Assembly (NCBI GenBank): GCA_977017645.1
Contig: OZ360226.1
Location: 66,464,001 to 66,528,000, forward strand
Source: Torpedo marmorata
Taxonomy: Eukaryota
Length of the DNA stretch: 64,000 bases
Reading direction: 5' to 3'
Shown here one piece after another: positions 1-64,000 of the stretch. Both the position numbers and the translations under genes were made by a program. Numbering within the stretch: the first letter of the stretch is position 1; the number at the start of each line of letters is the position of its first letter. The notes below the pieces were generated by a model. The model did no database searches and was not told the DNA's origin. It saw only the letters and a program-made list of their open reading frames with translations.

Positions 1-287
1 ATGCAGAAAGAAAATGATATTGCATTGCAGCAATGTAACAAGCAAGATGAAGAAATTCAAACATTTCAAGTTTACCACAGTGGGGTTGACAACAGAAGTA
101 CCAATGTATCACATGATCTTTTCACTTTAGATCAAGTTATTAATTTCTCGGAAGATAATGAGAGAATTATTTTATTATTGAAAGAATTGAATACAGAAAG
201 AGAATCTAATAAAAGGCTTCAAAATAAATGGTCAGAAACAGAGACTGAATTGAAAGTTGCAAAATTGGATCTGGAATTGCAGGAAAA
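1..287 (+). pseudogene. 5' part of an unknown coiled-coil ORF of an LTR element, split by an L1 insertion
   Basis: Frame ...KVAKLDLELQE ends in a 15-bp TSD ggaattgcaggaaaa (273-287) that recurs at 9017-9031, where the frame resumes ELQEKAIETRVVEK. Confidence 0.75.
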
Positions 288-606
288 TTATAGGACATGG
301 TTCTATATTAATCTTAAAAATCAATGTTAAAGTTTTAAAAATATCCTTCCAAAATATCTCCAAATTGGGGCATTCCCAAAACATATGTATCAGTGAAGCT
401 TCAAAAATTTTACACCTCTCACACAGTGGATCAATATCGGTGTAAAAACGTGATAGTTTAAGTTTAGACATATGAATTCTATATACCACTTTAAATTGTA
501 ATAAACAGTGTCTTGCACAAAATGATGAGGCATTAATTAGATTAAGAGTATGGTACCACTCTTCATCTGAAAATGTAACATTCAAATCACGTTCCCATTC
601 ATTCTT

Positions 607-1168
607 TTTTAAAATTTATTATTGAATATTTATTTTCTGTATTGCACAGTCAGTTTGTTTACATTTCATTATTTGTTTACATTTCTCTCTTTTGTATAGG
701 TATCTTTTCTTTTTTTAAAATATTTTATTTTAAATTTTGAATTTTCTCACAGTAGTACAACATACGTAATATACATTATTAATTCCAGTAAATAAAAAAA
801 CATACTTTGTATTACAGTGTATCTAACCCATCCCTTAACCCACTCTCTATAATAGGGCTACCCCACCCTCCACCCTTCCCCTCCCTTTAATTCCCTCCCC
901 TTACTAAAATCTAAAAGAAAAGAACAGAAAGGAAGGCATTGGTATTACTTATTAAAAAAAAACATCTGCACGGATCGCTGCTGGGTCCACGATTCGACGC
1001 GTGGCATTCAACAATATTTATTCTTTAAATTTGAGAGAGTCAACAGGGTCTAGGATGTAGAGCAACACATTTAAATAATCATACCTAATGATTGGATATA
1101 TGAACGCCAAATTTGCAAAAATATCCCATATTTGTTTCTCATGTTATATATTCATGTTCCCATGTCAT
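607..1168 (-). mobile_element. Short antisense L1 3'-end insertion, with a Rex1-like 3' fragment at ~630-700
   Basis: TSD gttcccattcattctt at 591-606 and 1169-1184; T-rich tail at the left end; 630-700 resembles the Rex1 3'UTR at 28130-28200. Confidence 0.7.
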
Positions 1169-3100
1169 GTTCCCATTCATTCTTGATCCCCGTCATAGAA
1201 GCTACTCTGATTTCCAATAAATCATTATATATACATGATGTTAATCCACATTGGAAAAAGAACTGTAGATTAAAGAGTGAATTGAGAAAATTAGTACTTG
1301 GAATTCGAGGAAAATCTGAAAGCTTAGACTGAACAAAATGTCTAATTTATAAATATCTAAAAAAATGTCTATTAGTAAGATTAAATTTATTGACCAATTG
1401 TTCAAAAGAAGCAAAACTATCTCGAATAAAAAGATCATTAAAATTATGAATTCCCAACCTATACCATTCCCTAAATTCAACATCCAGCACAGACGGCTGA
1501 AAAAGGTGATTATATTAAGATTAATTTAGAACCATGTCCTATAATTTCCCTGTTTGGATTTTCACGTGAACCAAATATACTTTTGTCAGCAGCTCAGGAA
1601 AAAGTTTTAGCTTTTTCCACGTTGATAGCCAGACGAGCAATTTTATTGAAATGTAAAGATGATTCACCACCGACACATAGACAGTGGTTACAGGATGTAA
1701 TGTCCGATCTGAGTTTGGAGAAAATTAGATATAATATTAAAGATAGAAAGTTTCAATTTTTAAAGATATGAGGCCATTCATAGAATACTATCATGATTGG
1801 AAGAATTAATAAAGCTGATTATCCCGAGGAGTCTTTGTCCGTAGCCTGGAGGTCGCTACAGGATCCATATTTCTTCCCTTTTTTTTCCAATATAAAGGTA
1901 ACCTTGTTTAGAGGAAGGGGTTAGATTAGAATAGTCATTAGCGGTTTTTCTTTTTTTTTTGTTCTTGTTTTTTTTTTCTTTTATTTTGGATTTTTTTTTA
2001 GAATATTTACACGGGGGGAGGGGGGGACGTCACGTGATGTAGTGGAGCCAGGAAGTAAAAATCCAACCCTCCGGAAAAAAAGTTTTTAAAAAGTGCTGAA
2101 TAAGAAAAGTATTATTAACCAAACATAAAGAAAACAGTTTAGGAACTACCTTAGAACGATTTTAAAATGCCAGCAAAAAAACCAAGGAAGGTTGCAGGCC
2201 TATCGGGAATGCAAAAAGAACAACTGCAACAAGAAAGAAGGCCTACCGTTTTGATGGATCCAGGAGCTGAAGTAAGAGCCTCCTCCCGACCAAGGCAGGC
2301 CTCTACAGGGGCTGTGAGACGCTCTATAGTGCCATCACAGAAATATATGGAACCAGATGACGATGAGGATGAAGAAACACGACTGCACATGTGCGAGAAG
2401 TTGCACATGCGCAGAACACAAAAAATCCAAATTGTCAGCGAACAAGACACTACACCCCAGGCCAGCGACGAAGAAGAGGAATATGAACAAGAATTACCAA
2501 CACCTAAAGCTCCTAAAGTTCCTTGAGACAAAGGTTGGAAACCTAAACTAGATGAGGAAAGATATATATCCATAATGAGAGAATTTAAAGAGTTGAGAGC
2601 AGAAATGAAAAGTTATTTTGAAGTGGTAATAAACATGAATAACAGAATGGACAAAGTTGATAAAAAAGTTAAAAATATCGAGAATGAGATGGAAGGAGTA
2701 AAAGGAAGTGTGGATCGTATGGAAAATAATACAGATGCATGGATTAGTGAAAAAAACCAGCTCTGGGACAAAATAGATGTACTAGAAAACTTCAGTAGAA
2801 GAAATAATATTAAAATTGTTGGCCTTAAAGAAGGTACAGAAGGAGAAAATCTGATTTTTAAAAAAAATTCAAGAATGGATACCAGAAGTTTTGGAAATAA
2901 CAATGGATAAACCTATTGAAATTGATAGAGTACACAGAGCTTTAAGACCACATCAATTACAAGATCAAAAGCCAAGATCAATACTGATAAAATGTCTCCG
3001 TTATCAAGAAGAGAGATAATATTAACAGCAGCGGTACCAAGAGCTAAAGCAGGTAAAGGAGAATTGCAATCTGATGGAAACAAAGTCTTCTTTTATCCGG

Positions 3101-6100
3101 AAGAATCTATCATTCAATTCAATACAATGTTGGAGAAGAACTGTCATCATCAGCAGATTCGGAAGATGGAGGGAGAAAGAAGAGAGGGTATGAGGAAATG
3201 GAGAGAGAAGTTGAAGAGATGGAGGGAGAGAAAAGAGAAATAAGTGGAGGAGAGGAAACTCAGTTATTTGAAGGTAAACAAGAAATATCAGCTACTCTTA
3301 TTCAAGCTATAAATAACAGAACAAGTGTCTACAATAAATCAATGTATAGAATAATGATTTACAGCTATAGACAGTAATTTTACTGAGTTTAAGGAAGAAA
3401 TTAAAGACATTAAACACAATATGAAAAAATGTGCAACTGCTGTGGATAAAGTAACACTGAAAGTCCAGAAAGTTGAAAATGAGGTTAAAGAATGTCATGA
3501 AGAAATGGTGGACTGTAAAGATATAGTGGACAAAGTGGAAGACTCATTTACAGGCTGGGAACAACAAGGAAATTAACTTTTACAAAAAATAGATTCATTG
3601 GAGAATCATAGTCGAAGAAATAATGTTAAAATTGTGGGATTTCCCGAAGATTATGAAGGGATAAATTCAACTGAATTCTTTCAAAATTGGATTCCAAAAA
3701 CTTTGGGTAGTGAAAATTTTCCAAATGGACTTGAATTAGATAGAGCTCATAGAGATAACAGAAGGAAATCATATCCTGGAAAAATGCCACGCTCAGTGTT
3801 ACCAGCATAAAGAGAAGATATTGAGATTAGCTAGAAAGAACCAAGGTCCATTGATGATCAATAAAAACAGGGTATTTTTTATGCTGATTTAAGCGCAGCA
3901 ATAATTAAAAATCGAAAACAATTTAACCCAGCCAAAGCAATTTTTTGGAACAAAGGATATAAATTTTCATTTAGATATCCTACCATATTGAAGGTACAGT
4001 CTGGTGAAAATCAGTCATCTTTTTTTACTGACCATCAAGAAGCTTTGAAGTATGCTAATTCACTCCTAAATTTCAAGAAAGATCAAGATTTGATTGGGCA
4101 ATCTCCAGTTATTATGGAACTGACTCAGGACTTGTTTCAATTAAGAGAGAAATTTCAAGTAACTTCAGGATAAGAAGATGTAGTCGAAATAGAGGATGAT
4201 CAAGTTAACAGAGATCTTGAAAATGCTGGACTGGGATGAAGAAACAATAACAAATGTTATGTAAAATCTGTTTGGGGGGGTTGATTTTTGTCTTCTCCGC
4301 ACCTAACCACACTTCACCTTAATGGCGAGGGCCACTTCCCGAACAGTAGAGGGTGGTAGTACCAGTATTATATATTTTTTCTTTTTTCTTTTTTTTTTAA
4401 ATATAGTGGTTTTTTAAACTTTTTTTATTTCTTACTTTTTTAAATTTTCTAAGGAGATGTCAAATATATTACAAATGTGGAAGGGGGAACAAGTCGGACG
4501 GATAGAGAGAGACTTATTAAATATTAGAAATGGCGGATAGTAAATCAATAAATGTACTAAGTATGAATATAAATGGGCTAAATAATCTGATTAAAAGGAA
4601 GAAAACTTTAGCATATATTAAAAAATTAAAAGTTGATATAGCTTTTTTCACAAGAGACACATTTGAGAGAAATAGGACATCAGAAGTTGAAAAGAGAATG
4701 GGTTGGTCAAGTGGTAGCATCTTCATTTAATTCTAAAGCAAAAGGAGTTGCTATATTAATTAATAAAAAGTTACCTTTTAAAATACAATCTGTGGTTATA
4801 GATGTTGCAGGAAGATTTGTCTTAATAAATTGTCAAATATATTCAGAAATGTGGACACTTATGAATATATATGTGCCAAATATGGAAGATGAACAATTTA
4901 TTCAAGACTCTTTTATGCATTTGTCGGAAGCAAATGATAATATTTTAATTAGTGGAGATTTTAATTGTTGTTTAGATCCAATAATGGATAAAACATCGAA
5001 ATAAATTATTAGAACAAAAACTGCTAAAATAATTCTTACTTTGATGAAAGATTTAAATTTAATAGATATTTGGAGGAAGTTGCATCCAAAAGAAAAAGAC
5101 TATTCCTTTTACTCATTTAGACATGATTCTTATTCTGGAATAGACATGTTTTTTATTGTCATCACAATTAGAAGAGAGGGTGACTCAAGTGCAATATGAA
5201 GCAAGAATAATTTCTGATCATTCACCTCTTTTAATGTCATGGATAATTCCAGAAAAAGAAAAAAAAATATATAGATGGAGATTTAATTCTTCCTTATTGA
5301 AAATAATGTTTTTTTGTAATTATATCAGAAGAGAAATTCAAGAATTTTTACAGATTAACTCTAATTCGACTAATAATACATTTATTATTTGGGTAGCTTT
5401 AAAGGCTTGTTTAAGAGGTCAAATAATAAATTATTCAGCAAAAATTAAGAAGGAATATATTCGGGAATTGGATAATCTGGAGAGGGAGATTGAGTCTTTG
5501 GAGAAAGATTTGCAAGAAATGGGAACAGAAGAAAAGAGAAAAAACTTAATTAAGAAAAAATTGCATTATAATACATTACAAACATATAAAATGGAAAAAT
5601 TAATTGAAAGAACTAAGCAAAGATATTACCAACTGGGAGAAAGAGCTCATAAAGTGTTAGCATGGCAACTAAAGAAAGAACAAATTTCTAGAACTATAAG
5701 TGCTATAAAAAAGTATTCAAAGAAAATAACATATAAACCTCGAAAAAATAAATGATTAATTTAAGGAATTTTATTTAAATTTATATTTGTCTCAAACTGA
5801 TAAAGATGAATCTAAAATTAATGAATATTTATCTAAAATTAAGTTATCTAGATTAAATACCCAAAGTAAAATTTTTTAAGATGCATCATTTACGATGAGA
5901 GAAGTTAATGATGCTCTTTAATTCCTTAACAAGTGGAAAATCTCCTGGGGAGGATGGTTTCCCATCAGAATTTTATAAGGAATTTAAAGATTTATTGTTA
6001 CCTCCATATATGGAGGTGTTAAAACAAATAACAGAATCTCATTCGCTATTGGAAACATTTTCAAATGCAATAATAACAGTTATACCTAAAAAAATAGAGA

Positions 6101-8597
6101 TTTGTTGAAAACAGAATCATATAGACCAATTTCATTGTTAAATGTGGATTATAAGATAATGGCAAAAATTTTAGCAAATAGAGTGGCAAGATATTTACCA
6201 GATTTAATTCATGCAGATCAGACGGGTTTTATTAAGAATAGATATTTAAAGGTTAATATTGCCAGATTGATTAGTTTAATAAATGTGGCACAAAAGAAAG
6301 AGGAATTAGCACTAGTATTAACATTAGATGCTGAAAAGGCTTTTGCTAGATTAGAATGGAATTATTTATTTGAAGTGTTGGAAAAATTTGGTTTTGGAAC
6401 TACATTTATTAATTAGATTAAAACTATATATAAAGATCCCTCTGCCAGGGTGGTGACAAATGGACACATTTCTTCAAATTTTTGTTGACTAGGTCAACTA
6501 CACAAGGATGTCCTTTGTCGCCAGCATTGTTTATTTTAGCAATAGAACTTTTAGCAGAATTAATTAGACAAGATATTAAGATTGTAGGTATTAAAGTTGG
6601 AAAAGAAGAACATAAAGTTAGTTTATTTGCAGATGATGTATTGATTTACATGACAAAACCTATTAATTCTTTAACACAATTGACTGTTTTATTGAGAGAA
6701 TATGGGGAAATATCTGGTTATAAAATTAATTCTATAAAATTGAAATTATGCCATTAACACAAGGAGACTATAATAAATGTAAACAAATTACACGATTTAA
6801 ATGGTCAAATAATGGAATTAAATATTTGGGAATAAAAATATATACAAAATTAGGTAATTTATATAAATTAAATTATTTACCTTTATTTACTAATATTAAA
6901 AAGAATTTAGAGAGTTTGAACGATTTACCTATAACTTTAATAGGAAGGGTAAATTGTATCAAAATGAATGTTTTTCCAAGAATTCAATTCCTTTTTCAAT
7001 AAATTCCTTATGAAATTCCTCAAAAATTCTTTAAGGATTTAAATTTAATTATTAGGAAATTTTTGTGGAAGGGAAAGTTGGCCAGAGTAGGTATGGAAAA
7101 ATTAGCTTGGAATTATGAAATGGGAGGTTTACAATTTCCCAATTTTCAAAATTATTATAAGGCAGCTCAATTAAAATTTATTAATGAAATGTTTGATTTA
7201 GAAAAATCTTCTGCTTGGATTAGAATAGAATTAAATAATATAGGAGAAGATTTGAAAGAAGAAGTTATTTATAAATGGAATTCTAAATTATTATTAAGGG
7301 GAGGTAAAATTCTCCTATTTTAAAACATTTGTTAGAAATATGGAATAAATTTGATCGGGAGAGGAGGGAAAGGGTTAATTTCTTGTAAAATGCCTTTATC
7401 CCAAAATAAACTTATCCCTATTACTATTGATAATAAATTGTTTAAAATTTGATTTCAAAAAGGGATTAAAAAATTAAATGATTGTTTTGAAGCTAGTAAA
7501 TTTATTACTTTCCAAAGCATGAGAGAAGTTTAAATGTATTAAATAATACACATTTTGCTTATCATCAAATAAAAACATTTTTAGTTGAAAAGTTAGGTCA
7601 TAGTTTAATTTTACCAAGACAAAGTGAATTGGCATCATTAGTTACTAATGGGGGTATAAATAACTTTATTTCTCAAATGTATAGATTGTTACAGAAAAAA
7701 ATGCGTAAACCAGGAATTCATAAATCAAGATTAAAATGGGAATCAGATTTGAATGTAACAATAGATGAAGAACATTGGAAAGAAATATGTAAACAAAGTA
7801 TGATGAAAATTATTAATGTTAGATATAGGTTGGTGCAATATAATTTTTTGAATCAATTATATTTAACGCCTAAGAAACTAAAGAAATTTAATTTGAGATT
7901 ATCACTTATGTTTTAGATGTAATAGAGAGGAAGGTTCTTTTGTACATTCTACGTGGCTTTGCCCAAGGATACATGTTTTTTGGCTGAAAGTTAAAAAAAT
8001 TTTAGACAAATTATTAAGAATTACACTCCCAGTGAATCCTATGATATTTTTGTTTGGAGATATTAAAAGAATTACTGTAGAAATTAAAATGAAATTAAAT
8101 ATGTATCAAATAGAATTTTTGCGAATTGCTTTAGCTGTTTCAAAGAAATGCATTGCTATTACATGGAAGTCTGATGTAGATTTAGGGTTAGAGAGATGGC
8201 ATGCAGAACTTCGTTCATGTATACCACTTGAAAAAATTACTTTAAATTTACGTAATAAATATCATTTATTTTTGAAAATATGGAGCCCATATATAAAGAC
8301 TGTGGGTTTAAGGATTTGAGGATCTCTTGCTATCAGGTCTGACTGGTGAACCTGTGTTCCACAATAAAATTAATGTATAGTTGTTTTTTTTTAGATTGAC
8401 ATTCTCCAATTACTTTTTTTTTTTTTCTTTCTTTCTATATTATTAGAGTAGTAGTGGTGGGTGTGTTAGGGAGGGGGAAGGGAGGGAGGGGAGGGTGAAA
8501 ATATATCATATGTATTCTGATAATTTTGCATTTTATAAACATGTATTATCGTGTGATTTAAAATTTTAAATACATTTTTTTTTAAAGAAAAAAAAAA
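3101..8597 (+). mobile_element. Third L1 (5'-truncated within ORF1, nearly complete ORF2)
   Basis: Second ORF1 copy ENHSRRNNVKIVGFPE (3598-4173), then ORF2; A-rich end at ~8597; same family as the L1 at 46511-55254. Confidence 0.85.
4530..8319 (+). pseudogene. L1 ORF2 (APE endonuclease, RT, Cys-rich domain), frameshifted
   Basis: Motifs NINGLN, GDFN, SDH, YRPISLLNVDYK, LDAEKAF, QGCPLSP, FADD across several ORF pieces. Confidence 0.92.
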
Positions 8598-9016
8598 GTT
8601 ACTAATTAAAAACCATTCAGGTCACTTTATCTTTCTTCATACTTTTCTTTTATTTCTTTTCTATCTTTTGTTTCTTCTTTCCTGGGGTTTTGGTTTGGGG
8701 GGAGAGGGGGAAGGGGGACTGGGGTTTACCCATCGTGTATAAGTAGTGTAATAATAATAAATTGACATCTTGTTATGTATTATATAATTATGCATGTATG
8801 AATAAAAATTTCAAAAATAAAATATTCAAAAAAAAAAAGAATATTTACACAGAATAAGAGTTTTAACTTGAATTTAGAACTTGGTTAACATGACTTATTT
8901 GGTTTTTTTTTTATACATGTATAAACACCAGATGATGTTTCAAATGATTTTCTTAACTTGTTATTCTGTATACATGTTTATTTGTTGAAACTCAATACAA
9001 ATATTTTAAAAAGAAA

Positions 9017-9488
9017 GGAATTGCAGGAAAAGGCAATAGAAACCAGAGTGGTTGAAAAGACTGCGGTTTTAGTTAAAGAGATTTGTATGAGCCATAAGTG
9101 GAACCAGTTTACTTCTTTACAGAAGGTTTCTTCAAATGTGGTGGTTGTTGATGAGTTTGAAGAAATAATGTCGTTTGAATCTTACTTTATCTATGACCAA
9201 CGGCGGAAAAGAAAGAAAAAGATGAGCAAACCTGTTGCAGGAAAGGTTAAAGAGACTCGTTTATTAAAATTGAGAGGATTAGATAAATATTCAAAATCTG
9301 GTTCTGAATGTTCAAATTCTTCTTATGAGAAGTGGAATGCTGAAGAAAGGAAGAAAGTGAAATGACATGCTGAAGAAGCACCTCATGTTAAATTCAAAAG
9401 GAAAACTGTATATATTTTGTCTGAGGAAGATTTGAGGTTTACTGGTCGACGTTTTAACTCAAAGATTCTGGAGATAAAGGAACTTTGA
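9017..9488 (+). pseudogene. 3' part of the unknown LTR-element ORF
   Basis: In-frame continuation of 1-287; one TGA at 9363-9365 (possibly CGA decay), then open again to 9488; contains basic patch RRKRKKK. Confidence 0.65.
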
Positions 9489-9727
9489 TAAGTACAAACT
9501 GACTTTATTTTGTTGTTTTTTTGCCTACTACACAGGTTACAGACTTTATTGATCCAGAGTGGTGGTAAAGATTACTCTTTTCCAAGGCTGTGCTGGTAAT
9601 CTCTGGTCTTATGAAGAAAGAAGAATTGTATATGGTTTGAATGTTATATGTTTATTGTTATTTGTAATGGATTGTGTAATTTTTATTTAAGACATTACGT
9701 CTCATTATAATAATTAGGGGCCGGTAT

Positions 9728-10231
9728 TGTAGGAGCCAAAATGGGTAATTTGTTTACTTACCTTGTTTAGTCGGCGTCCCAGGGTTTAGAAGGCCACATT
9801 TGTTATAGTGTGCATGTGCGAGTGCCGGTTGGAGCATGCGCAGTGAATTCGTATATTGGATTGCCGGCTGGAGCATGCTCAGTGCGTTCGTATATTGGAG
9901 TGCTGGCTGGAGCATGCTCAGTGCATAGGTGTATTGGAATGCCGGCTGGAGCAGGCGCGGTGGGGCAGCGTGCAAATCGGGAGAAAGTATTATACAACAT
10001 GGCGATGTAGAGGAGAGTGAGTGAGATCCTCATAATTTTTGTTGACCGTTATTGCGGATCGTTCATATTTCGTTAAAGAAGATAGTTAAGTTATTGATGA
10101 TTGATACAAGTCATCGTGTGTTAATAAATCTTTTGAACCTATTGGACTTGGTAGTAAATTAATTGAAACACGTCACGAACAAGTGTCTCAGCTAGCCTCC
10201 AAGCGACTATTTATTGGATCGAAGTCGCTAC
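9728..10231 (+). mobile_element. 3' LTR of an LTR retroelement whose 5' part lies left of the window
   Basis: Termini TGTAG...CTACA; purine-rich aggggccggtat just upstream; AATAAA near 10123; abrupt junction into an unrelated gag at 10232. Confidence 0.7.
9824..9955 (+). repeat. 39-bp tandem repeat (about 3.4 copies) in the LTR U3 region
   Basis: Unit gccggytggagcatgc(g/t)cagtg...gtattgga repeats at 39-bp spacing. Confidence 0.85.
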
Positions 10232-12038
10232 AGGGCCCCTCGCCCGGTTAGCCCCTTAACAGAGTAGTCCTGGGACTCCATTATCTCACAATGACTACCT
10301 ACGTGCCCACATGAGGTCCCTCCATTTTCAGCTACCTCCCCGTTTTGGAGAGTCGGTGGGGTGCCCTTGTTGCAGACCTGGGACCGCGTGGTTACTGGTT
10401 GGGCGTAAAGGTTCAGGCACGCAGGAAGGAGGAACTGTGTCGTGGGACTCAGTTTCCTTAGGGTTATCACCATCCATCCACGCATACCCATCTCCCAACC
10501 ACGTGTTGATCCCCTCCCCCACCAGACAATGGCTCGGACTTTTCCTGGGTCAAGCTGCGAGCCAGACCAGCGAGCAGCTTGTAGCTGCTGTGTTTCAATC
10601 AGCTTGGAAGCTGCCTCCATGATTTTAAATTCTAAGTTGGTCACTTGCCCTTGGGCAATCTGCAGTGCCTCTTGCAGTTCCCAACACTCATGTTGCAGGG
10701 ATTCTATCTCCCTATCTTTCCAGGTCGCTTGCCCTTGGGCAATCTGCACTGCCTCTTGCAGTTCCCAACACTCAGGTTGCAGGGATTCTAGCTGCTCGAT
10801 ATTCTGAACACACTGCCTGCTTAATTCCGACGTGATATCCTACTGGCGCCTCAGTTGGGATACTAGTAGCCATAGAGCTTGCCCACTACTCTCCCTGCTC
10901 CCTTGAAACCCCAATTCTTCCAGAAGGGAGACCACGTGGTGCCCTATCTTCTGCCCGTGGGGTTCCAACCTGTCGATGCAATCGACTGCCGTGGCGAGGC
11001 TTACTAGCCACGCCGCCAAACGGCTGCACCCCTGACGATCATCGGTCCACCCGGGGATTTTATAATCTGACCCTGGGGTCCCTAGGGGTCGCCTCCTGAA
11101 ATCTGATGGATTTCAGACCCCATCTGAAATCAGTGATGTGGTCCCTGTCAGTGAGCAGGTACACAATCACACGTGCACCCGGCAAGATGCCCACACACAC
11201 AGTTATTAATACAATCTCCCACATGGTTAAGACTCCACGTGTGTCCAGTCGTAACTCTTTGAACCCAGCTCGCAGCGCCAATTGTTTTGTTGGGAAGAGT
11301 ATCAGGTTCGGTGGGTTCACAGAGAGACGAGTCTGGACACAAGTGTTACAATCACACGTAACTTTTATTATCACACGGGAAACAAACAGGGGAGAACGTT
11401 AAACGGTACACAATTACGAATTCACGTAAGCGACGATACAGACATTCACCTCGGACATCAGTTGGAGTCCGACAACGGTAAACCTATATTTGACCCCGCT
11501 CACACACTACACACACTGTTTCACTTAAGTGGCGATATAGATGTTGACCTCGGACATCAGTTGGACTCCGACAATGGTAAACCTATATTCGACCCCGCTT
11601 ACATACTATAAACAGGGACTCCTACACATGCTCCCGGTTCCCTGATCAACGGGGGTGCGGCTCTACTGCAAGTATTGATCTATCACATTACTACGGCTCA
11701 GCTTCAGTGTAGTGCACACCTTATCCGCGACCCTTCCAGCGACGGCCACAGTAGCAACCTGGCATGGAGCGGTGTCCGGGGCTTGGACCACGAGGCAGAG
11801 AGAGTGAATGTGCTCTGCGCTGGTGCTAAATACAGTGCTAATCTGGGCTGCTAGCCAATGATGACCCTAGGTGATTTAAATTAGCCAACGACGAGGTGTG
11901 CACTAATTAGTGGCCGGAAGCCAACCTTGATTGACAGGTGATGTGACTTCCGAATAAGTTTCAGACAGGGAGGACACGTGACCACCCGCAATACACACAT
12001 TCCAGATAGGCAGGGAGGTCACATTTCCTCCACACACA
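10232..12038 (-). mobile_element. LTR retroelement/ERV 5' remnant: leader plus degenerate gag N-terminus, class III/ERV-L-like
   Basis: Minus frames IPGW...ALWLLV, coiled coil with an 84-bp duplication, KVRAIV..GINTWLGDGYAW, ESQDYSVKGL resemble recalled ERV-L gag motifs (KVRALIGKEWDPxxWxGD; YTxxEL). LTR and PBS boundaries near 11840-12038 are uncertain. Confidence 0.5.
11421..11610. repeat. 99-bp direct repeat (2 copies) with an internal hairpin
   Basis: ttcacNtaag...cctcggacatcagttggaStccgacaa...gaccccgct at 11421 and 11520. Confidence 0.85.
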
Positions 12039-12039
12039 A

Positions 12040-13500
12040 CACGGGGCTCTGTCAGAAATATTTAAAATGTCCTTAGCCAAGAGTGTGGTGCCAGGGGATT
12101 GGAGGGTAGCTTCCATTGTTCCGTTGTATAAAAAAGGCTCCAAAAGTAACCTGGAAATTATAGGCCGGTGAGCCTGATGTCAGTAGTAGTTGAAAGTGTT
12201 CTAAGAGATCAGATATACAATTATTTGGATAGCCATGGACTGATTAGCGATCGTCAACATGGCTTTGTGCGTGGTAGGTCATGTTTAACCAGTCTTATAG
12301 AGTTTTTCCAGGAGGCTACCAGGAAAGTTGACGAAGGAAAGGCTGTGGATGTTGTCTACATGGACTTTAGTAAGGCCTTTGACAAGGTCCCACATGGGAG
12401 GTTAGTCAGGAAGGTTCAGACGCTAGGTATTCATGATGAAGTAGTAAACTGGATTCGACAATGGCTGGATGGGAGAAGCCAGAGAGTAGTGGTGGATGAT
12501 TACTTCTGAGACTGGAGGCCTGTGACTAGTGGTGTGCCTCAGGGATCGGTGCTGGGACCATTGTTGTTTGTCATCTATATCAATGATCTGGATGATAATG
12601 TGGTAAATTGGATCAGCAAGTTTGCAGATGACACTAAGATTGGAGGTGTTGTGGACAGCGAAGAAGCTTTTCAAAGCTTGCAGAGGGATCTAGATCAGCT
12701 GGAAAAATGGGCTGAAAAATGGCAGATGGAATTTAATGCAGACAAGTGTGAGGTTTTGTATTTTGGAAGGACAAACCAAGAAAGGACATACACGGTAAAT
12801 GGTAGGGCACTGAGGAGTGCGGTAGAACAGAGGGATCTGGGAATACAGATACATAATTCCCTGAAGGTGGCGTCACAGGTGGATAGGGTTGTAAAGAGAG
12901 CTTTTGGCATATTGGCCTTCATAAATTGGGATGTTATGTTAAAGTTGTATAAGACATTGGTGATGCCAAATTTGGAGTATTGTGTGCAGTTTTGGTCACC
13001 TAACTACAGGAAAGATAGAAAGAGTGCAGAGAAGATTTACTAGGATGTTGCCCGGACTTCAGAAACTGAGTTACAGGGAAAGGTTAAACAGGTTAGGACT
13101 TTATTCCCTGGAGCGTAGAAGAATGAGGTGAGAATTGATAGAGGTATTTAAAATTATGAGGGGATAGACAGAGTAAATGTAGATAGGCTTTTTCCACTGA
13201 GGGTAGGTGAGGTACAAACCAGAGGACATGGGTTAAGAGTGAAAGGGGAAAAGTTTAGGGGTAACATGAGGGGGAACCCCTTCACACAGAGAGTGGTAGG
13301 GGTGTGGAGCGAGCTTCCAGCTGAGGTGGTGAATGCGGGCTCAATTTTAACATTTAAGAGGAATCTGAACAGGTACATGGATGGGAAAGGTATGGAGGGC
13401 TATGGACTGGGTACAGGTCAGTGGGACAAGGCAGAAAAAATGGTTCAGCACAGACTAGAAGGGCCGAAGAGGCCTGTTTCTGTGCTGTAATGTTCTATGG
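12040..13500 (+). mobile_element. CR1 LINE, 5'-truncated (RT plus 3' end)
   Basis: DFSKAFDKVPH, SGVPQGSVLGP, KFADDTK; CR1 3' end gggccgaa...gcctgtttctgtgctgtaatgttctatg. Confidence 0.93.
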
Positions 13501-13690
13501 GTCGAATCTCCCGATGCCTGCAAGGAGTTTGTACATTCTCCCCATGATCATGTGGGTTTCCTCTGGATGCTCTGGTTTGCTCCCACGTTCCAAAGACGTA
13601 CGGGGTTAGTAGGTTAATTAGTCACATGGGTGTATTCAGGTAGTGCGGGCTTGTGGGCTGGGAGGGCCTGTAACCATGGCGCATTTCTAA
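13501..13690 (+). mobile_element. V-SINE (HE1-like) fragment
   Basis: V-domain ggagtttgtacattctcccc...gtgggtttcctctggatgctctggtttgctcccac. Confidence 0.8.
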
Positions 13691-14259
13691 ATTTTAAAAG
13701 AACCCTCAATATTGCATTAGGTTTTGCACTGAAATGTCTGGAGTGGGACTTGAAATTACAGTCTTCTGACTCAGCCACAGCTGATGCAAGTGCGACAAAC
13801 AACAAGTCGCTGAGTCGTTCCAGCATTTTCTGTTTTTATTTTAGCAATGTAACAGTAACCCAAATAATGTACAGATTATCATGCAGAACTGACTCTGCAA
13901 TGGGAATGTTTTCTACTCCCAATTTACAAGTTTATTTGTACAATTGGCCCATGTACACTTTGTTCAGATGGAGTTATTTTGTCTTCAAACATTATTTTTT
14001 GGCACAGTCACACAAAAGAAAATAATTTGATAGAAGTGTAAGTATTAAAACAACAAATGATTTCACAATCAGATGAAGATGAAATTATATCAACCTGTGC
14101 ATCAGCAGCAAAGAATAAAGGGGTCTGGATATTTGAAAGCATAATAACTTTCAGGCATTCATTATCATTCCTTCAGATAGGAAGCAATCTATTTTAACAT
14201 TATTTTATGTAGTCATGGTATCATGGAATGGCACATCAGAGAAAGAAGCAATGCTAGGA

Positions 14260-15790
14260 ACACTAGACTCCTGATGTCAACAGTTTGGGTGGCTGCTATT
14301 AAAATCAGGGCAGTATTTTTCTGAAAATGGTATCAAGGAACCCTCATAAAATTTAAATCAATTGACATCAAAGACAAAACATTTTATTGATTGGAGTTAA
14401 TGACTTGCATAAAGGAAGGTAATTGTGCTTTTTGGAGATCAATTATCCCAGCTCACGAACATCACCACAGGAGTTTCTCAGGAAACTATCCTTGGCCCAA
14501 CCATCTTCAGTTACTTAATCAATGACTTTCCTTCCATCATTAGGTCAGAAGTGTGGATGCTCACTGATGATTGCACTATGTTCAGTACCATTTGCAACTC
14601 CTTAGCATTTGAACCAGTCATATAACAAGATCTAGACAACATTTGGACCTGGGCAGGTAAAATGCAGGTAATATTTGAACCACAAGTATGGCTAGCAATG
14701 ACTAAACAAACAGAGATTGTAACCAGCTCTCCTTAATATCTGGGATCATTGTTGACCAGAAATCCAACTACCGTATTTGACGGCATATAAGACCCCCCTT
14801 TTTTCCCAAAAAATTGCCTCAAAAAACAACCCAGGTCTTATACGCGAAGGAGACATTTTGGTGCCGCCATTTTGGGCACCAAGTGGAGTCCAGGAAGCGG
14901 GCCCGCAGCTTCGCGGACCACCTTCCCTTGGGTGGCCCGTGCTTTCCGGAGTCGCCGCTGCTCACTTCCCCCGGTAAGGAGGCTCGCTCTCTCCCTCCTT
15001 CCCGCTCACTCGCCCACTCTCTCCCTCCCATTCGCTCTCCCCGCCCATTCGCTCTCCTTGCTCGCTCGCTCTCGCTCACTCGCTCTCCCTGCCCGCTCGC
15101 TCTCCTCGCCCCCCGCCCGTTCGTTCTCACCAGTGCTTTGAGGGGAGCGCTGGGCCTTGATGATCAGCCTTTGTTCGACGAGCACGGACCCTCGAGCAAA
15201 TTGAATGAGGCGCAGGGGCGGGTGGCAGTGAGCGAGTGGCCAGTCAAGCTCAGCTCAACAGGCCGCCCGCTCGCTCACTGCCACCCGCCCCCGCGCCTCA
15301 TTCAATCTGTTCGGGGGGCCGTGCGCGTCGAACAAAGGCTCAGCGTGGAGCCTGATCACCGAGGCCCAATGCTCCTCTCAAATCAAGCGTTCGATTGTCT
15401 GCTCCCCGTGATGGTGGGCCTGGGCCCTGCCTGTTGTCCTGGCTTCTCTCCCTCCCACCCTCATGCGCCCGCAAGTCCCGGCACACCTGTCAATCAACTA
15501 GCGTTTGGACGGTGGGGGGAAGCAGCCTGAGCCTCGGCGTGCGGCGGGCAGGAGAACGTGTTGCTGCTGTGAAGGTAAATACACGAAAACAATTTTTTCT
15601 TGAAATCTCACGCTAAAAATGGGGGGGGGGGTCCTATATGCCGTCAAATACGGTCATACAGTCACACAAATAGGTGCAAGTCAGAGGCTGAGTACCTTGC
15701 AGTGAGTGGTTCATCTCCTGACAGCTCAAGACCTTTCCACAAGGCAGAATCAGGATTGAGATGGAATACTATCCACTTGCCTGGATGATG
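14260..15790 (+). mobile_element. Old degenerate CR1-like LINE interrupted by a MITE
   Basis: GVSQETILGPTIFSYLINDFPSIIRSEV..DDC RT remnant; same family as 59715-60980. Confidence 0.65.
14771..15653. mobile_element. Non-autonomous Tc1/mariner-pogo-type MITE
   Basis: TIRs ccgtatttgacggcatataagacccccc / ggggggtcctatatgccgtcaaatacgg; TA on the left, TC on the right; TIR style shared with 40388-41413. Confidence 0.8.
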
Positions 15791-16592
15791 GCAGACTCAC
15801 AACAAATTGAGAGAAGAAATTAGTCTACAGTGGGTGTCCTCTATGATAAGACCATGTCCTCTAGTTTCTGGCCTCTCTTATGATGGGAAACACCCTCTCA
15901 GCATTTACCCTGTTTAGACCCCAAAGAATCTTATGGGATTCAGTAAGTTTGCCTTTCATTCCTAAGTGCCAATGAGTAGAATTTCAATCTGTTTGACCTT
16001 TGCTCTTTTGACAATCACTCCATACTCAGGATCATCAAGTAAACCTGAAATGTTAAATTGCTTCTTTTAATATAAATATCTCCTGACCAGCTGCATGTTC
16101 CTGGTATGTTTTGATTTTATTTTGGATTTCCATCATTTGTTATATTTTGCTTTGTAGGACAGGAAAACTGGGGTCAGATCCTATGTAATTTCTATCTTTT
16201 CTTCCCACAATAACCTAGCTATTTGACCTCGGTAACTTTATACTTTGAGGAATCCCAAGCTTTTATTAACCTTGATATTTTTCAATATTGCTGGTTTCAC
16301 TGATAGTGTGGCACCATTCTCTTCTCCTGAGAAAACATATGTATTCTTTAGTAGCTTGACAAGGAGATCCTTTTGTGTCATTGTGGTGGTGGTGGGGGGT
16401 GGGGGGGGGTGGTGGGGTGGGGGTGGGTGGGGGGGGTGTTGGGCGCTGTCTGGCGTTAGTGCGGGCAGCGCTGGCGGAACCTAATGCCAAGGCGGCGATG
16501 CAATCCTGGAACCGGTGATCGACTGCGGCCATGGTCAGCATTCCGACCCAGTGGCTCCCTGACCCCGACCCGCAGCCATAGTTGGGGGGGGG

Positions 16593-19500
16593 TGATATGC
16601 CTATCAATTAGCACTCAAGAGACTATGAGAGGGTTAACGAACCATAGGCTTTAATAGACATAAAAACAGACTTACAGTGGACCTGCAGATCTATCCCGGA
16701 CTGTGGGCGGAGCCGTGGCACACAAGCCTTTATTCGGGTGAGAAAAGGGGAGGGATTACCTGGACACCCAAAGGAGGGGAGAGGAGTCGCCGGGACAGAC
16801 AGCAGTACATAATATACACAAACAGTGGTTTACCACATTCACCCCTTCTTTTAAAAGAGTCCAGCGGGGTGAAGTGGCCACAATACAATCACTACAGGAA
16901 TTCAAAATATTTACAGTCATATTTTACAGGTCAAGGCGATCCGGTGGTTTGGCTCGCCTTTGTGACCTGCGCAGTACCCTGGGTGCGGGTTGTGGTGCAG
17001 GGGGTACCCTGGATGCGGGTTGTGGTGCAGGGGAAGATGGCAAAGCCGTCGCCTCCTCCTGTGGTGCTGGGTGAGATGGCAGGATTGTGGGTTCCATCGA
17101 GGGTGCCTGGTCTGACGTTGTAGAAGAGGGAATAGGGAGGGGCCGCAGCGAGTGGTCTTGCCCGTCGATAGGTTCCTCCGGCGCTCCCGCGGGCGCCAGG
17201 TCCCGAATTGAGACCGTGTCCTCTCTCCCATCCGGGAAGACCACGTAGGCGTACTGCGGGTTAGCGTGCGCTAACTGCACCCTCTGGACCGCGGGCTCAT
17301 ATTTGCTGCTCCGGAGGTGGTTGCGGAGCAGCACCGACCCCGGAGACATCAGCCAGGCAGGCAGGGCGGTTCCGGTGTTCGACCTCCTGGAGAAGGAGAA
17401 AAATCTCTCATGAGGCGTTACATTGGTGGCTGTGCACAGTAAGGACCGTATCGAATGGAGGGCTTCGGGGAGAACATCTTGCCAGCGGGAAACCGGCAGT
17501 CCCCTGGACTTGAGAGCCAGGAGCGCCGCCTTCCAGACAGTGGCGTTCTCCCTTTCCACCTGTCCATTACCTCGGGGGTTGTATGCGGTGGTCCTACTAG
17601 TGGCGATGCCCCGGGTCAGCAGGTACTGGCGCAGCTCCTCACTCATAAAAGCTGATCCCCGGTCGCTATGAATGTAGTTCGGGAAGCCGAACAGCGTAAA
17701 TACCTGGCGAAGAGCTTTTATGGTTGAGGCAGCCGAAGTGTCGGGGCAGGGAATGGCGAAGGGGAACTGCGAGTACTCGTCAATAATGTTCAGAAAGTAC
17801 ACATTGCGGTTCGTGGAGGGAAGGGGCCCCTTGAAGTCAATGCTGAGACGTTCAAAGGGGCGAGTGGCTTTGATCAGCTGTGCCTTGTCGGGGCGGTAGA
17901 ACTGGGGTTTGCACTCCGCGCAAACCCGGCAACTGCTGATCATTGTCCTGACCTCTTCCAGGGAGTATGGCAGGTTCTGTGACTTCACGAGGTGAAAGAG
18001 CCTGGTAATTCCTGGGTGGCATAGGTCGTCATGTATGGCGTGTAATCGGTCGATCTGCGCGCTGGCGCACGATCCCCGGGATAGAGCATTGGAGGGCTCA
18101 TTGAGCTTCCCGGGCCGGTACATGATGTCGTAATTGTAGGTGGAGAGCTCTATTCTCCACCTCATGATCTTGTCATTTTTGATCTTACCCCGCTGCTGAT
18201 TGTTGAACATGAATGCCACAGAGCGTTGATCTGTCAGCAGGGTAAAATGCTTACCGGCGAGATAGTGCCTCCAATGCCTGATGGCTTCCACTATGGCCTG
18301 GGCTTCCTTCTCCACTGCTGAGTGCCGAATTTCGGGGCCCTGGAGGGTTCGAGAGAAAAATGCCACCGGCCTTCCCGCCTGGTTGAGGGTAGCAGCCAGC
18401 GCGAAGTCCGATGCGTCACTCTCCACCTGGAAAGGTGTCTCCTCATCCACTGCGTGCATTGTTGCTCGCGCAATGTCCCCTTTTATAAGGTCGAACGCCT
18501 TACGTGCCTCCGAAGCAAGGGGAAATGCAGTGGATTTCACAAGGGGTCGGGCCTTATCCGCATTATTTGGGACCCATTGGGCATAATAGGAAAAGAACCC
18601 GAGGCATCGTTTAAGGGCTCTGGGATTGGTGGGGAGCGGAAGTTCCAGCAGGGGCCGCATGCGTTCGGGGTCTGGTCCAATTACCCCGTTCTCGACCACA
18701 TACCCCAAAATAGCGAGGCGAGTGGTACCAAACACGCATTTTTCTTTGTTATACGTGAGGTTTAGAGCTTTGGCCGCCTGCAGGAACCTCCGGAGGTTGT
18801 TGTCATGGTCCTGACGATCATAACCACAGATGGTAATGTCGTCAAGATATGGGAAAGTGGCTTTAAGTTTGTAATGGTCCACAATCCTGTCCATCTCCCG
18901 CTGAAAAACAGAAACACCATTAGTAACACCAAACGGAAGGCGCAGGAATTGGAACAGCCTGCCATCTGCCTCGAACGCGGTGTATGAACGGTCCTCCCGA
19001 TGGATAGGGAGCTGGTGATATGCCGATTTCGTCGATGGTGGAGAAGAGCCGGTATTGGGCAATTTGGTTCACCATCTCCGCTATCCGTGGTAGCGGGTAT
19101 GCGTCTAGTAGCGTAAACCTGTTAATGGTTTGGCTGTAGTCCACCACCATTCTGCTCTTGGCCCCTTTTACTACAACCACCTGGGCTCTCCAGGGACTAT
19201 TACTCTTCTCTATAATCCCTTCCTGTAGCAATCTCTGTACCTCCGTCTTGATAAATGCTCTGTCCTCGGCACTGTAACGCCTGCTTTTAGTTGCCACAGG
19301 CCTACAGTCCGGGGTCAGGTTCGCAAACAACGACGGAGGTGAGATCTTAAGGGTGGAGAGACCACAGGTGGTTTCGGGCGTGCTATCCAGAAACTGGTGG
19401 TTGGCCACAGTGATCGCGGGGAGAGGACCGTCATACCACATTGTAACACTCTGCAAATGGCTCTGAAAATCCAAACCCAGTAATACACAAACGGTTCATG

Positions 19501-21195
19501 ACAAACAAGGAAAATTGCCGGTACTCTGTCCCTTGTACCACAATGTTCGCCACACACGTCCCCCGGATGTCTGTTGTGTGGGACCCCGACGCCATGGCCA
19601 CCCTCTGGCTTACCGGTACGATCGTTAGGCCACAGCGTTGAACAGTATCCGGGTGGATAAAGCTCTCAGTGCTGCCAGTGTCGAATAAGCACGTTATCTT
19701 GTGTCCCTCGACCAGTATGTCCATCATGGATCTTGTCAGCTGGTGGGGAACGTTCTGGTCGAGGGTGACGGATGCCAAAGTTGGGGTGAGGTCGTCTTGG
19801 TCCGAGGTCATTAAAGATGGCCGCTCCCGTGGGTGGTCGAGGGTGACGGATGCCAAAGTTGGGGAGAAGTCGTCTTGGTCCGAGGTCTTTAAAAATGGCC
19901 GCTCCCGTGGGTTGCACGTGTCACTGGAGGTCTCTGTACAAAATGGCGGCGCCGGAAGTGCAGGAAGTAACGAGGTACTGCTCTGAGATGGCGGCGCCGG
20001 AAGTGCCAGCATGAAAGATGGCCGCTTCCACTCCTCACACGCGGTCGGCGCCAGAAGTGCCAGTCTGCAAGATGACCGCTCCCATCTCTCGCACGCGGCA
20101 CTACTCGGGCCCGCGCGCGGCTTGGAGCGGCAGGCCTTCGCGAAGTGGCCTTTCTTGCCGCAGTTGGAACAAGTCACGTCGCGGGCCGGGCAGCGTTTCC
20201 TCGGATGCTTGTCGAGCCCGCAGAAGTAGCACTTCTCGGGCTCGCGATTAACAGCTGCGGCGGTGAGAGTAGCGTCGGTAGCGGTCGGGTCGCGGGTAGC
20301 GGCGGCAACAATCGGGTCGCGGGCCACAGTGGCCACAGTTGGATCGGTGGGGCTGGGGGATGGGGCGATCCACGCATTAGGCTGGGGGTCCCGCGTCTGC
20401 ATCGCGTCGGAGTTCTGCAGCGCGGACTCCAGCGTGCGAGCCATCGCCACCGCAGAACGGAGATCGAGGTCGGAGTGCTCCAGCAGCCGCTGGCGTACGT
20501 ATACCGACCTCATCCCCATAATAAAGGTGTCCCTCTCCAGCAGATCAACATGTTGTTCTTCGGTCAGCGCTTTACAGGCGCACGCTCACACTAGGGACTG
20601 GATGTCCCTGACAAAGTCCACTATTGACTCCCCGGCCCGCTGTTTTCGCAACAATAGTCTGTACCTTGCGTAGACCTCATTAACAGGGGTCACATAGATC
20701 TTTCTCAGTGCCTCCATCGCCTCGTCGTACGTTCCGCATTTCCAGATGGTCGAATACAACCGAGGGCTTACCCTGGATACGAGGACCTCTAGTTTCTGCT
20801 CGTCGCTTTTGGCCTTGACCTCTTTTGAGAACGATCGGAGGCAGCGTAGCCAGTGTTCGAATGCATGGCCAGCATCAGGAGCTAAAGGGTCGATGTCCAG
20901 TCGGTCCGGTCGGAGGGCGCCTTCCATAACTTTTCTTATGTCTATTAAATTGATATGCCTATCAATTAGCACTCAAGAGACTATGAGAGGGTTAACGAAC
21001 CATAGGCTTTAATAGACATAAAAACAGACCTACAGTGGACCTGCAGATCTATCCCGGACTGTGGGCGGAGCCGTGGCACACAAGCCTTTATTCGGGTGAG
21101 AAAAGGGGAGGGATTACCTGGACACCCAAAGGAGGGGAGAGGAGTCGCCGGGACAGACAGCAGTACATAATATACACAAACAGTGGTTTACCACA
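16593..21195 (-). mobile_element. Full-length young Gypsy/Ty3 LTR retrotransposon
   Basis: 245-bp LTRs at 16593-16837 and 20951-21195 (TG..CA, one mismatch seen at 16672/21030); G-run flanks on both sides; PPT aaaagaaggggtgaa; order gag-PR-RT-RH-IN. Confidence 0.97.
16924..20927 (-). pseudogene. Gypsy gag-pol with one nonsense codon and two frameshifts
   Basis: Zinc knuckles (CYFCG..H..C, CSNCGKKGHFAKAC), protease LFDTGS, RT YLDD, RNase H DAS, integrase HHCC plus DDE. TGA at 20586; frameshifts near 19490 and 19030. Confidence 0.93.
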
Positions 21196-21434
21196 GGGGG
21201 GAAGCAGGGAGAGTTGGGTCAAGTTGAAGGGTTGAAATTAAAAGGGGAACGCGCCCGATTTCTAACTGGCCGCAGTTTGCATGTGCTGAAGCCCCCCTCC
21301 CAGTTGCGTCTTGTTGCAGGAGACGGCACACCTGAGGTTGCGGCTCGATGTCAGGGAGTGCATCCTCCCTCGTCTGGCTGCAGGGAGTCGCGCGCCTGCA
21401 GATCGGGGTCAGGGAGCCGCGCGCCCTCCGACCC

Positions 21435-22533
21435 CCCCCCACAGCGCCCGTCGACACCCCCACCCCGGACAGCGCCCGCCGACCCCCCCCCCCACCCCGG
21501 ACAGCGCCCGCCGACCACCCACCCCCGGACAGCGCCCACCGACCACCACCTCCCCCCCTCCCCGCCTCACCCCGGACAGCGCCCACCGACCAACACCTCC
21601 CCCCCTCCCCGCCTCACCCCGGACAGCGCCCACCGACCACCCCCCCCTCCCCGCCCCGCCCCGGACAGCGCCCGCCGACCACCCCCCCCTCCCCGCCCCG
21701 CCCCACCCCGGACAGCGCCCACCGACCACCACCTCCCCCCCTCCCCGCCTCACCCCGGACAGCGCCCGCCGACCACCCACCCCCGGACAGCGCCCGCCGA
21801 CCACCCCGGACAGCGCCCACCGACCACCCCCCCCTCCCCGCCCCACCCCGGACAGCGCCCGGCGACCACCCCCTCCCCCTCCCCGCCCCGCCCCACCCCG
21901 GACAGCGCCCGCCGACCACCCACCCCCGGACAGCGCCCGCCGACCACCACCTCCCCCCCTCCCCGCCTCACCCCGGACAGCGCCCACCGACCACCCCCCC
22001 CTCCCCGCCCCACCCCGGACAGCGCCCACCGACCACCACCCCCTCCCCGCCTCACCCCGGACAGCGCCCACCGACCACCACCTCCCCCCCTCCCCCCCCC
22101 ACCCCGGACAGCGCCCACCGACCACCACCTCCCCCCCTCCCCGCCTCACCCCGGACAGCGCCCACCGACCACCACCTCCCCCCCTCCCCCCCCCACCCCG
22201 GACAGCGCCCACCGACCACCACCTCCCCCCCTCCCCGCCTCACCCCGGACAGCGCCCACCGACCACCACCTCCCCCCCTCCCCCCCCCACCCCGGACAGC
22301 GCCCGCCGACCACCACCTCCCCCCCTCCCCGCCCCACCCCGGACAGCGCCCACCGACCACCACCTCCCCCCCTCCCCGCCTCACCCCGGACAGTGCCCGC
22401 TGACCACCACCTCCCCCCCTCCCCGCCTCACCCCGGACAGCGCCCACCGACCCCCCCCCCCTCCCCGCCTCACCCCGGACAGCGCCCACCGACCACCCCC
22501 CCCTCCCCGCCTCACCCCGGACAGCGCCCGCCG
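21435..22533. repeat. C-rich minisatellite, variable ~20-50-bp units with core ccccggacagcgcccRccgaccacc
   Basis: More than 20 copies of ggacagcgccc separated by C-runs of variable length. Confidence 0.95.
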
Positions 22534-23081
22534 CATGGCGCCTTTTTCATGTGCTCTCGCTCCCCGACTTCAGAACCTGGCTGTGACCCTGCTCCCCCCT
22601 TGCTACGCCACTGATTTGAAGTATCCAATTCTCAACTTCATTTCACACAGGATGTACCTAACATGAATAAACTGATTGAATACAAGAATAAGCTGCCACA
22701 GAAATAGGACACTACAAGTGGTTGTGAAAATTGGTTTAATTTGACTTTTTTATTGGGCGTGTTGCTTCCAGTAAAGATAGTTTGATTATTTGAAATTTCT
22801 CTCACTTTTGGAATTTGAATTAAAGCGGTGAATATTGGGAGTTGGAAACCAACATGACAGGAGGAGTGGTGGGAGATGAAGTGTGTGTGAATTTTAGTTA
22901 CATCCCTTCATCTGTCAGAATTGATCATTTTTCTCACCTTCCTGTTCATCTCCTCACATGTAAGGATTCCCTGATCTACAAACACTGGTGAACATCAGTT
23001 TCATGGATTTTGCTCCTCGTGGCTCACTAGCTGCATACATTTGCTCAGATTTTCCTTTAGCCTGCACTTACCTGGATCTTC

Positions 23082-25360
23082 AAAGTCAAAGTTCAGATTT
23101 ATTATCAGAGTACATACACGCATCACATACAACCCTGGGACTCTTTTTCCTGCGGGTGAGGCAGAATTACCACTTATTGGTAGTGCAAAATAAAACTGTA
23201 CTCAACATACACATGTAAACAAATAAAGAAATGTAAACAAATTGACTGTGCAAAACAGAGAGAAAAAAAATCAATAAAGTGCAAAAGTAAGAGTCCTGAA
23301 ATGAATCCCTAATTGAGTTTGTTGTTGAGGAGTCTGATGGTGGAGGGGTGGCAGCTGTTCCTGAACCTGGTGGTGCAAGTATTGTGGCACCTATTCTTTC
23401 TTTTAAAAAAATTATTTAAAATTTTAAATCACTCGATAATACATATTTATAAAATGCAAAATTATCAAAATACATGTGATATATTTTCACCCCCCTCCCT
23501 CCCTTTCCTAACCCTCCCACCCTTACTATTCTAATAATATAGAAAGAAAGAAAGAAAAATATAAAATATGGAGAATGTCAATCTAAAAAGAACAACTATA
23601 AGCTAATTTTATTGTGGAACACAGGTTCACCAGTCAGATCTGATGTCCAGAGATCTTCAAATCCTTAGACCCATAGTTTTTATATATGGGCTCCATATTT
23701 TCAAAAAGAAATGATATTTGTTACGTAAATTCTAAGTAATTTTTTCAAGTGGTATAGCTGAACGAAGTTCTGCATGCCATCTTTCTAACCCTAAATCTAC
23801 ATCCGATTTCCATGTAATAGCAATGCATTTCTTTGAAACAGTTAAAGCAATTCGCAAAAATTCTATTTGATACATATTTAATTTCATTTTAATACTAATT
23901 CTTTTAATATCTCCAAACAAAAATATCATAGGATCCATTGGGAGTGTAATTCTTAATACTTTATCTAAAAACTTTTAAACTTTCAACCAGAAATCATATA
24001 TATTTGGACAAAGCCACGTAGAGTGTACAAAAGAACCTTCCTCTATTACATCTAAAACATAAACCTGATAATGTCGAATTAAATTTCTTAGGTGTTAAAT
24101 ATAATTGATGCAAAAAGTTATATTGCACTAACCTATATCTAACATTAATAATCTTCGTCAAACTTTGTTTACATATTTCTTTCCAATGTTCCTCATCTAT
24201 TGTTACATTCAGATCTGATTCCCATTTTAATCTTGATTTATGAATTCCTAATTTAGGCATTTTTCTCTGTAGCAATCTATACATTTGAGAAATAAATTTA
24301 TTTACACCCCCATTAGTAATTAATAGTTCCAATTCACTTTGTCTTGGTAAAGTTAAACTATAACCCAACCTTTCAAATAAAAATGCTCTAATTTGATAAT
24401 AAGCAAAAAGTGTATTGTTTAATACATTAAACTTCTCTTTCATTCTTTGAAAAGTAATAAATTTACTAGCTTCAAAACAATCATTTATTTTAAATTCCTT
24501 TTTGAAACCAAATTCTTTCTTGATTGCAGCAGCGAGAACAGAGCGTGTGCTGGGTGGTGTGGATCCTTGATGAATGCTGCTGATCTCCGACAGCAGCGTT
24601 CCCCATGGATGTTCTTGATGGTGGGAAGGTGTTTGCCAGTAATGTCCTGGGCTGTGTCCACTACCTTTTGGAGGGCTTTACGCTCAGGGGTATTGGTATC
24701 CCCATACCAATGCAGCCGGTCAGCACACTTTCAACCACACATCTGTAGAAATTTGCCAGGGTTTCCAATGTCATACCAAACCTCCATAAACTCCTGAGGA
24801 AGTAGAGGCGCTGACATGCTTTCTACACGATGCCATTAGTGTGTTGGCTCCAGGAAAGATCCTCGGAGATAGTGACTCCCAAGAACTTAAGTGTGCTCAC
24901 CCTCTCCACCTCTGATCCCCCAATGATCTCTGGATCATACACCTCTGGTTTTCCCTTCCTGAAGACAACAATCAGCTCCTTGGTTTTGGTGACATTGTGT
25001 GCGAGCTTGTTGTTGGTGCACCATTGAGCCAAGTTTTCAATTTCCCTCCTGTATGCTGACTCATCGCCCCTTTTTATACAACCCAATACCGTAGTATCAT
25101 CAGCAAATTAGGAGATGGTGTTATTGTCATTCCGAGCCACACAGTCATAGGTGTATATCAAGTAGGGCTAAGAACGCAGCCATGTGGTGCTCCGGTACTG
25201 ATAGAGATTGTGCAAGAGATGTTCTTTCCAATCCTCATTGATTGTGGTCTGGAGATGAGGAAATCCAGGATCCAATTACATAGTGGGGTGTTGAGTCCCA
25301 GGTCTTGGAGCTTGCTGATCAATTTTGAGGGGATAATGGTGTTGAATGCCAAACTGTAGT
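23082..25360 (-). mobile_element. Rex1/Babar LINE (3' part) interrupted by an L1
   Basis: [34 protein letters not shown]; 3' end matches the Rex1 copy ending at ~63770. Confidence 0.9.
23403..24511 (-). mobile_element. 5'-truncated L1 nested in Rex1
   Basis: TSD attctttctt at 23393-23402 and 24512-24521; ORF2 C-terminus nearly identical to 7500-8320. Confidence 0.9.
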
Positions 25361-25502
25361 CTTCTGGACCAGAAGCCAAAGTTGCTGGCTAAGAATGTAC
25401 TGCACTGGATTGGTGAGAGCCAGCATCTTTTGAAAGGAGTTCATTCTGATGTCATCGGGTCAAGTTGGTGACCCAGAAAAGCTTCACCCTTAAATCTATT
25501 GA

Positions 25503-26155
25503 TAAACAGGAGACTGCAGATGCTGGAATTTGGAGGAACCTGCGGGAGGAACGTAGCTGGTTGAGCACCATCAGTGGAAGTAAAAGTATTGTCAATGTTT
25601 CGGGCTGGGAACCTTTATTGTTCCAGCCTGAAATGTTGACTATTTTTTCCCCCGAGGATGTGGCTCCAGCTGTTGAGTTCCTCCAGCAGATTGTATGTTG
25701 TTGAGAAAATTTGACAGATTTTGTTAATAAACAAAAAATAACAAGATCACTTAAACCATGTAAAATATTTCCAAATAATTAAGAACATAGCAAATGTAAA
25801 CAAACTTAAAATGGCATTTGTCATTTCCTTCCCATTCTTCCTTGCAGCTGCAAAATTTGCATTGGATTGAATGGGTTTGTAGTCAGGACCTGTGAACAGA
25901 TTCTATATTGCAACTGCTGGCGAACTTCAGCAAGAACATGCTCCACCATGCAGAATCCAGTGGCAAAGTGTGCTGACAAATTCACTGGCTGGAATCCATC
26001 AGTAAATTTGAGACTTAAGTGAAACACAAAAGCTGCAGATGCTGGAATCTTGGTGCAAACAATGAGAAGCTGGAGGAACTCAGTGGGTCAGACAGCATCG
26101 ATGGGTAGAAATGGTCAGTCACTGTTTTGGGTCGGGAACCTGCATCAAGACCTTT
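25503..26155. repeat. Two short Penelope-pLTR-derived repeats (25503-25705, 26020-26155)
   Basis: ctgcagatgctggaa...ggaactcag...gtttcggg motif recurs, in either orientation, at 37975-38110, 42055-42180, 56385-56530 and after the Penelope GIY-YIG at 61800-61900. Confidence 0.55.
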
Positions 26156-26164
26156 ACTCTGTTT

Positions 26165-26470
26165 CCCAGGTAAAAGGTATCTAAAACTAGAGGATATATG
26201 TTTAAGGTGAGAGGGAGATTTATTGGGGATCTGAGGGGTACATTTTTCACACAAAGGGTAGTTGGTATCTGGAATGAATTGCCTGAGGAGGTGATAGATG
26301 CAGGAACAGTTACAATATTTAAGAGATATCAGGGCAGATACTTGAATGAGCAGGGCAGAGAGGGATATGAAATTAATTCAGGCAAGTGAGATTAGTACAG
26401 ATGGACATGATGGTTGTCATAGATGCTGTGGTCTGAAGGGCCTATGCTGTCCATTTTTATGAGTCTATAA
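26165..26470 (+). mobile_element. CR1 3'-end fragment
   Basis: FFTQRVVGIWNELP motif and CR1 3' tail. Confidence 0.8.
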
Positions 26471-27310
26471 GTGTGATGATAATATTTAAATATATACCGG
26501 TAGCTGTGAAACAAAATAGTTTAATCCCTTTTGGTAAAGTGCTGCCTAACATATATTCATAATCTTTTCATTTGTACTATTTCATTGCTTTACAGCAGTG
26601 AGAAATTGGGTTTGGAGTACCTGTTTTTTTCAATAAAATAAGTTTGATTTTATGTTGTCCCACTGAAATCATTTATTAATTCCAGATAATATGATGGAAA
26701 AATAACACTGTTCTTTTAGTCTGTAGTAGGTAGTTATTTAGTACTGTGCTGGCTTCCAGCAATTCACTGACTCCTAATGGCATCTCCATCCATGATCCCT
26801 GGTGGCATACACTCCTCTACCATCACATATATGCATTCAGAAAATCAACAATCAGAACCAGTAGTCTATGTTTTGAATTTAATTTTGGTGAGTATGTGAG
26901 CTTGAGGGTAGGTCAGAAGTTAAATCTGCCTAAAATAATAGCACATTGGATACTGCTTCCAACACATCAATCTCTGCATCTAACACAAAGGTGGGGGACA
27001 GCATTGGGTGCAACACTTAAAAATGGGGTAATGACAGTTTCAATGCAAATAACACATTATTAAAATTCATCTAACTTGCATAAATTACCTGGGTTTCCTG
27101 AAATTTGTCTATGAACAAGGCAAGAGCACAATGGAAGTGGTTCAAAGATCTAGCAGCTAAACATTTTAGTATGGCAATCTTTAGTATTTAGTAAGGCAAT
27201 CACTTATTTTCTGAAATAACTTAGACAAAGTTCTGTTCATAAAAGTTGTGGTGGTAACTTATTTCTGAAAGTTTGCAACAAATCGGGATACAATTGGAGC
27301 AAAGTTAGTA

Positions 27311-27763
27311 CAGTACATTTCCGATTATCCGAAACACTCGGGACCGGACGTGTATCGGTTAACTGCATTTTTCGGATAACTGAGAAATGGCTTTGAGCAG
27401 CCCAGTAGCATCAGCAGAATACTTGTATCGGCTGTCGCCGATCCCTGACACCTCCCCACTGCCGTCGCCGAACCTGCCCGGGAGCCCGAGGTCCCCGCTC
27501 CGATCCCAGCCCAGTGGCATCAGCATAAAACAACAACAAAGAACAAGGGAAGGTTTTTCAAGCATGAAATAAAATGTAATTCTTACCTTGAGTACACGAG
27601 AGCTCTGTTGGATTCAAAATGTTACTAACAGCGTGTCAGAGTCCCACTTAAGCACGGCGGGTAAAAAAAAATTTCAACTTGTGACGTCATGTTGCCGCTG
27701 AAATTTTTTTTGGATAACTGAGAATTTCGGTAAAGTGGTTTTCGGATAATTGGAAACGTACTG
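27311..27763. mobile_element. Tigger/pogo-like MITE
   Basis: TIRs cagtacatttccgattatccgaaa / tttcggataattggaaacgtactg; TA on the left. Confidence 0.75.
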
Positions 27764-27952
27764 TCCTGCAGTTAGTGCTGCAGTTCTGCCTCCAAACTGT
27801 GGAGGTCGGCACTTGTAAACTGCACTTATGCTGGTTTCAATAGGCAACATCACATGAATATTGCTTATGTTATAATATTTGTGATTCAGGAGAACCAAGA
27901 TGAACATCACAAGGAATGGCAGCAGGTTGCTCCTCACTTACATCAGGTTACC

Positions 27953-28319
27953 ACCCAGCACACGCTCTGTTCTCACTGCTGCCATCAGGAAAGAGGTATA
28001 AGTGCCACAAGACACGCACCATCAGGTTCAGGAACAGCTGCTACCCCTCCACCATCAGACTCCTCAACGACAAACTCAATCAGAGACTCATTTAAGGACT
28101 CTTACTTGTGCACTTTATTTTCTTTGTTCTCTCTGTATTGCACAGTCAGTTTGTTTACATCCGTTATCTGTTTACAGTTCTTTATTTGTTTACATGTTTA
28201 CGCTGCGTACAGTTTATTTTTGCACTACCAATTAGTGGTAATTCTGCCGCGCCTGCAGGAAAAAGGAATCTCAGGGTTGTATGTGATATCATGTATGTAC
28301 TCTGACAATAAATCTGAAC
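27953..28319 (+). mobile_element. Rex1/Babar 3' fragment
   Basis: Near-identical to 63430-63770. Confidence 0.88.
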
Positions 28320-28329
28320 TTACCTGCAG

Positions 28330-29050
28330 TTGCACTGGAGATATGGAAGCAGCAGAGAGGTCTAGTTCACAGGTGGTCATTCCACCACTCAGGGTATGTA
28401 GACAGTGGATAAGCTTTCGTGACTGAGGAGGGCACATTATGTTATCACATCAGTGATAGTAGGTATTTGATTCTCCCATCTGTTAGCTTGGTGGTCATGC
28501 ATGGATGTCGCAATCACTATTGCTTTCTACCTCTTTGGTTGAGATTCCTTCTGAAGGGATGTGCAGAATCTCCCGATTGACTGCAAATATGCAAATATAT
28601 AAGGCACTGAATTGCAAGGAAACCAGCTCAGGTTTGATGAGGTCAGCCGGGATAAGTGGGCACTCAGATTTGTGGCTTCAGCTGCCTTCCCATTGACGAC
28701 AACCATACCACAATCAAGTGACTTCTTCGATCACACGTGGAAGTTTATTGACTAGAAAACCTTCCACTCCAATAATGTGCAGCAGGTCTGCAACCACATG
28801 CCTGCAAATGTCAACAAGATTCACAGGCAGAAGCAGTTCACTTTCCCTGATCTGCGCACACCTCAAGTAGTGTCTATAACTAGCCTGGAGACAAGAATAC
28901 ACTTGTAAAGCCTTTAGAGAGTAGACAATGAGATCCATGAACAACTAAATAATTGAGATCCAAGACAATCAATTCAAAGCTATCTAACAACAAGAAGTGA
29001 TGCTGAGCAAACCATCACTGCAGAAAATCCACAATATGCTTTGAGAGATT
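28330..29050 (+). pseudogene. Fossil PIF/Harbinger (HARBI1-like) transposase
   Basis: Broken frames give MCRISRLTANMQIYKAL, AAFP, KTFHSNNVQQVCNH and RFTG, in the order of HARBI1 motifs GISQS, AGFP, RKGFHSINVQLVCD and RFPGS. Confidence 0.6.
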
Positions 29051-31295
29051 TGGAGATTTAATAAACAAAACACATGGTCTCTGGAGCAGCCTTCAGAATA
29101 TTCATTAAATCCACTTTCTCTCCCACTTCCCTTGACACAACCTAATGCCAAAATATATGCTTTTCACAGCCACCAATGCCATTCCTAGTGTCAATCTACA
29201 GCCCACCATTCAACATGCTCAGTGGCTAGGGCAGAAGATGGGGTCAATGAATCATTTTGTGAAAGTCAAAACTTGGTATTCCTATTTTTTGAAAAAAAAA
29301 AGTCCATATGTTGAATATTCTTCTTCTTATAACTTGTATATATGGTGCAACTCTGCAGAGGTGACAGCCTCTGTGATTTGAACCCCTTCAAGGCTTTCGC
29401 ATAGACTGCTCCATCTTCAGATATATAGGGAGGTACTAAGCTATTAAGCCATTATGTGGGCTACTATGAGTCAATGAGGTGCCAAACATCTAAGGCTAGG
29501 GTAGTAATGCATCCAACTCAAGGAAAAATTCATATCATTCAAGCCCTCAGTGAGTTCTTAAATTAATTCATTCAATTATTACATTTGATCATTTTTGCAG
29601 ATGACCTTATTCTATGCAAATGGTTGCCATCAGAAATCCTGCAACATCATAACACTGAAATACTCAGCAGATCAGGCAACATCTATGGAGAAGAAAGAAT
29701 GTATGATTGATGACCTTTCATTAGAATTAGGCAAAACAGAAAACAACCATATTAAGGTCACAAAGAAGGGGATACGTAGAGAAGACAAAAGATTGTGGAC
29801 ATAAGTTAATGTACTCCATTTGGCACCAACAATGTGGTTCTCCTCTACATTAAAGAAACAAAATGCAAATTTTTGACTGTTTTGTGAAGCACTTCTTTCA
29901 GTCCACAAGGTGACCATGAGCTTCCAGTTGCCAGGGACTTCAGTTCTCCCTCCTATTTGTACTCTGAATCCCTGTCTTTGGCCTCTGAGTGCTCCAGTAA
30001 AGCCCAACAAACACTAACATGCTTTTGTTCTCTCCACCTTTCCCCCTTTCCTGGAACTTGCTTGTTATTTAACCTTTGCCTCCTTCTTATGAAAGCAAAT
30101 TGATTGAAATGTTAAATCAGTTTCTCTCTCCATAATGCTGCCATACTTCCTGAGTAGTTTGAGCAGTTTCTTTATTGATGTCATGCTGCTCATGCTTAAG
30201 ACAGATTCCTCCAATTCATTCCTGCTACATCAGATGTATCCTCGTCAGTGGTGCTTTCAGAAGTACACTGCAGCTGAAGAGACAATGGATCCCGTTGTTC
30301 CCTCCAATGCAAACATTCCATTCCTGTCCTTCTCCAGCACTTGCTCTTGTTATGGACCATGACTGACAGTTTGGACTGCGGACGGTAAGCAGGAAGGATG
30401 AAGTCTTTTGAAGTATACACTGGGACCTGGTACTGAAAGAATTAACTTGCCCAGGACTTCTTGTATTTACCAGAGAGAGACATCAGGGGGAGAAAAACTG
30501 TGAAAAGGACACTTGGTGAAAAACTTTGGACAAAACAGGCTGGAAAGAAACTCTCTCTCTATTGTGAGGCCTAAAGTGAAAACTAAAAGTGTGGCAGTTT
30601 TGGAGTTGAAAAGGCGGGAGAACTCAGTAGGATCCAGGCCTGTGCATCCCAGAGAAGAAATGAGGAGAATAGCACAGAGTCTCTTGAATCAGAAAAGTCC
30701 AGGCTTGTGCATCCCAGGGAAAAGGCTGGGAGAAAAACAAGGCCTGATGATTCGGCAGAATCCTGAGTTGTGAGAACAGCTTTTGTGAGGAACCGGCTGT
30801 GAAATCCAAGTACACGCCTTAATACAAAACGGATCTGAATTCGCAATCCTTATGAAAACACAAGAAGGGAACGTCATCAGAGAAGAAAAGCAAGCCAAGT
30901 ATTCGTAAGCATAAACAGTCATTGTCTCTCTCCAACATTCATTAAGAAGTCCTTCTACCAGCACACAGAGCTGAATTTGGAACCTGAACTTAGAGAGTGA
31001 ATTTTTGTGGACTGTATTATTTTTTTGACTGACTTGTTTTTATGACTGACCTGGGGTTTTTGGGAAAAGTTTTTCTATTTTTACATGAGAGTTGGGCACA
31101 GACTGTAATGGTCTGGGCTTTACACACACACACACACACACACCTTTTAGATAAGAATAGTGTTTATAGACATTTATAGTGGGGTTAATTGTTGTGAAAT
31201 TATATGTTTAATTGTCTTTAATTCATATAAATTTCAATTTTACACCTTTTGCATTGCATCTTCTGTCGTTGCTGGTTTGAATTTTGTAACAAAAT

Positions 31296-31315
31296 TGGGG
31301 GCTCGTCCTTGGGAT
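31296..31315 (+). promoter_or_regulatory. tRNA-Pro primer binding site
   Basis: tgggggctcgtcc(tt)gggat versus the canonical TGGGGGCTCGTCCGGGAT, 4 nt after the 5' LTR. Confidence 0.85.
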
Positions 31316-31426
31316 TTGAATTAAAAATCCATCTTGGTAATTGAAGGAATCCCAGTTTGGTTTAAGACATTCCTTTTGTAAAGCTAATTAAAAGCTAGTG
31401 TGTGTGTAACGAAAAATCAGCAACAA

Positions 31427-34400
31427 TGGATGCAGAACGTTTTTTGGAATCACCTGAATCTGATACTTTAAAAAAGGGAAAAAGGAACAGTTAGTGGCTA
31501 TAGCAACAGGGTTGGGCATTGCTTCTGTTAAATCATTTATGGAAAAGGCAGAGATTGGGAGAAAAATTGTCAAATACTATATAAAAGAAAAAAAGTTTGA
31601 GGAGAGTGTGTTAGAGCAGTTTCCCAAGGGTAAACCTTCTGAAAAAATACAGTTGGAAATAAAGAAATTGGAATTGAAGGCAGCCAGGGAACAGAAGGAA
31701 ATTGGAATTGGAGGCAGCCAGGGAACAAAAGAAATTGGAATTGGAACAAAAGAAATTAGACTTAGAATTCAATGAGAGAAATAGGAGATATATGCTGGAA
31801 AAGATAAAGTTGGAAAATGAGAGGAGACAAGAAGAGCACCAAGATCAAATTCATCATCCTGTTGAGGGGTTTTTGGCTAGTAGAGAAGTTAGGTTGGTTC
31901 CTCCATTTGAGGAGGCAGAAATAGATAAGTACTTCCAGCATTTTGAGAAGGTGGCTGTGAAATTAAAATGGCCACAAGACCAATGGTCTGTTATGTTACA
32001 AAGTGTAAAAAAAGGAAAAGCTCAGCAAGCTTATTCTACTCTTACCACGGAGCAAGCTGCTGATTATGAAACGGTGAAAAAGGCTAAACTCCAGGCTTAT
32101 GAGTTAGTTCCAGAGGCTTATAGACAGAAGTTTAGAAATTTAAAAAGATCAGCAACCCAATCTTACACAGAGTTTGCCTATGAAAAGGTTGTGTATTTTG
32201 ACCAGTGGTGCACATCTAAGGCGGTAAACAATGATTACAATCAATTGAGAGAATTGATAATAATCGAGGAGATAAAAAGGTATGTTCCTGAGGATATTAA
32301 GGCATACTTAGATGAAAAGGAAGTGAAAACTTGGCAAAATTCAGCTAAGTTAGCAGATGAATATGCTTTAACCCACAAGCCTAAGTGGACGTCAGGCAGA
32401 ATTTTCCAAAAGGTCACTGTGGATAATCCCAAGCAAGTGGAAAGTAAATTTGGAAGTGGTGTTAAGGAAAGGGATGAAGGAAAGTGGAAAAGGGAAAACC
32501 ATTCGGGTCCCATTTGCCACTACTGTTGGAAGGCTGATCATATGCTAGCAAGCCGTCCAGTGTTGAAAAAGAGAGAAAAGGATGCAACACCTAATGCTTG
32601 TATTCAGAGTGAGAAGAGGAATAACACCCAGGAAGGAGATAAATTTACTGACAAAGTTAGAGATGTATTTAAACCTTTTGTGACTGATAGTTTTGTTTCA
32701 GTTAAGGCAGGATCAAAACAAGTTCCAGTGAAAATCTTGCAAGATACTGGAGCTGCTCAGTCACTTGTGTTAGATAGTGTCTTGGAATTTTGTGAAGCTA
32801 CTGACACTGGTGACATAAATTTAATTAAAGGAATTGGGGGTGATGTTGAGTCCATTCCTTTGCACAAAATAATGTTGGACTCAGACTTGGTGGAAGGACC
32901 TGTTATAATAGGAGTGAGATCAGAGTTGCCAGTAGAAGGAGTCTCACTGTTGCTAGGCAATGATTTGGCCAAGGGTAAAGTAGTTCCTGCAGCGCGAATG
33001 ACCACTAAGCCAGTCATTGATAAGTCAGAGAAAGACTCTGATATTTATCCGGCATGTGCCATAACCAGGGCCATGTCTAAGAAAAATATCACTGTAGAGA
33101 AGGCAGTGGAAAATAACTTGGTGAAAGAAAAAGACAGTGATAATCAAGAAAACCTGAAAAAGGTTGAGCAATCTCCTATGTTACACCCATCCACTGATAA
33201 GACACCTAAAGGCACAGATTTGTCACTATTCCGACAGGAGCTAATAGCAAGGCAAAAGGACGATCCTGATCTTGCTGAGGTGAGGGATAAGGTTCTCTCT
33301 GAAGAGGAGATTAAAAAGGTGCCAGTGGGTTATTATGAAAAAGATGGGGTGTTGATGAGAAAGTGGAGACCATGTGATGTTCCTGCCAATGAAGAATGGG
33401 CAGTAGTGCAGCAGGTTGTGATCCCTAAAGTATATAGCGATGCAATAATAACTTTGGCTCATAGTACACCCTTAGGTGGTCACCTTGGGGTGAAGAAAAC
33501 TATAAGGAAGATAATGAAACAATTTTATTGGCCCAGTTTGAGAAGGGAGGTTGTAAGCTTTCCCGGGCCTGTCACACTTGTCAGGTGGTGGGTAAACCAA
33601 ATCAGGGTGTCCTGTGGCACCCATGCAACCTATCCTTGCTTTCAGTGAGCCTGTCTCGAGAGTAATTGTGGACTGTGTTGGCCCATTGCCTAAAACCAAA
33701 GCGGGGAATGAGTATTTGTTAACAATTATGTGTGCAGCCACCAGATTTCCAGAGGCAATTCCTGAGAAACATTAAAGCAAAGTCAATTGTAAAGGCTATG
33801 GTAAAGTTTTTCACCTTGGTAGGTTTGCCAAGGGAAATTCAATCAGATCAGGGCAGTAATTTCATGTCAGGCGATTTCCAACAAGTGGTTGATGGACTGG
33901 GAGTTAAACAGATTGTATCCTCTGCGTACCATCCAGAAAGTCAAGGGGCCTTGGAGAGGTTCCATTCCACTTTGAAAAACATGATTAGAACCTATTGTTG
34001 TGAGAAGGAAAAAGATTGGGATGAGGGGGTTCATTTGTTGTTATTTGAAGTGAGGGAGTCTGTCCAAGAATCACTTGGTTTTAGTCCATTTGAGTTAGTT
34101 TTCGGACGAGGTGAGAGGTCCTTTAAGATTATTAAAAGAACAGTGGATTAATAGTGATGTGCATTTAAATCTGTTAGATTATGTTTCAAAATTTAAGGAT
34201 CGGTTGCATTGGGCTTGTGAGATGGCAAAGGAGAATTTAAAGGCCACTCAACAGAGAATGAAGGTTTGGTATGATCGAAAGGCTAAGATGAGAACTTTTA
34301 AACCTGGTGAGAACGTATTAGTTCTGTTTCCCATCCATTCAAATCCTCTTAGGGCTAGATTTTCAGGACCCTATAGAGTTAAGTCAAAAATTAATGATGT

Positions 34401-35256
34401 CACCTATGTCATAGAAACACCGAATCGCAGACGAGAAACACAGGTCTGTCATGTGAATATGATTAAGCCATATTTTGAACAGGTGCCACACAAAGGGACT
34501 GAAAATTTACCAGAGGTACTGGTTATTGACAGGGGTAAGGAGGAGACAGATAAAACCAGTTTCAGAGAGGGTCATGGGACTGTTAATTCTCTGGGTTATG
34601 TAGTAGGACAGGGGAAGTTGGCGCCAGTAGAGGCAAAGGTTGTGACTATTTCCGAGTTCCCTGTTCCAACTGGTAAGAAAACTCTGAGGACGTTCCTGGG
34701 AATGATTGGCTACTACCGCAAGTTCTGTAAAAACTTTGCTGATCTTGCGCTCCCTCTCACAAATTTGCTTAGAAAGAGAGAAAAATTTGTATGGTCGACA
34801 GGTTGTCAGGAAGCATTTGTCAAATTGAAAGCCATGTTATGCCACCAACCTGTGCTTAAGTCACCTAATGTAGAACAGCCGTTTTCTTTAGCCGTGGATG
34901 CCAGTGATGAAGCTGTGGGTGCGGTGCTGTTACAGAAGAAAAACGAAGAGGACATTGACCATCCGGTATCCTACTTCTCGAAGAAGTTCAATGATCATCA
35001 AAGGAATTATTCAACCATAGAAAAAGAGTTGTTGGCTCTTGTGTTGGCTCTACAACACTTTGATATTTATATCTGCACAGCTCAAAAACCACTCATAGTG
35101 TATACTGACCATAATCCATTAGTTTTTCTTTATAAAATGAAAAATAAGAATCGACGGTTGTTGAATTGGAGTCTAATTTTGCAAGAATATGATTTGGTAG
35201 TAACACATATAAAATGGAAAGATAATGTAATTGCTGATTGTCTTTCTAGATGTTAA
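31427..35256 (+). pseudogene. Gmr1-type gag-pol (SCAN-like capsid, PR, IN, truncated RT, RNase H)
   Basis: LVPPFEE..YFQHFEK, DTGA, AH..GGHLG, IQSDQGSNF, HPESQGALERFH, GPY, DASDEAVGAVL, ADCLSR; no YxDD motif found. Confidence 0.9.
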
Positions 35257-36847
35257 ACTTTATCAATGAAAATAGTTCATATTTTGTATTTGTGGATGAA
35301 CATTGTGGGTTTTGTTTATATTGTAACACCTCAATTTCTAAAATTTTGTTTTTTTTAGACCAAAACTTTCTTTGTGGGTGGGAGGTGTTATGGACCATGA
35401 CTGACCATTTGGACTGCGGACGGTAAGCAGGAAGGATGAAGTCTTTTGGAGTACACATTGGGACCTGGTACTGAAAGAGTTAACTTGCCCAGGACTTCTT
35501 GTATTTACCAGAGAGAGACATCAGGGGGAGACAAACTGTGAAAAGGACACTTGGTGAAAAACTTTGGACGAAACAGGCTGGAGAGAAACTCTCTCTCCAT
35601 TGTGAGGCCTAAAGTGAAAACTAAAAGTGTGGCAGTTTTGGAGTTGAAAAGGCGGGAGAACTCAGTAGGATCCAGGCCTGTGCATCCCAGAGAAGAAGTG
35701 GGGAAAATAGCACAGAGTCTCTTGAATCAGAAAAGTCCAGGCTTGTGCATCCCAGGGAAAAGGCTGGGAGAAAAACAAGGCCTGAAGATTCGGCAGAATC
35801 CTGAGTTGTGAGAACAGTTTTTGTGAGGAACCGGCTGTGAAATCCAAGTATACGCCTTAATACAAAACAGATCTCAATTCGCAATCCTTATGAAAACTCA
35901 AGAAGGGAACGTCATCAGAGAAGAAAAGCAAGCCAAGTATTCGTAAGCATAAACAGTCATTGTCTCTCTCCAACGTTCATTAAGAAGTCCTTCTACCAGC
36001 ACACAGAGCTGAATTTGGAACCTGAACTTAGAGTAAATTTTTTGTGGACTGTATTATTTTTTTTGACTGACTAGTTTTTATGACTGACCTGGGGTTTTTG
36101 GGGAAAGTTTTTCCATTTTTACATGAGGGTTGGGCACAGACTGTAATGGTCTGAGCTTTATACACACACACACCTTTTAGATAAGAATAGTGTTTATAGA
36201 CGTTTATAGTGGGGTTAATTGTTGTGAAATTATATGTTTAATTATCTTTAATAAATTTAAATTTTACCCCTTTTGCATTGTGTCTTCTATCGTTGCTGGT
36301 TTGAATTTGTAACACTCTTCTTCATTTGTGATGTGTCCATTACTGGATGAAAACCAAATCTTTCTTACTGGACCCATCAAAGCATTAGTTTCTGAGCAAG
36401 TAGATGGTGGAGATAAGTCCCATGTCAGTTTTCCCTCAGAATAAGTACCTTCCCCTGAAGAGTCATTATGTGGTCGAGTCCCTCGTAGCTTGGATGGAGG
36501 CATTGTAGAGGATTAAATCCAATAGAGCTGTCAACAACCTTGCTTATCATTGTGCACCAGATTTTTCCACTCAGTGTTGACTTCAGATCCATATGAATGA
36601 GTGGAGTATGTAATGTGGCTGAATGAAATTGAATTCTACCAGCAACAAATTGTGTTCTGCTCCCCATTTTACTAATCACTGCTTAAACATCCTGGTTTCC
36701 TGCCTGTAACTGAATCACTGTTGGTTCTACTTCAGTTCCAACATAAACTTTGCAATCCATGTCGTGTACATAAAATAAACATTAAAATAAGATACAAAAA
36801 AATTAAAACAGTGCAACCATGCAGAGTTCACGTTAATTTCTGACAGC

Positions 36848-36853
36848 TTTATT
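36848..36853 (-). promoter_or_regulatory. Probable CFAP300 poly(A) signal AATAAA (3'UTR about 36830-37305)
   Basis: tttatt on the plus strand about 450 nt past the stop, followed on the minus strand by a T/GT-rich tract. Confidence 0.6.
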
Positions 36854-37305
36854 AAACTATAAATGAAAACTGATGTGATTTTTTAAAAAATCACAAAAAA
36901 TATTAATCACATTGAAGGTTTCTAAAAGAGTAAATCTGAGTTACATCACATAGCATGAGCAGCAAAAAGAATAATTTATAGCATACCTGTAATGACTAAT
37001 GTAGAGGATAACAAATGCATATCTTAAAAATAATCTCAGAACAAAATGTGCAACAAAAGCGAGCAACTAAGATACTCCTATGTAGAAAACGGTATAATAT
37101 GAACAGTTGCGTTTGCAGGATTCTTTGAACCAGTCTGCATTTAATCTTCCTTTCACTGTAACTTACAATTATGTAGAAAGAAGAAAATATTCAAATACTA
37201 GAACAAATAACTTCTTGTTTCTCTCCTCATAATAAATCCTGCTGTTCCCATAGAACAACCTTAAATAAATAATCCATTAGCATTTGTATTTTGTGATCAT
37301 AAAGA

Positions 37306-37437
<132 letters not shown>

Positions 37438-38231
37438 CTAGATACAAAAAAATACTGGGCTGAGCAATTAGTAACAATATTTGTCACATATTTGCAAATA
37501 AAAATGAGAAAATGGTGCCATGTTGAAAGGCAAAGTAGACCCAGAGTCATAAAGTTATAATAAATGGAAACCGGCTCTTAGGCCCCTCACTTCCATGAAG
37601 ACCATCAAGTACCAATTCATACTAAACTCATTTCCCAGCTCTGTCCCTTAGCCATCTACATCTTGGCAATTCAAGTGCTCATCTATAAACTAGAATCTTG
37701 TGAGTGACGCTGCCTCCATCAACCCCCCAGACAGTGCATTCCAGATACCTACCACGCCTTGAGTGTAGTAATTGCCTCAGGTCTTCTCTAATCCTCCTAC
37801 CTTTAATTTATGCCTTTAGGGTCCAGACACCTCTTTTATGTTACGTACGATCTATGCTCTCTATGCCTGCCATATCTTAATCATGTTTCACCTCAGCCTC
37901 CTCTACTCCAAGGAAAACATGTGCAAAATTTATAGTAGTAAAAACATAAAAATGCATAAACATAAAAATGCTCACACCTTGCCGAAGGGCTCAGGGCCGA
38001 AACGTTGGTTATCTATTTTTGCCTCCTATGGACCCTGTGTGACCTGCTGAGTTCCTCCAGCAATGTTGTGTTTTTACTACAATCACAGCATCTGCAGACT
38101 TTTGTGTTTCACCCCAACATATCTAGTATCTCCTTATAACTGAAACACTCTATCCCAGTCAATATCCTCATGAAAGCAATATGACTTCTTAATCATCTCA
38201 TCTACCTGCGTGACTGCCTTTAGTGGTCTTT

Positions 38232-38660
38232 AGACCATAAGACATAGGAGCAGAAATAGGCCATTTTGGCCATCGTCTGTTCTGCCATTCAAATCATGTC
38301 TGATGTATTTTTACTTTCAACCCTGCTCTCCTGCCTTTTCCCCATAACCTTTGATGCCTTACTAATCAAGAACCTATCAATCTCTGCTGTAAATATACCC
38401 AATGACTTGACCTCCATAGCCACCTGTGGCAATGAATTCCTCATATTCACCACCCTCTGGCTGAAGAAACTTCTCCTCATTTCTGTTCTAAAGGGGCATT
38501 CTTTTATTTTGAGGCTGAACACTATGGTCCTAGACTTTCCCACTACTGGAATCATCTTCTCTATATCCACTCTATTTAGTCCTTTCAATATTCAGTACAT
38601 TTTGATGAGATCACCCTCATCTTCTGAACTCCAGCGAGTACAGGCCCAGAGCCATGAAAT
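38232..38660 (-). mobile_element. CR1 3' fragment
   Basis: FRTEMRRSFFSQRVVN motif; CR1 tail on the left. Confidence 0.85.
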
Positions 38661-38844
38661 ACTAAAATATGATATTCCCATGTATTAATTAATGGCCTCA
38701 GTTCACTTGATTTACTGCTAGACTCCTTGCAATTTAGCCTTGCATTCAAGCCTATGTATCACCTGCATACTGGACTGACTTAGTTCTTCTTTATTTCACT
38801 CTACATCCCTCCCAACTATATATCTATTTAAATTTGTAATTTTA

Positions 38845-39098
38845 AATTTAAATTTAGACATACAGCACGGTAACAGGCCATTTCGGCCCACGAGTCCACG
38901 CTGCCCAATTTACACCAATTAACCTACGCCCCCGGTACGTTTCAAACGGTGGGAGGAAACCGAAGTCCCCGGGGAAATCCTACGCAGACACGGGGAGAAC
39001 GTACAAACTCCTTACAGACAGCGCAGGATTCAAACCCTTGTCCTGATCACTGGCACTGTAAAGGCGTTGCGCTAACCGCGACGCCAACCGTGCCACCC
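38845..39098 (-). mobile_element. Near full-length V-SINE (tRNA-derived head)
   Basis: Minus strand: A-box-like tggcgtcgcggttagcg, B-box-like ggtttgaatcc, V-domain, CR1-like tail, (taaatt)n end. Confidence 0.85.
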
Positions 39099-40387
39099 AA
39101 GTGGTGTCTATTTGTGCAGTCAAATTAGTTTAAGCCTTTCCCAAAAACACTAGCAAGTCTCTTCAAAATATTTAGTTATTACTCTAATAACAGCAGTGTT
39201 ATCATCTGCCATTGTCATATTTAAAATTGAAACATTTGTACCAAAAACATTCCCCAGTGGCACTGTATCGAATATGCAAAGTGAAATTATGCTCACACTG
39301 GGATCAGTGTAGCTCTAACCTCAACTACCTACACAGCCTTGTATAGACTGGAAAATAAATGGATGCCAAGGTCTTCAGATGAATCAATAATCTCCTCCAG
39401 TTTGAAATGTATATCCAGTGCAATCACAAACAAATGCCAAATGCCATTGCTATCTATTTTGACTGGAGAATGAAAGGTAAAAGAAGAGAATGAATCCCAT
39501 TATTTTGGATTACTGGTGCAGACAGGTTTATAATTTAAAACCAGAGGCTTCAATGAGTTTTATTCTTCAATTATCCTGGAACATTTCATACAAATGGGTG
39601 GAATCAGTAAATTCAGCACAAATGATCAAGCTCAGGGTGTGCCTGTTTGAAATGGATTACTCATGAATGGAGGCTGTTCCTTTGTATGAAAATGTTTCCT
39701 TATTTTGTTACCGCATGCTTAGCTATTTTAGGATGGTGCCAATTTGTTCTGGATTTCCCTCGTTTCACTGAGTCTATTCTGTTAGATACTATCATTTTAA
39801 ACACCAATCAAATCTCTATTCAAACTGATTATCCCAAATGAATACAACTGAAGGTTCATTATAATTTAACCCTTTGAGCACTGGTATTATTCTTGTTAAA
39901 ATACATTGCATTTTGTCTTCTTGATTTGTAGGGCTAAATATGAATACAGTAGCATAGATGGGGTCTAACTAAAGTTCATTGAAATTAAATCATAAACCCT
40001 TGCATACCAATCCTTTTGGAAGGAAAATATTCTATTAGATGCACTCTAGCTTTTAGTGATTTATGTATCCTTTACTCTTCTTGTTCATTAAGAAAATATG
40101 CAAATTTAACTTTCTTGTATCTAGTGTACATGATCTCCACCTAATTTAGTTCTGAAAATTCAGTTAATCTTATACCCTCATCTCTCACTTTCTGTAGATC
40201 AGTAGCATATTAGTTAGTGTACTTATTCCATGGACAATTGTGAGTTTACATCAGAAATCATTGTAAATGGACTGATTTGATACAGAGTGAGAATTATTAG
40301 CTAGAATAATAAAGCACAAACACAGCAGTATTCAATTCTTTTGTCTGCTACTCTAATCCAAATATTAACACAACTGACTTTAAATTA

Positions 40388-41413
40388 CCGTATATTTCGG
40401 CGTATAAGTCGACCGGCGTATAAGTCGACCCCCCTTTTTCAGCCTCATTTTAATGGTTTTATGGTATATCCGGCGTATAAGTCGACCCCAAAAATCGCGA
40501 TGCCTGAGATGTTGCGCATTGACCGGCGTATAAGTCGACCCCCAATTTTCAGGCTGTCTGGGCCTCCCAGCAACAACCCAAAATTTGTTACAACATCCCA
40601 ATCGCCAAGTAACAAAGCTGTAAATTAAGCAAGTACCGGTAAGTAAAAAAAACAGTTAAAAAAACCTTTGCTTCTGGCCGGGAAGATGCAGGTGCGGCGA
40701 CGTCTTTCTCCCGGGCAGGAGCGGGGAGCTCGTTCTCCCAGGCAGTAGCGGGGAGCTCGTTCTCCCGGGCAGGAGCGGGGAGCTCGTTCTCCCGGGCAGG
40801 AGCAGGGAGCTCGTTCTCCCGGGCAGTAGCGGGGAGCTCGTTCTCCCGGGCAGTAGCGGGGAGCTCGTTCTCCCGGGCAGGAGCGGGGAGCTCGTTCTCC
40901 TGGGCAGGAGCGGGGAGCTCGTTCTCCCGGGCAGGAGCGGGGAGCTCGTTCTCCCGGGCAGTAGCGGGGAGCTCGTTCTCCCGGGCAGGAGCGGGGAGCT
41001 CGTTCTCCCAGGCAGGAGCGGGGACGTCTTTCTCCCGAGCAGGAGCGGGGAGCTCATTCTCCCAGGCAGGAGCGGGGAGCTCGTTCTCCCAGGCAGGAGC
41101 GGGGAGCTCGTTCTCCCAGGCAGGAGCGGGGAGCTCAGGCTCTACAATTGTAGAATGTCTGGGTGGTTTATGGCGGCGCCCGGCGGTGGGGAGGTGTCGG
41201 GGAGCGGCGGCGCCGGCGGTGGGGAGGCACTTCCAGGGTCGACCTATACGCCGAATCTTGTTTTCAGGGGTCGACTTATACGCCGAATCGGCGTGAACTC
41301 GATTTTGAGCTGATTTTAAGGTCTCAAAAGTATATCCGGCGTATAAGTCGACCCCCGTTTTTTGAGACATTTTTGAGGGTTTCAAGGGTCGACTTATACG
41401 CCGAAATATACGG
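40388..41413. mobile_element. Tc1/mariner-pogo-type MITE with TA TSD
   Basis: Perfect TIR ccgtatatttcggcgtataagtcgacc; TA on both sides; cggcgtataagtcgacc repeated about 4 times at each end. Confidence 0.92.
40700..41136. repeat. 27-bp minisatellite (about 16 copies) inside the MITE
   Basis: Unit ggcaggagcggggagctcgttctccc(g/a). Confidence 0.95.
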
Positions 41414-41572
41414 TAGTTCATATTTGCATTAAAGCAATGGACAAAACCTTTCGGTGTATATTAAGTGTTCATCCTCTAATATTACTAAATGCAATTCTTA
41501 GTCTTTTGTCTTTAAGTTAGCATTTCAGTTCATGCTACAATCAACACAGTTCCAAAGGAATTCAATACTTAC

Positions 41573-41639
41573 ACTGGCTGTAACCTTGAACACTGTAGAG
41601 ATGACTCGTATACCTTTTGTATCAGGATCTTTCTGTACA
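41573..41639 (-). CDS. CFAP300: CFAP300 penultimate coding exon (67 nt)
   Basis: Branch-like CTAAC, acceptor ttctgttgtag|, donor |gtaagt. Encodes (S)VQKDPDTKGIRVISTVFKVTAS versus recalled human [23 protein letters not shown]. Ends in phase 0 and joins the last exon in frame. Confidence 0.95.
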
Positions 41640-42290
41640 CTACAACAGAATAGTTAGTTAATTTTTTTTAATTTTTTTTTTTTACAGTGGAGATCTCAGC
41701 TTTCTGGCATTTGTTTGAGATCCGATAGCTAGAACCTTTTTTAAACTAATATGGAATATGCCAAAATATATTTACACTTATCTGTGTGATTCAACTAAGC
41801 TTTTGCTTCCATTTCCCTTTACTTAAATGAAAAGTAAAATGGGAGTAGCCGTAGGGGTGGGGGGCTTAAAGAGACAAATATCATTATTGGGATGAGGATG
41901 TTTATGGGTATTGTTTCAATATTAGGGAAAGGAAAGATGTTCAACTAAATGAATAAGGAACTAAATTAATAGTTGAAAGCACAGTGTGAAAAGAAAAAAA
42001 GAAAAAAAACTTCCCTCATAAGTAACCCAGTTTCATTGCAAAAATATAAAGACTTGAGACACACAGGAGACTGCAGATGCTGGAATCTGAAGCCAAACAC
42101 AATCTGCTGGAGGAGGAACTCAGCAGGTCAAAGTTCCTCCTGACCCACTGAGTTCCTCCAGCAGATTGTGTTTGGCTATGGAAAAGACGTACAGCAGTGA
42201 CGGAAACATTTAAACCAAGTAGGTACAAAAAATAGCAAGGAATATCAACACAGCAAAACTAAGTTCACTTAGACAGGTGTGAAGAGGGAT

Positions 42291-44909
42291 CAGTGGCGGA
42301 TTAACTACCACCTAGGCTGAGCTTTAGTAAGGCCCCCCCAGGCCCCCCTGACCTTGCCCTCCTGCCCCACGGCCCCCACCCTTCATTGAATAGAATAAAG
42401 TGAAATTGTTCGATACCCTCACATATTCTAAATTTATCCGCCAGGTATGTGCTGGGAATACACCAGTTGGTGTTTGGTTGCGGAATCGGACATTTTGGCG
42501 CCGGACATTTTGGCGAAAAAAAAAACTTTTGTAGCCCTCGGATATTTTGGCGTCCGCAGTTTGGCGCCGGCTCTCGCATTTAGCGACGGACATGGCAAGT
42601 AATTTATTATAATTTTCATTAAATATAATAAATATTAAGCATTGATTAAAATTGTTTCTTGGCGCTAACAGTTAAGCTACAACAATTTATTCACTTATTG
42701 TACTTATTATGAAGCGAAGAGCGGCGCTTAGGGCTGCCGTGCGGGACCCTGCACTCGGGACAGCGGCAGTTGCTCAATCACGTCAAGCTGACCGACACGG
42801 CACTACGGGCGCTGGAGGCTTACCAGCGATGACTGAGTCAATGAGTCAACGGGACCAGGGGACAGGGGCGAACTAGGTGGAGAGGGTGGGTGGAGGGACC
42901 GGGTGATAGAGGGGGACCGGGAGCGGAGGGTGATCAGGATCATGAGGGGATCAGGATCCGGTCCCCGGCCCTGGGACAAGCTGCCTCCACTACCCCGAAA
43001 GGGCTCAGCAATAGGTTCCCTCCCCCCGTCCACCGCCGCCGCTTACTCACCGCCAAGCGCTGGTAAGCCTCCAGTGCCCGTAGTGCCGTGTTGATCAGCT
43101 TGACGTGATAGAGCAACAGCCGCTGTCCCAAGTGCAGGATCCCGCACGACAGCTCGAAGCGCCTCTCCTCGCTTCATAATCTTCTAATATATATTTGTGC
43201 ATGTATGTCTGTTTGTCTGTTCTCCATGCAAATCAATATGGAGCACTCTAGAAATGTCCAAGGAGGTTCAGTAGGGGTAAAATTTGATGCTGAATGTCAT
43301 GACCATATTGAATTTAACCTTTAAGGTCATCTGAAGTGGCAGGAGGACAAAATGGTGAAAATGACTGTACAACCTCAGGGAATCGATATAGCAATTTTTA
43401 TGAAGTTCAAAAGTGTTTTTTGACCAGCTAAGAGCACTCTAGAAATGTCCAAGGAGGTTCAGTTGGGGTAACATTTGATGCTGAATGTCATGACCACATT
43501 GAATTTAACCTTTAAGGTCATATGAAGTTCAAAAGTTCAACAAAAAAAAATTGAACTTGCACCAGGGGCACGTCAATTAGTTACAGTGCTGTGCATCAAT
43601 GCACATTCAGAATAAAAACAAGTGGCCAAACCCAGTTCAATATGGGCACAAAAAAGTGAAGCAACATTGGCAGAAGCTCTTCACAAGCCTGTAGAGTTAG
43701 ACAAAGGAGAAAGCAAGAGACACCAGAGGAACATCAGTCTCGCCTCACTGTTGATGCTTCCAGACATGCAAGGAACAGGCAGCAGGAAACAGAACAGCAA
43801 CACCAGGCCCACCTCAGTGCTCAGGCCTCCAGACAAACAAGGAGCAGGCAGCAGGAAACTGAGGAACAACGCCAAGCCCGCCTCAGTGCTGATGCCGCCA
43901 GGCATTCCATGAGCAGACAAGAGTCTGCTGAGGAAGAACAAGCAAGACTCCAAGCAATGCGAATAAAAGTCACCAGCCCAAGGGCAGCACCATTTACTAC
44001 AGCCAACCTGCTAAATGCTGCATTCAATTACTCAGTTGACATTGAGTACTCTTCCATTAATGCAGTTGTAATTGGCTCCATGTTAGAGGTATGCCAACAT
44101 TGTGGAGCAAAGCCCGGGCAACGCCGGGTATCCTGCTAGTAAATATAATAAGTGAATAAATTGTTGTAGCCTAACTGTTAGCGCCAAAATGTCCAGCGCC
44201 AAACTTCATTAAAATCAAACAAAACTTTACCTCACAGAAGGTGTCTGCTAGCCCCAAATAATTAGAAAAGTCTGTAAGTTACAAAAGGATAAATAAAATC
44301 AGTTCTAAAAAAAGTCTCGATACAAAATAACACAGGAGAAGGGAGAGTCTTTTTTAAAAAAGTAAACCTCAGCTCCACAGAAATATAGTGATAGTTAAGA
44401 GTCTTTACCTCCTGTGGACGCTGCGAGACCTGCTGAGTTCCTCCAGCATTTCCGTGTTTTTACTTTGCAAAAGAAGCGCGGTCCCCTCCCTCTCAGGGTG
44501 CTCAGCGCTCAGGTGCGAGGGAGCATGATTGACAGTTTTCATTGCCGAATCCGACGGGGAGAATGGGACACGTGGTGGCGATTGGCCTGGCGGTGGGTCC
44601 GAGAGAGTGACAGGTTTCCAAAGTCGAGCATTGGTGGAAGATGGGGAGCGGGGATGAGTGGGCAGGCGCTGTGCGTGATGATGTCATTACGGGAGATCAC
44701 GTGGTTTAGTTGCAGTTCGTGTATTCTTTTTAAGGCGGGCAAGATGGAACAGTTTCTGCACTGCTTTGCATTGTGGGTAAAAACGCTGACATCTCTCTTC
44801 CTGTGCCCCATGTTAAGAATTCTGCTCCGGTAGCACTGCACCGGCCTGTGACGGTTGTGACGGGCCCCTAGGCTTCAGCCTACTCTGCCTAATGGTTAAT
44901 CCGCCACTG
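42291..44909. mobile_element. Non-autonomous hAT element with nested cargo
   Basis: 15-bp TIR cagtggcggattaac/gttaatccgccactg; perfect 8-bp TSD agagggat at 42283-42290 and 44910-44917. Confidence 0.92.
43180..44139 (+). mobile_element. Non-autonomous Helitron
   Basis: A|TC...CTAG|T ends with no TSD; 3' hairpin cccgggcaacgccggg; RepHel N-terminal remnant AAFNY..IEYSS..VVIGSMLEVCQHCGA; flanks rejoin into a palindrome arm. Confidence 0.88.
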
Positions 44910-46642
44910 AGAGGGATAGTCAGAAATGAAAATAGGATAATTGATTATAGGGCATTTGCAAATAATGTGGAACATGAAAGTATGCAAAAGTGCCATATAA
45001 GGAGATACTAAGGGAAGATGGTTAAAATACTTGGGTCATGAGGAAAGAATTAAAAAGCATCTTAAGAAAGAGATTTAGAGAGGTGAAGTTCAAGGAAGGA
45101 ATTCAAGAACTGGACAATTAAGGGCAAATTTGTCACACCCAGATTTTGAGATCAGATACATCAGAGAGTTCATGGGCTGGGAGAAGCTACAGAGGGGGAG
45201 ATCAGCTGGAAGTGAACTGGAATGGTCAGATAAAGATGTGGTTGAAAATAGTAGCAGCAAAGGAGCTGAGGCATGAACGGAATCCCGCAATGTTTCTGAG
45301 GTTGAATTAAGTAGTCTCAATAATGACATAGATATGTGGTCTGAATCTCAGGGTCCAGTATGGCACCAAAACGTCCAACAGTCTAGTACACTTTCATACA
45401 GTTATCAGGTCAGGGAAAGAATCAGCGGACAGGGAATGGAGTCAGTGATAGGAATCAAACATGATGGTGTCTCTCTTCCCAGAGTTCAGACATCTGGTCC
45501 CCGATATCAAACTATCATTTAATGACAAAGGAGGGTTTAAGAGAGGCAGTGGTGAGGCAGAGATGGGTTATATTACTATTTACAGCAAAAAATGACATTG
45601 CCTTTTCTCAACAAACATAAGGGCTCTAAGTGATCATTTTCATCCCAGGGTCCTGAAGAAATTAGGTCAAATAATTACAGACTATTACAGATCTTCTGGA
45701 CACAGGGCAAATGTAGAGAAAAAGAGGAGATGATCTTCAAATTATGGACGTGATAATACATCAGATTATCTTGGCAAGTTAATTGAATGGAGAGACCTCA
45801 CACCAAATGTTGGTATTGAACACCAACAAGTAGATAAAGCATAATTAAACTCTTTAACTTTTTAAAAATAAAACTCTTGCCCACAACTCTGTTCATCTGA
45901 CACCTAGTGGCATGGAGAACAACAAAGAATAAATCTGTATGATTTCCACATTTTTAAAGTTAGTGCTAATATTGTTGTTATGATAAAAAATGTAGCTGAT
46001 AATAGAGAATATGACGAGTGCTATTACGATAACCACTGCATGTTTGTGCTGCACATTGCCATTAATATGTTAAGAAGTTACATACAAATAAAGAGTAGGT
46101 TACTCAGCCCCTCAAACCTGCTCTGCTATTTAGTAAGATTATGATTTATCTGATTGTAAAGTACCTGCTAATGTTGTTAAGTTCTTTATGGTTGATTTAA
46201 TAAAGAGCTTAACACTTTCTCAACATTGTATAGCCAAGTTATTGTCTCATTTGACTAATATGTACATTTAAAAGCCATCAATGTAGTTTCTTGCCAACAT
46301 CAGGATGAGCTTGAAATATTGATCTTTAGTGGAACTAATCCCAAAATAACACCTGTGTTTGTGTCTACTGTATCTTGATTCATAACTATTTCATGGCAAT
46401 TTGTGATTGCTTTTGCAACCATTGACCAATGGGTGAAAAATTCATACCTTAAAATATTTTACAGCCTTCACTACAACATACAATATGTTTCAGCATGGAA
46501 AAGCATTGGTGGGGGCGTGGTTTGATGGTGTAGGTCGGAGACGTTGAAGTACACCTCTCCCCACAGATTTAATCAAAAACTGTTTATAAGATACTTTATT
46601 TAGTTTTAAAATAAGTTAAGAGTGTTTATTAAAAGCTTAACA

Positions 46643-48066
46643 ATGGCCACAAGAAAAATGAAAGAACAAAAGGCAAGGAAAGCAATACTTCAACAAAGTT
46701 TATTTCAAGAAGAAGATCGGCCTACCTGCTTGATGGAGCCTCAGGTTCAAGTTTCTCTCCCTCCCAGAAGTACTCGGACGAGGGCGCCTAGATCGACTGA
46801 AGCGCTAGCGCTACCGTCCCGGGGAGCTGGGGAAGATGGCACCAGTGCTCGAAGGAAGACTACAAAACTACAAATCTCAACTGAGCAACCGCGCATGCGC
46901 GAAACGGTGCGCATGCGCGATAGACAACGGGAGCTGTCAGATAAAGCTGACAGCAAAGGAGACGTCCCACAACCATTACAATATGTTGTGGGACTTGAAA
47001 CTTCATCAGATTCAGAAGATAAGAAGAAAGAGAAGAAAAGAATAATGGAAGAAGAAATGGGAGAAATGGAGGGAGAGGCTGAAGATTCAAGTGGAGAAGA
47101 GATTGAAATATCGGTAGCTCAACAAATACTTAAGGCTATTGATAACATGACAAAGAGGATATCAACGATGAAATATCGTTTGGAACTTAGACTTAATGGA
47201 ATTGAAGAAGAAATGAAAGATATTAAGCAAGATATGAGAAGACAGACAAATACTATGAATACAGTAAAAGTGAAAGTTCAAGAAAGTGAAAAAGAGGTTA
47301 AAGAACATTATGAAGAAATGGTGGATTATAAAGACAGAGTTGATAAAGTAGAAGACTCATTTCCTGGTTGGGAGCAGCAAAGAAATGAACTTTTACAAAA
47401 GTTGGATGTATTGAACAATCAGAGCTGGAGGAAAAATATTAAAATTAGGGGATTACCTGAAAATTTCAAGGGTTTGATACGACTGAATTCTTTCAAAGAT
47501 GGATTCCAGATGTTCTGGGTATTGATAAATTTAAGTATGGACTGGAGCTAGAGAGAGCACATAGAGTTGGTAGGGGGAAACCGTATGTTGGTCAAAGACC
47601 ATGTTCAGTTTTAGTTAAATGTCTTCGATATCCGGATAAAGAGAACGTATTGAAATTAGCTATTCAAAATGCTAAGTCGCAGAATGGTCCATTGATGGTT
47701 CAGGGGAATAGAGTTTTCTTTTATCCTGATTTGAGTTCAGTTATAGTTAATAAACGAAAGGAATTTAATCCAGCAAAAGCGATTTTTTGGAATAAGGGGT
47801 ATAAGTTTTCGTTTAGATATCCTGCGGTTTTGAAGGTTCAGTCTACAGGGAATCAATCTTGTTTTTTTACAGATTGTCAACAAGCGCTCCAACATGCAAA
47901 TTCTCTTCCGTATTTGAAGAAAGATCAAGATTTGATGGAACATCACCAAGTTCAAGATATTTCACCGTCGCAAGTTTCTTTGCCAAGTACTTCAGGAAAG
48001 GACGAGGAGGCCGAGATCGAGATTGATGAAGACCAAGTTCATAAGGACCTTGAAGAAGCTAAATGA
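46643..48066 (+). pseudogene. L1 ORF1 (coiled coil, RRM, CTD), frameshifted
   Basis: LNNQSWRKNIKIRGLPE, ERAHRV, FFYPDLS, FRYPAVLKV. Confidence 0.9.
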
Positions 48067-51000
48067 AGTTATGATAATAAATGTTGTGTAAAATCTGTTG
48101 GGGGGGGGTGGACTTTTTGTTTTCTCCTTCCTAGCCGTATACCACCTTAGTGGTGAGGGCCACTTCCCGAGTAATGGAGGGGGGTAATACTGGGGTAATT
48201 TTGCCAGTATTGTATACAGTGGGGTTTTGTTTCTTTTCTATTTTCTTTTTCTTTCTTTTTCTTTTTAAGGAGATGTCAATTAGATTACGAATGTGGAGGA
48301 GGGTGCTGGTGGATCTGATGGAGAGAGACTTATTAAGATTTAGTAATGATGGATAGTAAAACAATAAATGTAGTAAGTATTAATATAAATGGGCTAAATA
48401 ACCCGATTAAAAGGAAGAAAACTTTAGCGTATATTAAAAAGTTAAATGTAGATATAGCTTTTTTACAAGAGACACATTTGACAGATTTAGAACATCAGAA
48501 GTTGAAGAGAGAATGGGTTGGCCAAGTGGTTGCTTCTTCATTTAATTCTAAAGCAAGAGGAGTGGCTATATTAGTTAATAAAAAGTTACCTTTTAAAATA
48601 CAATCTGTGGTTATAGATGTGGTAGGTAGATATGTTTTAATACATTGTCAGATATATTCAGAATTGTGGACACTTATGAATATATATGTCCCAAATATGG
48701 AAGATGAACAATTTATTCAAGATTCTTTTATGCATTTGTCAGAAGCTAATGATAATATTTTAATTGGTGGGGATTTTAATTGTTGTTTAGATCCGATAAT
48801 GGATAAAACATCGAAATCAGTTGTTAAATCTAAAATTGCTAAAAGAATTCTTATTTTGATGAGAGACTTAAATGTAATAGATATTTGGAGAAAATTGAAC
48901 CCTAGAGAAAAAGATTAAAAGATTATTCTTTTTATTCTTTTAGACATGATTCATATTCTAGGATAGATATGTTTTTATTGTCCTCAAGTCCAAGATAGGG
49001 TAACACAAGCACGTTATAAAGCAAGAATAATTTCTGATCATTCGTCGTTATTAATGTCTTGTATAATTCCAGAAAAAGAAAAAACTATATATAGGTGGAG
49101 ATTTAATTCTTCTTTATTAAAAAGAATGGATTTTTGTGATTATATAAGAAGAGAAATTCAAGAATTTTTACAAATAAATTATAATTCGATTGATAATAAA
49201 TTTATTATTTGGGAAGCTTTAAAGGCTTATTTAAGAGGCCAAATAATAAGTTATTCAGCAAAAATTAAGAAGGACTATGTTTGGGAGGTGGATAATTTGG
49301 AGAGAGAGATTGAATTTTTGGAGAAGGACTTGCAAAAAAAAAGAGATCAGAAGAAAAGAGAAAAAATTTAATTGGGAAAAAATTGCATTATAATATGTTA
49401 CAAACATATAAAATGGAAAAATTAATTGGAAGAACTAAGCAAACATATTATGAATTGGGAGAAAGAGCACATAAAGTGTTGGCGTGGCAACTAAAGAAAG
49501 ATCAAACTTCTACAACCATAAATGCTATAAAAAAGAATTCTAAGAAAATAACATAAACCTCGAGAAATAAATGATTCTTTTAAAGATTTTTATTTGAATT
49601 TATATAAATCTCAGATTGATGAAGATGATTCTAAAATTAATGAATTTCTATCTAAAATTAAGTTACCTGGATTAAATACTCAAAGTAAAGAATTTTTGGA
49701 TTCGTCTTTCTCAATGAGGGAAGTTAACGATGTTCTTAGTTCTTTAACGAGTGGTAAATCTCCAGGGGAGGATGGTTTCCCATCAGAATTTTATAAAGAG
49801 TTTAAAGATTTATTGATACCTCCATATATGGATGTGTTGAAACAAATAACGGAAACTCATTCGTTACCGGAAACATTTTCAAATGCAATGATTACAGTTA
49901 TACCTAAAAAAGATAGAGATGTGTTGAAAACAGAATCATATAGACCAATTTCATTGTTAAATATGGATTATAAGATAATGGCGAAAATTTTAGCAAATAG
50001 AGTGGCTAATTATTTACCAGATTTAATCCATGTAGATCAAGCTGGTTTTATTAAGAATAGATATTCATAAGATAACATAGCTAGATTAATTAGTTTAATT
50101 AATGTGGAGAAAAAAAAGATGATTTAGCATTAGTATTAACATTAGATGCTGAAAAGGCTTTTGACAGATAAGAGTGGAATTATTTATTTAAGGTATTGGG
50201 GAAATTTGGTTTTGGAACTACATTTATTAATTGGCTTAAAACTATATTTAAAGAACCATCTGCTAAAGTGGTGACAAATGGACAAATTTCTTCAAAATTT
50301 TCTTTGACTAGGTCTTTGTCGCCAGCATTGTTTATTTTAGTAATAGAACCTTTGGCAGAATTAATTAGACAAGATATTAAGATTGCAGGTATTAAAGTTG
50401 GAAGAGAAGAGCATAAAATTAGTTTATTTGCAGATGATGTATTGATTTATATGACAAAACCTATTACTTCTTTAATGCAATTGACTGTTTTATTGAGAGA
50501 ATATGGGGAAATATCTGGTTATAAGATTAATTCTGATAAAAGTGAAATTATGGCATTGACACAAGGGAATTATAGTAAATGTAAAGAAATTACACAATTT
50601 AAATGGTCAAAGGAAGGAATTAAATATTTGGGAATAAAGATTGATACAAAATTAACTAATCTATATAAATTAAATTATTTACCATTATTTATGAAAATTA
50701 AAAAAGATTTAGAAAGCTGGAAGGATTTACCTATAACTTTAATAGGAAGGGTAAATTGTATTAAAATGAATGTTTTTCCAAGAATTCAATATCTTTTTCA
50801 ATCAATTCCTTATTAAATCCCTTCAAAAATTTTTTAAGATTTAAATTTAATTATTAGGAAGTTTCTGTGGAAAGGAAAGTTGGCTAGAGTCGGTATGGAG
50901 AAGTTAACTTGGAAATATGAAATGGGTGGTTTGCAACTTCCTAATTTTCAAAATTATTATAAAGCAGATCAATTAAAATTTGTTAATGAAATGTTTGATT

Positions 51001-51888
51001 TAGCTAAGTCTTCTGCTTGGATTAGAATAGAATTAAATAATATAGGAGAAGATTTGAAAGAAGAAGTTATTTATAAATGGAATTCTAAATTATTATTAAC
51101 AAAAGGGAAGAATTCTCCTATTTTTAAACATTTGTTAGAAATATGGAATAGTGTGGATAGGGAGATAGGAGGGAAAAGGTCGATTTCTCCAAAAATGCCT
51201 TTATATCAAAATAAACTTATTCCATTTACTGTTGATAATCAATTATTTAAAATTTGGTTCCAAAAGGGAATTAAGAAAATAAATGATTGTTTTGAAGCTG
51301 GTAAATTTATTACCTTTCAAAGAATGAAAGATAAGTTTAATGTATTGAATAATACACTTTTTGCTTATTATCAAATTAGAGCATTTTTAGTTGGGAAGTT
51401 AGGCTATAGTTTGACTTTACCAAGACAGAGTGAATTAGAATTATTAGTTACTAATGGAGGTGTAAATAAATTTATTTCTCAAATGTATAGATTGTTTCAG
51501 AGAAAAATCCCTAAAGTAAGAATTCATAAATCAAGATTAAATTGGGAATCAGATTTGAATGTAACAATAGATGAAGAACATTGGAAAGAATTATGTAAAC
51601 TAAGTATGACGAAGATTATTAATATTAGATATAGATTAGTTCAATATAATTTTTTTCATCAATTATATTTAATGCTTAAAAAATTAAAGAAATTTAATTC
51701 GACATTATCAGGCTTATGTTTTAGATGTAACAGAGAGGAAGGTTCTTTTGTACATTCTACATGGTTTTGTCCAAAGATTTATGATTTTTGGTTGAAAGTT
51801 AAAAAGATTTTAGACAAAGTATTAAGAATTACACTCCCAAATGGACCCTATGATATTTTTGTATGGAGATATTAAAAGAATTAGTATT

Positions 51889-54750
51889 TTTTATTTATTT
51901 TTTATTTTATTTAAAGTTTTAAATCACAAAATACATAAAATAAAATATAAAATTGTCAAAATACATGTGATACATTTTCACCCCCCCCCACCTCCCTCCC
52001 CTCCCTAACCCCCCCCCATCCCCACTAATCTAGTAATATAAAGTAAAAGTAAAAATAAAAATAGAAAAAAGAAAGAAAGGAAAAGATGGAATAAGGGGAA
52101 TATCATCTATAAACTAATTCTATTACGGAGGTCAAGTATGCCAGTAGATCCGATATCTAGAGATCTTCAAATCCTTAAACCTACAGCTCTCATATATGGG
52201 CTCCAAATTTTCAAAAATAAATGATATTTATTACTTAAATTATAAGTAATTTTTTCCAGTGGTATACACGAGCGGAGCTCTGCATGCCATCTTTCTAATC
52301 CTAAATCTAAGTCAGATTTCCAAGTAATAGCAATGCATTTTTTCGAAACCGCTAAAGCAATTCGTAAAAATTCTACTTGAAACATATTTCATTTCTTTTT
52401 AATACTAAATTTTCTAATATCTCCAAATAAAAATAACATAGGATCCATTGGAAATGTAATATTAAATATTTTATCTAAAATTTTTTTAACTTTCAACCAA
52501 AAATCTTGAATCTTTGGACAAAACCATGTAGAATGAACAAAATAACCTTCCTCATTATTGCATCTAAAACATAATTCTGATAATGTCGGATTAAATTTCT
52601 TTAATTTTTTTAGGTGTTAAATATAATTGATGAAAGAAATGATATTGTACTAATCTATATCTAACATTAATAATTTTCGTCATACTTAACTTACATAAAT
52701 CTTTCCAATGATTTTCATCTATATTTACATTTAAATCTAATTCCCATTTCAATCTTGATTTATGCAATCCTATTTTAGGCATTTTCCTCCGAAACAATTT
52801 ATACATTTGAGAAATAAATTTATTAACTTCTCCATTAGTAACTAATAATTCTAATTCATTTTGTCTTGGTAAAATCAAAGCATGACCTAATTTCTCAGTT
52901 AAAAAAGCTTTAACTTGATAATAAGCTAAAAATGTATTATCTGGTATATTAAATTTATTTTTCATTCTTTGAAACGTGATAAATTTTCCAGCTTCAAAAC
53001 AATCATTAATCTTCTTAATACCTTTTTGAAACCAAATTTTAAATAACTGATTATTAACAGTAAATGATATAAGTCCATTTTGATATAGTGGCATATTTGA
53101 AGAAATTAATCCTCTTCCACCTATCTCTTTATCCATCTTACCCCATATTTCTAACAAATGTTTAATAATCGGTGAATTTTTCTTTTTTACTGATATTAAT
53201 TTAGAATCCCATTTATAAATAATTTCTTCTTTAAAATTTTCTCCTATATTATTTAATTCTATTTTAATCCAAGCAGAAGATTTAGTTGAATCAAAAAATT
53301 CATTAACAAATTTTAATTGGGCTGCTTTATAATAATTTTGAAAATTAGGAAGTTGCATTCCACCCAACTCATAATTCCAGGTTAACTTTTCCATGCTTAC
53401 TCTTGCTAACTTTCCTTTCCATAAAAATTTCCTAATAATAAAATTTAAATCTTTTTAAAAATTTTGAGGAATTCCAAAAGGAATTGATTGAAAAAGATAC
53501 TGAACTCTTGGAAAAATATTCATTTTAATACAGTTTACCCTTCCCATTAAAGTTATGGGTAAATCTTTCCAATTCTCTAAATCTTTCTTTATTTTCACAA
53601 ATAATGGTAGATAATTTAATTTATATAAGTTTTCCAATTTTGTATCAACCTTAACCCCCAAAAATTTAATTCCTTCTTTAGCCCATTTAAATTGTGTAAT
53701 TTCTTTACATCTAGTGTAATCACCTTGAGATAAAGCCATTATTTCACTCTTATCTGAATTAATTTTATATCCAGATATTTCACCATATTCTCTTAATATA
53801 ATAGATAATTGTTGAAGTGATATAGTAGATTTTGTCATATATATCAATACATCATTTACAAACAAACTAATCTTATGTTCTTCCGTACCAACTTTAATAC
53901 CCACTATTTTAGGATCTTTTCTAACTAATTCAGCCAAGGGTTCTATCGCCAAAACAAATAAAGCTGGTGACAGGGGACATCCCTGTCTCGTAGAACGTGT
54001 CAAAGAAAATTTTGGCGATATTTGTCCATTTGTAATTACTTTAGCTGATGGTTCTTTATATATAGTTTTAATCCAATTTATAAATGTATTTCCAAAACCA
54101 AATTTTTCTAATACCTTAAATAAAAAATTCCATTCTAATCTATCAAAAGCCTTTTCAGCATCTAATGTTAGAACTAATGGTAAATCTTGTTTCTTTTTAT
54201 GCAAACTAATTAAACTAATTAATCTAGCTATATTATCCTTTGAATATCTATTTTTAATAAAACCAGCTTGGTCTAGATGTACCAAATCTGGCAAATATTT
54301 AGCCATTCTATTTGCTAAAATTTTTGCCTTTATTTTATAATCTACATTTAATAATGAAATAGGTCTATATGATTCAGTTTTTAATACATCTCTATCCTTC
54401 TTTGGTATAACTGTAATTATAGCATTTAAAAATGTTTTCGGTAATGAATGAGTTTCCGTAATTTGATCTAATACTTCCATATATGGAGGTATCAATAAAT
54501 CTTTAAATTCTTTATAAAATTCTGATGAAAACCCATCATCATCCGGAGATTTACCACTCTTCAACGAAGAAAAAACTTCACGAACTTCTCTCATTGTAAA
54601 AGGCAAATCTAAAGAATCTCTACTCCGAATATTCAATTTAGGTAATGTGATTTTAAATAAGAATCTATTAATTTTAGAATCATCTTGATCAATCTGCGAT
54701 CTATATAAATTCTGATAATAGTCTTTAAAAGATTCATTTATCTCTTGAGG
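51889..54750 (-). mobile_element. 5'-truncated antisense L1 inserted in the host L1 ORF2
   Basis: 17-bp TSD ttaaaagaattagtatt at 51872-51888 and 54751-54767; RT ORF 53455-54636. Confidence 0.95.
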
Positions 54751-56114
54751 TTAAAAGAATTAGTATTAAGATGAAATTAAATATGTATCAAATAGAATTT
54801 TTGCGAATTCCTTTAGCTGTTTCTAAGAAATGTATTGCTATTGCTTGGAAATCTGATGTAGATTTAGGGTTAGAAAGATGGCATGCAGAACTTTGTTCAT
54901 GTATACCACTTGAAAAAATTACTTATAATTTACGTAATAAATATCATATCTTTTTGAAAATATGGAGCCCATATATGAAGGCTGTTGGTTTAAGGATTTG
55001 AAGATCTCTGGACATCGGATCTAACTGGCGAACCTATCCTCCACAATAAAATTAGTTTATAGATGTATTTTTTAGATTGACATTCTCCTTATTCTATCTT
55101 TTTCTTTCTTTTTTATTTTTATTTTAGCAGATTAGTAGGGAGGGGAGGGAGGGCGGGGGGGGGTGAAAATGTATCACAAGTATTTTGATAATTTCATATT
55201 TTACCTTATGTATTTTGTGATTTAAAATTTTAAATAAAATATTTTTTAAAAAAAGGAAAAACATTGGTTCCTCAGGGTCATATTACAAATAAATAAAGGT
55301 GGTGAGCGGAATAACTCACTGTGTAAGTCAAATGATCACAATGTGAAGCTTGACTTAGCCATTATAACATTGCGAATGTGTCATCAGTAGTATTCAGGTT
55401 CTAGCAAAAATAAATTTGTATCATAGCTCTGATTTTTTCCAAACAGATATTAATATACACTTACCCTAACTAGACTTGGAAGGGTCTTACATGTTAGTAC
55501 TGAGGCCAAATTCAAAAGCAGAACAAAAGACTATGTCCAATACTGATATGAAAAAAAAACTCCCAACTAATATTGCTTATGGTATTGTGATTAATTAGGA
55601 CTAACATACACCTTCAAAAATTTGATTGGAGAATTGCTGGTATTGATTCTTGTAATTTTTTATTTTGGGTGTTAACTAGATTCTCATATCTGCACATGAA
55701 ACAAATGACAGTGTTTATCCTTCACAGAACATTTCCTCAGTTCAATTTAGTGCAATTTATAGATGGTTCATGCTGCTGTTACAATCCAACAGTGGTTGAA
55801 GTGAATCTCAAAATGAGTAGTTCGGGAACCAATCAAATGGGTACCTGGATGGTGTCAAACTTCTTGAGTGATTTTTGAGTTGCACTGACCCAGGCAAAGA
55901 GAGGTGAATCCATTTCATTCCTGAATTGTATTGTGTTGAAAGATTTCTGACTTGCTCTTGTAGCCACAGTACATAGATGGATATCCACTCTGGTCAACAG
56001 TGACTTGGCAATGGTAATAACTTTTTTGTCCACTAGATATTTGGACTATTTTTTTGAAACTGCTCATTGTTTGCATTTGTCTGGCATAAATATTACTTGC
56101 CTCATCAGCCATTT

Positions 56115-56350
56115 TTAAAAATTTTAGACGTATCACAAGGTAACAGGCCCTTCAGCCCACAAACCTGTGCCCCCCAAATACACCATTTAATCTACAACCC
56201 CTGCACATTTTTGAAGGGTGGGAGGAAACTGGAGCACAATGCAGACATGGGGAGAACATACAAACTCCTTATAAACAGCACTGTTTTGAACCTGGGTCGC
56301 TGGCACTGTAATAGCATTGTGCTAACCACTACACTAACCCCTGCCGCCCA
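56115..56350 (-). mobile_element. V-SINE
   Basis: Homologous to 38845-39098. Confidence 0.8.
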
Positions 56351-56744
56351 ATGTCTACATACTGTCTTGGTATTAAAGATACAAGTGACTGCAGATGTCT
56401 ATCAAAAAACACAACAAATTGCTGAAGGAACTCAGCAGGTTGAGCAGGATCTGTTGGGGCCTGGTGAGGGTGGGGGGGTGGGGGGGGGCGGAAAGAGGAA
56501 ATGATGACAATTCGGGTCAGGACTCTGCACCAGGACTGAGAGCGGAGAGGGAAGTTAGCCAGTATATAGAAAGGGGAGTAGTAAGATGGGGGCCAGTAGG
56601 TGATAGGTGGACCAAGAAGGGATGAAGGACAGGTGTAGCCAGGTAGTGGAGAGAGAGGGGTTGTTGGGAGACAGAGGCAGGTAAGTGATATGTGTATGTA
56701 AAAAGAGGGAAAAAAGGCAGATGGAACCAGGTGGGGGAGGGGAG

Positions 56745-57546
56745 GGTGAAGGTGGAGACTGGGGAGCGTGGGAGTGGAGTCACAGCGCTCCCGCGGGGTC
56801 GAGCCACCCAGTCGACTGCCGTCGGTTCCGCACGGGCTTTGAACGGCCCGTTAAAGGAGCCGACGGTGGTTTTATTTGAGATCCCACGACCGCGGGGTCT
56901 GTGCCCAAGATGGCAGCGCCTTTTAACCGGCAGCAGCCACGAGGGGCTGCAGACTCCGGGCAAGCGGAGGACTGGAGCAGGGCACCAGTGGACGGGAAGA
57001 TCACCCCCGTCTGAGAAGGAGAAGCGGAGGAGACGACCCACGGGACGGTGACCACGGCGGCCAACCTCCAGCAGACCGGTGAGGGACTCTGAGGCTGAAG
57101 GACCAGTGCATGCGGCGGGCTGCTGGCGACTCCAGGCGAGGAACCCGTGGAGGCTGTGGGCTGCTGTCGGGGGACTCACGTCGGGCTGCGGACTGCTGGA
57201 GGTTGGCTCGAACTGGCTGGAGGAGTACCAAGTATCGGAACCGGGATGCGAGGGGGTGCCGAGGGCGACCTGACCGTGTCGGAGGTTCGGATCTGGAGCT
57301 CGGGATGCCGATCGTTTGGACTGGACTCTGTGTGGCTGCGGAAGCGCTGGAGGCGAATCTATGGACACTCGGTGACTCTGGGGGGACTCTCTTTTGCTTC
57401 TCTTTCTCTGACTGTAAGGAATGTTAGAGGCGCTTAGGCAATTTCTGCCGATGGCGAATCTGTCTGCCTTGCAGCAGGCAAAAATAAATTTCGTGGTATA
57501 TGACACTGTCTTAATGCTATGACAATAAATTGAATCTTGATCTTGA
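56745..57546 (+). mobile_element. CpG-rich non-autonomous retroposon with a Rex1-like 3' end, inserted in a Penelope remnant
   Basis: caagatggc (YY1-like) motif; 3' end gcaggcaaaaataaatttc...gacaataaattgaatcttgatcttga parallels Rex1 tails in this window; no RT coding found. Left boundary approximate. Confidence 0.55.
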
Positions 57547-57610
57547 ATAATCGGGAACAGAAAGGCTACCCGTGGTGGAATCTAGTAAATCAGGTAACAA
57601 TGGGAACAAT

Positions 57611-59283
57611 CAAGGGCGTACGAACCAGGGGGGCGGGGGGGGGGGAACTGCCCTCCCAAACTCGGACAAAACAGTGGGGAAAATTCAGGTAAAGCAAGAA
57701 TTAAAAAAATAAAAATAAATAAAAATCGGACAGAGAAAGCAAAAAGATAAACAAATTAACCCGATTGACATGGGTGGCCATTTTGCAGGCGGGCCGTCGA
57801 GCATGTGTGAAAGAAGCAAAATGGCGACGAGGCGAGGACTGTGCATCGGGAAAGCCGCTTCGAGGCCGGCTCTCCGAAGGATCGAGGGGGCAGGAGATCC
57901 TGTCCGACCGTTTCCCCGTGTTTGTCCCTGTCTGTTTATTGCGGTGATTTGTGGAGAAATGGAGCGGCTGGCACCGTTTGGCAGTCAGTAGCCCTCGACT
58001 GACTCAAAGGGGGAAGCCGCGGCGCCGAGCCCCCAGGCAGTGGGGGGGGGGTGTGGGCTGGACTCACACCGAGACCCCGGGCGAAAGTATGCCAACATGT
58101 CTGTTGGCAAAAATGTTGACCAAATAATTGATATTTTTCACAAGATAAAGGAACAGAAGCAGGCCATTCGGACCATCGAGTCTGTTCTTCAACTCCACCC
58201 TGAGCTAAACTGTTCTCACATCTAAATCCAATTTCCGGCCTTTCCCCTATATCCCTTGATACCCTGACCAATCAGATACCTATCAATCGCCTCCTTAAAA
58301 TCCCCCAAAGATTGGGCCTCCACAGCTGTATGTGGCAACGAATTCCACAAATCCACGACCCTCTGGCTAAAGAAATTCCTCCTCATCTCTGTTCTAAATG
58401 GGTACCCTCTAATTCTAAGACTGTGCCCTCTTGTCCTGGATTCACCCACCAAGGGAAACATCTTATTTCCATCTACTCTGTCCAATCCTTTCAGTATTCA
58501 AAATGTTTCTATGAGATCCCCTCACATTCTTCTATACTCCAAGGAATTCAGTCCAAGAGCCGCTAAACCTTCCTCATATGTTAGCTCTTGCATTCCAGGA
58601 ATCATCCTGGTAAATCTTCTCTGTACTCTCTCCAACATTATTACATCCCTTCTAAGGGGCCCAAAACTGCACACAGTACTCCAAATGAGGTCTCACCAGT
58701 GCCCCATAGAGCCTCATCAACACCTCTTTACTCTTATACATTATTCCTCTTGAAATGAATGCCAACATAGCATTTGCTTTCTTTACTGCCGATCCAACCT
58801 GGTGGTTAACCTTTAGGTTATCCTGCATGAGGACCCCCAATCCCTTTGCACTTCCGAATTTTCTCCCCATCCAAATAATAATCTGCCTGATTATTTCCTC
58901 TTCCAAAATGTACAACCGTGCATTTCTCAACATTATATCTCACCTGCCATTTCTTTGCCCACTCTCCTAAGCTGTCCAGGTCTCTCTGCAACCTTTCGAT
59001 TTCTTCAACACTTTCTACTCCACCACCTATCTTGGTGTCATCTGCAAACTTAGCCACAAAACCATTCAATCCGTAATCTAAATCATCTATATACATGTGC
59101 TAAGAAAGGCAGAAAACAATATTTCTTTTACGTTGCATGTTGTGTGATTTGTGCTAACTGTGTATCGTCGATAGATAAAAATACTTTTTATTAGAAATTG
59201 GTACTTGTGTTTTTATCTGTGTAAAATTTCGGGCAAATGAACCCCTCTGCCCCCCTTAACCAAAGAGTCCCCATACGCCCATG
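57611..59283. mobile_element. Non-autonomous hAT-like element with a nested CR1
   Basis: TIRs caagggcgtacg / catacgcccatg; 8-bp TSD ggaaYaat at 57603-57610 and 59284-59291. Confidence 0.75.
58137..59096 (-). mobile_element. CR1 3' fragment
   Basis: KFADDTKIGG, LVRPHLEYCVQFWAP, FFSQRVVDLWNSLP. Confidence 0.92.
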
Positions 59284-59714
59284 GGAATAATTATGGGAGA
59301 GGGGAAGGGCAGATGGAATCTGATGGTGAAAGGGATCCAATGTGTGGAAAGTAGATGGTTGGAACCAGGTGGGATAGGGGTCAAAATGGATCATGGGGGG
59401 GGGGGCTGCAGAGAGGTATGGGAAAGGAAACACTGGAGGTGGATCAGAAAGGGAGAGAGGGGGGAAAACATAAAAGGTAAGGGTTCCTGAAATTTGAAGG
59501 ATTCAATGTGCATTCATTAGCATAATGCACTGCCAATAGTCAAGACATTGGGGGGATGGAATTGCTATCAGATTTGGTCAACATCAGAGTGCAATGTGTA
59601 TGGCGTTAAAGGCACATAACACCAAGAGAAGATGGTGTCCCAAAACATTGATAAAAGAGTCCGAGACATAACCATCTTTATCTGCTTCACCAATGACCTC
59701 TCCTTCAAATAGGT

Positions 59715-60980
59715 TTTTTTTTTTTTTTTTTTTTTTTAAAACATCTTCATTTACTAGGATCTGGGTGTCACTGGCAAGACCAACATTTATTGCCCATCCA
59801 AAATTACCCTCTTGAAGGTGGTGGTGAGCCGCCATCATGAACAGGTGTAGTCATTCTGCTGAGGGCACTTCCACAGTGCTATTGGGCAATGAATTCCATG
59901 ATTTAAGCTCTGTGACAATGAACAATTGACAAAATATTTCCAAGTCAGAATAGTATGCAATTTGCAGGAGAATTACATGTGGTAGTGTGCCCATGTCCTG
60001 CTGCCCTTTTCCTTCTGGTGGTAGAAGTTGTGGGCTTAGGAGATGATATTAAAGTTGTCTGGGCAAATAACTGCAGTGGATTTTGTAGGTAGTGCATATT
60101 GCAGCCTCTGTGGGTTGATGGTGGAGGGAGTGAATGTTTACCATGGCGGATGGAATGCCAAGCATGCAGGTTGATTTGTCTTGAATGATGTTAAGCGTTT
60201 AGAGAATTGTTGGAGCTGCACATCCAGTCAAATGGAGATTAGCATAACACTCCTGACTTTCCCCTTAAACATGGTGGAATGGCCTCGTGAGTTAGATAAG
60301 AGGATACTCTGCCTCTGACCTGTTCTTGAAGCCATAATATTTATGCAGCTGGTCCAATTGAGTTTCAGGTTGATTGTAATACTCAATATGTTCATGGTGT
60401 GTTACTCGGCAATGGTAATTTTATTGAATGTCAAGAGAAGATTGCTATCCTTGTCTGCGATGACCATTGACTCACATTTTTGTGAATGATATTTGCACTT
60501 ATTAGTCCATGTCTGAAAGTTGTCCAAGTCTAGTTGCATGTAGGTATGGCTTGCTTCATTCACTGATGCATTGTGAATGGAGATGAACATTTTGCAATCA
60601 TCAACAAACATCTCCACTTCTGACCTTATGATGAAAGGAAGGTCATTCATTAAGCAACCAAAGATGGTTAGACCTAAGGAACTGCATTGATGTCCTGAGA
60701 CTGGAATGCTTGTCTCCAATACTCAGAGCTATCTTTATTTTCATCCGGAATTAGTTAATCACTCTGGAGTTCAGCTCCTTGACTTATGTTTGAACCAATG
60801 CAGTGATGCAATCTAGAGCAGAGCAGTCCTGGTAAAACCCAAATTGGGCAGTGGCAAGTGGGATATTGGTAAATGGGTCCTGCTTGATAGCTCTGTCGAT
60901 GAAAATTACTATTGCTTTCTCATGATTGAGAGCAGTCAGATCATGCAGTAATTAGACAAATTGGATTTGTCCTGCTTTTT
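59715..60980 (-). mobile_element. Old CR1-like LINE
   Basis: NDLPFIIRSEVEMFVDDC RT remnant; poly(T) and 3' tail on the left. Confidence 0.7.
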
Positions 60981-61199
60981 GTGAACATGTCCTCACAGAT
61001 GTGAAATAGGCAAAAAGGGATTGGCAGTAAACACAGATACCAACATCACATTAAAGAAGTAGAAAAATGGTTTCAAACATTATTGATTGCTGAGGTTCAA
61101 GGAGGGTAATTGCCTCCTAAATACTAAGGCCCCAGCACAAGACATATAGAGATAAAAATGGAATTTAGTGGATTTCTAGTACGATGATATATCACAACT

Positions 61200-61910
61200 A
61201 TATATGAGGCAAACTTCACTTACGAATCTGCAGGGGTCATCAACTGCATCCGGTGCTCCCATTGTGGCCTCCTCAACATCAGAGAGACTGGACGAAGACT
61301 GGGAGATTGCGTCGTTGAGCACCTTCGCTTTGTCCACTGTAATAGCGTGGATCTCCCAGTGGCAACCCATTTCAATTACCCGTCCCATTCCCAAGTCGAT
61401 ATGTCTGTCCATGGTCTCATTCACTGCCAAACTGCGACCACCCACAAATTGGAGGAACAACACCTTATATTCCGTCTGGCCACCCTCCAACCAGATGGCA
61501 TTAACATCGACTTCTCTGGTTTTCGTTAGCCCCACCCCCATCCTTCTTTTTCATTATCCCTATGTCTCCTTTCCTCCAGCTTCCCACCCCTTGTGTGTTT
61601 CTCTCTCTCTCTATACCTCTGCCTCATTTCCACCAACTCTACATTCACAGAGCTATCCCCACCCCACCGATCAATTCTCAGCTTTTCTCTCCTGCCCTCC
61701 TATCCATGTCCACCTATGGCCTCTTGACTGTTGGCCTGTGCTCCTCCCCCCACCCCTTCTTCCCCCATCTTTTTATTCAGGTGCCTGCCTGCTTTTTGCT
61801 CATACCTTGTCGAAGGGCTCAGGCACGAAACATTGGTTATATATCTTTGCCTCCTTTGGTCACTGCGGGGCCTGCTGAGTTTCTCTTGCATTTTTGTGCA
61901 TTAACTTAAT
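61200..61910 (+). mobile_element. Penelope-like element 3' part (GIY-YIG endonuclease plus pLTR)
   Basis: ETGRRLGD, DLPVATHFN.PSHS, KLEEQHLIFRLATLQPDGINIDF. Confidence 0.88.
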
Positions 61911-61954
61911 ACATGTTCTCACTCAACTGACTCAACACTAGTCACAACATAGTG

Positions 61955-63770
61955 CCTGCAGGACTGCTTTGAATCGGTGGACTGAATTCAAGGATTCATA
62001 TTCAAACTTGAATGAATATGGCACAGCTGTCACCGACTTTATCAGGACCTGTGTGGATGAGTGTGTGCCCACGCGCACATACAGTGAGTACACCAACCAA
62101 AAGCTGTGGATGAATCAAGGGATTTGCAACCTGCTGAGAGCTAGGTCAATTGCGTTTAAGTCCGGTGATCCAGATCTCTATAGGAAGTCCAGGTACGACG
62201 TGCGGGCTGCCTTCAGGAGAGTGAATTTGAGGAAAGCATCCGGTCTGGATGGAGTACCTGTCCGAGTATTAAAAATCTGTTCTGACCAATTTACCATCGT
62301 ATTCACGGATATATTCAACTTCTCACTCCGGCAGGGCGTGGTACCCATCTGTTTCAAACAGGTGTCAATCGTACCGGAGCCCAAGAAGAGTGTGGTAACC
62401 TGCCTAAATGACTATCGACCAGTGGCATTCACATCAACAGTGAGGAAGTGTTTTGAAAGGCTGGTGTTGAAGCATATCAGCTCCTGTCTGAGCGGCGACA
62501 TGGATCCGTTCCAATTCGTCTATCGTAGCAACAGGCTGCCATCTCACTGGCTCTACACAAAGCCGTGGAGCACGTGGACAGCAACGATGCATACATCAGG
62601 ATGCTCTTTATCGACTACAGTTCAGCATTTAACACCATCATCCCCTCAAAACTGATCAGCAAACTCCAAGACCTGGGACTCAACACCCAACTGTGTAATT
62701 GGATCCTTGATTTACTCACCTACAGACCACAATCAGTGAGGATTGGTAAGAACATCTCCTCCACAATCTCCTTCAGTACCGGAGCACCGTAGGGCTGCGT
62801 TCATAGCCACCTGCTCTACTTGCTTTACACCTATGACAGTGTGGCTCGGTATGACAACAACACCATCTACAAATTCGCTGACTATACCATGGTAGTGGGT
62901 TGTATAAAAAGAGGTGATGAGTCAGTATACAGGAGGGAGATTGAAAATTTGGCCAAATGGTGCACCAACAACAACTTTGCACTCAATGTCACCAAAACTA
63001 AGGAGCTGATTGTTGACTTTAGGAAGGGAAAACCAGATGTGGGCGATCTAGTCATCATTGGGGGATCAGAGGTGGAGAAGGTGAGCAAATTTAAGTTCTT
63101 GGGAGTCACTATCTTGGATGATCATTCCTGGAGCCAACACACTAATGGCATCATGAAGAAAGCACGTCAGCACCTCTACTTCCTCAGGAGTTTGTGGAGG
63201 TTTGGTATGACATCGGAAACCCTGGCAAATTTCTATAGATGTGTGGTGGAAAGTGTGCTGACCAGCTGCATCACGGTCTGGTATGGAGACACCAATACCC
63301 CTGAGCGTAAAGCCCTCCAAAAGGTAGTGTACACAGCCCAGGACATCACAGGCAAACCCCTTCCCACCATCAAGAACATCTATGGGGAACGCTGTCGTCG
63401 GAGAGCAGCAGCAATCATCAAGGACCCACACCACCCAGCAAACACTCTGTTTTCGCTGCTACCATCAGGAAAAAGGTATAGGTGCCACAAGACTCGCACC
63501 ACCAGGTTCAGAAACAGCTGCTACCCCTCCACCATCAGACTCCTCAACAACAAACTCAATCAGGGACTCATTTAAGGACTCTTACTTTTGCATTTTATTG
63601 GTTTTTTTTCTCTTCTGTATTGCACAGTTGTTTACATTTGTTTATTTGTTTACATGAGTACAGGTTATTTTGCACTACCAATAAGTGGTAATTCTGCCTG
63701 GCCCGCAGGAAAAAGAATTTCAAGGTTGTATGTGATGTCATGTATGTACTCCGACAATAAATCTGAAATG
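61955..63770 (+). mobile_element. Rex1/Babar LINE, internally deleted at ~62198
   Basis: [40 protein letters not shown]; tail gacaataaatctgaa. Confidence 0.92.
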
Positions 63771-64000
63771 CTATCTTAACAGCAAAGAGGAAATTCTGAG
63801 TGAAGTTAGAAACAGAGTCAGATACTCACCAGCTATGGCATGGCTTGTAGGCCATTACATCCTACAATGCGAAGTCTAACATCATAAATGACTGTGATGC
63901 CTCACTCCCCGATAAGCTAAACACATTTTATGTTCGCTTTGAAAAGGAGAATTCAACTGTACCAATCAGAATCCCTGCAGAAGCTGGCGACTCTGTGATA
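63771..64000 (+). mobile_element. Second, more diverged Rex1 fragment running off the window
   Basis: QLWHGL..IT, DASLPDKLNTFYVRFEK. Confidence 0.7.

Follow-up and report, generated by a model that had tools for sequence, protein, structure and literature searches.

A clade of Gypsy retrotransposons, represented by one element in a stretch of 64,000 nt of the Torpedo marmorata genome (contig OZ360226.1; in the following called the window), probably primes reverse transcription with a segment of its own LTR, here termed the arm, rather than with a tRNA, the primer being copied into the primer-binding site. Self-priming with such inheritance of the primer, regardless of whether the arm anneals in cis or in trans, is considered very probable. 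Both statements are drawn from comparisons of DNA sequences and from predicted folds.

The features of the element are listed in Table 1. Its two LTRs differ solely at LTR nt 166, and judging by this near identity the element is a recent insertion. Target-site duplications of 5 bp were found in 53 of 61 full-length relatives as well. In the Pfam search gag gave a weak PNMA match only. In the window copy an in-frame stop in gag and frame changes in the region of the protease and the reverse transcriptase (RT) interrupt the reading frame; the relatives mostly have single open reading frames of about 1200 aa. Between the zinc knuckle and the protease a 78-bp tandem duplication with 95% identity is present (window 19756-19912). 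The family of the window element is young, since all 40 scored matches in the 6.2-Gb genome are 99-100% identical.

Table 1. Features of the Gypsy element, numbered from the first nucleotide of the window
Feature	Position	Strand	Remark
Whole Gypsy element	16593-21195	minus	4603 bp
5' LTR	20951-21195	minus	245 nt, TG...CA
3' LTR	16593-16837	minus	245 nt, identical to the 5' LTR at 244/245 nt
Target-site duplication	21196-21200 and 16588-16592		5-bp C run (CCCCC)
Polypurine tract	16842-16852	minus	ahead of the 3' LTR
gag, zinc knuckle, protease, RT, RNase H, integrase	16924-20927	minus	Gypsy order, Pfam
Putative primer-binding site	20936-20949	minus	leader nt 2-15, fully complementary to the arm
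Arm, likely self-primer	21008-21021	minus	14 nt, LTR nt 175-188, ATTAAA at its end (21008-21013)
Spacer base	20950	minus	single A after the terminal CA of the LTR
Stacked stem, 5' side	21002-21007	minus	LTR nt 189-194, stacked on the arm duplex
Stacked stem, 3' side	20957-20962	minus	LTR nt 234-239; the LTR end lies in the 7-nt bulge that results
Predicted hairpin	21024-21052	minus	directly 5' of the arm, window's own lineage only
Upstream AATAAA	21087-21092	minus	LTR nt 104-109, putatively TATA-like; rival reading poly(A) signal
Initiator-like motif	21056-21063	minus	candidate start 21060 (LTR nt 136)

The leader between the 5' LTR and the gag start codon (20927-20925 on the minus strand) comprises 23 nt and contains no TGG-starting site after the LTR. 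An initial annotation of the window had described this arrangement and had stated that leader nt 2-15 match, as an exact reverse complement, a segment inside the LTR at 21008-21021, with pairing that covers the ATTAAA of the LTR; all of this was borne out by the sequence, the segment being LTR nt 175-188 and ATTAAA its last six bases. When the leader was shuffled, a 14-nt complement in the LTR arose in 1 of 20,000 cases. The predicted fold has a z score of -3.63 and was equaled in stability by 1 of 200 shuffles. The stem stacked beside the arm duplex measures 6 bp. The hairpin in front of the arm was considered as a general stop signal and rejected, as z was below -2 in just 3 of 24 subfamily representatives.

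The junction was then searched for in the whole genome with a pattern consisting of the LTR end, the leader, and the ATG but excluding the arm. The pattern, in which leader nt 1-4 are fixed, matched 31,794 times, a control pattern not at all. The number of junctions is a lower bound, because the pattern misses a further, separate family that the clade has in this genome (L061-L090), whose perfect duplex is 18 nt long and whose arm ends in AGTAAA. The first 100 matches on one contig were fetched whole; for leader nt 1-4, which the search pattern fixes, this sample is not independent, and the same applies to the lack of TGG. Starting at leader nt 2, the perfect run of pairs is 14 in 52 of the 100 copies and 11 or more in 83, and the arm ends 53-57 nt ahead of the LTR end in 97. 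Two copies whose arm is deleted or was not found (L305 and L327) are included in these totals and left out of the counts per position. In the remaining 98 copies 1322 of 1372 cells of leader nt 2-15 are Watson–Crick paired with the arm and five are G-U. An extension of the pairing with one G-U and one mismatch, described in the initial annotation, is present in the window element; conservation of pairing beyond nt 15 did not hold up, because nt 16 is Watson–Crick paired in just 11 of the 98 copies. The duplex therefore has a sharp edge, and we rejected a function of the pairing past this edge.

The 14-bp duplex is intact in 29 of 30 fetched copies of the window element's family. Other families of the same genome, found with gag ends of distant relatives as queries, have at least 12 perfect pairs in 20 of 30 loci, and a second set of such loci has at least 12 pairs in 25 of 30. 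Their arm sequences are unrelated to that of the window element while the geometry is unchanged. In 24 of 24 subfamily representatives the local fold forms 11-14 of the 14 arm pairs. As controls for the clade, Gmr1-type and Mag-like elements were examined in this genome, and they carry ordinary TGG sites; the two labels were assigned from domain order and motifs.

Could a host tRNA, a half-tRNA, or another small RNA prime at the leader, the match to the LTR being incidental? Priming by half-tRNAs exists in some copia lineages (PMC6317226, accessible part), and the set of host tRNAs compared was small (28 sequences covering six amino acids and nine anticodons, the cognate tRNAs of the TGG control elements not among them). 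Within this partial set the longest complement to any tRNA is 6-8 nt for all 100 leaders, so the search of the leader against host tRNAs yielded no match, and no Rfam family reached the cut-off over the region. Moreover, the leader varies between about 26 subfamilies and hence cannot pair with one fixed tRNA; among the 98 copies there are 26 distinct perfectly matched 12-mers, which no fixed host RNA can track. A host RNA as primer is therefore the least credible of the readings considered.

The duplex is found far beyond this genome. The nearest named proteins stem from rays and catsharks (64-82% identity), and further relatives from a sea anemone, a nematode, and many marine records. We collected 82 metagenome and genome-contig loci, 80 of which had enough upstream DNA (L096 and L138 had too little and were dropped); L173, a partial match in a bacterial record, was excluded from all counts. 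At least 11 of 13 pairs were found in 67 of the 80 loci, as compared to 1 of 465 null windows. When gag clusters were scored by their best member, 28 of 34 reached this value and six were without duplex. The families share one register, in which the CA of the LTR end is followed by one spacer base and 13-17 pairs, and the letters differ. The spacer base is A in 27 of 28 marine families. For 11 of 30 long loci the LTR end at this CA was confirmed by a second LTR, two of them being ambiguous by one base. A helix of at least 4 bp follows directly after the arm in 24 of the 26 subfamilies here and in 21 of the 28 marine families (null 37% and 27%, respectively). No confirmed relative was found among viral contigs. 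Some clade members (L171, L172, and the proteins P0013 and P0087) are situated in records labeled as bacterial genome bins and probably represent host contamination.

An argument for copying of the arm into the site comes from the way in which the two change. A tree was built from the coding DNA of 67 full-length copies, all with an LTR identity of at least 96%, and the minimum number of changes was counted per site, leaving out cells in which the two LTRs disagree and states seen once. At leader nt 5-12 the arm, the site, and the pair each require 30 steps; every one of these 30 inherited changes is double-sided. All 522 cells counted are Watson–Crick paired, with no G-U state. Shifted registers of arm versus site require 50-70 pair steps. 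Seven of the steps (at nt 5, 7, 8, and 12) are swaps between A-T and T-A, for which no route through G-U is possible. The duplex changes at 3.75 steps per site, close to third codon positions (3.96) and unpaired U5 (3.31), and leader nt 10 alone shows 13 steps. The arm positions of the AATAAA/ATTAAA signal change least, and some inherited mismatches occur at leader nt 13-15. Judging by these counts the duplex consists of a strict 11-nt core and a looser 3-nt edge. The stacked U5 stem behaved differently. Its 18 steps are all one-sided and none is joint, G-U and mismatch states are frequent, and two C-G pairs are invariant. By this pattern it evolves like an ordinary selected helix. The coding tree may differ from the history of the LTRs, and recombination could inflate the steps at all LTR sites, this control stem included.

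Joint and near-neutral change without G-U is what would be expected if one strand is copied from the other; selection for a hairpin should slow down the change and make use of G-U intermediates. The covariation of LTR segment and leader, to which the initial annotation had pointed as a check, is present: the complementarity is kept with compensation both across families and on the 67-copy tree. Concerning the direction of copying, two of three informative copies have the new state in both arms while the site keeps the old one, a sample too small to be given weight. For one compensated pair (20942 and 21015) both changes are seen together in a contig of run X3, and X1 showed a G-U and X4 an apparent mismatch there; as contigs merge copies, these were left out of the evidence.

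We considered two alternatives in which the duplex has another origin or purpose. First, the inverted repeat could be corrected at the DNA level, by template switching during replication or reverse transcription, and have no role in priming. This would likewise give joint changes at neutral rate and free of G-U. It leaves unexplained why the register to the LTR end is fixed across distant families, why the duplex has a sharp edge at 14 nt, why the adjacent stem is not corrected, and how an element without tRNA site is primed; we regard it as highly improbable. Second, the duplex could mainly be a regulatory hairpin hiding the 5' poly(A) signal or the region of the start codon, with another primer in use. 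HIV-1 hides its 5' poly(A) signal in a hairpin, and the initial annotation had suggested that the duplex silences the 5' poly(A) site. Consistent with this the arm ends in AATAAA or ATTAAA in the window element, in 26 of 26 subfamily representatives here, and in 18 of 28 marine families; the leader is present at the 5' end only; and the signal positions are those that change least. On the other hand, 10 of the 28 marine families keep the duplex without AATAAA or ATTAAA in the arm (two of the ten have a signal just downstream), so masking is not the common reason for the duplex. A selected helix tolerates G-U pairs and one-sided change, as the adjacent stem does, and the arm duplex does neither. 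Furthermore, the helix always ends one base from the LTR end, and the leaders of the clade, 14-55 nt long, hold no other primer site. A mainly regulatory role is accordingly very unlikely. The hexamer does lie within the stem in the window element and in all 26 subfamily representatives of this genome; masking of the 5' signal may at most be a secondary side effect.

Since a single base separates the site from the LTR and these leaders offer no other candidate, it would have to be the primer-binding site. Priming without tRNA from a segment of the R region, as proposed in the initial annotation, is the best explanation for a compensated duplex and for leaders that match no tRNA of the partial host set. 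For Tf1 self-priming has been proven, and within Gypsy the accessible parts of the literature surveyed attribute it to the Tf1/sushi chromoviruses. [quoted passage not shown] For the clade described here the following sequence of events is proposed. The 5' part of the transcript would fold so that the arm pairs with the site and is stacked on the short stem. By analogy to Tf1 the RNA would be cut at the 3' end of the arm (after ...AAA), i.e. between 21008 and 21007, probably by the RNase H of the element. RT would then extend the arm over the spacer base, U5, and the remaining R, of which about 20 nt would be left for strand transfer if the poly(A) signal is the one at the arm end. Finally, plus-strand synthesis would copy the arm back into the site, whereby a mutation of the arm reaches the site without a second mutation. 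Under such copying the duplex would drift near-neutrally and yet stay strictly Watson–Crick. Retroviruses inherit a copy of the primer and Ty1 and Ty3 are reported not to (PMC7472051, available part); the last step would therefore depart from Ty3, the studied Gypsy model.

Where the transcript starts bears on the route by which the arm reaches the site. The upstream AATAAA is present in 95 of the 100 sampled copies, and in 80 of these 95 an Initiator-type A follows exactly 32 nt past it. From this A to the end of the arm the distance varies between 50 and 74 nt in this genome, the counts not being independent as the subfamilies are related. The AATAAA together with the Initiator is best interpreted as a TATA-like promoter, with transcription beginning at LTR nt 136, which would place the arm inside the transcript (+40 to +53). 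An internal segment, rather than the 5' end, had been assumed in the initial annotation and agrees with the promoter-like spacing found in this lineage. If transcription starts 50-74 nt ahead of the arm end, this conflicts with the rule of Tf1 that the arm is the 5' end of the RNA. In the marine families, scored with the Initiator consensus, the score for an Initiator-like motif is highest 10 nt ahead of the end of the arm (mean 4.07 out of 6, compared to 2.38 +/- 0.46); a start there would yield a primer of 11 nt, the length used by Tf1. Nine bases ahead of the arm end, a G is conserved in 25 of 28 marine families and in 23 of 26 families here. A TATA box near LTR nt 22 was tried as well and rejected, 71 of 100 copies being without any TATAWW. 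Several marine families (L091, L092, L118, L125, and L171) have a GCCGCCAT-type motif 25-45 nt before the arm, which we take to be YY1-like; L092 in addition has TATATA followed 30 nt later by an Initiator-like motif.

Alternatively, the upstream AATAAA could serve as a poly(A) signal, the CA being the cleavage site that goes with it. If this signal were the working one, no R would be left for strand transfer and priming in cis would be excluded. A genomic pattern for poly(A) scars gave no match behind the upstream AATAAA and two matches behind the signal of the arm (control three), one of them ambiguous in an LTR of the element and the other unrelated. In four contig sets compared with the LTR regions no transcript start, end, or poly(A) tail was seen. 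One 3' LTR without the upstream AATAAA region (L374, 1330-1560, minus strand) enters an A tract about 35 nt past the poly(A) signal of the arm; this may reflect either a processed copy or an insertion of later date.

The same primer could also take another route, the arm being cut from the 3' copy of R or from a second packaged RNA and annealing in trans. The start then need not adjoin the arm, and the limit of 14 nt would result from trimming by RNase H. Annealing in trans fits all covariation data and also the promoter-like spacing with a start about 40 nt ahead of the arm, and it survives even if the upstream AATAAA is the poly(A) signal. Yet the 5' arm is only about 55 nt away from the site and the local fold forms in every one of the 24 representatives, so the local copy should win; nor is there a precedent in the accessible part of the literature surveyed. 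We therefore consider annealing in trans unlikely and prefer priming by the 5' arm in cis.

The element belongs to the Ty3/Gypsy group by its order of gag, protease, RT, RNase H, and integrase, by LTRs of the TG...CA type, by its polypurine tract, and by the short duplication. Its best match among solved structures is Ty3 Gag-Pol; a clade member scores 206 bits against the Ty3 RT, a Gmr1-type element 295. In a quick RT/RNase H tree of 50 rows, which held no chromovirus sequence, the 34 rows of the clade form a group with a long stem of its own (SH-aLRT 99), separate from nine Gmr1-type and seven Mag-like rows. In Gmr1 elements the integrase precedes RT, unlike the window element, where Pfam places it last. 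As the initial annotation had noted, the Pfam search detected no chromodomain in the integrase of the window element, and PF00385 (chromodomain) was missing from the precomputed Pfam lists of 120 of 120 relatives. A search with the Chromo domain gave 15 matches, counted on the Chromo domain alone, a search with DUF4939 gave none, and a search with SH3_Tf2-1 returned Gmr1-type elements. Lacking a chromodomain, the clade is not filed under Tf1/sushi, though it would work like Tf1. In size it resembles Cigr-1, which is compact, with 245-bp LTRs and one open reading frame of about 1200 codons; as the likeness is by size alone, identity with Cigr-1 is a lead only. The Cigr-1 clade occurs in Ciona and molluscs, and the available part of the source gives no priming mechanism (PMC6238403).

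With Tf1 and Tf2 of Schizosaccharomyces pombe, Tj1, and the Tf1/sushi group the clade shares the Ty3/Gypsy domain order and the lack of a tRNA site (PMC10085805, PMC7175516, PMC4600332, as far as the parts available describe them). As in Tf1/sushi, according to the same accessible parts, the site right past the CA of the LTR complements a segment of the LTR, and a second helix lies beside the primer duplex. Apart from the chromodomain of Tf1/sushi, which the clade does not have, there are several differences. The duplex comprises 13-17 nt instead of the 11 described in the available Tf1 sources, the third duplex of the Tf1 'pretzel' described there is not seen in the clade (it was not above shuffles, with mean z -0.11 in 26 families here and 0.14 in 27 marine families), and the arm ends in a poly(A)-signal-like AAA and may be internal to the transcript. 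For Tcn1 chromoviruses and TAR (Houba/Osr-1) copia elements self-priming has been predicted from the same kind of complement between LTR and leader (PMC6317226), suggesting that it arose outside Tf1/sushi too; these are elements of plants and fungi from another superfamily or clade, and the accessible part of that paper holds no analysis of joint changes. Dictyostelium Skipper, fungal GalEa, and bivalve TRIMs are likewise described as lacking a tRNA site (PMC5006619, PMC5445492, PMC6934838, parts available). For Skipper and GalEa the authors, in these parts, found no complement in the LTR, whereas here it is exact and clade-wide. HIV-1 and MLV copy the primer into the plus-strand primer site as proposed here (PMC7472051, part available), but their primer is a fixed tRNA and copying restores one sequence, whereas the copying of an element-encoded primer would let the site drift.

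The literature surveyed, in which coverage was partial and an earlier mention is possible, contained no description of self-priming in an animal Gypsy clade outside the chromoviruses. Tentatively, a second, chromodomain-less animal Gypsy clade might have invented self-priming independently of Tf1/sushi, with the arm inside R (about +40 to +53, ending in a poly(A) signal) instead of at the 5' end of the RNA and with an inherited primer; primer and site would then be a freely drifting, self-copying pair that offers no target for silencing by tRNA fragments. If self-priming holds, it would be a common route in animals, given this second lineage with at least 31,794 junctions in the genome searched and with named relatives in rays and catsharks as well as in a sea anemone and a nematode, and the elements would escape the defense by tRNA fragments aimed at primer sites that is described in the available part of PMC7472051. 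Joint, G-U-free, and near-neutral change of arm and site would be a genomic readout of primer inheritance, usable for any suspected self-primer. Annotation pipelines demanding a tRNA site would miss or misfile such elements.

Further repeats were seen in the window and in the fetched loci. A Gmr1-type Gypsy element occupies window 30348-36314 on the plus strand, with the integrase before RT, LTRs of about 940 bp that are 94% identical, and a TGG primer site. This element and those of L231, L233, and L234 match just the second half of the RT/RNase H profile, and the polymerase core of these copies looks deleted in frame, judging from the profile matches. The LTRs of L231 are 100% identical, suggesting that a non-autonomous Gmr1-type lineage is still moved in trans. 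The LTRs of the Mag-like elements (L338-L343 and L234) measure about 220 bp, and their primer sites are of the TGG type; the Gmr1-type element of L234 is situated inside the Mag-like gag. A GC-rich tandem array with a unit of about 47 bp (window 21429-22565) starts about 230 bp beyond the 5' LTR, and a tandem array with a 27-bp unit, in which both strands have open frames, lies at 40607-41254. Broken non-LTR retrotransposons are found at 12150-13490 and at 3380-8382, 23636-24677, and 46610-55064; by their motifs they are one CR1-like and several L1-like copies.
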